Under the pieces are notes generated by a model. That model was given only the letters and a program-made list of their open reading frames with translations, was not told the origin of the DNA and ran no database searches. The position numbers were made by a program, and so were the translations under genes. From Scyliorhinus canicula (lineage: Eukaryota), in the NCBI RefSeq assembly GCF_902713615.1, contig NC_052158.1, forward strand, positions 42,027,729 to 42,091,728: a DNA stretch of 64,000 nt. Direction: 5' to 3'. This document shows positions 1-64,000 of this stretch, piece after piece. Position 1 is the first letter of the stretch. Every line of letters begins with the position of its first letter.

Positions 1-2304
1 AGTCACAAAGTCACAGGTTAAGACAAGAGGAAAAATCAAAGAGTGAAGATAAAGTTGAAATGCAACTATCAGAAACGATTTTTGATCAGATGGTTGAAAA
101 AGAATGGTGGAGGATGAGGCGGATATTTTTAGCTCAGGAAAATTGGCGAAGTTACAACAGAAAGATGTATAAATAAAACGGATATATCAGAAAGCATATA
201 CGGAAGTGGAATCTGAGAGTATACCAGAGTGTTATTACCATAAAAGTGATGTCTTGATGAGAAAATGGAGACCTGTACATATGCAGGCGGATGAAAAGTG
301 GGCAGAAGTTCATCAAGTAGTATTGCTGGTAGGGTATAGAAAGGAGGTGTTGCGAGTTGCACATGAGGTACCAATAGGCGATCATTTGGGAATAAGGAAA
401 ACTCAAGCTAAAATCCAGAAACATTTTTATTGGCCTGGACTACATAAAGATGTAGTTACATTTTGTCAATCATGTCACACATGTCAAATGATAGGGAAAC
501 CTCAAGCTGTGATAAAACCAGCGCCCTTAATCCCATTCCAGCATTTGAGGAACCTTTTACGAGGGTCTTAATTGATTGTGTAGGACCGCTTCCTAAAACA
601 AAAAGTTGGAATCAATATCTTTTGACTATAATGGATGCATCTACTAGGTTTCCAGAGGCCATTCCAGTACATAATATTACAGCTAAAGGGATTGTGGAGG
701 AGTTACTTCAATTCTTTACTAGATATGGACTACCCACAGAAATTCAATCGGATCAAGGATCAAATTTTACTTCAAAGTTATTCAAATGGATAGCTTAGGA
801 ATAAAACAATTTAAATCAACTGCGTACCATCCAGAATCACAGGGAGCATTAGAAAGGTGGCATCAGACATTAAAGACAATGTTGAGAGCTTATTGTCAAG
901 ATTATCCAAAGGATTGGGATAAAGGAATTCCATTCGTATTGTTTGTAATTAGGGATGCACCTAATGAGTCTACCAAATTTAATCCTTTTCAACTAATTTT
1001 TGGTCATGAGGTAAGAGGACCACTTAAATTGATTAAGGAAAAATTAGTGGGTGAGAAATGGGAAATTACACTATTGGATTACGTGTCAAATTTTAGGGAA
1101 CGATTGAATAGAGCAGGTGAATTGGCTAGACACAAAATTGGTTGCACAAAATGTGATGAAACGGGTGGCGGACAAGAAATCCAAAGTTCGTAGTTTTGCC
1201 AGTGGGGATAAAGGTTTAGTGTTGTTACCAGTGGTAGGTGAGCCTTTAAAAGCTAGGTTTTGTGGACCGTATCAGGTTGAAAGGAAATTAAGTGAGGTGA
1301 ATTATGTGATAAAAACACCAGATAGAAGGAAGAATCACCAAGTGTGTCATGTGAATATGCTTAAAAGGTACTTTGAAAGGGAAGAAGAGAAAAAGGAGGT
1401 TTTAATGATTCTAACTCAAAGTGACGAACCAAATCCAGATGACTGTGAATTTGACATACCTCAAATTAAATTGAAAAATGAGGATGTTCTTAAAAATTGG
1501 GATGAATTGTTGAGTTACCTTCCAGAGGAAAAGCAACCTGACCTGAAAGAGTTATTGATATCACATGGGCAAGTTTGTAGAGATAAATTGGGGAGTACTA
1601 AAATGGCTATACATGATGTAGATGTGGGAAATGCTGTTCCTATCAAACAATATCCATATAGACTTAACCCTTTAAAATTGGCACAGGTTAACAAAGAGAT
1701 TGAGAGTATGCTTAAAAATGGCATAATTGAAGTGGGTTGCAGCCAATGGAGCTCACCCATAGTGATGGTACCTAAACCAGAAGATACCGAACGGTTGTGT
1801 GTGGACTATCGAAAAGTGAATGCAGTTACAAGAACGGGCTCTCATCCTATCGAATGTTTGGAGGATTGTATTGAGAAAGTGGGACAATCAGCTTTTATTT
1901 CCAACTTCCAGACATGGAAAGAACATTTAAAACATCGTATGGAGTTCTTTGATCAACTTCAGGAGGCAGGTTTGGTGATGAACCTAGCCGAAAGTAAATT
2001 TGGAGAAGCCCGAATCACTTTCCTTGAGGAGTTTCCGATACCCTCAAGACAAAGGGAAATAATGCGATTTCTCAGCATGAGTGGATTTGATCGAACATTT
2101 GTGCAAAGCTTTTGTGGCGTGATTACTCCACTGATGGATTTGCTCAAGAAACGTCAAAAATTTCAATGGACAGCGGACTTTCAACAGGCATTTGACTGCC
2201 TAGAAGCTGTGGTAACCAATGTTCCTGTATTGGAGAATTGCAAGGGACTCTGTGGTCAGATTGAACTAAAGTATCTGGTTCTAAAGAGAAATGCCAAGGA
2301 GTAG
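1..2304 (+). mobile_element. Gmr1-type Ty3/Gypsy pol remnant (integrase upstream of RT/RNase H), frameshifted, RT core deleted
   Basis: ORF pieces give the HHCC zinc finger (AHEV..GDHLG...CQSCHTC), the rve core (LIDCVGPLP, QSDQGSNF, YHPESQGALERWH), an SH3-like tail (GPYQV...HVNMLK), then the RT N-terminus (PIKQYPYR, WSSPIVMVPKP, LCVDYRKVN) and the RT/RNase H connection (FQWTADFQQAF). Confidence 0.85.
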
Positions 2305-2540
2305 AGGAATAGATGGATCCTGCAGAGACGTTCTTGTTCAAAGAGACTGTCAATCGAGAAGGTTTTCGGTTGGAGGAAGAAGAACAAAGAAAAATGGACT
2401 ATACTATTATGCCTGTTTGCATGTGTTGTTTTTTTTAATGAAAATGTATATTTACTGTGTGCATTTCTTAATGGATGGTGCAAAAGTGAAAAATGAAACC
2501 ATCTTGAAATTGATGGTTTATTTTTTTTCTTGGGGGGAGG

Positions 2541-3097
2541 TGTCATGTGAGAGTGCCTTTAAGAAATAAATGTTTAAGCAATGTACCTTTAAGAAATGCA
2601 GTGATGTCAGAGTGTGGGTGGAGCTGGGCTTTTAGCTCAGCCATTTTGAAGTTTTTAGTTTCAGTTTGAGAGAGCAGCTGAAAAGTGCCTGGCTGGCTTG
2701 TTGAGAGCTGCACGAAGGAAATGAGCTGGTCTGGTGATTACTGCAAATCCCAAAGACTATAAATATATTGAATGTAACCTGTTGTGCTCCTATTTTTGAA
2801 GGGTTGAAGTCTTTTGGAGGTTTAAAAGAACAGTTTGCAGGATTGGTTAGTGTTGTATTATTTTGGGGGTTATCTTTGAAGTAAGGCATGTTAAGAGATC
2901 CAATGTTTATTTTAAAAGGTTAAGTTGAGTTCATGGAATAAACATTGTTTTGTTTTAAAACCACATGTCCATAATTGTAATACCACGCCTAGGGAACGAG
3001 CCGTGTGCTTCAAAAGCAACAATCCATTAAATGGGAGGAGGGGTTGGTTGGACTCCATGATACATTTTGGGGTTCTGAAAACACCTCTCCCATAACA
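2541..3097 (+). mobile_element. 3' LTR of the Gmr1-type element
   Basis: Polypurine tract GGGGGGAGG at 2532-2540 abuts TGTCA; ends CATAACA; internal AATAAA; homologous to the solo LTR at 56207-56781. Confidence 0.8.
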
Positions 3098-3155
3098 GAA
3101 GGTAGAAAAGAAAAACCAAAATGGACTGTGCACATGTTTGAATATAATATGTGTA

Positions 3156-4448
3156 TGTTATGGATGTGTTTGTGTTTAATAATGAGAAATGTTTAGAGTT
3201 AAAAGGTTTGGGGCAAATAAAGCCATCTTTTCATATTGCTGGTTCAGTTTTTTTAAGTGGGAAGTTGTGATGTATGTCGGAATTTCAGCTATGTTCTGCA
3301 GTAATATGCCTGTGAACAGTTCTGTATATAGATAGCAATGTGACCTCCGACCAGTTGGTGGTGATAGAGATCTATCATGTGACTTGAGATAGCCACCAGT
3401 TGGTAGTAAGACATACAACAGGATAGTCGTACTGAGAGTAGCTCCAGGAGAATTCACTGAATTCATTTAGTAGCCTTTGTCTGTATTATAATTCATATGT
3501 TATCTTTCCACATGTCTGTTAATAGATCATCTTCCCTGTTAAACAACTATATGTTCTGTGTACATCATCACAACGGTTGTATCACAGATCACAACATATT
3601 CCATTGTAGGTATTTAAAGCAGTAAAGATTAAACGCCTGGGTTAGTACTTGACTGCTGAAGTCATGTTAAAAATCCTGGTTTGAAAGAAAACTAAGATTT
3701 TGGGAGCCAGAGGTGCATCATTAAAAGCTTGGGTTAATGGAATGTTGTTTGGATTAAGGAGATCCCCTCTGGTGTTAATTTGATTTTAGCTTGGTAAATG
3801 ATGTAATTGCTGGGAGAAGCCAAAGTATCAAGCATTATTTAGAAAAGCAGTGTTACTTGAGTGTTGGTTGGAGACGTGAACAGAGGTCAAGCATCTCAGT
3901 TCAGTTAAAGATATGCCTATAAATAGATTAGCAGTTCCTTTACAAGCAGTTCAAAAGAGTGTAATTAGAAGGTGAGCTGAAACAGCTTCCGAAGAACTAC
4001 AGCCTGAGTTTCTGCATGGTTCTGGCACGGTTCAGATCCTTTCTTTAAAACAGTGTCAAAGATCTTTTTCCAAGTAATGTATCCAGACTTCTCTGTAAAG
4101 CAGGTATTTCTGAGGACTAACTGTATTTTAACAGTGGATTGATAGCTGAGATGCTTATTTCTGTTTTTTGAGTGGGAATAAAGATAGCAGTTTAGAGTGT
4201 CGCATTCACTGCATTGGGTAGCATTGTTTAAGGAGCAATTGTAAGTCATTTTCTGATGTGATGTTAAAGATATTTTAATACTGTGTTGGCAGTAACGTTT
4301 GTTTTAATATACCATATCCCTATTTCCTCGTGTATTCACTCCTGGAGTGAGGTACCCTTTCCTCACAGTCTTACAAAATTAAAATAAAATATTGGGGGTT
4401 TTGTCCAATATCCAAGCCACTGTTGGGGTCTGATCCAGGATCATAATA
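3156..4448 (+). mobile_element. Two adjacent probable solo-LTR remnants (about 3156-3596 and 3605-4448)
   Basis: TGT starts, ACA/ATA ends and AT-rich LTR-like composition; no TSDs confirmed. Confidence 0.4.
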
Positions 4449-4975
4449 ATATATATATTTTCTATCATGTCTCGACTGTGACAAGGGTCTCTGTGACCTC
4501 CTGGATGTTGCATGGATGGTGAATCACAAGGTGTTGGCGGTATCACCCGTATCATTCTGTAAGGATCTGTAGGCCCCAAAACTCAGTTACAGTAACCTTA
4601 GCAACCACTTGACAGCTCTGTCCTCAACATGCTCTGAGTCAACAGGTCTATTTGCAGAAAGTGGGACGGTTCACTCAGTTCCCAGTGAAGTCCAACCACC
4701 AAACACACTGCTGCTGGTTAAGGCCTAGATGGGAGAATAACTTCTTGAAGACCCTCAGTGGGTCAGGCCTCCTGGTTAGAGCCCTCCTCCTACTTTCCCT
4801 GAGAGCAGATGTCTTCTCCGCAGCCTCCTCTCCATCTCCGTCTGATCCTGCAGTCTAACCAGGGCTGAAACCATAGCCCCCATGATTGGGAACAAGCGGT
4901 GACCTTACAGTCCTTTTAGAAGCTTGGAACTCACTCCAAACATGCACCATTCCTTTCTAGTTTAAACAATATTAA

Positions 4976-5166
4976 GGCTGGAATTCTACAGCCGTTGTGA
5001 TTCTCTTTTCCTGCTGGCAGGGCAGCCCCACCCACGGGTTTCTTGGCAGCGTGAGGTGGCTTCAATGGGAAATCCAATTGACAAGCGACAGGAAGCAAGA
5101 AACTTGCCACCAGCGAATGGTGCTCCGCTAAGAAACACGCGGCTGGGGAACCGGAGAATCCCACCC
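4976..5166. mobile_element. Short MITE-like element with Harbinger-type ends
   Basis: GGCTGGAATTCT start and GGAGAATCCCACCC end form imperfect inverted termini. Confidence 0.45.
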
Positions 5167-5209
5167 TGTGTGTTTAACCGAGGACGATAACAGCCCAAAA
5201 TAGTAGATT

Positions 5210-5420
5210 GGGCAATAAATCAGTGTTGCACATTGACTGACATCATGACCTGCCCATTCTTGCACACTTCAGGTATATACATCCTCCACAACATGACAAT
5301 TAGTGTGGGCTACACAATAAGTTGTCTCGAGAAACTCTTTAGCCCCTGCCACCTTCACCCCAACCAGATCCTGCAGCAACAGAACCACCAGCACAACAGA
5401 ACTGAATTTTGCAGCCATGT
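5210..5420 (+). pseudogene. Degenerate Harbinger-like transposase C-terminal fragment
   Basis: IYILHNMTISVG resembles the C(C)xLHNxxxxxG motif at the end of PIF/Harbinger nucleases. Confidence 0.35.
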
Positions 5421-5467
5421 AACAGAAGGAAAATGAGATGCAGTGTACAGCAGCCCGCCCCGTCACT

Positions 5468-5547
5468 GGGCACGATTCTCCGCTCCCCACGCGGCATGGG
5501 AGAATCGCGGGAGGGCCTCCCGACAAAATTCACGCCCCCCTCGCGAT

Positions 5548-5584
<37 letters not shown>

Positions 5585-6193
5585 CCGCCGGAAGAATCGG
5601 CGCTTGCCATTTTTCACGGCGAACGGCGATTCTCCGAGCCGGATGGGCTGAGCGGCCTGCCGTTCATGGCCGTTTCATGACGGCGGCAAACACACCTGGT
5701 CGCTGCCATCGTGAAATGGGAGTGAGAAGCCCGTTTGGGGCTTATAGGTGGCCTAGCAAGGAAAGAGCACCACGACTGTGCTCGGGAGGGGTACCCGCAA
5801 TCGGTACCCACCGAACGTCGGGCCGGCGTCCAAATCGGACGCACTATTTCCTCTCCGCCGCCCCGCAAGATCAAGCCGCCACGTCTTGCGGGGCGGCTGA
5901 GGGGAAAGATGACCACCGCGCATGCGCGGGTTCATGCCGTCAGCGTCATGACGTCAGCCGCGCAAGCGCGGGTTGGAGCCGGCCAACATGCGCATGCGTG
6001 GCTGACGTTATTAGGCGCGCCGGCCGCGTCATTCTCGGCGCGACGTCCCCGCGGCCGAGATTTACGGAGCGCCACTCCTAGTCCCGCTGGGAGGGGAGAA
6101 TAGGGGCGAGGAGCGGCCTCCGAGGACGTCGTGAAATTCGGCCGAGTTCAAAACAGCCCTCCCGATTTTTCCCGGGAGCGGAGAATTCCGCCC
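5468..6193. mobile_element. GC-rich Harbinger-type MITE, 726 bp
   Basis: TIRs GGGCACGATTCTCCGCTCCC and reverse complement GGGCGGAATTCTCCGCTCCC; 3-bp TSD ACT at 5465-5467 and 6194-6196. Confidence 0.75.
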
Positions 6194-6960
6194 ACTATTT
6201 GGGCATTTCACACTCCAAAGGGGACAATTCATCCTCACTGTTTGTAATGGGATTAATGTGAGATTATAAATCTCCTCCTGCAGGGGGAGACATTGCATAG
6301 TTCATTACAGACTGAAAATCAACTTTCAACTTTCGAGATAGGTTTAGATTAAACACTTGTTCCAGTAAATATTGATCCTCAATCAGGTTATGTTTAGATT
6401 GGTTAATGGAGTCATCTGAACTGTACATTTATGCAGCAATTCAGGGTTTGTTCAAGTGGAACCAGTCATTCAGGCAGACTTCCATTCTGTAACACTCAGC
6501 TCCCCACAGTCAAGCTTCAGGAAGACATAATGAGTTGGTAATTCTGAGTCTCAGCCACTCAGCATTCACCAGGATATTAATTAGTCTTAAAATGTTGTGA
6601 AAATAGACAATAATCTGTGAATGTCAGTGCTTTCTGGGTTGCTGACTTATTTAGCTCAATGGGAAAGGGGATGGGATAGTGGAGCAGATTTACTATTGTT
6701 CATTTATATTCCGGCCTGATACATATTCACAATTTACCCCAGCTGGTCAGATGAAGCTAGTTTAATTACATCCCACTGTCAATGGGAATTGGAAACATAT
6801 CCATTTATTCATTCTGATTCTCCCAGCCCATCACTTGTGCAGACACAGTGAAATTAAAAACGGGTCTCATAATTCCTCAGTCGGTTATTGGATGATTAAT
6901 TGTTGGATGTGATGGGGTTAGAATGAACAAGACACACACCAGTCAAATAATCCCGACAGT

Positions 6961-7259
6961 GCTAAAGGAGGCAGTTCAGCCCGTCGAATTTTCACCGACC
7001 CTCTGAAAGAGCACTCTACTGAGATGCACTCCCCCACCCTATCCCTATAACCCCACCTAACCTTTGGGCACTAAGGGACGATTTAGCATGCCCAATCCAC
7101 CTAACCTGCATATGTTAGGACTGTGGGAGGAAACCGGAGCACCCGGAGGAAACCCACACAGACATGGGGAGAACGTGCCAGCTCACACAGTCATCCGAGG
7201 CTGAAATTGAACCCGGTTCCCTGGAGCTATGGAGCAGCAGTGCTAACCACTGTGCCATC
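6961..7259 (-). mobile_element. HE1-like elasmobranch tRNA-derived SINE
   Basis: Shares the core GGACTGTGGGAGGAAACCGGAGCACCCGGAGGAAACCCAC with five other copies in the window. Confidence 0.85.
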
Positions 7260-7703
7260 ATCTATGTGCAGTCATCAATATCTTGGATGGGGATTCTGAT
7301 CCAACCCTGTTGAATAGGCAGAAGGTTTGTTCAGTCTGTTAGCTATCATAATCTATTCCAGATCATTGTGAACATTGTTAACCCAACTCTCACAACATAA
7401 CACATGTTCCAGTTCAGTGTTAGTGACCATCTCAGCTCAAACCAAACAGATGAAAGGCTTTTTGATGGAAGCTCACCTCCAGTTGAAACATTAATTCTGT
7501 TTATCTCCACAGATGCGGCCGGACTTGCTGAATATTGACAGCACTTTTTGTTTTATTTCAGTTAAAGGGGTTTGCATCATTATCTGAAATGGACATCAAT
7601 AAGTCATTTTAATTTTAGGACTTCTTATCAGAATTTTGGATACATGTTGTCCGTGATCTCCCACTGAACTTTAACGGATAATAAAATGTGGGTGAAGCTC
7701 CAC

Positions 7704-9890
7704 CTTTGCGAACAGTATAGAGGAAGCTTCACTCTGCATCTAACCCATGCTGTACCTGCCCTGGGAGTGTTTGATGGGGGCAGTGTAGAAGGAGCTTTAC
7801 TCTGTATCTAACCCCATGCTGTACCTGCCCTGGGAGTGTTTGATGGGTACAGTGTAGAGGGAGTTTTACTCTGTATCTAACTCCGTGCTGTACCTGCCAA
7901 GGGAGTGTTTGATGCGGACAGTGTAGAAGGAGCTTCACTCTGCATCTAACCCCATGCAGTGTTTGATGGGTACAGTGTAGAGGGAGCTTTACTCTGTATC
8001 TAACCTGTGCTGTACCTGCCCTGGGAGTTTTTGATGCGGACAGTGAAGAGGGAGCTTTACTCTGTATCTAACCTGTGCTGTACCTGCCCTGGGAGTGTTT
8101 GATGGGTACAGTGTAGAGGGAGCTTTACTCTGTATCTAACCTGTGCTGTACCTGCCCTGGGAGTGTTTGATGCGGACAGTGAAGAGGGAGCTTTACTCTG
8201 TATCTAACCCTGTGCTGTACCTGTCCTGGGAGAGATTGATGGGGACAGTGTAGAGGGAGCTTTACTCTGTATCTAACCCCGTGCTGTACCTGTCCTGGGA
8301 GTGTTTGATGGGGACAGTGTAGAGGGAGCTTTACTCTGTATCTAACCCTGTGCTGTACCTGTCCTGGGGGTGTTTGATGGGGCAGTGTAGAAGGAGCTTT
8401 ACTCTGTATCTAACCCCATGCTGTTCCTGTCCTGGGAGTGTTTGATGGGGACAGTGTAGAGGGAGCTTTACTCTGTATCTAACCCCATGCTGTACCTGCC
8501 CTGGGAGTGTTTGATGGGTACAGTGTAGAGGGAGCTTTACTCTGTATCTAACCTGTGCTGTACCTGCCCTGGGAGTGTTTGATGGGTACAGTGTAGTGGG
8601 AGCTTTACTCTGTATCTAACCTGTGCTGCACCTGCCCTGGGAGTGTTTGTTGGGGACAGTGTAGAGGGAGCTTTACTCTGTATCTAACCTGTGCTGTACC
8701 TGCCCTGGGAGTGTTTGATGCGGACAGTGAAGAGGGAGCTTTACTCTGTATCTAACCCCGTGCTGTACCTACCAAGGGAGTGTTTGATGCGGAGAGTGAA
8801 GAGGGAGCTTTACTCTGTATCTAACCCCGTGCTGTACCTGTCCTGGGGGTGTTTGATGGGGGCAGTGTAGAAGGAGCTTTACTCTGTATCTAACCCCATG
8901 CTGTTCCTGTCCTGGGAGTGTTTGATGGGGACAGTGTAGAGGGAGCTTACTCTGTATCTAACCCCATGCTGTACCTGCCCTGGGAGTGTTTGATGGGTAC
9001 AGTGTAGAGGGAGCTTTACTCTGTATCTAACCTGTGCTGTACCTGCCCTGGGAGTGTTTGATGGGTACAGTGTAGAGGGAGCTTTACTCTGTATCTAACC
9101 TGTGCTGTACCTGCCCTCGGCATGTTTGTTGGGGACAGTGTAGAGGGAGCTTTACTCTGTATCTAACCTGTGCTGTACCTGCCCTGGGAGTGTTTGATGC
9201 GGACAGTGAAGAGGGAGCTTTACTCTGTATCTAACCCTGTTCTGTACCTGTCCTGGGAGTGTTTGATGGGACAGTGTAGAGGGAGCTTTACTCTGCATCT
9301 AACCCCGTGCTGTACCTGCCAAGGGAGTGTTTGATGCGGACAGTGAAGAGGGAGCTTTACTCTGTATCTAACCCCGTGCTGTACCTGTCCTGGGAGTGTT
9401 TGATGGGGACAGTGAAGAGGGAGCTTTACTCTGTATCTAACCCTGTGCTGTACCTGTCCTGGGTGTGTTTGATGGGGGCAGTGTAGAAGGAGCTTTACTC
9501 TGTATCTAACCCCATGCTGTTCCTGTCCTGGGAGTGTTTGATGGGAACAGTGTAGAGGGAGCTTTACTCTGTATCTAACCCCGTGCTGTACCTGCAAAGG
9601 GAGTGTTTGATGGGACAGTGAAGAGGGAGCTTTACTCTGTATCTAACCCCGCGCTGTACCTGTCCTGGGAGTGTTTGATGCGGACAGTGAAGAGGGAGCT
9701 TTACTCTGTATCTAACCTGTGCTGTACCTGCCCTGGGAGTGTTTGATGCGGACAGTGAAGAGGGAGCTTTACTCTGTATCTAACCCCATGCTGTTCCTGT
9801 CCTGGGAGTGTTTGATTGGGACAGTGTAGAGGGAACTTTACTCTGTATCTAACCCCATGCTGTACCTGCCAAGGGAGTGTTTAATGGGAC
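7704..9890. repeat. Tandem array of about 68-69-bp units (about 32 copies)
   Basis: Unit CTTTACTCTGTATCTAACCCCGTGCTGTACCTGTCCTGGGAGTGTTTGATGGGGACAGTGTAGAGGGAG; matches the 23-aa periodicity of the overlapping ORFs. Confidence 0.95.
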
Positions 9891-10291
9891 AATATTGGTG
9901 GCAATCAGATTGTTGGTAGACCCAGTGTGTGACATTGATCATAGGATTTGTAGATGAGGCACAACTGCTATAATTGTATTGCCAGGATCAAGGGGTAAAG
10001 TGAATCTGTGCCCTTACCTTTGTCTCAAGGTTTGACCCGAGTTGAAGGATTGGGAAGAGCTGAGACGGACATTTGATCATCAAGCAAAAAAAAGTAAAAT
10101 TACAAACTCAAAACTGTAACACTTTTGAAACCTTGTAGGGTTGTGTCTAATTTCAGTGGTGAAGATTCCTGTCCTGCTCGTCTTAACTTATCCCTCTGTT
10201 GACAGCATCTTCAGTAGAGGGAAAAGGAGAAGTGCAAAAAATAAATTTTGAGAATATTTGTTGGGATTCCACCGTGATCTTTCTTCCAATA

Positions 10292-10550
10292 TTACAGGAA
10301 GTGTTAATTGTATATTAACTGGGTGTTTCACTGAATTCTGGTATTGGGTATTAACTGGGATTTACTTGTGCTCATACAATATACACGGAGAATGAATGAG
10401 GTACATGTTTGCAATCGAACGCTATATTTAAAAAATTCACATCTCGGAGTATTATATCTAGGGGCACAATATGTAATGTGTGTCTCTGTAAATAAAGGCC
10501 TGTAAGTGTATAAATATCATACTTCCATTCTATCCCTCACCACCAGCTGG
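10292..10550 (+). repeat. Direct repeat copy A (partner at 11383-11659)
   Basis: Both copies start TTACAGGAAGT(G/A)TTAATTGTATATTAACTGGGT and end CTCTGTAAATAAA...ATTCTATCCCTCACCACCA(G/C)CTGG. Confidence 0.85.
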
Positions 10551-10793
10551 TTATCTGAAACTCCGGACAAAAGATTCTGATTTATACTGATGACAGGTCA
10601 TCATGAAAGGAATCATTAATCCTGTTTCTCTTTCCACAGAAGCTGCCTGACCTGCTGAGTATTTCCAACATTTTCTATTTTATTTCTTATAATTCATTGA
10701 AATAGAATGAAGGGGGGTCTTGAAGCTGGGAATCTGGAATAGACATGCAGGAGAGCCTGGAAACAGTAAACAGAAACTGTTCAGTTCAATACA

Positions 10794-10932
10794 GTAAGAA
10801 GTCTTACAACACCGAGTTAAAGTCCAACAGGTTTATTTGGAATCACTAGCTTTCGGAGCGTAGCTCCTTCATCAGGTGTTTTAAGACTTCTTACTGTGCC
10901 CACCCCTGTCCAACGCCGGCATCTCCACATCA
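10794..10932. mobile_element. Penelope-like mini-insertion (inverted terminal fragments) with 12-bp TSD
   Basis: CAGTTCAATACA duplicated at 10782-10793 and 10933-10944; inverted repeat ACAGTAAGAAGTCTTA / TAAGACTTCTTACTGT; the same terminal sequence occurs at 49995. Confidence 0.75.
10844..10878 (-). ncRNA. Minimal type I hammerhead ribozyme (Penelope-type)
   Basis: Minus strand reads CAC-CUGAUGA-A-GGAGC-UAC-GCUCC-GAAA-GC-UA-GUG: core CUGANGA and GAAA, 5-bp stem II, palindromic AGCU stem III, CUA cleavage triplet, CAC/GUG stem I. Confidence 0.7.
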
Positions 10933-11059
10933 CAGTTCAATACAAATAAACATGTATCTCCAAACCTCCAAAAAGATCTTTATCCCAGTTCTCATCTCTC
11001 TCAAATAAAACAGACTCGAAGTTCATTTCAGAGAAACTCTCAAGCAGACTTGTATTTCA

Positions 11060-11102
11060 CCCAGAAACAGGTGATGGAGCAGATCTGAATTTGTGATTGG
11101 CT
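11060..11102 (+). promoter_or_regulatory. MHC class II X1 box and Y box (SXY module)
   Basis: X1-like CCCAGAAACAGGTG (11060-11073; HLA-DRA has CCTAGCAACAGATG), 19-bp spacer, Y box GTGATTGGCT (11093-11102), 139 bp upstream of the ATG. X2 is degenerate (TGATGGA); S box not clearly identified. Confidence 0.8.
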
Positions 11103-11240
11103 AAACCACATGTCAATCACAGAGTGATGCTTCAGTAAAGTGAGTGAGATAGAAACTTCACTTCAGACATTGACAGCAAACTGAGTGGAGCTGGCACTGG
11201 GTACAGTCTGATCAGAACTGGGAGAAACGAGAGGATTAGC

Positions 11241-11307
11241 ATGGAAATTGGGAGATACCTAACTGTGTTGGCGCTGGTTTTAATTCATGGAGCCTGGGCT
11301 GGGAAAT
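11241..11307 (+). CDS. DAA: MHC class II alpha chain exon 1 (signal peptide MEIGRYLTVLALVLIHGAWAGK)
   Basis: ATG in AGCATGG context, hydrophobic leader ending AWA-GK, phase-1 donor T|GTGAGT; joins exon 2 as TAT (Tyr); resembles the nurse shark class II alpha leader as recalled. Too short to appear in the ORF track. Confidence 0.9.
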
Positions 11308-11382
11308 GTGAGTTATGAAACAGTAACATTTAATAGTTTATAAATATTAATATCTGATCTCATTGGGCTCAGCGTGGTGTTT

Positions 11383-11659
11383 TTACAGGAAGTATTAATT
11401 GTATATTAACTGGGTATTTAATTGAATTCTGGTACTGGGTGTTAACTGGGGATTTACCTGTGTTCATATACTATACATGGAGCAGGTAAGAGGTATGTCT
11501 GCAATCAAGAGCTCTGTAAATAAATTGTTTTATATCGAAGAGCAGACTCAATGTGGTTGTTGGTATTGTGGGTCGGTACACGGCATGTGTTCCTCTGTAA
11601 ATAAATTCTTGTAAGTGTACAAAGATTAGGCTTCAATTCTATCCCTCACCACCACCTGG
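11383..11659 (+). repeat. Direct repeat copy B (partner at 10292-10550)
   Basis: About 80 percent similar by eye over the first 125 bp and last 70 bp; the middle aligns poorly. Confidence 0.85.
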
Positions 11660-11689
11660 CTTTGTGTGTTATGTTTATATTCTATTGCA

Positions 11690-14350
11690 ACAAGCACAAT
11701 TTGCATTTATATGGTGCCTTTTACATAGGAAAATGTCCCAAGGCTTCTCACTGGAGTTTAATCAGACAAAACATCAAAGACGCCAAGAAGGAATCGCTGT
11801 AGGGGATGACTTGCTTGGTGAATTAGTTGATTTTAAATAAGTTTCTTCAAGGGGAGAGTGAGGTGGAGAGTTCAGGAAGGGAACTGAGAGTTTAGAATAA
11901 AGAGAGATGGAGCCATTTTCACCCATGGTGGAGGTGAGAGGTCAGAGCTGGAGAAATACAGAGCGCTCGGGGGATTATAAAACTGGAGGAGGTTACAGAG
12001 ACCTGGAAAGGTGAGGACACAAACAAATTTGAAAATGATGAGAGTTTTAAACTTGAGGCGTAGCCAGATGGGGAGTCAATGCAGATGAGGGAGCGTAGGT
12101 GAATAGGGTATGGTGTGAGGAGGGATGTGGACAGCAGAGTTTGGGATGAAGTCAAGTTAATGGAGGGTGGAAGATTGGAGATCAGCTAAGGAAGCAATAG
12201 AACAGTCAATTCAAAACAGGAGCATAAAGGCGCAATTCAGCAACAGATGACCTGAAGCAGATTTTACAGAGGTCAAATGAGGCAATCTCAGCAATGGAGA
12301 GCGAATGGGGTTGGAATCTCGCCACTGGGTCATCATCAAGGTTTGATTCAGCCTCTGTGATTGGCCAGTGAGGGAAATGGAATGATTGCCTGGTAATTTC
12401 CGATCATGGGACAGAGTGTCCGCGCCGTTGTGAACACCGTCGCATTTCACGACGGCGTGAAACGGGCGCGGTCACTAGCGATTCTTGCCTCCGTAGAGGG
12501 CCAACACGGTTCTGGAGTGGTTCATGCCGCTCCAGCTTCACTTCCTGGCGCGTTCTGGGGGCTGCGCCAACCCACGCATGCGCGGTGGCTTTACGGAATG
12601 CGCTGGCCCCGACGCAACATGGCGCGGGGGTTCTGGGGTTGGACACGCAACGAAGTAGGTCTGGGGGGGTAGAGGCCGGCCCGCAGATCGGATGGCTCCA
12701 ATCGTGGGCCAGACCCCATCGGAGTACCCCCCCCCGGGGACAGAGCCCCCACCCCCCCACAGGCCGCTCCCCCCCCCGACCCTTCGCGCAGAGCTCCCGC
12801 CGGCAGCGACCAGGGGACTCTCTGCTTTATCCGCGCGGCCGCTCAGCACATCCGGGCCGGAGAATCGGCAGCCCGGCCTCATACAGCGGCCGTGACCAGT
12901 GCTGCGCCGGCACAAATCGCAGCGATTCTCCGCACCTCGGAGAATCCCGTGCCGGCGTCGGGGCGGCGTGGCACGGTTGCGGCGATTCTGCGGCCCGGCG
13001 CAGGGCTGGGAGAATCACGTCCTGTGGCTTTGATTTTCTAAATATTTAATTTAAACATATTTCTGCTCATCCAGCACTGGATGTTGGACAATGTGACAAA
13101 TTGGAGAGAGTGCAGGAGTCGAGGGTTGTGATGGTGAGGAGTTGGGTGTTGTTAGCATACATGGAAAACTTAATGCAGTCTTTTTGGATGATGTCACTGA
13201 GGAGCAGCATGTAGATAAAAAAAATGGATTGAGACAGAATAAATCACAAAAGATTACATAAAATAACATAAAAATGACAGAATCCAGTCATTCCATCAAA
13301 CCAGAGAATGCCAGTGTTTATGCTCCACTTCAGATCAACCACCATTCCTGCTCTACTCCAATTCTCTTTTCCATAATGTGCAGATATCGCTTCCCTTAAA
13401 ACAATCTATACCAGTCACTTCAGCCACATCAAAGATAACAGTGTGAGCAGAAAGAGAAGCCAATGAGGGACTCTAACCACAGTTAAATAAGGTTAGAATC
13501 AAATGGGAGCAGTCCCACCCAGATGGACGACAATGGAGAGCTATTAAGAACAAAGTACAAAGAAAATTACAGCACAGGAACAGGCCCTTCGGCCCTCCTA
13601 ACCTGCGTCGATCCAGATCCTTTATCTAAACTGGTCGCCTATTTTCCAAGGATCTACTTCCCTCTGTTCCCCGCCCGTTCATATATTGGTGGAGGATGGT
13701 GCGGTGTCACTCCTGTCAAAGATTATATATATGCATCGAGAAGGGAGCGGAGGAGGACAGGAATCTCCCAGCAAATAGAAGGCCCAAAAACGATGAGGAG
13801 GGAAAGTTTATTTTTGTCACCGTCAAAAACGACATCATTTGTGGACTTTGACAAGAGTAATTTCAGTACTGTGACAGAACCCTGACTGGAAAAGGGTCAA
13901 GAGTCTGTTTTTTTTTGGAGGTGATGGCATAATTTAAATAGCGAGGGACAACATCTGAAGAGAGAGAACCGTGAACAATATTGGCTAATATGGGTAGCAG
14001 ATGGGGAAGTTGGGTGATCAGTTGTTTAGTGAGAATGGGGTCGAGGGAACAGGACGTGGGTCTCATGGACAAGATGAGCTTCGAGAGGACATGAGGGGAG
14101 ATAGGAGAGAAACTAGAGAAAGATGTGAGGTCAGGGCTCAGGCAGGGGGGAGCATTAATGGAAGTTTGTCTAGGTGGGATAGTGGAAAGGAGGAAAGTGA
14201 CAGCGGATGGGACGGTAATAAGCTGAGTGACAAAGAAATCCATGAGTCCTCTCCGAGGGTGGAGGGCACTGGAGGGACGGGTTTAAGAGGTTTGCATCAG
14301 AAAAAATAAGCCAGAAGGTACCTTTACAATTAGACTAAGGCAGAGGTTAA
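11690..14350 (-). mobile_element. L2-clade LINE remnant, interrupted by later insertions
   Basis: Minus-strand ORF2 pieces SFSPISPHVLSKLILSMRPTSCSLDPI (13863-14243) and degenerate FHMYANNTQL (YADD motif region) near 13140-13170; L2-type 3' end near 11700. Confidence 0.7.
12408..13022. mobile_element. GC-rich MITE-like insertion in the L2
   Basis: Abrupt GC/CpG-rich block ending GGAGAATCACGTCC with internal GATTCTCC/GGAGAATC hairpin motifs as in 5468-6193; left TIR degenerate. Confidence 0.55.
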
Positions 14351-14689
14351 ACATTTTGGAGGTGTTCAGAGATCGGGGTGGGGAAATTGGAAAACATGGT
14401 AAGATTCAACAGGCCAGGCAGGAGTGGCTGGGAGAAACAAGGAAGGATGTAGGGAGATTGTGGAGGGTTGGGGAGTGTGGGGTATGGGGAGTGGGTTGGC
14501 TGGTAGAGAGGAATGACCAGAGTTGTAACATCAGTGGAGTGGTGGTGCTGGATGTTGCAGAGGTCAGGAGTGGGGAGTCAGGAAGTTGATTGGCCAATTA
14601 ACAGAAGGAAAAATCAATTTTGACCGCATTCTTGTTTCCCCATTTAACTGATGTAGGTGGGAATGGCGAGGGGACTGGGAAATGCCGCA

Positions 14690-17600
14690 GACAGAGAGAG
14701 AGAAAGAGGAGGAGAAAGTAAAGGAGAGAGTGGGAGAGACAGAAAGGAGCATAGAGTAAGCGAGAGAGTGAGAGAGGAGCAGAGAATAAAGGAGTAAAGG
14801 AGAGAATGGGGGAGACAGAGAAGAGCAGAGAATAAAGGAGAGAGAGAGAGAGAAGCATTGATTAAATGATAGAGTGGGAGAAAAAGAGGAGCAGAGAGGA
14901 GAGCGTGGGAGAGACAGAAAGGAGCAGAGAGTAAACAAGAGTGTGGGAGAGAGAGACAGAGAGGAGCAGAGAATAAAGGAGAGAGTGGGAGACAGAGGAG
15001 CAGAGAGTAAATGATACTGGGAGAGACAGAGAGAAGAAGAGAGTAGAGAGGGAATAGCAGAGAGTAAAAGGAGAGAGTGGGAGAGACAGAGGGGAGCAGA
15101 GAGTAAATGAGAGAGAGAGACAGAGTGAATGATGGAGATAGAGCCACAGGGAGGAGCAGTGGGTAAAGGAGAAAGCAGGAGAGACAGAGAAGTGCAAAGA
15201 GTGGGAGAGACAGAAAGTTCATAGAATAAACGAGAGTGGGAGAGGGAGAGAGTGACAGAGAGGAGGAGATAATAAAGGGGAAGTGAGGCAGACAGACAGG
15301 ACCAGGGACAAAAGGAGAAAGAAAGAGAGCAACAGATAGTAAAGGAGAGAGTGCAAGAGATAGAGAGAAGCAAGGACTAAAGAGAAAGTGGGAGAGACAG
15401 AGGGGAGCAGCGTCAAAAGGAGAGTGAGAGACAGAGAGGAGCAGATAATAAAGTAGAGAGTGGGAGAGACAGAGGAGCAGAGAGAAAAGGAGAGTGAGAG
15501 AGTGCGAGAGAGACAGACAGACAGAGAGGAGTAGAGAGAGAAGCATAGATTAAGCAATAGTGTTGTAGAGATAGAGGAGCTGAAAGTAGAGTGGCAGAGA
15601 TGGAGAGGAGCAGGGAATGAAAGAGAGCATGGGTGAGACAGAGAGGAGCAGACAGTAAAGGAGAGAGTGGGATTGACACAGAGGAGCAGAGAGTAAAGGA
15701 GAGAGTGCAAGAAATAGGAGCAGAGACTAAAGAGAAAGTGGGAGAGACAGGGGGGAGCAGAGAGAAAGGAAAGAGAAAGTCAGAGAGGAGCAGATAGTAA
15801 AGGAGTGAATGGGAGAGACAGAGAGGAGCAGCAGAGAGTAAAGGAGAGAGTGAGGGAGGAAAGCAGAGAGAGCGAGAGAGACAGAGAGGAGCAGAAAGTA
15901 GAGTAATAGAGATACAGAATAGCAGAGAGTCAGAAGAACCGACCGGAGCGTAGAGTGGGAGAGACAGAAAGGAGCATAGAATGAATGAGAGTGTGAGAGG
16001 GAGGGAGACAGAGAGGAGCACAGGGTGAAGGAGAGAGAGAGTGAGGAGCAATGTGTAAATGAGAGAAATAGAGAGACAGGAGCAGAGAGTAAAGAACAGA
16101 TTGTGAGACGGGAAGGGACAGAGAGTAAATAAGAGAGTGGGAGAGACAGGGAAGAGCAGAGAGCAAAGGAGAGAGAGAGAGAGGGGGGAGAGCAGAGCTT
16201 AAAAGAGAGAGTGGGAGAGATAGGGAGGACCAGAGAGTAAAGGACAGAGGTGAAGAAACGGAAGAACAGAGAGTAAAGAAGAGAGTGGGAGAGACAGAGG
16301 AGAGCAGTGAGTAAAGAAGAGTGGAAGCGAGAGAGAGAGAGAGAGAAGCATAGGTTAAATGATAGAGTGGGTGAGATAGAGGAGCAGAGAGGAAAGGAGA
16401 GTGTGGGAGAGTCAGAGGGCAAGGACAAAAGGAGAGAGAGAGACAAAGAGCAGCAGATAGTAAAGTAGAGAGTGGGATAGACAGAGAGGAGCAAGAAGTA
16501 AAGGAGAGGGCAGGAGAGACAGAGAGGAACAGAGGTGAAGGAGAGAGAGAGGGAGAGAGAGAGAAAAGCATAGACTAAACAATCGAGTGGGAGAGAAAGA
16601 GGAGCAGACAGTAAAGGAGTGAGTGGGAGAGACAGAATGGAGCAGAGAGTAAAGGGAATAAAAGAGACAGAGTGCAGCAGATAGTAAAGGCGTGAAAGAG
16701 ACAGGAAGGAGCAGAGAGTAAAGGAGAGAGTGGGAGAGCCAGAGGAGAGCTGAAAGCAAAGGAGAGCGAGAGGGAGAGACAGAGGAGCAGAGAGTAAAGG
16801 AGAGAGAGAGAGAGAGACAGAGAGGAGCAGACAGTAAAGGAGAGAGAGAGAAAGAGACAGAGAGGAGCAGAGAGTAAAGGGAAAGTGCGAGAGACAGACG
16901 GGAGCAGGAACAAAAGGAGAGAGAGAGAAAGAGAGGAGCAGAGAATAAAGGAGAGAGTGGCAGACAGAGAGGAGGAGAGAGTAAAGGACAGCGAGAGAGA
17001 GACAGGTGTTGCCTTTTTACTCTTTATGTGAATCACAAGCTGTTTCGTATAGTGACCAAATGACCACACAACCAGTATGTTAGCTCAAACACACAGTTTA
17101 TTATAACAAAATATTTGTATCTCTATGCAATAATACATGTGGCTCCGTACGAGACTACACCTAACGACTAAGATGACCTTTACTTAACTTCGAGTGACCA
17201 GCACTGTGCGAGATAAGGCCTTTATCTGGGTCCACGTGGTCTGTTTGGAAGTGGTTGGGTTCGGCTCAGCTGGGCTCATCCTTCAGGAAGTGGTTGTGGG
17301 TCCTTGATCTTGGTTGTTCTGCTGCAGTTGGTCGCGCACAGGCTGGTCCCAAAAGAGACTGATCTCTAGTGTGCAGGGCTTTTTATCCTTCGTCTCTTTC
17401 TCGTTAAGGAGAGAGTGGGAGAGATGGAGAAGAGCAGTGACTAGGAATAGCACAAAGGAATGGAGAGTGAGAAAGGAGCATAGAATAAAAGAGACAGTGG
17501 GAGAAGAAGGGGGAGACAGAGTGGAGCAGAGGGTAAAGGAGAGAGGGAGAGAAAGAGAGAGAGAGGAGCAGAGTGTTAATGAGAAATAGAGAGAAAGAGG

Positions 17601-18330
17601 ATCAGGAGTAAAGGAGAGATTGTGAGAGACAAAGAGGAGCACAGAGTAAAGTAGAAAGTCGGAGAAACAGGAGAAGAGAATACAGGAGGGAGTGGGAGAG
17701 ACAGAGAGGAGCAGGGAGTAAAGGAGAGAGTGGGAGAGACAGGGACAAGCAGAGAGCAAAGGAGAGAGTGGGCATGACGGAGAAGCAGAAAGTAAAGGAG
17801 AGAGAAACAGAGGGGAGCAGAGTTTAAAAGAGAGTGGGAGAGACAGGGAGTATCAGAGATTAAAGGGGAGAGAGAGAGAGAGACAGAAAGGAGCAGAGAG
17901 TAATGGAGAGAGTGGGAGAGAGAGGAGCAGAGAGTAAAGCAGTAGGCAGCACGGTAGCACAACTGGATAGCACTGTGGCTTCACAGCGCGAGGGTCCCAG
18001 GTTCAATTCCCCACTGGGTCACTGTCTGTGTGGAGTCTGTACATCCTCCCCATGTGTGTGTGGGTTTCCGCCGGATGCTCCGGTTTCCTCCCACAGTCCA
18101 AAGACATGCAGGTTAGGCGGATTGGCCAGGCTAAATTGCCATTAGTGCCCAAAAAAGGTTAGGAGGGGTTATTGGGTTACAGGGATAGAGTGGAAGTGAG
18201 GGCTTAAATTGGGTTGGTGCAGACTCGATGGGCCGAATGGCCTCCTTCTGCACTGTATGTTCTATGTTTGTTCTAAAGGAGAGAGTGGGAGGAGTAGAGA
18301 GAGTGTGAGAGACAGAGGAGAGCAGAGCGT
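14690..18330 (+). repeat. Degenerate polypurine (GA-rich) tandem array, unit about 36-40 bp
   Basis: Recurrent GAGAGAGTGGGAGAGACAGAGAGGAGCAGAGAGTAAAG; interrupted by an LTR-like piece (about 17005-17400) and a SINE. Confidence 0.9.
17945..18268 (+). mobile_element. HE1-like SINE
   Basis: GGCAGCACGGTAGCAC head, GGTTCAATTCC B-box-like motif, CR1-like tail ending TATGTTCTATG. Confidence 0.9.
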
Positions 18331-18344
18331 AAAGGAAATAATGG

Positions 18345-19205
18345 GGATGTTTGCAATGTTCAGCACCATTCACGAATCTTCAGGTAATGAAGCAGTCCAT
18401 GTCCAAATGCAGCAACACCTGGACAATATCCAGGCTTGGGCTGACTAGTGGCAAGTTCCACTCGCGCCACACAAGTGTCAGTCCCTGACCATCTCCTACA
18501 AGAGGTGATCTAACCATCACCCCTTAACATTCAACGGCATTATCGCTGAATCCTCCACAATCAGAAACTGAACTTGACTAGCCACAGTAATACTGTGGAT
18601 ACCAGGGCAGGTCAAAGAATAGGAATCCTATGGCGAATAACACCTCCTGACCCCCCAAAGCCTGTCCACCATCTACAAGGCACAAGTCAGGAGTATAATG
18701 GAATCCTCTCCATTTGTCTGGATGTGTGCAGCTCAAACATCAACTCAAGAAGCTCAACATTATCCAGGACAAACCAGCCCGCTTGATTGCTACCACTTCC
18801 ACAAACATTCAAACCCACTGCCACCGAACAAACATTGGCAGCCGTGTGTACCATCTACAAGATACACAGCAGTAATTCACCAAGGTTCCTTAGACAGCAC
18901 CTTCCAAACCCATGACCACTACAATCTAGAAGGACAAGAGCAGCAGATACCTGAGAACCCCACCACCTGGAGGTTTCTCTCCAAGTCACTCACCTGACTT
19001 GGAAATATATCGCCGTTCCTTCACTGTCGCTGGGACAAAATCCTGGAACTCCCTCCCGAACAGCACGGTGGGTGTACCTGCACCTGAAGGACTACAGAGA
19101 TTCAAGAAGCCAACTCACCAGCCCTGTCTGAAAGGCAACTAGGGATGGGCAAACAATGCTGGCCTCAGCAGTGATGCCTACATCCTGCAAATTAATTTTT
19201 AAAAA
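18345..19205 (+). mobile_element. 5'-truncated CR1/L2-group LINE (RT C-terminus and 3' UTR)
   Basis: MFSTIHESSGNEAVHVQMQQHLDNIQAWAD and TRAGQRIGILWR, typical of the post-YADD RT region. Confidence 0.75.
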
Positions 19206-19843
19206 GTTACATTAGGAATAGCTCCAAGACAATTCATTCGTTCATTACCGTTCGTATTATAGTTCTTTCGTTATCTTTCAATGTTTCATTTTGTTAATAA
19301 ACTATCTTACTAGTCAAAGAACTAGATGTTCTGTGTGTATCTTTACCATGGCCACAACACAGAACATAACAATGGCCTTTATCACTAATCCTGAAACATC
19401 TTGCCAGATAAATAGTAATATTTGGGGACAGACTAAACCCCAGAAGGTGGTCCATCGTTGGGAAGTGTAATTGCCTATATGCAATTACTTACATGTTTTT
19501 GGATTGCCTTTCACAATTTATGTTTCCTACGTTTATAATGTTGCAATCTTTCCCTCTATGTTTGCCTGAGATTTCATTGCTTGTAAATAAAGTTGCTTCC
19601 ACATAATGAGGTTGGTAATTTATTTTACCAATTGCAGAAGGAAGGTTAATGCCCACAGCTCCCTCTAGTGGCTCGTCGTCCATTTCCATGTGGGCGTCAC
19701 CATTTCTATTGGAGATTGCACAGCTTCATTTTGAGGGGTTGCTTTAAAGCTCAATATTTTCACCACAACACTATTGATATTGTGATCCAGTCCATGTCCC
19801 TACCTGAAGGTAACACAGCCCATTGCCTAAGCATAGAACTAAG

Positions 19844-22800
19844 TGTGGTGGTATGAATAGGAGCGCTGCCATTGGTGCAGAGCACTGGTTTCCCATTGGC
19901 TCTGGCTGGTCATGTGCCTCTCGGCTGATTGGCTGAGACTAGTCATGTGACTGCTCACCAATTGGTGCCTCCAAGGTGGGGTATAAGCACCCAGAGGTCC
20001 CGACGGTCGGCCTTTCACTGTAGTCGACCACCGGGCTAACATCTGGCCGATTAAAGCCTAAGTTTGGACCTTCATCGTGTCTCGGGTCCAATTGATGGTA
20101 CATCAATTTAATCGGCTAGAATTTTGAAATGGAGCTACGCATCAAGCCTGACTGCCTCCACATCAGCCCGCATGCTTCAAACACGCCTGCAACCTTTAAA
20201 CATTGGCTGGCGTGTTTCAACAGTTACCTGACAACTGCAGCCAGCCAGCCCATCAAGGAGCAGAAACTCCACATCCTCCACTCATGCGTGGGCACGGTGG
20301 TATACTCAATGATTGAGGACGAACAGGACTATGACGCGGCTATGGATCTCCTGAGAGGACACTCTCTCTGACCGGTCAACCAATTATATGCACGGCATCT
20401 CCTAGCTACTAGACAACAGTTCTCCGGTGAGTCCCTTGACGTGTTTTACCGGGCCCTCGCGGCTCTGGGGAGAAATTGCGCCTGTCCCCAAGTTTCTGCA
20501 ACAGAGCACATGGAACTTTAAGTCAGAGACGCTTACGTTGCCGGCATGCAATCCTCCTCTATCTGCCAGCGATTACTGGAAAAGGACGCCCTCAGCCTCG
20601 CTGAGGCACGGACCCTCGCAACCTTCGTGGAGGTCGCTGACCTGAACGCCCGCGCATACGCCCCATGCCCCGCGGCATCCCCTTGGGATTCATGGCACGC
20701 ACCCTCTCCGTCCTCCGCCAACCCCGACACCCCCCCCCAGGCCTGCGCTGTGGGACGCCCCGACAAGCTCGCGGGGCCCCGTTGTTATTTTTGCGGCCTA
20801 GCTAAACTCCCCCGCCCGCGCTGCCCGGCCCGCTCCGCTCTGTGCAAGAGCTGCAGGAAGAAGGGCCATTATGCTGTGGTCTGCCAGACCAGGTTGATCG
20901 CTGCTGTTCCACGCAGCGACCGCGGATCGCACCCCCCGGTCCCACCCCAGGGCCCAGCGCGGCACACAGGCCTCTTCATCCCGGCCCCCGCATCCGGCCC
21001 ACAGGCCTCCCTGCACCCGCTCCCGGCTGCCCCGATTGGCCCGCAGGCACCGCTGACCCTGCCCCCAACCACCACGAGGGTCCAGCGGGCGCCCGCCATC
21101 TTGGGCCCCGGACAACTCGTGTGGGCCCTGGGCGCCGCCATCTTGGGGCCCCGGCTCCACGTGCGGGTCCTGGGCGCCGCCATCTTGGGGCCCCGACTCC
21201 ACGTGCGGGTCCTGGGCGCCGCCATCTTGGGCCGACACAGAAGGCCCTGCCAGCGATTACTCTGCCAACGATGACGACCAGGAATTCTCGCCATGGCTTG
21301 CTTCAATCACCCTCGACCAGTCACGACCACGCATGCTCGCCAAGACGACGACGCAGATCCAGCTCAACGGGCATGAGACGAGCTGCCTACTGGACTCCGG
21401 GAGCACGGAAAGTTTCGTCCACCCCGACACGGTAAGACGCTGCGCGCTCCCCGTCCATCCAGTCAAACATAAGATCGAGCTAGCCTCGGGTTCGCACTCC
21501 GTCCAGATCACCGGGTGCTGCATAGCGGACTTCACGGTCCAGGGGAGGGTTTTCAAGAACTACAAACTCCTCATCCTCCCCCGCCTCTGCGCACTGGCAC
21601 TCTTAGGACTGGATTTCCAGTGCAACCTGCAGAGCTTGACCTTCCAATTCGGCGGCCCTATACCCCCCCTCACTGTCTGCAGCCTCGCGTCCCTCAAAGT
21701 GGACCCCCCCTTCCTCGTTTGCGAATCTCACCCCATATTGTAAATCTGTCGCCACTAGGAGCAGACGATACAGCGCCCAGGACCGGACCTTCATCAGGTC
21801 CGAGGTCCAGAGGCTAATAAAGGAAGGAGTCATCGAGGCCAGCAACAGTCCCTGGCGAGCCCACGTGCTGGTAGTTCGAACTGGGGAGAAAAACCGGATG
21901 GTCATTGATTGCAGCCAAACCATCAACCGCGAAACTCCTTAATTTAACCTACAATAAGGATAAGTGCGTGTTTAGCACCGACCATCTAGCCATCCTTGGC
22001 TACGTATTTTGCCTCAATCCCAAATGCATGCGCCCCCTGATGGAACTCCCTCTCCCCAACACTCTCAAATCCTTCAAACGCTGCCTGGGCTTCTTCTCCT
22101 ATTACGCCCAGTGGGTCCCCAACTGCGCCGACAAAGCCCGTCCCCTCATCCAAACTACACCTCCTTTCCCCTGTCGATGGAGGCCTGCCAGGCCTTTACC
22201 CGCATCAAAGCGGAGGCCACGATGCATGCTATCGACGAGTCCCTCCCATTCCAGGTCGAGAGCAACGCGTTGGAAGTTGCTCTGGTGGCCACCCTGAACC
22301 AAGCAGGCAGACCCGTGGCCTTTTTCTCCCGGACCCTCCACGCTTCCGAACTCCGCCATTCCTCGGTGGAAAAGGAGGCACAGACCATAGTTGAAGCTGT
22401 GCGATACTGGAGACACTATCTGGCCGGCAGGAGGTTTACCCTCCTCACAAACCAACGGTCAGTAGCTTTCATGTTTGACAAAGCACAGAGGGACAAGGTC
22501 AAGAACGACAAGATTTTGCGGTGGCGGATCGAGTTGTCCACGTACAACTATGATATCTTGTATCGTCCTGGGAAGCTCAACGAGCCTCCTGATGCCCTGT
22601 CCCGCGGTACCTGCACCAGCGCGCAGATAGACCGCCTTCGCGCCCTCCACGCGGACCTCTGCCATCCAGGGGTAACCCACTTCTACCATTTCATTAAGAC
22701 CCGCAACCTGCCTTATTCTATCGAGGAAGTCAGGGCTGTCACCAGGGACTGCCACATCTGCGCAGAGTGCAAACCGTACTTTTACCGCCCCGACCCAGCG

Positions 22801-24205
22801 CATTTAATCAAGGCGTCCCGCCCCTTCGAACGTCTCAGTATAGACTTCAAGGGTCCCCTCGCCTCCAACAACCGCAACACATATTTTTTGAGTGTGATTG
22901 ACGAGTACTCCCGCTTCCATTTCGCTATCCCCTGCCCCAATATGATCACGACAACCGTCATCAAGGCCCTCCTGTCCATTTTCTCCCTGTTTGGTTACCC
23001 CGCATACATCCACAGCGACCGGGGGTCCTCCTTTATGAGTGACGAGCTGCGTCAATTCCTGCTCAGCGGGGGCATCGCCTCTAGCAGGACGACCAGTTAT
23101 AACCCTCGGGGTAACGGGCAGGTCGAGCGGGAGAATGGCACCATCTGGCCCTACGGTCCAGAGATCTCCCAGTTTCCCGATGGCAAGAGGTCATCCCCGA
23201 CGCCCTCCATTCAATCCGGTCTCTCCTCTGTACCACCACTAACCAAACACCTCATGAACGTCTTCTTGTTTTCCCTAGGAAGTCGTCCTCAGGATCCCCG
23301 CTCCCGACCTGGCTGGCCCCCTGGCCCATCTTGCTCCGGAAGCATGTGCGGGTGTACAAGTCCGACCCGTTGGTTGAACGAGACCAGTTACTCCACGCCA
23401 ACCTGCAGTATGCGTACGTGGAGTACCCCGACGGTCGGCAGGATACGGTCTCGCTTCGGGACCTGGCACCCGCCGGCGTGCGGCCTCCCCCCCTACATCG
23501 CCACCCCCCCTCCTTATCCGATTCCCCCCAGCGCCCCCACGAACTAGCGCACAGGGCCCCCCTTCCCCGATCACAGCGTCTCGACCACCGGCCTGGGGTA
23601 GGAAAAACAGATCTACGACCGACGCTCCCGGAGTCCAGGACGATCACCGGCCCGACGTCACCGGCTCCACTGCAGCGGTCCGCCAGAACACCACGGGAAC
23701 CCGTCAGGCTGATCGAGTCCATCTGATGGCACCATTGGACTTTGTTGGACTCTATTGTACCATTTCTTTTGCATTCAACTATGCTTAATTCTGTTCACAT
23801 TTGCCACGAGCCAGTGGGCAGCCACCGTTTATCTCGATTTTCTCTACTCATACCACCAGTCCTCGGCCCACCCCCATCTCTTTTCCCCTTACCCTCCCCG
23901 GCTTCTTTCTCCACAAGGGGTGAATGTGGTGGTATGAATAGGAGTGCTGCCATTGGTGCAGAGCACTGGTTTCCCATTGGCTCTGGCTGGTCATGTGCCT
24001 CTCGGCTGATTGGCTGAGACTAGTCATGTGACTGCTCACCACTTGGTCGAGAGGCAAGTAGACCCCACCTCCAAGGCGGGGTATAAGTATCCAGAGGTCC
24101 CGGCGGTCGGCCTTTCACTGTAGTCGACCACCGGGCTAACATCTAGCCGATTAAAGCCTAAGTTTGAACCTTCATCGTGTCTCGCGTCCAATTGATGGTA
24201 CATCA
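19844..24205 (+). mobile_element. Ty3/Gypsy LTR retrotransposon (family 1), defective
   Basis: LTRs 19844-20105 and 23925-24205 (TG...CA), 5-bp TSD CTAAG, gag with a CCHC knuckle, protease LLDSGS, RT with core deleted, RNase H, integrase DFKG/HSDRG/NGQVE, PPT AAGGGGTGAA. Confidence 0.95.
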
Positions 24206-24407
24206 CTAAGGTTAGCGACACTTCTGGAAACACTAACTTTTAAAGTAACATTGGGCCTGTATCAAAAGTTAAGTTTGATTCTCGCTGAGAACCTATTCTG
24301 TTCATTCAATTAGTACCTGCAAATTAAGCCAATTTGTTGATTTACTATTGGCCTTGTCTCAACAGAATAATCAATCGGTCTGCATCCAGAAGATAGCAGA
24401 AATGTCC

Positions 24408-24570
24408 ATGAAATGAAAATGAAATGAAAATCGCTTAATGTCACGAGTAGGCTTCAAATGAAGTTACTGTCAAAAGCCCCTAGTCGCCACATTACAGCGC
24501 CTGTTCGGGGAGGCTGGTACGGGAATTGAACTGTGCTGCTGGACTGCCTTGGTCTGCTTTCAAAGCTAGT
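24408..24570 (-). mobile_element. Short tRNA-derived SINE (further copies 25132-25290 on - and 38098-38202 on +)
   Basis: Shared GAATGTGGCGACTAGGGGCTTTTCACAGTAACTTCAT...AAGCGATTTTCATTTC tail and GGTTCGATTCCCGTACC box. Confidence 0.75.
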
Positions 24571-25559
24571 GTGTGGCCTTGCATGGCCTGGATCGCCATG
24601 TGATACCAAGTTTCATTATTACAGCTTTGGATCCCACTAATAGATGGCTAGACATTGGGTAGTAAAGCAAAACCACATATAACACTGATCTCACCTACAA
24701 TGTTCCCTAATCAACAACTGATTAGCATCAAAATGGGTTCAGTTAACATAGAGATAGTCTATTAAGACAATTAACGTGCCTGTTAAGGCCACCTTCCACC
24801 CCACTTGCCCCCACATTCCTCCATTCATCTTTGTGCTCCCACCTACATATCCTCCTCCAACCAACATCTCTATCCCTTGCAGTGACTGAAAGATGTACAG
24901 AGAAAAGTGGCAGCTTTCTGGCATTAGCATTTGTGCTTAACAGCGCCACAGCAGGGTCTCTCAGGCAAGGCCATTTGATTCCAGGCCTTGGGTATCTCAG
25001 GCGTGGACATAGTGCAGTGAGTGTAACTATTCACTTGAATATGCAAATATGGATCCCATCCATAGAGGGTGGGATCCAGATCGCAAAACCTCACATGATC
25101 TAGTAAGATCATGCAAGGCATAACGAGCTACATGAAATGAAATGAAAATCGCTTATTGTCACGAGTAGGCTTCCATGAAGTTACTGTGACAAGCCCCTAG
25201 TCGCCACATTCCGGCGCCTGTCCGGGGAGGCTGGTACGGGAATCGAACCGTGCTGCTGGCCTGCTTGGTCTGCCAGCGACTTTTAAGCCATACATCTCGC
25301 GAGAGGCATTTCACGAGATTTACCAGCCTCAGTGGGTCCCAAGAAACACCCTGCTCAACATGCCCAAAAGGAGACTGTGTTGTGTTTCCATTAACTCACT
25401 CCAGAGCTAAGGTTTCAGATCCAAAGAGTCCTTCTATAGAACTGCTGAGTTCATCCAGCATAGAATTGTAGAATCCCTACAGTGCAGGAGGCCATTTGTC
25501 TCATCAAGTCTGCACCGACTGTCTGAAAGAGCACCCTACTTAGGCCCTCTCCCTCACCC

Positions 25560-26280
25560 TGTCGTGTTAAGCACAGTAAGATAACATGGGCTGCAACTGG
25601 ATGCAGCTTTACCTGAGAGATACTCCACACCTTGAAGTTAGTTCAATATGATTTATTGAACCTGTCACAGAGCTGAATCCTCTGTGAGTTTGACTCTCTG
25701 CTAGCCTAGTGTGATTAATCTGTCTGACTGAACCAGACTAGCACTTAGCCACATGATGTAAGAGTTATATGATATGTTCACACTGCAGATGTCATCAGTG
25801 GAAAGAGGAGGAGTGTGAGTGCCTCATGCCTTTTATAGTGGGAAACCATCCCCATTGGGGCCTCACGGTAGCATGGTGGTTAGCATCAATGCTTCACAGC
25901 TCCAGGGTCCCAGGTTCTATTCTCGGCTGGGTCACTGTCTGTGTGGAGTCTGCACGTCCTCCCCATGGTGTGCATGAGTTTCCTCCGGGTGCTCCGGTTT
26001 CCTCCCACAGTCCAAAGATGTGCGGGTTAGGTGGATTGGCCATGCTAAATTGCCCGTAGTGTAAGGTTAATGGGGGGATTGTTGGGTTATGGGTATACGG
26101 GTTACGTGGGTTTAAGTAGGGTGATCATTGCTCGGCACAACATCGAGGGGCCGAAGGGCCTGTTCTGTGCTGTACTGTTCTATGTTAAGTGTTCTGCCTG
26201 CTGATTGGTTATGTCCTGTTCTCTGTATTCATTAGCTGCCTGTTTGTATCTCATAATGTGCAAGTCTGCATATCATGACA
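25560..26280 (-). mobile_element. Solo LTR related to family 3, with an HE1-like SINE (25858-26187) inside
   Basis: TGT...ACA ends, 5-bp TSD CACCC at 25555-25559 and 26281-26285; right end CATATCATGACA resembles the family 3 end GATATTATGACA; inserted in a SINE/CR1-type tail. Confidence 0.75.
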
Positions 26281-26530
26281 CACCCTATCTCCATAACCTC
26301 ACCTAGCCTGCACATCATTTGGACACAAAAACAATTTTTTAGCATGGCCAATCCGTCTTACCTCCCTGGAACCACACCTAAGCACGACTATCCACTTATA
26401 ACCATCTGCCAATGATCGAATGTGCCCCCACTTATATTGGAGTGCCTTGTCACATGACCACTGTCTTGCGACCGTATGGGGTGTCTGTACCACCACCTGC
26501 TGGTTGGAGGTCGCACCACCAGTCATCTCT

Positions 26531-29500
26531 GGGCAGCGCGGTAGCACAAATGGATAGCACTGTGGCTTCACAGCGCCAGGGTACCAGGTTCGATACCACT
26601 CTGGGTCACTGTCTGTGCAGAGTGATGCACGATCAATAACTACTGAAATGAGGATGTAGTCCAAATTGAAGGTGTTAATCAACAAGATGTTTCCCCAGCA
26701 GCTCGAGTACAGAAAGAAGGCTTGCTGCTGGGAAACACGGGTTCTTATACCCCGCCTCACTGGGCGGAGCTACCTTACGTTCCGACCAATGAAATGCAAA
26801 CACTTGGGCCAATGAGCAGCGAGCTTTTTCCACCAATGGTAGCTCACACTCCCAGGTACCGTAGTACCTCTAGTCATACTACCACATTCACCCCTTGTTG
26901 AGAAAGGAACCGGGGGAGGGGGGAGAAGACTGTTCGGGCGTCCAGCTATGACTGGTAGTTCGGTGCGGGTGGGATAATATACTGGTAGTATGACTAGTGA
27001 TATGGGACTATACCCCTCTCAAACGGCAGATGCCCACTGGCCCGTAACTATGTACAGAGTCAGGAATTGTGTTATCAACATGGCAACTATTTACAGAGAC
27101 AGGAAAAAAAATCCATTAAGAGTTCACATCGACTCGATGAGACGATCGGTGGCCTTGGACGTCCTCTGCGACCGACGGAGCTTCGGCGGAGATCTTGATG
27201 GAGATGCGGGCATCCATGACTCCGGGAGCGATGATCCGGTCCTTGTGGAGGTTTCAACACCACTAGACGGCACTGGTGAAGGCCAGGCCGGGGGTGGGGG
27301 GGGGGGGGGGGGCGTCTAGTTCTACAGGCTGCGCAGGTGAGGGGGTTGGCGGGCCAGGGAGCGGGGGGGAGAGTGCCAGCAGGGTGCAGTTGCGGTTGGG
27401 GGGGTCCCGCCATAGCCTGTGGGGGGGTGGGTGGGGCTGGTGCCGGGGGCGATGGCGGGGATCCGGCGGGTCCAGGTCCTGTAGAGAGACCATGTCTTGT
27501 CGGCCGTCGGGATACTCCACATACGCATATTGCGGGTTAGCGTGGAGCAGCTGGACCCTCTGCGCCCACACGTGCTTCCGGAGCAGGATGGGCCCGGGGG
27601 CTGCCAGCCAGGTCGGGAGCGGGCTCCCTAAGGAAGACTTCCTGGGGAAGACAAGAAGGCGCTCGTGAGGAGTTTGATTAGTAGAAGTGCAGAGTAGAGA
27701 CCGGACGGAGTGGAGGGTGTCTGGGAGGACCTTCTGCCAGCGGGAGACTGGGAGATTTCTGGACCGTAGGGCCAGTAGAACGGTTTTGCAGACTGTACCG
27801 TTCTCTCTCTTGACCTGTCTGTTACCCCGGGGGTTATAACTGGTCGTCCTGCTTGTCGTCCTGCTTGAGGCAATGCCCTTCCTTCACTCATGAAGGAGGA
27901 CCCCCTATCACTGTGTATGTAGGCGGGGAATCCGAACAGGGAGAAGATGGTGTGTAGGGCTTTGATAATGGTGGTTGTGGTCATGTCGGGGCAGGGGATG
28001 GCGAACGGGAAATGAGAATCACGTTGAGGAAGTACGTGTTGCGGTTGGTAGAGGGGAGGGAACCTTTGAAGTCCATGCTGAGGCATTCAAAGGGACGAGA
28101 AGCCTTTATCAGATGTGCTTTTCCGGGGCGGTAGAAGTGCGGCTTGCACTCCGCGCAGATGTGGCAGTTTCTGGTGACTGTCCTGACCTCCTCGATGGAG
28201 TAGGGCAGGTTGCGGGTCTTCACGAAATGGAAGAAGCGGGTGACCCCCGGGTGGCAGAGATCCTCGTGGAGGGCTCGGAGGCGGTCCACTTGTGCGTTGG
28301 CACAGGTGCCGCGGGACAGGGCATAGGGAGGCTCGTTTAGCTTCCCAGGACGATACAAGATGTCATAGTTGTGGGTGGATAACTCGATCCTCCACCGCAA
28401 GATCTTGTTGTTTTTTATCTTGCCCCGCTGTGCATTGTCGAACATGAAGGCCACCGACCGTTGGTCTGTGAGGAGGGTAAACCTCCTGCTGGCCAGGTAA
28501 TGCCTCCAATGCTGCACAGCTTCTACTATGGCCTGTGCTTCCTTCTCGACCGAGGAATGGCGGATTTCAGAAGCATGGAGGATGCGCGAGAAGAAGGCCA
28601 CGGGCCAGCCCGCTTGGTTGAGGGTGGCTGCCAGAGCTACGTCAGAAGCGTCACTCTCGACCTGGAAGGGGAGGGACTCGTCGATGGCGCACATCGTGGC
28701 CTTTGCAATATCCGCTTTGATGCGGCTGAAGGCCTGGCAGGCCTCCGTCGACAGGGGGAAAGTGGTCGTTTGTATGAGGGGACGGGCTTTGTCGGCGTAG
28801 TTGGGGACCCACTGAGCGTAATAAGAAAAAAACATGAGGCAGCGCTTCAGGGCCTTGGGGCAGTGAGGGAGGGGGGAGCTCCACCAGGAGGCGCATGCGT
28901 TCCGGGTTGGGGCCTATCACTCCATTTCGCACTACGTAGCCGAGGATGGCTAGGTGGTCGGTGCTGAACACGCATTTTTCTTTGTTATAAGTCAAATTCA
29001 GGAGTTTTGCGGTTTGGAGGAATTTGCGGAGGTTGGCGTCATGGTCCTGCTGATCGTGGCCGCAGATGGTGACATTATCGAGATACGGGAAAGTTGCCTG
29101 TAAACCGTATCAGTCGACCATTCGGTCCATCTCAAGTTGGAAGACCGAGACCCCGTTTGTGACACCGAAGGGAACCCTTAAAAAGTGGTAGAGCGCCCAT
29201 CCGCCTCAAACACAGTGTACTTGCGATCGCTCGCGCGGATGGGGAGCTGGTGGTAGGCGGACTTCAGGTCTACTGTGGAGAAGACCTTGTACTGCGCGAT
29301 CCTGTTGACCAGGTCAGATATACGGGGGAGAGGATACGCGTCCAGCTGCGTAAACCTGTTGATGGTCTGACTGTAGTCTATGACCATCCTATCCTTCTGC
29401 CCTGTCTTTACCACCAGAACTTGTGCTTGCCAGGGACTGTTACTAGCCTCGATGACCCCTTCCTTCAGAAGCCGTTGGACCTCGGACCTGATGAAGACCC

Positions 29501-31692
29501 GGTCCTGGGCATTGTATCATCTGCTCCTGGTGGCGACGGGTTTGCAATCCAGGGTGAGGTTTTCAAACAAGAACGGGGGATCGACTTTGAGGGTTGCGAG
29601 GCTGCAGACAGTGAGGGGAGGCATAGGGCCGCCGAATGTAAATGTTAGGCTTTGGAGGTTACACTGGAAGTCTAACCCCAGGAGTGTAGCCACGCAGAGG
29701 TGGGGGAGGACGTAGAGCCTGTAATCTTTAAACTCCCTCCCCTGGACCGTGAGGTCCGCTAAACAATACCCCTTGATCTCAACCGAATGGGAGCCAGAGG
29801 CCAGGGAGATTTTTTGCTTAACGGGATGGACAGGAAGAGAGCAGCATCTTCCAGTGACAGGGTGTATGAAACTCTCCATGCTCCCGGAATCCAGCAGGCA
29901 GAACGTTTCGTGCCCGTTGAGCAGGATCTTCGTCGTTGCCATAGATAGGGTGCGGGGTCGAGACTGGTCCAAGGTGACTGATGCGAGTCGTGGCAGAAGA
30001 TCGGAGTCGTCATTGACCGGTTTGGAGTCACCCGCGCCGGGGACCTCGGAGCCGATCCAAGATGGCGGCGCCCACTGTTCGCACATGGCGGGGGATGGGC
30101 AAAATGACGGCGCCCGTCCCCCACACGTGGCGTCGGGAAAACAAGATGGTAGCGCCCAGAGGCCGCAAGTGGCATTGGGGGATGGGGACGGAGAAGATCG
30201 CGGGCAGCATGGGGCCCTCGGAGAGAGACGGGGTGGCATCCCACAGTCGCTGCCCGGGACCGCAGCAACCGCCTTGGCCTGGCAAACCGACAGAAAGTGC
30301 CCCTTTTTACCGCAGCCCTTGCACGTTGCCGATCGAGCTGGGCAACGCTGTCGGGGGTGTTTTGCCTGTCCACAAAAATTGCAACGGGGCCCAGTGGGGT
30401 TTCCAGGGCGTCTTGCAGCGCAGGCCTGAGGCGATTCCGAGTCCGTAGGGGAAGGGGAAGCTGAATTCCACGCTGCCCAGGGGGCTGCCGCGTGGTCGGG
30501 GGCATATGAACGGGCGTTTCTGTACGCAACATCTAGAGAGTTCACGAGGGCCTGTGCCTCCGTGAGGCTCAAAGTTTCCTTCTCTAACAGTCTCTGGCGG
30601 ATTTGTGGGGACTGCATACCCGCAACAAAGGCGTCTCGGATTAACAGTTGAGTGTGCTCATTAGCAGAAACTTGCGGGCCGCTGCAGTTCCTCCCCAGTA
30701 CAAGGAGCGCACGCTAAAAATCGTCTAATGACTCACCAGGGATCTGCTGCCTCGTAGCCAGAAAGTGCCGAGCGTAGACGTGATTCACGGATCGGATGAA
30801 GTGGCCTTTAAGCAGTTCCACGGTGGAGTCGTAGTTGGTTGTGTCCTCGATGAGCGTGTAGAAGGCGGTGCCGAAGCACGAGTGGAGGATGTGCAGCTTC
30901 TGCTCCCTCGTCGGTACGTTTTCCGCCATGCTGAGATAGCTATTAAAACAAGCTAGCCAATGCCTGAACGTAGCTGCTGCGTTAGCTGCGTGGGGGTTGA
31001 GTCGTAGACACTCCGGCTTGATGCGGAGCTCCATCCTTTAAAATCTTGTTGATTAAATTGATGCGCGATCGATAACTACTGAAACGAGGATGTAGTCCGA
31101 ATTGAAGGCTTTAATCAACAAGATGTTTCCCCAGCAGCTCAAGTACAGAGAAAAAAGGCTGGCTGCTGGGAAACACGGGTTCTCATACCTCGCCTCACTG
31201 GGCGGAGCTACCTTACGTTCCGACTAATGAAATGCAAACACTTGGGCCAATGAGCAGCGAGCTTTCTCCACCAATGGTAGCTCACACTCCCAGGTACCGT
31301 AGTACCTCTAGTCATACTACCACATTCACCCCTTGTTGAGAAGGGAACGGGGGGTGGGGGAGACTGCTTGGGCGTCCAGCCATGACTGGTAGTCCGGTGC
31401 AGGTGGGATAATATACTGGTAGTATGACTAGTGATATGGGATTAGCTGTGTGGGGGCCCAGAGTCTGCACGTTCTCCCCGTGTCTGCGTGGGTTTCCTCC
31501 GGGTGATCTGGTTTCCTCCCACAGTGCAAAGACGTGCAGGTTAGGTGGATTGCCCATGATAAATTGCCCTTAATGACCAAAAAGGTTCAGAGGGGACATT
31601 GGGTTATGGGGATAGGGTGGAAGGGAGGGCTTAAGTGGGTTGGTGCAGAATCGTCAGGCCGAATGGCCTCTTTCTGCACTGTATGTTCTATG
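26531..31692 (+). mobile_element. HE1-like SINE split by the Gypsy insertion (26531-26622 and 31459-31692)
   Basis: Head ends CTGTGCAGAG and resumes CAGAGTCTGCACGTTCTCCCC. Confidence 0.85.
26623..31458 (-). mobile_element. Ty3/Gypsy LTR retrotransposon (family 2, related to family 1), frameshifted
   Basis: LTRs 26623-26886 and 31059-31324, TSD CAGAG (26618-26622, 31459-31463), gag MELRIKPECL, protease, RT, RNase H and integrase on the minus strand; extra PPT/3'UTR copy at 31325-31441. Confidence 0.93.
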
Positions 31693-32446
31693 AATGTCTA
31701 ATATTGCTTACAGGCATATCACCTCTGTGCTGTGAGGCAGCAGTGCTAACATGCTGTCAGACCTGCTGAGGTTATCCAACATTTTCTGCTGTGATAAAAA
31801 TATTCACAATGGTGGCGGGATGATGTTTGGTTGACAGTCGAACATTATCCAATTAGGTAATGAGCCTTTTTTTTGGTGTTAGAGTAGCGGTGGGCCAGAT
31901 GTATTGGCCGACTGATGCCTGCATTAGGGGGATGAAATGAAACCTCCAGGACAGGAATACATTTACCGTAATCAGTTGAGGAATCTTGTTAAAGATTAAT
32001 TCTCACCCCTTGACTGCAGCAGTAACCAATTGGCCAGGTCCTTCCGTGCTTGGTGGGCACCGGAGGGGTTGGACTGTTTCGTCGACCCTAGTATTCACGT
32101 TTTGATTTGATGTTTTTTAGTTTCCGTTCCTCTTTATTCTTTTTGAGCTGTGCTCCGTGTGTCTTTTTGAGCGGTCCCTTTAATTTATCCCTCCGATAAT
32201 TTCTGTTCTTCTATTTAGTTGATTGAGCCCTAAAATAGTGACCTGGAAGGACAAACATTGAGAGTTCATTTATCAATGAAACCTGAAAGGAGATTACTGG
32301 TTCCTGCGGGATTTTAATCTGGTTTATACCCCAACTGTGGGATGAATATTTCAGTTGGTTTTAATGAAATGGGTTTGTTTGTGTTGGATGATGTTTATTT
32401 GTCTCTGGCTGAGGTGTTAGTTTAACCCTGACTCTCTCACACACAG

Positions 32447-32695
32447 ATGATCACCGGTATTACCAGGTCTATGTGGTTCAGGACGGCAGTCCGGACAAAC
32501 AGTTCGATCTGGAAGAGGACGGCGATGAGGTTTTCTACATGGATTTCAACCTGAAGAAGGAGGTGGCGCGGATCCCCGAGTTTAAAAACCAGGTCATGCA
32601 GGGAGGAGAGGCTGGGATCTCAGCCAATATCGCCATCCTGAAACAGAATTTAAAAGTTTGGGGGAACCTGTCGCACTGGAGCCCGGGGCCAAGAG
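32447..32695 (+). CDS. DAA: MHC class II alpha chain exon 2 (alpha-1 peptide-binding domain)
   Basis: Acceptor CTCTCTCACACACAG|, donor G|GTAAG, 249 bp; DHRYYQVYVVQDGSPDKQFDLEEDGDEVFYMDFNLKKEVARIPEF...SANIAILKQNLKVWGNLS has the class II alpha DGDE..F.D, N62 and N69 motifs. Confidence 0.97.
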
Positions 32696-32769
32696 GTAAG
32701 TGACCGGGTTCACCCCCCTCCCTCCCCCGGGTCTGGAGCGGAGTCAGAGTGAGACCATCGGGAGGCCGA

Positions 32770-35700
32770 GGCCTGGGGCTGGAGTGAATGACTGAACGGG
32801 GTCCGGAGTGACTGACTGACCGGGGGCCGGAGTGACTGACTGACCGGGAGGCCGAGGCCTGGGGCTGGAGTGACTGACTGACCGGGGCTGGAGTGACTGA
32901 CTGACCGGGGGCTGGAGTGACTGACTGACCGGGGTCCGGAGTGACTGACTGACCGGGGTCCGGAGTGACTGACTGACCAGGGGCTGGAGTGACTGACTGA
33001 CCGGGGGCCGGAGTGACTGACTGACCGGGGTCCGGAGTGACTGACTGACCGGGCCGGGGTCCGGAGTGACTGACTGACCGGGGGCCGGAGTGACTGACTG
33101 ACCGGGGCTGGAGTGACTGACTGACTGACCGGGGGCCGGAGTGACTGACTGACCGGGGGCCGGAGTGACTGACTGACCGGGGTCCGGAGTGACTGACTGA
33201 CCGGGGACCGGAGTGACTGACTGACCAGGGGCTGGAGTGACTGACTGACCGGGGGCCGGAGTGACTGACTGACCGGGGTCCGGAGTGACTGACTGACCGG
33301 GCCGGGGTCCGGAGTGACTGACTGACCGGGGGCCGGAGTGACTGACTGACCGGGGGCCGGAGTGACTGACTGACCGGGGCTGGAGTGACTGACTGACTGA
33401 CCGGGGGCCGGAGTGACTGACTGACCGGGGGCCGGAGTGACTGACTGACCGGGGGCCGGAGTGACTGACTGACCGGGGCCGGAGTGACTGACTGACCGGG
33501 GGCCGGAGTGACTGACTGACCGGGGGCCGGAGTGACTGACTGACCGGGGGCCGGAGTGACTGACTGACCGGGGGCCGGAGTGACTGACTGACCGGGGGCC
33601 GGAGTGACTGACTGACCGGGGTCCGGAGTGACTGACTGATCGGGGTCTGGAGTGACTGACTGACCGGGGGCCGGAGTGACTGACTGACCGGGGGCTGGAG
33701 TGACTGACTGACCGGGCCGGGGTCCGGAGTGACTGACTGACCGGGGGCTGGAGTGACTGACTGACCGGGGGCCGGAGTGACTGACTGACCGGGGGCCGGA
33801 GTGACTGACTGACCGGGGGCCGGAGTGACTGACCGGGGGCCGGAGTGACTGACTGACCGGGGGCCGGAGTGACTGACTGACCGGGGGCCGGAGTGACTGA
33901 CTGACCGGGAGCCGGAGTGACTGACTGACCGGGGGCCGGAGTGACTGACTGACCGGGGGCCGGAGTGACTGACTGACCGGGGGCCGGATTGACTGTCTGA
34001 CCGGGGGCCGGAGTGACTGACTGACCGGGGTCCGGAGTGACTGACTGACCGGGGTCTGGAGTGACTGACTGACCGGGCCGGGGTCCGGAGTGACTGACTG
34101 ACCGGGGGCTGGAGTGACTGACTGACCGGGGGCCGGAGTGACTGACTGACCGGGGTCCGGAGTGACTGACTGACCGGGCCGGGGTCCGGAGTGACTGACT
34201 GACCGGGGGCCGGAGTGACTGACTGACCGGGGGCCGGAGTGACTGACTGACCGGGCTGGAGTGACTGACTGACTGACCGGGGGCCGGAGTGACTGACTGA
34301 CCGGGGGCCGGAGTGACTGACTGACCGGGGGCCGGAGTGACTGACTGACCGGGGCCGAGTGACGACGGCCCGGGGCCGGAGTGGACTGACTGACCGGGGG
34401 CCGGAGTGACTGACTGACCGGGGGCCGGAGTGACTGACTGACCGGGGGCCGAGTGACTGACTGACCGGGGGCCGGAGTGACTGACTGACCGGGGGCCGGA
34501 GTGACTGACTGACCGGGGGCCGGAGTGACTGACTACCGGGGGCCGGAGTGATCTGACTGACCGTGGGCCGGAGTGACTGACTGACCGGGGGCCGGAGTGA
34601 CTGACTGACCGGGGGCCGGAGTGACTGACTGACCGGGGCCGGAGTGACTGACTGACCGGGGGCCGGAGTGACTGACTGACCGGAGGGCCGGAGTGATGAC
34701 TGACCGGGGGCCGGAGTGACTGACTGACCGGGGGCCGGAGTGACTGACGGGGGCCGGAGTGACTGACTGACCGGGGGCCGGAGTGACTGACTGACCGGGG
34801 CCGGAGTGACTGACTGACCGGGGGCCGGAGTGACTGACTGACCGGGAGCCGGAGTGACTGACTGACCGGGGGCCGGAGTGACTGACTGACCGGGGGCCGG
34901 AGTGACTGACTGACCGGGGGCCGGATTGACTGACTGACCGGGGGCCGGAGTGACTGACTGACCGGGGTCCGGAGTGACTGACTGACCGGGGTCTGGAGTG
35001 ACTGACTGACCGGGCCGGGGTCCGGAGTGACTGACTGACCGGGGGCTGGAGTGACTGACTGACCGGGGGCCGGAGTGACTGACTGACCGGGGTCCGGAGT
35101 GACTGACTGACCGGGGTCCGGAGTGACTGACTGACCGGGGGCCGGAGTGACTGACTGACCGGGGGCCGGAGTGACTGACTGACCGGGGCTGGAGTGACTG
35201 ACTGACTGGCCGGGGGCCGGAGTGACTGACTGACCGGGGGCCGGAGTGACTGACTGACCGGGGGCCGGAGTGACTGACTGACCGGGGGCCGGAGTGACTG
35301 ACTGACCGGGGGCCGGAGTGACTGACTGACCGGGGGCCGGAGTGACTGACTGACCGGGGGCCGGAGTGACTGACTGACCGGGGGCCGGAGTGACTGACTG
35401 ACCGGGGGCCGGAGTGACTGACTGACCGGGGGCCGGAGTGACTGACTGACCGGGGGCCGGAGTGACTGACTGACCGGGGGCCGGAGTGACTGACTGACCG
35501 GGGGCCGAGTGACGGACTGACCGCGGGCCGGAGTGACGGACTGACCGGGGGCCGGAGTGACTGACTGACCGGGGGCCGGAGTGACTGACTGACCGGGGTC
35601 CGGAGTGACTGACTGACCGGGCCGGGGTCCCGGAGTGACTGACTGACCGGGGGCTGGAGTGACTGACTGACTGGGGCCGGAGTGACTGACTGACCGGGGT

Positions 35701-37000
35701 CCGGAGTGACTGACTGACCGGGCCGGGGTCCGGAGTGACTGACCGGGGTCCGGAGTGACTGACTGACCGGGGGCCGGAGTGACTGACTGACCGGGGCTGG
35801 AGTGACTGACTGACTGACCGGGGGCTGGAGTGACTGACTGACCGGGGGCCGGAGTGCCTGACTGACCGGGGGCCGGAGTGACTGACTGACCGGGGGGCCG
35901 GAGTGACTGACTGACCGGGGGCCGGAGTGACTGACTGACCGGGGTCCTGGAGTGACTGACTGATCGGGGTCTGGAGTGACTGACTGACCGGTGGGCCGTA
36001 TGACTGACTGACCGGGGGCTGGGAGTGACTGACTGACCGGCCGGGGTCCGGAGTGACGTGACTGACCGGGGGCTGGAGTGACTGACTGACCGGGGCCGGA
36101 GTGACTGACTGACCGGGGGGCCGGGGGAGTGACTGACTGACCGGGGGCCGGAGTGACTGACCTGGGGGCCGGAGTGACTGACTGACCGGGGGCCGGAGTG
36201 ACTGACTGACCGGGGGCCGGAGTGACTGACTGACCGGGCGCCGGAGTGACTGACTGACCGGGGGCCGGAGTGACTGACTGACCGGGGCCGGAGTGACTGA
36301 CTGACCGGGGGCCGGATTGACTGACTGACCGGGGGCCGGAGTGACTGACTGACCGGGGTCCGGAGTGACTGACTGACCGGGGTCTGGAGTGACTGACTGA
36401 CCGGGCCGGGGTCCGGAGTGACTGACTGACCGGGGGCTGGAGTGACTGACTGACCGGGGGCCGGAGTGACTGACTGACCGGGGTCCGGAGTGACTGACTG
36501 ACCGGGCCGGGGTCCGGGGTGACTGACTGACCGGGGGCCGGAGTGACTGACTGACCGGGGGCCGGAGTGACTGACTGACCGGGGCTGGAGTGACTGACTG
36601 ACTGACCGGGGGCCGGAGTGACTGACTGACCGGGGGCCGGAGTGACTGACTGACCGGGGGCCGGAGTGACTGACTGACCGGGGGCCGGAGTGACTGACTG
36701 ACCGGGGGCCGGAGTGACTGACTGACCGGGGTCCGGAGTGACTGACTGACCGGGGGCCGGAGTGACTGACTGACCGGGGGCCGGAGTGACTGACTGACCG
36801 GGGGCCGGAGTGACTGACTGACCGGGGGCCGGAGTGACTGACTGACCGGGGGCCGGAGTGACTGACTGACTGACCGGGGGCCGGAGTGACTGACTGACTG
36901 ACCGGGGGACAGAGTGACTGACTGGCTGAGCGGGGGACGGAGTGACTGACTGGCTGACCGGGGGACGGAGTGACTCGCTGACCGGGGTCTGGGTCCGATT
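32770..37000. repeat. GC/CpG-rich 24-bp minisatellite, about 4.2 kb
   Basis: Unit CCGGAGTGACTGACTGACCGGGGG with 20-, 28- and 30-bp variants. Confidence 0.97.
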
Positions 37001-40000
37001 TGTTAGGCAGGTTGGTTCAATGTGGACTGCACTCAATGCATGGAAGCTAGAAACAGACGTCTAACACTGGAGAAGATCCAACACTGTTTTATTCAACTAT
37101 AGAACTGCTATACATATTCAGCTGTGGGTCGACACTATACTGATCTGACTGGTGACCTTGTAGTAGCCTGACCAGACTTACTAGCTACCACATGGTGTTT
37201 GCACTGGCTAGCTCGTGGACTCTGACTGTCTTGGTGGTTGGGTCCAGAGAGAGCAGGAAACCTAGTGCAATCTGGCTTTATAGTGGTACTGTCCTATCTG
37301 GTGATTGGCTGCCCTGTGTTGAATGCTTACTGGTCATCCTGTGTGTCAATCACTGCCTGTCTGCATCTCATTATATACATGAGTGGATATTATGACGTCT
37401 CCCCTTTTTTTTAGTTAAATAAATACTAAGGTATGTATGCGTATGTTATATATATATATGTATGTATGTACCTGACTACAAATGGTGCTTGAACAAACGT
37501 GTATATACATGGGAAGGTGTCGAAAGTGCAGATACATGGCAAACAAAGCAATAGCTACAGAGGTTAAATCGATGAATTCAGTCACAAAATGTGCAAAAGT
37601 TCAGTCTCCAGATTTAGTCTTTGTGGTGGGCGACGAATTCTTGTTGATCATCAAAGAGGTGGATCAGGAGCCGCCTGCACGTGGAGAGGTGGGATTGCAG
37701 CGATCGCGATGGTCGCGTGGGCCCGGCAGGATTGCTGGTAGCTCGGTGGCCTCATGGTAGGGTACGTCCAGAGGAAGCATTATAGGCGGCGGAGCACTGC
37801 GGTCAGGTAGTGGGAGTGGAACTCTTCGCTGTGCCCGTCTGTTGCGCTGTAGCAGGGAGCCATCAGCCATGCAGACAAGGAAAGATCTTGGGGCCACTTG
37901 TTTGATAACATCAGCTGTGGCTGACCAGCCGCCCTCAGGCAACTGGACCGAACATGATCAGTTGGGACCAGTTCGGGTAGATCCGTGGCATGAGCATCAT
38001 ATGTGACCTTCTGTTGGGCCTGGGACTGCTGCATTTTTTCTAAGACTGTGAGGTGGTCAATGTCTGGAACATGGATGGCTCGAACTGTGGTCCTCCATTA
38101 CCAGCCTCACCGGACAGGCGCTGGAATGTGGCGACTAGGGGCTTTTCACAGTAACTTCATTGAAGCCTACTCGTGACAATAAGCGATTTTCGTTTCATTT
38201 CAGAGTGCGATTCATGAGCATCTGCGCTGGAGACAACCAGTGGACAGTAGGGTTGCCCTGTACCCCATCATTGCCAGGTTGAAGTTGGAGCCCGAGTCTC
38301 ACCACTTCTGGGTCACTGGAGAAGTAGTCGACCAGGAGTACATAGTCACGCCCCTTGGCGTGGAAAAGGTCGACACCTACTTTGGACCACGGAGAGGTCA
38401 CGATCTCGTGCTGTTGCAGTGTTTCCTTGGGTTGAGTCTTCTGACAGGTAGGGCAGTTGAGGACCGTGTTGGCAATGTCCTGGCTCATGCCCAGCCAATA
38501 AACTGCCTCGGCATTTCTCGACCCCAAGGTGACCCTCATGGAGTTGACCCAGCACCATAGCCTGCATACTCTGAGGAATTACGATCCTGTCGAGTTTCAG
38601 AAGGATTCCCTCCACCACCGTCAGGTCATCTTTTCCATTTAAAGAATTGGGGACATTGTCCCTTCTGCCAGCCATGGGTAAGGTGCTGCATCACACGCTG
38701 CAGTAGAGGATCCTTGGCCGTTTCCTCACGAATCTGGACCACCCGTTCGTCAGAGGCTGGGAGGTTGGTGGCACACAATTGCACTTGTGCTTCTATGTGG
38801 CAGATAGAACATAGAACAGTACAGCACAGAACAGGTCCTTCGCCCCTCGATGTTGTGCCGAGCAATGATCACCCTACTTAAACCCACGTAACCCGTATAC
38901 CCGTAACCCAACAATCCCCCCATTAACCTTACACTACGGGCAATTTAGCATGGCCAATCCACCTAACCCGCACATCTTTGGACTGTGGGAGGAAACCGGA
39001 GCACCCGGAGGAAACCCACGCACACACGGGGAGGACGTGCAGACTCCACACAGACAATGACCCAGCCGGGAATCGAACCTGGGACCCTGGAGCTGTGAAG
39101 CATTGATGCTAACCACCATGCTACCGTGAGGCCCCTAATGAAGTCACCTTGTTCACACGGTGGACCTGGATAGGGCATCTGCAATAATCAGCTCTTTGCC
39201 TGTCGTGTAGACAAGTTCGAAGTCATAGCGGCGGAGTCGAAGAATAATTCGCTGTAACCAAGGTGTCATGTCATTTAAATCCTTCTGGATTATGTGGACT
39301 AGAGGCCTGTGGTCCGTTTCCACCGTGAATTTCGGCAGGCCGTAGACGTAGTCATGAAACTTGACTATTCCTGTCAGGAGACCCAGACACTCCTCCTCAA
39401 TCTGAGCGTACCGTTGCTCAGTGGGCGTCATGGCCCTGGAGGCATACGCCACTGGAGCCCAGGATGAGGAGTCATCTCCTTGGAGGAGCACCGGCCCAAT
39501 GCTGTCCTGGCTTGCATCAGTAGATATCTTGGTTTCCTTGGTTGGGTTGAAGAGCGCTAGAACTGGGGCTGTGGTGAGCTTTGCCTTCAGCTCACGCCAT
39601 TCCTCTTCATGCGTGGGCAGCCACTGGAATTCCGTCGACTTCTTGACGAGATGGCGGAGGGCCGTGGTGTGGGATGCCATATTGGGAATGAATTTCCCGA
39701 GAAAGTTGACCATCCCGAGGAAGCGGAGGACCGCCTTCTTGTCCTCCGGGGTCTTCATGGCTTTGATCGCCGAGACCTTGTTGGCATCTGGCTGCACGCC
39801 CTGCTGCGAGATGTGGTCACCTAGAAACTTAATATCCGATTGACCGAATGAGCACTTGGCCCTGTTGAGCTGGAGACCATGTTCATGAAATCTCTGGAAG
39901 ACCTGCTTGAGGCGAGTGATGTGTTCCTGGGGCGTTGTAGACCAGATAATCACGACGTCCACGTATACTCGCACCCCCTCTATGCCCTCCATCATCTGCT

Positions 40001-42409
40001 CCATGACGCGGTGAAACACTTCGGGGGCAGATATGATACCAAAAGGCATCCAGTTGTAGCCGTGGCGACCGAACGGGGTGTTGAACGTGCACAGCTTGCA
40101 ACTGGACGCGTCCAGCTGTATTTGGCAAAAGTCCCGGGAGGCGTCCCAGCTTAGTGAAGAATTTGGCATGAGCCATCTCACTGGTCAACTCTTCACGTTT
40201 CGGGATCGGGTAATGCTCCCGCATGATGTTGCGGTTTAGATCCTCAGGGTCAATGCAAATGTGAAGCTCCCCTGACGGCTTCTTAACACAGACTATGGAG
40301 CTGACCCAGTCTGTTGGCTCTGTGACCTTCGATATGATGCCCTGCTCTTGGAGGTCCTGTAGTTGCTTTTTCAGATGATCATTGAGGGGTGCCAGCACCC
40401 GGCCTGGTGCATGAATTACAGGGGTGGTGTTCGGCTTGAGCAGGATTTTATATTGGTACGGGAGCGTGCTGATTCCATCGAATATGCTGTGGTACTGCAT
40501 GATAACGTCTATTTCGGCTTGCAAGTTTCCATCAGGCGAGGCCGTTGGCGGTGACGATGACATGGTGTGGACTCACTGAACCACATTCAGGAGCTTGCAG
40601 GCGCGAGCACCTAGCAGGTACGCCCTGTCAGGCCTGACGATTTCAAACCGTAATGTTGCCTTGATCGCCTTGTTGGATACCCCTAGTTGACACGAGTCAC
40701 TGGCAGCTATGGCATTGCCATTGTAGTCAAGGAGCTGGCAGGCCGGTGGAAGAATGCTTCGTCTGGCGTGGATGGTATCGAGATGGGATTGTGAGATGAG
40801 GTTCGCAGATGCGCCGGTGTCCAGTTTAAATTGGATGCGAGCCTTGTTAACTGTGAGGACAGCACACCACTCGTCGTCGGGATCCACACTGAGGATCGAG
40901 TGGTGTTGCGCAAGTGTGGTGGAGGCCAGCTCATGTGTGGTTATGATGCCCACCCGATATGGAGACTTGAGGCACTCAGTATCAGGGTCAGTTGGGCTGT
41001 TGGGATCGGAATCTGGCATGTATTGTATTGAGCGGACACTTCTGCGCCAGAGCCGGGATGGCTGGCTGCTGAGCGGTGGAGCAGATCTCCAAAGGGCTGC
41101 GTAGTGGCCAATCTTGCCACACTGGAGACACCAGCGTCCTGTTGCCGGACATTGCCGCTTTAAGTGGGCGGAGTCACCATTCAGACACGTCAGCGCGTTC
41201 CGTACGACATCGCGCATGCGCAGTGCGGTTGGTCAATGTACGCACCTGCGCATTCGGGTTGTCGGCCTCGTCATCCACTCGGTCGTGGCGCGCATACGCA
41301 GGGACCCGGGAAAAGGGCGCGAAACGGCCACTCTCCTTGATGCGCAGGCCCTCCATTCGTGCGATGGCCTGCACCCTTTCTGCCTCATGGGAGGCCAGCT
41401 TTGCAATCTCTGCCGCCCTGACGTGGGAGTAACGATTCTTGGCATGCTCATGGACAGCGCATGTCTCGATAACGACAGAGAGGGTCAACTGTTTGATTTT
41501 CAGGAGCTGCTGCCGGCGGGAGTCAGAGTGGACCCCGAAAATGATCTGATCCCGGATCATGGAATCAGCCGTCGAGTCATAGTTACATGACTGCGCTAGG
41601 ATGCGGAGATGGGTCAAGAAGGACTGAAAAGGTTCATCCTTACCCTGAAGCCTCTGCTGGAAAACGTACCATTCAAAGCTCTCATTCACCTCAATGTCGC
41701 AGTGGCTGTCGAACTTCAGCAGGACTGTTTTGAATTTTGTTTTGTCTTTGCCGTCAGCGAACGTAAGGGAGTTGTAGATGTGGATGGCGTGGTCCCCCGC
41801 GGTGGAGATAAATAGCGCGATCTTCCTGGGATCCGATGCTGCTTCGAGGTGGGAGGCCTCGATGTACAAGAGGAACTTTTGCTTGAAGATTTCCCAATTG
41901 GTGCCGAGGTTGCCAGAGCTGCGGAAGAGGCTGGATGTTTTCCATTTCGCTGAATGGCTGCTTGCTGGTCAATGCTGATTTGCTCAAGGTAGGTCCGTCA
42001 AGATCAGTATGCCTCTGGTACCATGATGTGTAGGCAGGATGGTTCGATGTGGATGCAGGAAAGTTAGAAACAGACGTCGAACACAGGAGAAGATCCAATA
42101 CTGTTTTATTCAACGATAGAACTGATAAACATATTCAGCTGTGGGTCAACACTATACTGATCTGACTGGTGACCTTGTAGTAGCCTGACCAGACTTACTA
42201 GCTACTGCATGGTGTTTTGCTAGCTCGTGGACTCTGACTGTCTCGGTGGCTGGGTCCAGAGAGAGCGGGAAACCCAGTGCCCTCTGGCTTTATAGTGGTA
42301 GTGTCCTGTCTGGTGATTGGCTGCCCTGTGTTGTGTGCTTACTGGTCATTCTGTGTGTCAATCACTGCCTGTCTGCATCTCATTATATACATGAGTGGAT
42401 ATTATGACA
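37001..42409 (-). mobile_element. Ty3/Gypsy LTR retrotransposon (family 3, Mag-like), defective
   Basis: LTRs 37001-37397 and 42024-42409, PBS-like TGGTACCAGAGGC (rc of 42011-42023), PPT near 37398-37408, gag (41174-41869), protease FKLDTGA, RT/RNase H (39153-40560), partly deleted integrase; no TSD seen. Confidence 0.9.
38804..39134 (-). mobile_element. HE1-like SINE inserted in the family 3 pol
   Basis: Nearly identical to the 25858-26187 copy in reverse orientation. Confidence 0.9.
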
Positions 42410-42965
42410 GTGACTCACTGACCGGGGTCCGGAGTGACTCACTGACCGGGGTCCGGAGTGACTCACTGACCGGGGTCCGGAGTGACTCACTGACCGGGGT
42501 CCGGAGTGACTCACTGACCGGGGTCCGGAGTGACTCACTGACCGGGGTCCGGAGTGACTCACTGACCGGGGTCCGGAGTGACTCACTGAACGGGGTCCGG
42601 AGTGACTCACTGATCGGGGTCCGGAGTGACTCACTGACTGGGGGATGGAGTGACTCACTGGGGGATGGAGTGACTCACTGACTGGGGGATGGAGTGACTC
42701 ACTGACTGGGGGATGAAGTGACTCACTGACTGGGGGATGGAGTGACTCACTGACTGGGGATGGAGTGACTCCCTGATCGGGGTCCGGAGTGACTCCCTGA
42801 TCGGGGTCCGGAGTGACTCCCTGATCGTGGTCCGGAGTGACTCCCTGATCGGGGTCCGGAGTGACTCCCTGATCGGGGTCCGGAGTGACTCCCTGATCGG
42901 GGTCCGGAGTGACTCACTGATCGGGGTCCCGAGTGACTGACTGACCGGGGGGTGGAGTCACTCGC
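42410..42965. repeat. Right-hand continuation of the 24-bp minisatellite (variant units)
   Basis: Units GTGACTCACTGACCGGGGTCCGGA, then GTGACTCACTGACTGGGGGATGGA, then GTGACTCCCTGATCGGGGTCCGGA. Confidence 0.95.
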
Positions 42966-42967
42966 TG

Positions 42968-44800
42968 CCGATGTCAATAATTTGCCCTCGACTCCATGGG
43001 CTTGCACCTTAGTTAATACTCTCTTGTCTGGGGCTTTTTTAAATGGCTGGAAGTCCGTATAAATAACATCCTTAGACATTCCCAAGTCCACTACCTTAGC
43101 CACCTCTTCAAAAAATTCAATAAGATTAATCAGGAATGACCCTCCCTTCACAAATCCATGCTGGCTCTCCATGATTAACCAACATTCTTCAAGGTGCTCA
43201 GTTACCTCATTCTTGATTGTAGACTCCAGCAATTTCCCCATCACAGATGTCTGGTTAAACTGTCTGTAATTCCTGGTTTCCCCCTTTCACCCTTCTTAAA
43301 ATGTCGCGTGACAGGTGCAATTTCCCAATCCAGATGAGCTACTCCTGAGTCTAGGGGACCCTGAGAGATTATAGTTTGGGTATCCATAATGTGCTCCCCT
43401 ACTTCCTTTAACACCCTTGGATGGAAACAGTCAGGTCCTGGGGATTTGTCACTCTTTAGTTCCATTAATTTTCTAGTTACTGATGCTGTAGCTGTAGTTA
43501 TGTTAATTGTATTAATCCTTGTCCTCTACTGACTGTTCTAAGATTTGGTAAATTATTCACCTTTTCAGCTGTAAATGCTGAGGCAGAGTATTTGTTCAAC
43601 ATGTTTGCAATTTCCCCATTATCACTGACAATATCATCATTTTCAGTTTTCAATGGGCCTACATTGCTCTTCACCACCTACTTTCCCTTTATATAACTTT
43701 AAAATGTCTGCTTATTGCTGGTGATGTCTCTTGCAAGTTTCCTTTCATAATTCCTTTTAATAGCTCTTATAAACTGCTTTGTGACCCTTTGCTGGTCTTT
43801 GTATTCGTTGTATTCGTCCAGATCTGTGCTGTATGGCATTTTTGTAAGCCCTTTATTTTAGTTTCACGCTGTCCCTAATCTCTGCAATTGTCTATGGCTG
43901 CTTTATTTTGTGAAGTGGAGCTTTCTTTTCTCACTCTGTATCTTGTTAAGCGTTTCTTTAAGTATTCCCCACTGATCTTCGGACTTTTGACCCATTAACA
44001 GATCTTCCCAGTCTACCGTGGACCGTCTCTGTCTCATCCGTTAAGTCAGCCTTATCCAAGTCTAAAATTCTTGGATCTGAATCGAGCTTTTCACTTTCAA
44101 ACGCTACAATCATAGAATTTATCATAGAATTTACAGTGCAGAAGGAGGCCATTCGGCCCATTGAGTCTGCGGCTCTTGGAAAGAGCACCCTACCCAAGGT
44201 CGACACCTCCACCCTATCCCCATAACCCAGTAACCCCACCCAACACTAAGTTGGCCAATCCACCTAACCTACACATCTTTGGACTGTGGGAGGAAACCGG
44301 AGCACCCGGAGGAAACCCACGCACACACGGGGAGGATGTGCAGTCTCCGCACAGACAGTGACCCAGCCGGGAACCGAACCTGGGACCCTGGAACTGTGAA
44401 GCAATTGTGCTATCCACAATGCTACCGTGCTGCCCAATGAATTCAATCATGTTGTGATCACTATTTGATAAATGTTCACGCACAGTTGGCTCCTAATTAA
44501 ATTGGGCTCATTGTTCATAACTAAATCTGATATTGCCTGTTCCCTTTTTGCATCGAGAACATCTTGCTGTAAGAAACCATCCTGGACATATTCCAAAAAT
44601 TCACTACCTTCCTAATAGGTGTTTATCTGCCTCTTCCAATCTGTGTGTAAGTTAAAATCCCCCATTATTACTACTCTGCCTTTGCTACACACCTGCTTAA
44701 TTTCTGCATTTATACAATCTGGCACCTCAGAACTGTTATGAGGTGGTCTATACACAACAACCAATACTGGTTTTAGATCCTTTTCTGTTCCTCGGTTCCA
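42968..44800 (-). mobile_element. CR1 LINE ORF2 fragment with an HE1-like SINE (44110-44435) inserted
   Basis: KSPGPDCFHPRVLKE, SQHGFVKG, NLIEFFEEV, HLSNSDHNMIEF on the minus strand. Confidence 0.85.
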
Positions 44801-44809
44801 CTCATATAC

Positions 44810-47800
44810 GGCTGGATTCTCCGTTCCTGAGGCTTTGTGTAGACGCCAGTGGTGGATGTGTGTAATTTTACAGAAACATCAGCGCAACACCTATACTAAT
44901 TCAGCTACTTTAAATGGGCCAACACCGTTGCCATGTGGAACGCAATCAATTCCGTGCAAAACGGTGCCGGATTCGTTAGGTCTGTGAATGGCGCTCATGG
45001 GGCTCACACGCCGCAGCCGCATTTAAACGGTCCCCTCCCCCACACACACCGTCCCAGCCAACAAGATGGCTGGAAGGAGAGCAGCGTCACGGTTAAGGGA
45101 CGCTGAGCTGGACACCCTCCTGGACTCCGTGGAGGAGAGAAGGATGTCCCTGGCCCGGGAGGAAGGTCGTTGGATGCCGCCGTTCACCATGCTTGGGCAC
45201 AGGAGGGAGAGGCGGTCAGCGCCATGGACAACGTCGCCCAGATTGGCATGCAGTGCCGGAAGAAACTTCATGACCTTCTAAGGACGGTCAGGATGAGTCG
45301 GCTTCGCCGTACCCCTGGCACTATCCCCGCCCAGCCCGGGAGATGGCCGAACCCTCACCCTGCCTCACATGCCAGCACCCATGCCAGCCGCCATGGCCAG
45401 GTGACCTGGCCACCTACCACCCTACCACTGGGGTGCATGCGTCAGACCGTCTAATGGTGTTCTTGTATGTGTATCTTCCCCCCCCCCCCCACCCACTCCC
45501 CGCAGGAGGAGACTGGGCACAACCACCTGGAGCGGGAGAAGACCGGAGGGAGACCAGCAGAACTGCGGCCCCTCACCGTGCCCGAGCAGATGGGCCCTGA
45601 ACGAGGCTGGTGGCCCAGAGGAAAGGGATGTTGCCGGGGCGGAGTCCTGTGAAGGGCGAGCAAGTGAGACTCTGCTGAGAAGCGGTTGCCCATGACACGT
45701 ATGGAGACATCACCCGCACACACCCAGCCCGCTGTCTAATCATACATGTCGTCTTGTGTCTTGCAGGACCTGTGGGAGATGGGGCCCGTCTATCCGGAGT
45801 CCCCCTCCCCGAGCCAGTGTCGGAGCTGGCGTCCCCCCAGACAGCCGAACACTGACGGGGAGAGCAGCCTGAACACCAGCCCTCCACCCGAGACTCCGGA
45901 CACCCCGGAGTTCAGGTCAGAGGAGGACACGAACTTTACCGTCACTGCTGTCTCCAACACCCTCCACCATCCCAGAGACTATCACCTTGGTTGGGCACAT
46001 TAGTGAAGAGGCTCCTGGGACATTATCTGGTGTGCACCACACATCACATCCGGTACAGCAGGTGGAGGTAGGAGCACCCGAGGGACCGGATGGTCGGAGG
46101 GCAGGCCGACCCCAGGAACCAGCTGTCGTCCATATGAGTCCCAGACTTCAGGAACCTCCAGTCCCAGCCACAATGGAGACCCAAGGACCACAAGAGGGGA
46201 TGAAAGCCGGCATCCAGCACTGCAGGTGGAAGAGTCCATCCGTGTGCCAGCCAGGCCGACACCACACTTGCAGCGTCCGTGGTGGACGCTTTTGGCTATG
46301 GATCAGTGTATCAAAGGCCTGGGGCATTCTGTGCGGGCGGTGGCCAAGGCCTTAGGACAGGGCTGCACTCTCTCAGGCAGTGGCGCTCCATGGCTCAGTC
46401 ACAGCAGACCATGGCAGGGAACGTCAACGCCATTGCCCAGGCGCTGGTCGGCCTTGCGCAGGCACTGGGTGGGGTGGCCCAGTCCCAGAGGGAGGTGGCA
46501 CAGACCCACGGGTGGGTGGCATAGTCGGAGCGTGATGTGGTGCAGTCCCAGATGGAGATAGTCCACTCCCTGTGCTGCATGGCTGTGAACATGCAGACCC
46601 TGATCAAGACCAGAGCGGGCCTCCAGGACTTGCAGTGCCAGGTTTGTGGGGGGGGGGGGGGGGTTTCAGGTGATGGTTCCGCTCACACCCCTTCCAATGG
46701 AGAAGCTCGGGGGAGGGGGGGGGGGGATCGGGCACCTCGAGGGAGGAGGAGGTGCTAGGGCCCTTGCAGGTGACTCTCGCAGGGCAGGTGTCTCAACACC
46801 GCAGCACCTCGGACTCCCTCACTCCTGTCCCTGGTGCATCTGGTGGGCAGTACAGGATGGCACCATGCCACTCAGGACACCTGAGCAGCGGCCAGGCCGG
46901 GTCGCCCCAGGCGATGCGCACCAATGGGGACCCTCTTCACAGGGCAGAAGTCACAACAGGCTGTGGGTCTGTGCCACCTCCCTCTAGGACTGGGCCACCC
47001 CACTCCTGCTGTACCGTCTGGGGAACCACCTAGACGTAATGTTACGGCCCGTAAGGCCAGAAAGATAGACACCAGTTAGGTTGGCACAGGTGCAGGGCAG
47101 AGTTTAGTGAGAGGGACTAGGGCATAGACGTTACTTAACACCCTGTTAGCACCATTACAACCTGTCTCGGTGCACTGATAGGTGTGGCTGTGGGCTGGTC
47201 CAGGCTGGCCAGGAAGAGGGGAATGGGGTGGGGGTTGGCCAGTGCAGGCCCTGTGGAAGGACTATAAGACCATAAGACATAGGAGCAGAATTAGGCCACT
47301 TGGCCCATCGAGTCTGCTCCGCCATTCAATCATGGCTGATATTTTTCTTATCTCCATTCTCCTGCCTTCTCTCCATAACCCCTGATCCCCTTATTAGTAA
47401 AGAACCTATCTATCACTGTCTTAAAGACACTCAGTGATTTGGCCTCCACAGCCTTCTGTGGCAAAGAGTTCCACAGATTCACCACCCTCTGGCTGAAAAA
47501 AATCCTCCTCATCTCTGTTTTAAAGGATCGTTCCTTTAATCTGAGATGATGTCCTCTGGTTCCAGTTTTTCCTACACATGGAAACATCCTCTTCACGTCT
47601 ATTCTATCCAGGCCTTGCAGTATCTAGTACGTTTCAATAAGATCCCCCCTCATCCTTCTAAACTCCAACGAGTACAGACCCAGAGTCCTCAAACGTTCCT
47701 GATACGAGAAGTTCTTCATTCCAGGGATCATTCTTGTGAACCTCCTCTGGGCCCTTTCCAAGGCCAGCACATCCTTCCTTAGATACGGGGCCCAAAACTG

Positions 47801-48860
47801 CTCACAATACTCTAAATAGGGTCTGACCAGAGCCTTATGCAGCCTCAGAAAACATCCCTGATCTTGTATTCTAGCCCTCTTGACATGAATGCTAACATTG
47901 CATTTGCCTTCTTAACTGCCGACTGAACCTGCACATTAACCTTAAGAGAATCGTGAACAAGGACTCCCAAGTCCCTTTGTGCTTCCGATTTCCGAAGCAT
48001 TTCCCCATTCAGAAAATAGTCTATGCCTAGATTCCTCATTCCATACATAACCTCACACTTTTTTTCACCTTGTATTTCATTTGCCACTTCATTGCCTTTC
48101 TGGGACCCTTCCTGCCTCCAGTGATTCCTGAAAGATCATCACTGATGCCTCCACAATTTCCTCAGCTATCTCTTTTAGGACCTGGGGTGTAGTCCATCCG
48201 GTCCAGGTTACTTATCCACCTTCAGACCTTTTAAGTTTCCCCAGAACCTTCTCCTTGGTAATGGTCACTGCACTCCCCTCTGCCCCCTGGTGCTCTGGCA
48301 TCCCACTGGTGTCTTCCACCCTGAAGACTGATGCAAAGTAACTATTCAGTTCGTCTGCCATTTGCCATTCGTTTGTCATCTGTCCAACAGGACAGTGCTC
48401 CTACCGCTGTGATTCGACAAGACCGTGTGATGGACTGGCCAGCTCACTTGCAGGGATAACCCAGGTGGAAAGTGCTACCGTGGGCATGAGTCAGACATTG
48501 TCATACCATGTGAAGCACCAGAGCTTATCGCAGAGTGGGTTGTCATCAACCTCCATCCCATGGACCAGACCTGCTGTTACTGCCAAGCCAGGCGAGCTCT
48601 GTGAGATCCCGGACAGGTCCCCACTCGGCGACTGGAAGGACCCCGTTACATAGAAGTTCAGTGCAGCCGGGAGTGGGTGTCAACCCCCCCCCCCCCCCCC
48701 CCCCCAGGTTTACCATCATCTGGCAGATATGTCATACAGTCTCTCTGCTCATCCACAGTCTCCAACCGCATGCCCAGCTTGGCATGGTCATTTCAAAAAA
48801 TATTCATGAATTCTTTTGAAAACTTCCTGAAGACTCCTGATATGCTCTTCAGGTCTTGCT
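44810..48860. mobile_element. Harbinger DNA transposon remnant: Myb/SANT-like gene on + and transposase fragment on -
   Basis: Left end GGCTGGATTCTCC; MAGRRAASRLRDAELDTLLDSVEERR...W...QCRKKLHDL (45066-45290) and EREKTGG; minus strand 48593-48664 ALNFYVTGSFQSPSGDLSGISQSS is HARBI1-like. Confidence 0.75.
47262..48370 (-). mobile_element. CR1 LINE 3' portion inserted in the Harbinger
   Basis: RDLGVLVHDSLKV, TRGHHLRLKERSFKTEMRR, FFSQRVVNLWNSLP and an ATAAGAC-type tandem tail. Confidence 0.9.
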
Positions 48861-49980
48861 GACCAAACGATGATGTCGTCAACATAAACCCGAACTCCTT
48901 CTATGTTCTCGGTCACTTATTTGTTCCATCGTTCTGTGAAAAATTTCAGAAGTGGAGGTGATTCCACATTGAAACAGTACCTTCCAAAGGGTGTATTAAA
49001 AGTACAAAGAAGTTTACTGGAGTCTTCTAGTTGCCTTTGCCAAAACCCTTGAGATGCATCAATGGCATATTCTAGCATTTGCCATCTCTGCAGTGATATC
49101 ATCTTTCTTCGGTATAGGATAATGTTCTCTCTTGATACTTCTATTGAGATATTTTGGATCCATACAGATTCTTATTTCACCTGTAGGTTTTTTACACTGA
49201 CTAGGGAGCTTACCCTGTCAGTAGGTTGAGTAATCTTTGAGATTACACCTTGAGTTTAAAGACGTGACAATTCAGCTTTAAGTCGATCTTTAAGTGGAAC
49301 AGGAACACGTCTAGGTGGATTGATGACCGATTTGGCATCCTTATTCAGTTGAATTTTGTACAATGTGCCCATACCTTGAAATACATCAGGGTATTCCTGT
49401 AAGAGTTGCTGAATATCACCTGTTAGTGCATTTGATTGACAGGTATTCATAAAAATTCTCTGTATTAGCTGCAAATCTTTGCATACTTGAGCTCCAAGTA
49501 ATGATGAACGAGTATCATTGACAATCTCGAACTTTACTTGTTGTTGAATGTCTCTGTTTGTGACATTTAGGTAACACGAACCATGTGAGAAAATGGGATT
49601 GCCATTGTAACCATGCAATGAGCATTCTGGAGGTATCATTTCATAATGACTCTTTATCTTGGACAGGTCCTTGGAATTTAAGAGATTCACCAAGGCGCCG
49701 GTATCCAGTTTAAATGTAATTGGAATTGTGTTAATTACACAGTGGTCATCCATTTGTTGCTAACAATATTGACTCTTTAATCTTTCGTTGCTTGAAGATC
49801 TTCTTCATGCTCTTGATGAGGTGCCTTCATTGCTTTAAGATGATCCTTGATTGCTAGTAGATCATTCTCAATGGATGAATCAACTACACCGAGAAAGTGT
49901 TTTCTCATGAGAAAATTTCACTATCTTCCGTGAAGTCTTGTGTGTTGATTTCTTCTGTTTTGTCCACAGCTCATAGTTTG
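48860..49980 (-). mobile_element. Gypsy protease/RT fragment (family 3-like lineage)
   Basis: FKLDTGA protease, PPRRVPVPLKDRLKAEL, TFNTPFGRYCF and VRVYVDDII. Confidence 0.8.
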
Positions 49981-49994
49981 TGATATTTTTTGTG

Positions 49995-50180
49995 CAGTAA
50001 GAAGTCTTACAACACCAGGTTAAAGTCCAACAGGTTTGTTTCAAACACGAGCTTTCGGAGCGCAGCTCCTTCCTCAGGTGAATGGAGCAGTAAGTTCCAG
50101 AAACATTTATATTGACAAAGTCCGAGATGCTGGACAATGCTTGGAATGCGAGCATTTGCAGGTAATTAAATCATTACAGA
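49995..50180 (-). mobile_element. Penelope-like element terminal fragment
   Basis: Same AGTAAGAAGTCTTACAACACC...TTAAAGTCCAACAGGTTT terminus as 10794. Confidence 0.7.
50046..50080 (-). ncRNA. Minimal type I hammerhead ribozyme (Penelope-type)
   Basis: Minus strand reads CAC-CUGAGGA-A-GGAGC-UGC-GCUCC-GAAA-GC-UC-GUG; intact core, CUC cleavage triplet. Confidence 0.7.
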
Positions 50181-50620
50181 TCCATCCATTCTTCATCCAG
50201 ATGCATGGAACAACCATGGGGACCAAAGAGATGAGGCACCTCCATTTCTGAATTTGGGATCCAAAGATTTCAGGAAATTGAGAAGGCCTCTGCATCCCCA
50301 CTCGGAATTCAGGATCCAAAGGTTTCATGAAATCAAGAAGGCCTCTGCATCCCCATCCCCTTGTCATCCTTTTTAATCTTGGTAATTCGGGATGGACAGT
50401 AAATGTGCCTTTACTATGACAGGCGCACATCCTGACAGCAACAAACATCAGCTGGGCAGATATTGCGTTGTGGTCTTCAAAGGTAGCACGTGATGCTACT
50501 GAAAGAACAGTTGATATTTCTCCCATCATCTTAGTCGAGGTAATTTCCCTCCTGCCGTGGATATGAATAAATTTAATTTTCACCTTGCTGGGTATTTGCA
50601 GGATCTTGCTGTTTACTTAA

Positions 50621-53600
50621 AAAATATATTTTTATTGGTGTATTTGCAATTTTTATAATAATAACAATAACAGCAACATAAACATGGTACAATAACATTT
50701 ACACCCCCCCTCACAACCTTCACACACCTCAACCATAAAACGACAATCCCTCCCTCCCCTTGGAATACTGCATCTGCTGACAGTTTAATTTTCCCCGCCA
50801 AGTCGACGAACGGCTGCCACATCCGGGTGAACCCTCTTAAGGCAAACTTTATTTTCTTGAGACTGAGAAATCCAGCATATCACTAACCCAGGTCTCTACA
50901 TTCGGGGGTTTCGAGTCCCTCCACATTAACGAGATCCGTCTCCGGGCTACCAGGGAAGCAAAGGCCAAGACGTCAGCCACTTTCGCCCCCTGGACTCCCG
51001 GCTCTTCCGACACTCCAAAGATCGCTACCTCCAGACTCAGCACCACCCGTGTTTTTAGCACCGTGGACATCGCCTTAGCAAAACCCTACCAAAACCCTCT
51101 AAGCTTCAGGCATGTCCAAAACACGTGGACATGATTTGCTGGATTTCCCGCGCACCTCGCACACCTGTCCTCTACCCTGAACAATTTGCTCATCCGGGCC
51201 ACCGTCATGTGTGCCTGGTGGACTACTTTGAATTGTATCGGGCTGAGCCTGGCACATGATGAGGATGCTTTAATCCTGCTTGGAGCATCCGCCCACAGTC
51301 CCGCCTCCATCTTTTCCCCCTAGCTCGTCTTCCCACTTGCCCTTTAGCTTCTCTACCAGAGTTTCCTCTGACTCCATAAGTTCTTGGTGGATGTCTGATA
51401 CCTTCCCCTCTCCCACCCAGGTACTGGAGACAACTCTGTCCTGTATCCCCCGTGGCAGCAGCAGCAGGAAGGCTGGAACCTACCTTCTTAAAAAGTCTTG
51501 CACCTGCAGATACCTAAACTCATTCCCTGCTGGCAATTCAAATTTATCCTCCAAGGCTTTCAAGCTGGGGAAGCTCCCGTCTATAAATAGATCTCCCATC
51601 CTCCTAATTCCTGCCCTTTGCCATCTCCGGAACCCACCATCTAGCCTACGAGGTACAAACTGATGATTATTATAAATCGGGGTCCAAACCGATGCTCCCT
51701 CTACTCTCTCTTATACCTCCTCCATTGCCCTCAGATTCTCAGAGCCACCACCACCACAGGACTTGTGGAGTATCGGACCGGCGAGAACAGGAGAGGTGCC
51801 GTTATCAGTGCCCCCAAACTTGTGTCTTTCCATGACACCGCCTCCATTCGCTCCCACACTGACCCCTCCCCCACTACCGACTTCCTAATCATGGCTATAT
51901 GAGCTGCCCAGTCGTAATTACAAAGGTTCGGCTGCGCCAACCCACCCTCCCCCTGACTGCGCTCCAGCAACACTTTCTTCAATCGCGGGGTTTTACCCAC
52001 CCACACAAAGCCCAAAATAACCTTATTCAGCAGTTTTAAAAAAGCCCTCAGGATGAAGATGGGGAGGCACTGAAAGACAAACAGAAATCTGGGGAGGACC
52101 GTCATTTTCACGGTCTGTTTCCCTCCCCGCCAGTGATAGCGGGAGCATATCCCATCTCTTAAAGTCCCCTTCCATTTGTTCTACGAGCCAAGATAGATTT
52201 AACTTGTGCAGTGCCTCCCATTCCCGAGCCACCCAGATAGCGAACGCTCCTTCCTATAATTCTAAGCGGCAGCTCTCCCGGTTTCTTCTCCTGCCCTCTC
52301 ACCTGTATCACGAACATCTCGCTTTTCCCCATGTTCAATTTATACCCTGAAAAATTACAAAATTCCCCTAAGATCCGCATAACCCCCCATACCCTCCAAC
52401 GAGTCTGAGATATACAAGAGCAAGTCATCTGCGTAAAACGAAATTCGGTGCTCCACCCCCCCACCCCAGATCAGCCTTTCCAGTTCCCAGAGGCTCTTAA
52501 TGCCATGGCCAGTGTTTCTGTGGCCAGAGCAAACAGAGACACTCTTGCCTCGCCCCTCGGTGTAATTTAAAATAACCCAACCTCAACCGGTTTGTACTCG
52601 CTACAGGTTCCTGATAGAGCAACCGCACCCAGTCAATAAAGCCTTCACCAAACCTAAACCTTCCCAGTGCCTCCCACAGGTATTTCCACTCCACCCGATC
52701 AAAAGCCTTCTCCGCATCCATCGTGACCACCACTTCCATCTCCCCTCCTTTTGAGAGCATCATAATAACATTTAAGAGCCTTCAAACATTGGTCTTGAGT
52801 TCCCTGCTCTTTGCAAACCCCGTCTGATCTTCCCCTATCAGCCCGGGACACAGTTCTCTATCCTTGTGGCTAGTACCTTAGCCAGCAGTTTGGCTTCAAC
52901 ATTCAGTAGAAAGATTGGCCTGTATGACCCGCATTGCTCAGGATCCTTCTTCTGTTTCAGGATCAATGAAATCGAGGCCTGCAACATTGTTGGGGGAAGG
53001 ACTCCCTTCTCCCTTGCTTCATTAAATGCCCTCACCAGCAGTGGGCTCAATATCTCCAAAACATCTTATAGAATTCCACCGGAAAGCCATCTGGCCCCGG
53101 GGCCATGCCAGATTGCATGCTCTCCAACCCCTCCATTATTTCTTCACTTTCATTTCGGGCTTCCAACCCCTCTACCAGATCTTCATCCACCCTCAGGAAC
53201 CTCAACTGACCCAAGAACTGCCTCATCCCCTCCACCCCAGCCGGGGGTTCCAACTCTTATCATTTGTTGTAAAAGTCCTTAAACACCTCATTCACCCCCA
53301 CTGGATCCAGGACCGTGTTCCCAACTCTACTCTTTACTCTCCCTGGCCACCTCCCTTTCTCTGAGCTGGTGCGCTAACATACTGCTTGCCTTTTCCCCAT
53401 ACTCATGAATCGCGCCTTGCCTTCCTCAGCTGTTCCACCGCCTTCCCTGTAGATAACGGCCCAAACTCCGCCTGTAACCTCTGCCGCTCCCTCAGTAGCC
53501 CCGTGTCCGGGGCTTCCGAGTATCTGCTGTCCACTGGAGTATCTCCCCAACTACCCTATCCCTCTCAGCTCATTCCACCTTTTCTCTGTGGGCCCGTATC

Positions 53601-54285
53601 AAGATTAATTCCCTCTGACCACTGCCTTCAAAGCTTCCCAGACCATCGCTGCAGAGACCTCCCCTGTATCATTTGTTTCCAGGTAGTTCTGGATGGAATG
53701 TTCACCCGCCCACGGACTGCTTCGTCTGCTAACATCCCCACATCCAGTCTCCACAGCGGGCATTGTCCTCTCTCCAAACTAACCCTTAGATCCACCCAAT
53801 GCGGGGCATGATCGGATACTACGATTGCCGAGTACTCAGTATTAGCCACCCCCGGTAGTAGAGCCCTGCTCAGACCAAAAAAGTTGATCCGAGAGTATGC
53901 CTTGTGGACATAGGAGAAAGAAGAAAACTACCACGCTCTTGGTCATCCATACCTCCATGGGTCTACTCCCCCCATCTGTTCCATAAACCCCTTCAATTCC
54001 TTCGCTGCGGCTAGCACCCTCCCTGTCCTGGATTTTGACCGGTCCAATTCCGGATCAATGACTGTGTTAAAGTCTCACCCCATGATCAAGTTCTGTGACT
54101 CTAAGTCTGGGATCTTACATTGCACCCGTCTCATAAATTCCACATTGTCCCAGTTCGGAGCATATACGTTCACTGGTACCACCCGCACCCCCTCCAGCTT
54201 CCCACTGATCATTATGTACCTGCTCCCTGTGTCTGACACGATTCTCCCTGCCTCAAATGCCATCCGTTTAATCATCAAAATCGCT

Positions 54286-54317
<32 letters not shown>

Positions 54318-56012
54318 AGTCTTTGAGTCCAGCCCTGAGTGGAACACTCGGCCAGCCCACCCCTTCCTCAATCTAATCTGGCCTGTAACCTTTAGGTATG
54401 TCCCTTGTAACATTGCCACGCCCGCCTTCAGCCCCCTCAAATGCGTGAACATGTGAGCCCTCTTGACCGGCCCATTCAACCCTCTAACGACTCGACGCCC
54501 ACCCCGCCCCTGCCAACTAGCCATCACCCGTTTTAGGCCAGCCACCAGGTCGCGTCCCCGGCCTCCTTGAACCCGCCCTCGGGCATCCGCCATCCCTGAC
54601 CTCCCATTTGTCCCCGAGTAATAGTTCCTCCCCTGTCAGCAAAGCAGCCCCCCCCCCTCCTCCCTGGTAACAGCACCAGAAACCCAGACCCAATATCGAG
54701 CTCCAGTTTATCACCTGCTCGCCCCCCCCCCCCCACTGTGCTTCCATTAGTCAGCTGACCTAGCTGACATGATAGTTCCCGCCCATTGCGCCAAACAGAC
54801 TGTCTCCCCATTGTTCTCCCTCCTCCTTGGCCATACATGTTCAAAGAATCACATTCCGCAGTAAACAAACAGTGGAAAAACAACCACAGAAACCGCCCTT
54901 CATCCAGCTCCCAGTAAAAACAAAGTTAACTTTAGCCATCGAAACAGCCCCTTATTGCACATAACACTACTTGTTCAAACCAGCACAAAAGTGATTGTCA
55001 ACAAATTGCCATTGCAATACTCTCCCCAAGGTTTCAGTGTCTTTCGTTCACATCCAGTCTTTTTTCCCTAATGAAAGTCAGTGCATCATCTGGTGTTTCA
55101 AAGTACAATTCCCAGTCCTCTTATGTGACCCACAAACGTGCTGGGTACAACATCTTGAACTTCACCCCCTTCTTAAAGAGTGTCGATTTTGCCCGATTAT
55201 ACCCAGCTTGCCTCTTGGCCAAATCTGCGCCCATGTCCTGATAAATGCGCAGCTCACAATTCTCCCACTTGCTGCTCCGTTCCTTCTTGACCCACCGCAG
55301 AATGTGTTCCTTGTCGGAATCGGTGAATACGTACCACCATCACCCTCGGTGGCTCTTTCGCTCGGGGCTTCTTCGCGAGGGCTCCATGTGCTCTATCCAC
55401 TTCCAGGGGCCGAGGGAACGTCTCAGCCCCCATCAACTTCTCCAGCATGTATGTCACATAGGCCCTCGCATCCGAACCCTCACTGCCTTCAGGGAGGCCG
55501 AAGATTCTCAGATTCTGCCTCCTGGACCTGTCCTCCAAGTCCTCCAGCTTCTCCTGCATTCTTTTCTGGCGGTCATTCATCATCTCCACCTTGGTCTCCA
55601 GCACGGTTATGTATCCTCGTGCTGGGACACCTTTTTCGCCACCTCCTGATTGCACGTCCATGGATTTATTGATTCTGCACCACCTGATCAATCGAAGCCT
55701 TGATCGTGTCTAGCGTGTCTTTCTTAAGCTTGACGTAGCATTCTTCAAAAAACTTCACCAGCTGTTCCGTCGACCACTGTGCCATCTCCCCGCGACCCTG
55801 CTTCTCCGCCATGCTTTCCCGCGTTGCCGGCTCTGCTCGCATCTTTCTTGTAAAACTCTGTCTTCTCACACGGCCACTTCTGGTCCAATTCTCCATACAC
55901 TGGAGGGGGATTTCTCCTCACCGACTCACTGTCCACCGATTCATCTAATAAAATCCAGGAAAAAAAGGGAGAAAAAGGTCCAAAAGTCCATCACAGGCGG
56001 GAGCTTGCTGTT
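50621..56012 (-). mobile_element. Full-length L1-clade LINE (about 5.4 kb), ORFs disrupted
   Basis: ORF1 LEDRSRRQNLRIFGLPEG...LEVDRAH; ORF2 endonuclease VRGLNGPVKR...NVYAPN...GDFN; RT SYRPIFLLN, DAEKAFDRVEW; TSD GGATCTTGCT(G/C)T(T/G)TACTTAA at 50601-50620 and 56013-56032. Confidence 0.9.
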
Positions 56013-56206
56013 GGATCTTGCTCTGTACTTAACAGATGGAAATTATTGTTTATAAAAAATTGAGGATGTGCTGAGAATGAGATAAGGAGCTACTTTTTTT
56101 CGTCAGTGTAAACTTTCTTTAGCTAGCTTACCTTACGTTACATGTCAAAATAGTCTAATTTCTGATCTGAGCTGAAAGTTTCTTAATAATTTGGAATTGA
56201 TTATAG

Positions 56207-56781
56207 TGTCAGGAGATGTACCTTTAATAAATGGGTGTTTATCAAATAGCTACAGTGATGTCATTGTGTGGATGGAGCTGGGTTTTGGTCTCTGGCTTTT
56301 ACTTTCGCTTTGAGCTCAAATGCTGGTGTGTGTCTGTGTTTTAGTTTCATTTTTGAGGTGGGGAGCTACATACAGCCAAACAAGGTGTATGTTGATATCT
56401 CTGCATGTAAAGAATGTCTTCAGATCACTTGCTAATTTAAAAGTGATAACTGCTCTCTGTAGAGAATTTAAACCTGCTTTCTTTGTTTAAAAGGATCTTT
56501 GGCTTATGGATGTGGTTAAGAAAGTTACCAAGGATTACCTATAGAGTATCTTTGGGGGGAGTGTTTGTGTTGTTAGTTGCTAATATTTTTACTGTGTGTT
56601 TATAAAATGTTAACTGGATTCATAGAATAAACATTGTTTTGTTTTAAAATTCTTCAGATCTCTGTTGCATCACAACTGTAAAGTGGGACGTGTGCTCCCC
56701 ACAACAGAAATCTATTAAAAGTTGTGGGTCAGGTGAACTCCATGATACACTTTGGTGTTCTCTAAACCCTGGCCCCTAACA
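56207..56781 (+). mobile_element. Solo LTR of the Gmr1-type family
   Basis: TGTCA...TAACA, 4-bp TSD ATAG (56203-56206, 56782-56785), homologous to 2541-3097. Confidence 0.88.
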
Positions 56782-56882
56782 ATAGTCACTCGTATTTTTT
56801 CCACACTGCATTAATGTACCTATTTTGTTTATCCTGTTACATTGCGTCAGTTAAATGTAGTCATTCTATCTCCTGCCCACAG

Positions 56883-57164
56883 TTGCCCCTCAGATTGCCA
56901 TGTACTCTGAAGATGCTGTAGAATGGGGACAGTCCAACACGTTGATCTGTCTGGCTGATGGATTCTACCCTCCGCGAATCATTATGAAGTGGAAGAAGAA
57001 CAATGAGGATCTGACTGACGGAGTCAACATCACAGAGTACTATACAAAACTGGATTATTCCTACCAGAGATTCACATATCTGAAATTCACCCCGAGTCCA
57101 GGAGACATGTACTCCTGCCATGTGGAGCATGAGGGTCTGGAGGAGCCAACAACAGTATTCTGGG
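56883..57164 (+). CDS. DAA: MHC class II alpha chain exon 3 (alpha-2 Ig C1-set domain)
   Basis: Acceptor CTCCTGCCCACAG|, donor G|GTTAGT, 282 bp; NTLICLADGFYPP..W...YSCHVEH..L..P..VFW with both Ig cysteines and an NIT sequon. Confidence 0.97.
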
Positions 57165-59329
57165 GTTAGTATAGATTTGAGAATAGAGCTGATTTCAGCT
57201 TTATACCCAACCAAGTTTCCTGTCTCCGTTTACATTTTCACCGAAAAGTAGATAGAATCCCATGTACTAAAATGTAATTAGTCTGACTGACTGTTGATTA
57301 AGTGATTTGGGGCATTAATTGTGAACTTAATCTGAAGTCGATCTCAATGTCTAATTAATTAGTCTACACAGAATGAGAAAATTTGGTTCATTGTGTAATC
57401 TTCAGCAGTGAATCTCTGGTCAGTGTTGAACTTTTCCAGCATTGAGTTCTGCAGAAAATATAAGTGGAATTTTCCCTGCAGTGGGTTTGTTGGCAGGCAG
57501 GAGCAGAGAATCCAGCAGGAGCGATAAACGTTGGAACCCTGCCGGTGTGCAAACCGGCTGGTCTCAAACCCATTTGAGAATGTGTGGTGTGCACAGGTTA
57601 GACCTCGGTTTGATCGTGACTTCGACGTTAGTGCAACATAGATAGTCTACCTGCCAGAGCTGAACTTCTCTTGTTGCATTCGATATCACACTGGAGCCTC
57701 CTACTCTTGACGATGTTGTTGATAAGGACACTACTGTGCTACAGCATTCGCGCAGCCTCCATTTTCAGACTTTCACCCGGGGTTACAGAATACGGGGGTC
57801 TTCTCCCGGAGACTGACACCGTTATCTAAAGGCTGCCTTATAGTCAATATCCCTGGGATTGGCGGCTCTGTACTAGGGTTTGGAGGGGATGGCCACTGGG
57901 GGGGCATCTGCAGCTGTAGATAGGGAAGATCTGATACGGGGAGGGAGCAAGTGAAATTGTGCGCTCGTTTAACCGTGCACACAGCCCCCAGATGGGGTGG
58001 GTCAAGATCCACGTGGGGCATGGGGACTTGGCAGATGACATGTTCAAGGGTCAGAATGTCAACCACAACAATGATAGGATCCAGTATTTTGGGGAGGCCG
58101 AAGAATAAAGGGCAGTTCTACCCACACAATGTGATGCTTCAGATAAATCGGAGGCACATGAGCAGTGAGGGATGAAGTGTCAAACACGATTCTGACGTAG
58201 ATGTGTAGCAGCACCATCTTAAGGTCTCATAACAATGGTGTCCAGCAAAAATTAAAGTAACAATGCTTCTGTCTGGGAGGGGTATGAGCAGTATGGGAGG
58301 ACTACTGAGCTACTATCATACTTTTACGCCATGGTAACACCTCCCGTAGTCCTTCGCACTGCTATCAACACCTGGGTGCAGCCCTGGCATCCACAGATGG
58401 GTGGAGGCAGCTTGCCGACTGCTACATCCTGCTCATCCTGTTAACTGTAATGACTTTGGCAGACTTGCTGTGGTATACAGAGACCTGGAGGGCCCCGTCC
58501 TGATAAGAATCTCCTGCTCAGGGGCAGAAGCACCCTCTGTGGCCTGCACTGCTAGAGTGGGTGCAGGCTGAGGCAGATGGGACTGTGAGCAGCTGCACAC
58601 GCCTGGGATGTCCTAAGTGGAGGCTCCTGGGGTGCCATGCTGATGCCCACCAGGATGTGTGGCCATGGAGTAAGGGCCAAGCTCAAATCTGGCTGGACCT
58701 GCTGGACCCAGTTCTCCATGGTGATAGCCAACCTCCCCATGGTGCTCTTGTGTCAGAGCCATGCCATCAGACAGAACGTGGAAGGAGTCCCCTATTTTTA
58801 ACTCTAGTCTGCTGAATGACTCAAACCTCTGCCTGATGCTACCTGTTGGTGCATCTCCAGCATTAAGCAGGCAGCCACTTCAGAGGCTCAGCATCGGACT
58901 GGGACTGAGCAGTTGGCTGGTCTCCTGCAGTCCTCTGACTGCTGGAGACCGGGATGGCCCTGCCTCTGAATGCTGAAGGAATAAGTGAGATGTTTCCCTG
59001 AAAGTGAGTCTGAGCCCAATCTAGAGCTACGTCCCACAAAGGCTTATGTCTCTGCACTGTTGGAGGTGTGGGTGAGCCCTGTGACAGTCCAATAGTGGCA
59101 GCCGAAGAGGATTTTGGGAGAAGTCAACTCAGTCACTTTGACTGGACTGTGAGTAGCCAAAGAACTGGTGTCAAGGAACGGTTAAGCCCAAACACTACAT
59201 CGGTGCTTCTCCCTCTAACCAAAAAAAAAGGCATTGTGAGGAGGACAAGCAAGGGTAAAGAAGGATATCACGGTCAGCAGATTGAGTCTAGGAGAAGTCA
59301 ACTCAGTCACCTCGACCAGCAGAATTGAT

Positions 59330-61890
59330 TGGCTGGTGACTGGTAAGTCGTTCCTTCCATTTTTCTCTTTTTTTTTCTTGGCATTGTAGTAGTTGTCAGT
59401 TAACTTAAGGGTTGAGACTTGTCAGGAAATCCCAGACCCGTGTGTGGGAGTTCAGGGACGTGTCCACTGTCCCTGGCTCCTTCATGTGCGGGAAGTGTGT
59501 CGAGCTGCAGCTCCTGTTAGACCGTATGACGGCTCTGGAGCTGTGGATGGACTCACTTTGGAGCATCCGCGATGCTGAGGAAGTCGTGGATAGCATTCAG
59601 TGAGTTGGTGTCACTGCAGATAAAGAGTACTGAGGGAGATAGGAAATGGATGACCATCTGACAGAGGAAGAGTAGGAAGGCAGTGCAGGGATCCCCTGTG
59701 GGCATCTCCCTCCAAAACAGGTATACCATTTTGGATACTGTTGGGGGAGATGACTCACCAGGGGACGGCAGCAGTAGCCAGGTTCATGGCTCCATGGCTG
59801 GCTCTGCTGCGCAGGAGGGCAGGAAAAAGAATGGCAGAGCTATAGTGATAGGGGATTTGATTGTAAGGGGAGTAGACATGTGTTTTTGCAGACGCAAATG
59901 AGACTCCAGGGAGGTATGTTGGCTCCCAGGTGCAAGGGTCCTGGATGTCTCAGAGCAGCTGCAGGACATTCTAAAGGGGGAGGGTGAACAGCCAGCTGTC
60001 GTGGTGCATATAGGCACCAACGATATTGGTAAAAAATGGGATGAAGTCCTACATGCTGAATTTAGGGAGTTAGGAGATAAACTAAAAAGTAGGACCTCAA
60101 AGGTAATGATCTCGGGATTGCTACCAGTGCCAAGCGCTAGTCAGAGTAGGAATGACAGGATAGACAGGATGAATGCAGGGCTTGAGAGGTGGTGCAAGAG
60201 GGAGGGATTCAGATTTTTGGGACATTGGAACCAGTTCTGGGAGAGGTGAGACCATTACAAATCGGATGGTCTCCACCTGGGCAGGACTGGAACCAATGTC
60301 CCAGGGTGGTTGTTTGCTAGTGTTGTTGGGGAGGATTTAAACCATGGAGGATTTAAATGTGGCAGGGGGATTGGAATGCAGAAAGTCAGAGGGTAGTAAA
60401 AAGAGGATCTTAAAAAGCATTAAAGTAGATACGCTCCCAGGGCCTTATGGGATCCACCCCAAAATACTGAGGGAGGCAAGGGAAGAAATTGCTGGGACCT
60501 TGACAGTAATCTTTTTGTCCTCATTGGCTGCAGGTGAAGTTCCAGAGGACTGGAGAGTAGCCAATGTTGTGCCATTGAAGGGCAGCAAGGATAATCCAGG
60601 AAATTATAGGCCGGTGAGCCTTATGTCAGCAGTAGGGAAATAATTGGTAAAGATTCTTAGAGACAGAATTTAGTCAAATTTGGAAACAAATGGACTTATT
60701 AGTAATGGACAGCATGGTTTTGTGAAGGGAGGTCGTGCCTCACTAATTTGATTTAGTTTTTCGAGGAAGTGACAAAGATGATGGATCAGAGAAAGGCAGT
60801 AGATGTTGTATACATGGACTTCAGTAAAGCCATTGACAAGGTACCTCATGGTAGACTGACACACAAGGTGAAGTCATATGGGATCTGAGGAGAGCTGGCA
60901 AGTTGGATACAGAAATGGCTTGGGCACAGAAGACAGAGGGTAGCAGTAGAAGGGGGCTTTTCTGAATGGAAGGCTGTGACTACCGGCGTTCCACAGAGAT
61001 CAGTTCTGGGACCCTTTTTGTTCATTGTGTATATAAATGATTTGGAAGAAAATGTAGCTGGTCTGATTAGTAAGTTCACAGGCGTCACAAAAATTGGTGG
61101 AGTTGCGGGTAGTGAAGAGGATACAACAGGATATAAACTGGTTGGAGTCTCGGGCAGAGAAATGGAGTTTAATCCGGACAAGTGTGAGGTAATGCACTCT
61201 GGGAGGTCCAATGCATGTCGAAATTACAGTATATGGTAGAACTCTTGTGAGTACTGACAGGCACAGATCTGGGCGTGCATGTCCGCCGATCACTGAAAAT
61301 GGATAAGATGGTTAAGAAGGCATGCGGCATGCTGGCCTTCATCGGTCGGGGCATTGAATATAAAAATTGGCAAGTCCTGTTGAAGCTGTACAGGATGTGG
61401 ATGCTTTGGAGAGGGTACACAAGCAGTTTACTAGGATGTCGCCTGGTGTGGAGGGCATTAGCTATGAGGAGAGGTTAGATAAACTCGGTCTGTTCTCACT
61501 GGAACAACGGAGGTTGAGAGCGACCAGATACAGGTCTACAAGATTATGAGTGGCATGGACAGAGTGCATAGTCAGATGCTCTTTCCTAGGGTAGAAGAGT
61601 CAAGTACGAAGGGACATTGGTTTAAAGTGCATGGGGAAAAGTTCAGAACTGGTGTGCGAGGAAAGTTTTTAACACAGAGTGGTAAATATGTGGAATGCGC
61701 TGCCTGGGGAGGTGGTGGGAGCAGGTGCGATAGCGGCATTTAATGGGCATCTAGACAAATATATGGTGGGAATGGAAGGATACGGACTGCGCAAGTGCAG
61801 ACGGTTTTAATTTTGTTAGGTACCATGATCGGCGCAGGCTTGGAGGGCTGAAGGGCCTGTTCCTGTGCTGCATTGTTCTTTGTTCTTCCT
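59330..61890 (+). mobile_element. CR1 LINE with zinc-finger/SGNH-esterase ORF1, endonuclease deleted, decayed RT
   Basis: CGKCVELQLL; AIVIGDLIVRGVD; VVHIGTNDIGKK; then a jump near 60400 to LKSIKVDTLPGPYGIHPKIL, GNYRPVSL, PQRSVLGP; 3' tail shared with the SINE tails. Confidence 0.85.
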
Positions 61891-62739
61891 GAGTCGCTGC
61901 AGCAGATGTGGTCTGGGGCTTGTAATGCTGCTCAGCTACTTTGATGGCCTCGATCTGCTGGTCCCTAGAAAACAGACAATGGAATTTTAGTTGATGAATA
62001 TTAGCTATATCAGAATACATTTAACTTGCTGTGACTCTCAGGATTTGATGAAATGATGGAGCAGTGACTGTACTAAGTTGTCAGGAGGAGCAGACCTGCT
62101 CTTCCCTATAGGAACAAACCCTGTTCTCTCCAGCAAGGTTGGCTGCCGACTCCTCAAATTCCACAAGCGCAATGAACTCTGCTGTCCCTTCGCCGGCCCC
62201 CGGCCTGGGCTCTCTCCCATTTGTTGTATGCCAGCTTGGTCAGTATGAAGGTGGAGGAAAGGCATATGATTGTGGGGATGTAGCAGAGCCTGAGTGAAAT
62301 GCTTTTCTCCTGAGTGATGATCCCTCTCCAGAAGAGCCAAAGGATTCTTTCAAATTATTAATTCATGGGATATGGGCATCACTGGCTGGGTCTGCATTTA
62401 TTTTTCATTCCTTCAACTGAGTGTCTTGTTAGGCCATTACAGAGTCAAGCACATAGCTGTGGATCTGAAGTCAAGCTCTTGAAGAATCAGAGCGACTCGA
62501 AACGTGAACTGTTTCTCTCTCCACAGATGCCGCCAGAGTTTTCATGCTGAGTTTTCCCGGAATTTTCTGTTTTATTGCTTTGTTCCAGGATTCAGTTACA
62601 CACCTTAGGATAGGGTCCTTTGATTTCATCAGTCAGGGAGACGAGGGCATTAATGCAGGTATGGGATCGAGAAGGCAGAAGTAGAGGAACCTCAGCTTTT
62701 GCAATAGTCCACCAGGTTTGGGGGCCTTGCAGCCTTTAT

Positions 62740-64000
62740 GCATGAGAGCAGGGATTGTAAGGTAAATGAGCGAACCTGCCATGGCACCATGGTACAGGAA
62801 GCCATTCAAGTGTTGGGAGTAAATAGGAATATTGTAGCAGTAGAGAACAGTATGGTCAGATTTACAGATGCAGTTTTCTTGCCTAGATCAAGAGTCCAGA
62901 CAGCTGTGTTGTCTGCCTGGAGCAAGGATTTAGGGCATCTGCTCTGACTTAGAGAGAACCTTGCAATGAGGGAGGAAGGATTCAGCTGCTGTCGTCTATG
63001 TAGGAACCAACAACACAGCTAGGACTGGAAAAGAGGTTCTGCATCATCTGGATTATTAGCTGAGCTAATTGGCTAAGGGTAAATAAGATTAGAGAAATTA
63101 ATGCATAGCTCACAGACTGGTGTGGGAGACATGGCTGATAGTTCATGGAGCATTGGCAGCAGCCCTGTGAAAAGTGGGGGCTGTACCGTTGGGACAGGCT
63201 TCACCTGAACCATGCTGTGACCAGTGAACTGGTGAGTAATATAACTAGAGAAATAGGGAGGGCTTTAAACTAAATAGTAGCGAAAAGAGAGGAGATGTAG
63301 CAAATCCAACAAACAGTAAGCTAATAGAGCAGGGTAGTGATTTGGACAATGATTACCAGTGTGTGGCAGGAAGGGAAAGAGCATACAAACTAAGTGTGCA
63401 CCGGTAAATAATGCCAGAAATTACAAAAAATATAAAAAGACAGTTAAAGGCATTGAATCTGAATGCACACAACATTCATAACAAAAAGGATGAATTGTTA
63501 GCACAGAGATAGATATGTATGATCTAATCAACATAACGGAAATCTGGTTGAAAGTTGGCCAAGGTGGGACATCAATGTTGAAGGGTATTTGATATATTGA
63601 AATGACATGAAACTTGGAAACGGTAGTGAGATAGCTCTGTTAACGACGCCATTCATATAGTAGTGAGAGGTGAACTTAGCTCAAAAGGGGACGGTGAATC
63701 AGGTTGGGTGGAGATAAGAAACAGGAAAAGTCAGAAGTCACTTGTAAAAATTGATTATTGGCCCCCTCACAAAAGTCACACTATAGGACAGAGTATTCAA
63801 GAAGAAAGAATTGGGCCATGTAAAAAGGTACTGCAATATTCATGGGAGACTCTAACATTCATGTAGTTTGGGGGAAATCAGATTGGCAAAGGTAGCCTGG
63901 AGAATAAGTTCACAGTGTATTCGGGACAATCTTTTAGCTGGCTCTAGCATGTACTGCTCTAAAGAGCAAGATACCATAGACCTGGTAATGTGCAATGAGA
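62740..64000 (+). mobile_element. Older CR1 fragment (ORF1 esterase end and endonuclease start), runs off the window
   Basis: Degenerate esterase region, GGTTGGGTGGAGATAAGAAAC (WVEIRN) and YWPPHKS endonuclease motif. Confidence 0.65.

What the first reader, a model, noticed from the sequence alone, without database searches (positions are those of the whole stretch)
23844..23941. Second covarying stem pairs the U3 terminus with the 3' UTR and loops out the PPT
Seen: family 1 CTACTCATACCACCA (23844-23858) pairs with TGGTGGTATGAATAG (23927-23941) at 14 of 15 positions. Family 2 has a perfect 15-bp pair between 26870-26884 and 26983-26997 (CTAGTCATACTACCA / TGGTAGTATGACTAG). The arm begins at LTR base 3 in both, with loops of 68 and 98 nt containing the PPT. 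This mirrors the 5' stem. Inference: an RNA structure that positions RNase H or plus-strand priming, or aids strand transfer or packaging.
Basis: partly seen in the sequence, partly recalled or inferred. Interest (0 to 1): 0.7.

Follow-up and report, generated by a model that had tools for sequence, protein, structure and literature searches.

The report
Paired tail hairpin in fish retrotransposons
One lineage of jumping genes in what is likely a shark carries two pairs of matching sequences near its RNA's tail that have changed together across copies and likely fold into a hairpin, which would likely help the RNA be cut at the right end; similar hairpins are already described in plant jumping genes.

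Summary
The inverted repeat is real in both Ty3/Gypsy elements (14/15 and 15/15 bp; no shuffle of 400 matched as well) and in 99 of 100 genomic copies picked by their PPT alone. The kept core is 11 bp (U3 +3 to +13). It is the inner helix of a larger hairpin: a second, roughly 15-bp helix joins the UTR to the second CCAAT box of U3. Four pairs change on both sides, two through G.U intermediates on the RNA strand, while the sequence between the arms diverges. It is not clade-wide: sister families with the same PPT (at least 6,511 copies) and 26 distant relatives lack it, yet sister copies start precisely at TG, and the PPT is often predicted paired rather than exposed. This weakens the primer-positioning idea. 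Best guess (0.35): a clamp that brings a U-rich/UGUA segment of the UTR back within reach of the weak 3' poly(A) signal. PPT-flanking inverted repeats are known in plant Sireviruses and other copia elements; this is a gypsy variant with different geometry. Function untested.

The parts
23844..23858 (+). Element 1, inner helix H1, UTR arm (kept core 23848-23858)
23927..23941 (+). Element 1, inner helix H1, U3 arm, LTR bases +3..+17 (kept core 23927-23937)
23808..23823 (+).
23968..23983 (+). Element 1, outer helix H2, U3 partner covering the second CCAAT box (read as ATTGG)
23859..23914 (+). Element 1, C-rich variable loop and pyrimidine tract before the PPT
   Evidence: sequence; loop 43-146 nt among 56 copies
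23915..23924 (+). Element 1, polypurine tract
   Evidence: sequence; same tract in lineages A and B
23727..23802 (+). Element 1, U-rich 3' UTR segment after the pol stop codon, with one UGUA (23756-23759); proposed upstream enhancer
   Evidence: role inferred
24150..24155 (+). Element 1, ATTAAA poly(A) signal in the 3' LTR
   Evidence: A-tailed read ends about 18 nt past this hexamer on a related copy
23925..24205 (+). Element 1, 3' LTR
   Evidence: 5-bp target duplication at 19839-19843 and 24206-24210
19844..20105 (+). Element 1, 5' LTR
20042..20120 (+). Element 1, 5' stem (20042-20055 with 20107-20120) covering the poly(A) hexamer, in place of a tRNA primer site
20130..23726 (+). Element 1, decayed gag-pol (protease, RNase H, integrase domains in pieces; stops, frameshifts, part of RT deleted)
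26983..26997 (-). Element 2, inner helix H1, UTR arm
26870..26884 (-). Element 2, inner helix H1, U3 arm (+3..+17)
27029..27043 (-). Element 2, outer helix H2, UTR arm
26806..26820 (-). Element 2, outer helix H2, U3 partner
26887..26896 (-). Element 2, polypurine tract
26623..26886 (-). Element 2, 3' LTR
31059..31324 (-). Element 2, 5' LTR
31325..31458 (-). Element 2, left-end extension inside the target duplication: 18 nt of unknown origin plus about 116 nt of 3' UTR with H1 arm and PPT
31040..31127 (-). Element 2, 5' stem (31110-31127 with 31040-31057)

Best explanation
Two pairs of complementary arms flank the PPT and change together across copies of one Ty3/Gypsy lineage; they likely fold in the full-length RNA into a hairpin that likely acts as a clamp, which would bring a U-rich, UGUA-bearing stretch of the 3' UTR close enough to the weak AUUAAA signal to favour cleavage at the 3' LTR. 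Shown: the arms, their conservation against a diverged interior, four two-sided changes, the one-lineage distribution, use of the AUUAAA signal. Inferred: folding in vivo on the RNA strand (about 0.85); the clamp role in 3' end formation (about 0.35). The hairpin can form only at the 3' end, because UTR and U3 meet only there; at the 5' LTR the same hexamer lies inside the clade-wide 5' stem and would be hidden.
For: Arms 0.93 and 0.91 identical among 16 subfamily representatives against 0.48 for the spacer, 0.59 for the loop, 0.60 for the flank, 0.86 for pol. 97.8% of 722 cells paired, covariation 0.173 against 0.110 in shuffles (0 of 500). On a pol tree H1 +7 goes U-A, U.G, C-G and H2 column 2 goes G-C, G.U, A-U, G-C in clade order; H1 +8 C-G to U-A occurs in three subfamilies. 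H2 column 7 is G.U in 192 of 204 copies, which removes CCAAT from the UTR copy. Loop (43-146 nt) and spacer (21-70 nt) vary freely, as for a clamp and unlike a protein-read fold. UGUA per copy: 0.10 in U3 of lineage A (0.69 expected), 1.24 in the 90 nt before the hairpin (0.67 expected), 2.11 in U3 of stemless lineage B (1.16 expected). Nearest UTR UGUA to signal: 389 nt linear, 187 nt with the hairpin closed (43 copies), against 170 nt (quartiles 130-208) in B. Hexamer is ATTAAA in 60 of 69 A copies, none AATAAA. The 5' stem covers the hexamer across the clade. Precedent: spacing roles proposed for HIV-1 TAR and shown for the HTLV-1 RxRE (PMC2645353, PMC6714889; passages).
Against: One evolutionary origin, so the UGUA correlation has n = 1 and was found after the fact. 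Only 4 of 25 pairs change on both sides (176 of 500 shuffles reach that) and independent pairs are too few for a sign test (1-4 per column). The reverse word TACA is also rare in A's U3 (0.06). UGUA is not enriched before the hairpin in one A group (15 of 26 copies; 1.04 against 0.85). Families C1 and C2 have UGUA in both U3 and UTR. In RNA reads most molecules that cover U3 do not continue into the PPT and UTR (depth 44-67 against 3 or less; loose ends at LTR base 1), so the signal is used without the hairpin, at least in host-driven transcripts. 187 nt is far for a UGUA enhancer by the distances I recall (40-100 nt; not from a call). The G.U excess (6 clade-level G.U states to 1 A.C in the cores, my count) is not significant against a background that already leans 524 to 392 toward G.U-making changes (that heuristic counts nested branches more than once).
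Confidence: 0.35

Rival explanations
1. The hairpin is a 3'-end mark read by a protein (Gag or an export factor) for export, packaging, dimer formation or stability of the full-length RNA.
For: Forms only in full-length 3' ends; kept in 99 of 100 PPT-selected copies; arm sequences vary less than pairing alone requires (2 of 11 and 2 of 14 pairs change on both sides); both UTRs are needed for Ty3 RNA localisation and packaging (PMC11381356, passages).
Against: Interior loops differ widely in length and sequence; low variation is explained by the U3 side's other duties (integrase end, CCAAT box; inference); stemless lineage B is the more abundant (6,511 against 2,600 exact PPT matches under different patterns); no Rfam match.
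Confidence: 0.25
2. The stem helps RNase H cut the plus-strand primer correctly, by exposing the PPT or by pausing reverse transcriptase near it (the first reader's main idea, and the role proposed for the Sirevirus inverted repeat).
For: H1 closes at U3 +3 in 207 of 210 copies; lineage B keeps a short C-rich motif able to pair with the PPT (score 8.0 against 6.9; 12 of 39 beat all 8 shuffles), so structure at this junction may be old; same proposal in PMC2829016 (passages).
Against: Lineage B and 26 distant relatives lack H1 and H2 yet B copies have left ends at TG with target duplications (9 of 15 scorable, against 32 of 42 in A; most failures are end-calling or decay); the PPT is predicted paired, not exposed; an RNA-RNA stem must be opened before the PPT is in an RNA-DNA hybrid (established mechanism).
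Confidence: 0.2
3. A neutral relic: an inverted copy of the U3 start was templated into the UTR once and is kept similar by occasional template switching, with no function.
For: Arm order is that of an inverted duplication of U3 +2..+65; single origin; the same C-to-T / G-to-A change recurs in identical context at +8; few independent events.
Against: The middle of the would-be duplication has diverged (0.48) while both ends are kept; a G.U is held in 192 of 204 copies and mismatches at +14 persist across clades, which copying would erase; intermediates sit as whole clades in tree order.
Confidence: 0.12
4. The pairing acts on minus-strand DNA during reverse transcription, or the arms are DNA binding sites in two orientations.
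For: H1 is nearly all Watson-Crick and folds on either strand; the +14 C.A state (46 of 210) would be G.T on the minus strand.
Against: Fixed wobbles in H2 are G.U only on the plus strand; element 2's minus strand folds no better than shuffles as DNA (z -0.09, against -2.64 for plus RNA); the UTR copy lacks CCAAT.
Confidence: 0.08

Closest known systems
Inverted repeat around the terminal PPT of Sireviruses and about half of classic Ty1/copia elements (Bousios et al. 2010, PMC2829016)
   Same: [quoted passage not shown]
   Different: Ty3/Gypsy in an animal. [quoted passage not shown] Absent from sister lineages.
PPT-containing 3' terminal stem-loops noted for Sire and HIV-1 (Benachenhou et al. 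2013, PMC3601003, which calls for a systematic search)
   Same: [quoted passage not shown]
   Different: No gypsy case is given in the passages read; the HIV source (Watts 2009) was not held, so that comparison is second-hand.
HIV-1 3' TAR and HTLV-1 RxRE as spacers for 3' end processing (PMC2645353, PMC6714889)
   Same: A fold near the 3' end that would shorten the distance between processing signals; poly(A) signal masked by a stem at the 5' LTR.
   Different: Those folds lie in R or U3-R; this one spans UTR, PPT and U3 and would deliver an enhancer from outside the LTR. No sequence likeness; role here untested.
Tf1/sushi self-priming structure (described in PMC10085805)
   Same: The element's separate 5' stem replaces a tRNA primer site with a duplex to LTR sequence.
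   Different: Concerns the 5' stem, not this one; these elements have no chromodomain by Pfam, and the 5' arm lies about 60 nt past the TATA box and covers the poly(A) hexamer.

Membership tests
Ty3/Gypsy LTR retrotransposon | Two LTRs TG...CA with target duplication; protease, RT, RNase H, integrase in that order; PPT before the 3' LTR | tested here: met
Sirevirus/copia PPT inverted repeat | [quoted passage not shown] | tested here: met
   definition
Sirevirus/copia PPT inverted repeat | Left arm borders the PPT; PPT at the 5' side of a short loop; right arm about 18-28 nt inside the LTR | tested here: not met
   right arm at +3, loop 43-146 nt, PPT at the 3' side
Sirevirus/copia PPT inverted repeat | Host element is Ty1/copia | tested here: not met
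   integrase follows RNase H
Sirevirus/copia PPT inverted repeat | PPT left single-stranded in the loop | tested here: inconclusive
   predicted paired with probability 0.90, no different from shuffled UTR; unpaired in one centroid; prediction only
3' processing spacer (TAR/RxRE-like role) | Functional poly(A) signal downstream | tested here: met
   A-tailed ends in 22 and 12 reads of run X19 just past the hexamer
3' processing spacer (TAR/RxRE-like role) | Closing the fold restores a typical enhancer-to-signal spacing | tested here: inconclusive
   389 to 187 nt, against 170 in lineage B; one origin, post hoc
3' processing spacer (TAR/RxRE-like role) | Breaking the fold lowers use of the site; restoring pairs rescues it | not testable with these tools
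   needs a reporter assay
Known RNA export elements and other Rfam families | Match to a curated model | tested here: not met
   two sub-threshold chance hits elsewhere in 19500-31600, none here
Tf1/sushi chromoviruses | Chromodomain at the integrase end | tested here: not met
   none in 5 full-length relatives and 2 window frames at E 0.1
Tf1/sushi chromoviruses | No tRNA primer site; duplex between LTR sequence and the primer-site position | tested here: met
Named metazoan gypsy clades (Cigr-1, MolGy and others) | Grouping with reference elements in an RT tree | not tested
   no reference sequences were held; names seen only in PMC6238403

The most novel reading that the evidence does not exclude
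This clade sets both of its poly(A) sites by RNA structure: a clade-wide 5' stem hides the signal (and may self-prime reverse transcription), and one lineage, after trading a UGUA-rich U3 for a GC-rich CCAAT promoter, evolved a hairpin across the PPT that delivers a processing enhancer from outside the LTR. Sister lineages with and without it form a natural experiment.
Probability: 0.25. Interest if true: 0.65.

Novelty: new variant of a known kind. Interest (0 to 1): 0.4.

Why it matters
Inverted repeats around the PPT were described in plant copia elements in 2010 and guessed to guide RNase H; a 2013 paper asked for a search in other LTR elements. Here is a gypsy case with covariation on a tree and, more usefully, close relatives with the same PPT that lack the stem, which argues that such stems need not be for priming. 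If the clamp reading holds, it shows how an LTR can move its 3'-end enhancer outside the repeat. The specialist surprise is moderate: the kind of structure is known and the function is untested.

Tried and rejected
Clade-wide stem: not above shuffles in 39 lineage-B copies, 26 metagenome relatives or the window's tRNA-primed element. Stepwise precursors in sister families C1 (12 copies) and C2 (14): visible by eye and in folds and in the right tree order, but not above shuffles by ungapped helix score, so only suggestive. Pairing of arms or U3 with the 5' leader (cyclisation switch): no better than shuffled leader in 40 copies. tRNA-like primer site at U3 +3: considered because the arm ends in CCA; no test run, dropped since no tRNA sequence was at hand. 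Left-end extensions as a sign of mis-priming at the stem: only element 2 shows one; none among 213 junctions was followed by a true primer-site sequence (3 loose hits were flanking DNA). Splice acceptor at the arm's CAG: no joints in four RNA runs, thin coverage. Editing in the stem: cannot be told from copy differences. Run search listed no RNA holder on record. Viral contigs gave no relative. Earlier findings: none. Tree sign tests had too few independent pairs. Literature searches found no description of this stem in a gypsy element; Repbase and subscription journals were not searched. Additional file 2 of PMC2829016 was not opened and may show copia arms of other geometry; Watts 2009 was not held.

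Full report
Setting. The window is from a 4.2-Gb genome. The nearest protein relatives of element 1 are from a catshark and rays (75-81% identity), then cnidarians, a crustacean and many unnamed contigs, so the host is likely a cartilaginous fish (inference). Both elements are decayed Ty3/Gypsy retrotransposons of about 4.4 kb with 5-bp target duplications; full-length relatives show no chromodomain. The clade name was not determined.

The observation. It is exactly as written and beyond chance: 0 of 400 shuffles reached the observed match for either element. But the two 'families' are subfamilies of one lineage (here A), one side of a branch with full support, nested among families (B) that share the PPT (151 rows kept of the projected set, rows with under 500 of 720 columns left out; 70 of 83 rows).

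Copies. A pattern for the two UTR arms has 2,175 exact matches, control 0. To avoid selecting for the arms I took the first 100 of 2,600 matches to the lineage-A PPT: 99 carry the H1 arm; of 104 junctions examined (these plus 4 arm-selected) 101 carry the H2 arm. In 103 of them the core U3 +3..+13 is Watson-Crick in 1,079 of 1,133 cells; +14 is paired in only 36. So the kept helix is 11 bp, with subfamily-specific extensions.

A second helix. RNAalifold on 29 hand-picked copies spanning the subfamilies finds H1, an outer helix H2 of 14 pairs joining the UTR to the second CCAAT box of U3, and four C-G pairs between the C-run and the PPT. Single folds of both window elements agree (z -3.10 and -2.64). 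On that alignment 97.8% of cells pair and the covariation score beats all 500 shuffles, but only 4 of 25 pairs change on both sides, a number 176 of 500 shuffles reach. The tool's shuffle ignores relatedness, so I mapped states on a tree made from pol alone (141 rows). H1 +7 runs U-A (basal), U.G (one clade of 5), C-G (derived). H2 column 2 runs G-C, G.U, A-U and back to G-C. H1 +8 changes C-G to U-A in three subfamilies (9 of 210 copies; 5 U.G, 5 C.A). H2 column 12 goes C-G to A-U by way of a C-U mismatch. These are about seven events, too few for a sign test. The stronger argument is differential conservation: arms 0.93 and 0.91, spacer 0.48, loop 0.59, flank 0.60, pol 0.86 among 16 representatives, some of them arm-selected.

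Which strand. H2 column 7 is G.U in 192 of 204 copies; on the minus strand it would be a mismatch, and it removes CCAAT from the UTR copy, against a DNA-site reading. Clade-level wobbles in the cores are 6 G.U to 1 A.C by my count, suggestive only, as background changes lean the same way. Element 2's minus strand folds as DNA no better than shuffles; element 1's does somewhat (z -0.09 and -2.21).

Distribution. Lineage B has 6,511 exact PPT matches. In 39 B copies the best UTR-U3 helix is at shuffle level, as in 26 distinct metagenome junctions (taken from 80 loci, those where a PPT could be placed) and the window's tRNA-primed element; in A it beats all 8 shuffles in 55 and 62 of 69. B keeps a short C-rich motif that can pair with the PPT itself (12 of 39 beat all shuffles; pairing probability 0.88 against 0.70). 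Two families that branch just outside A (C1, C2) show shorter arms by eye that do not beat shuffles. By contrast the 5' stem is found in 47 of 49 A and 22 of 24 B copies where the 5' junction was found, and in 8 of 11 metagenome elements, with free two-sided change, nearly always covering the poly(A) hexamer. The 3' stem therefore does not mirror it.

Priming. Left ends at TG with a target duplication were scored in 32 of 42 A and 9 of 15 B elements; 35 of 77 A and 25 of 40 B could not be scored, and most listed failures still begin TGT. The PPT G-run is predicted paired in A (0.90; shuffled UTR 0.88). In Ty3, SHAPE also places the PPT in a paired region (PMC11381356, passages). So H1 and H2 are not needed for a precise plus-strand start.

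Mechanism. Closing helices are fixed while the interior is free, which fits a clamp. What lies 5' of the clamp is a U-rich segment (T 0.39) with UGUA in 82 of 100 copies; U3 of lineage A has almost none, whereas stemless B carries UGUA in U3. Closing the hairpin cuts the UGUA-to-signal distance from 389 to 187 nt, near B's 170. That UGUA is the CFIm site is recalled, not from a call. RNA reads laid on a related copy show A-tailed ends just past the ATTAAA in run X19 and a fall in depth there from 65 to 22 (strand of that library inferred). The same reads count against the model: most U3 reads do not continue into the UTR, so the site works without the hairpin in other contexts. Precedents for spacing by structure are HIV-1 TAR (suggested) and the HTLV-1 RxRE (PMC2645353, PMC6714889; passages). 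I put the clamp at 0.35, export or packaging 0.25, RNase H or RT pausing 0.2, neutral relic 0.12, DNA-level 0.08.

What is known. Bousios et al. 2010 (PMC2829016; passages) describe an inverted repeat around the terminal PPT in Sireviruses and almost half of classic copia elements and propose that it exposes the PPT to RNase H. Benachenhou et al. 2013 (PMC3601003; passages) add HIV, draw the U5-IR analogy and ask for a systematic search. Also seen in passages: PMC10085805, PMC6238403. Other papers were seen only as search listings. No whole text or supplement was read.

Verdict. Real, under selection as RNA with fair confidence, one lineage only, a new variant of a known kind; function open. 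Interest 0.4.

Noticed in passing
window 20042-20120 (+), 31127-31040 (-); L171-L290; L093, L094, L097, L099, L101, L102, L120, L131: The 5' stem is clade-wide, starts 1-2 nt after the LTR, varies freely on both sides and nearly always covers the poly(A) hexamer; no tRNA primer site, no chromodomain. A likely self-priming and signal-hiding stem outside Tf1/sushi, better supported than the 3' stem.
   Followed up: partly
window 31458-31325 (-): Element 2's 5' LTR is preceded, inside the target duplication, by 18 nt of unknown origin and about 116 nt of its own 3' UTR and PPT; it starts about 10 nt before the H1 arm. No second case among 213 junctions.
   Followed up: partly
L251-L290, 40 nt before the LTR: Lineage B keeps a CACCCCC motif that can pair with the PPT, followed by an RGACH word (m6A-like; label recalled) in 37 of 40 copies; lineage A has GGACT near the stop codon in 27 of 67.
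   Followed up: partly
L361-L390 and family-2 copies, UTR and U3 +25..+33: A palindromic GGTACC word lies in both UTR and U3 of families C1 and C2 and in U3 of basal A, lost in derived A; could form a middle helix or a dimer contact.
   Followed up: no
window 37036-42408 (-): A third, unrelated gypsy element with a TGG primer site, interrupted by SINE-like inserts and sitting in a 24-nt tandem array (32700-37000, 42410-42960); no 3' stem.
   Followed up: partly
L065/L066, L241/L242, L375-L377: Tandem or nested element junctions 1.4-4.3 kb apart.
   Followed up: no
L237:4620 and 4898; window 23925 and 24205: RNA reads with host sequence on either side of the LTR are common in both orientations, so these LTRs lie inside many host transcripts and some end there.
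   Followed up: no
window 20094-20108: A short inverted repeat across the U5 end (U5-IR-like hairpin) lies inside the loop of the 5' stem; seen by eye only.
   Followed up: no
window 7600-9900 and 14600-17950: A 68-69-nt tandem array and a long purine-rich low-complexity tract.
   Followed up: no
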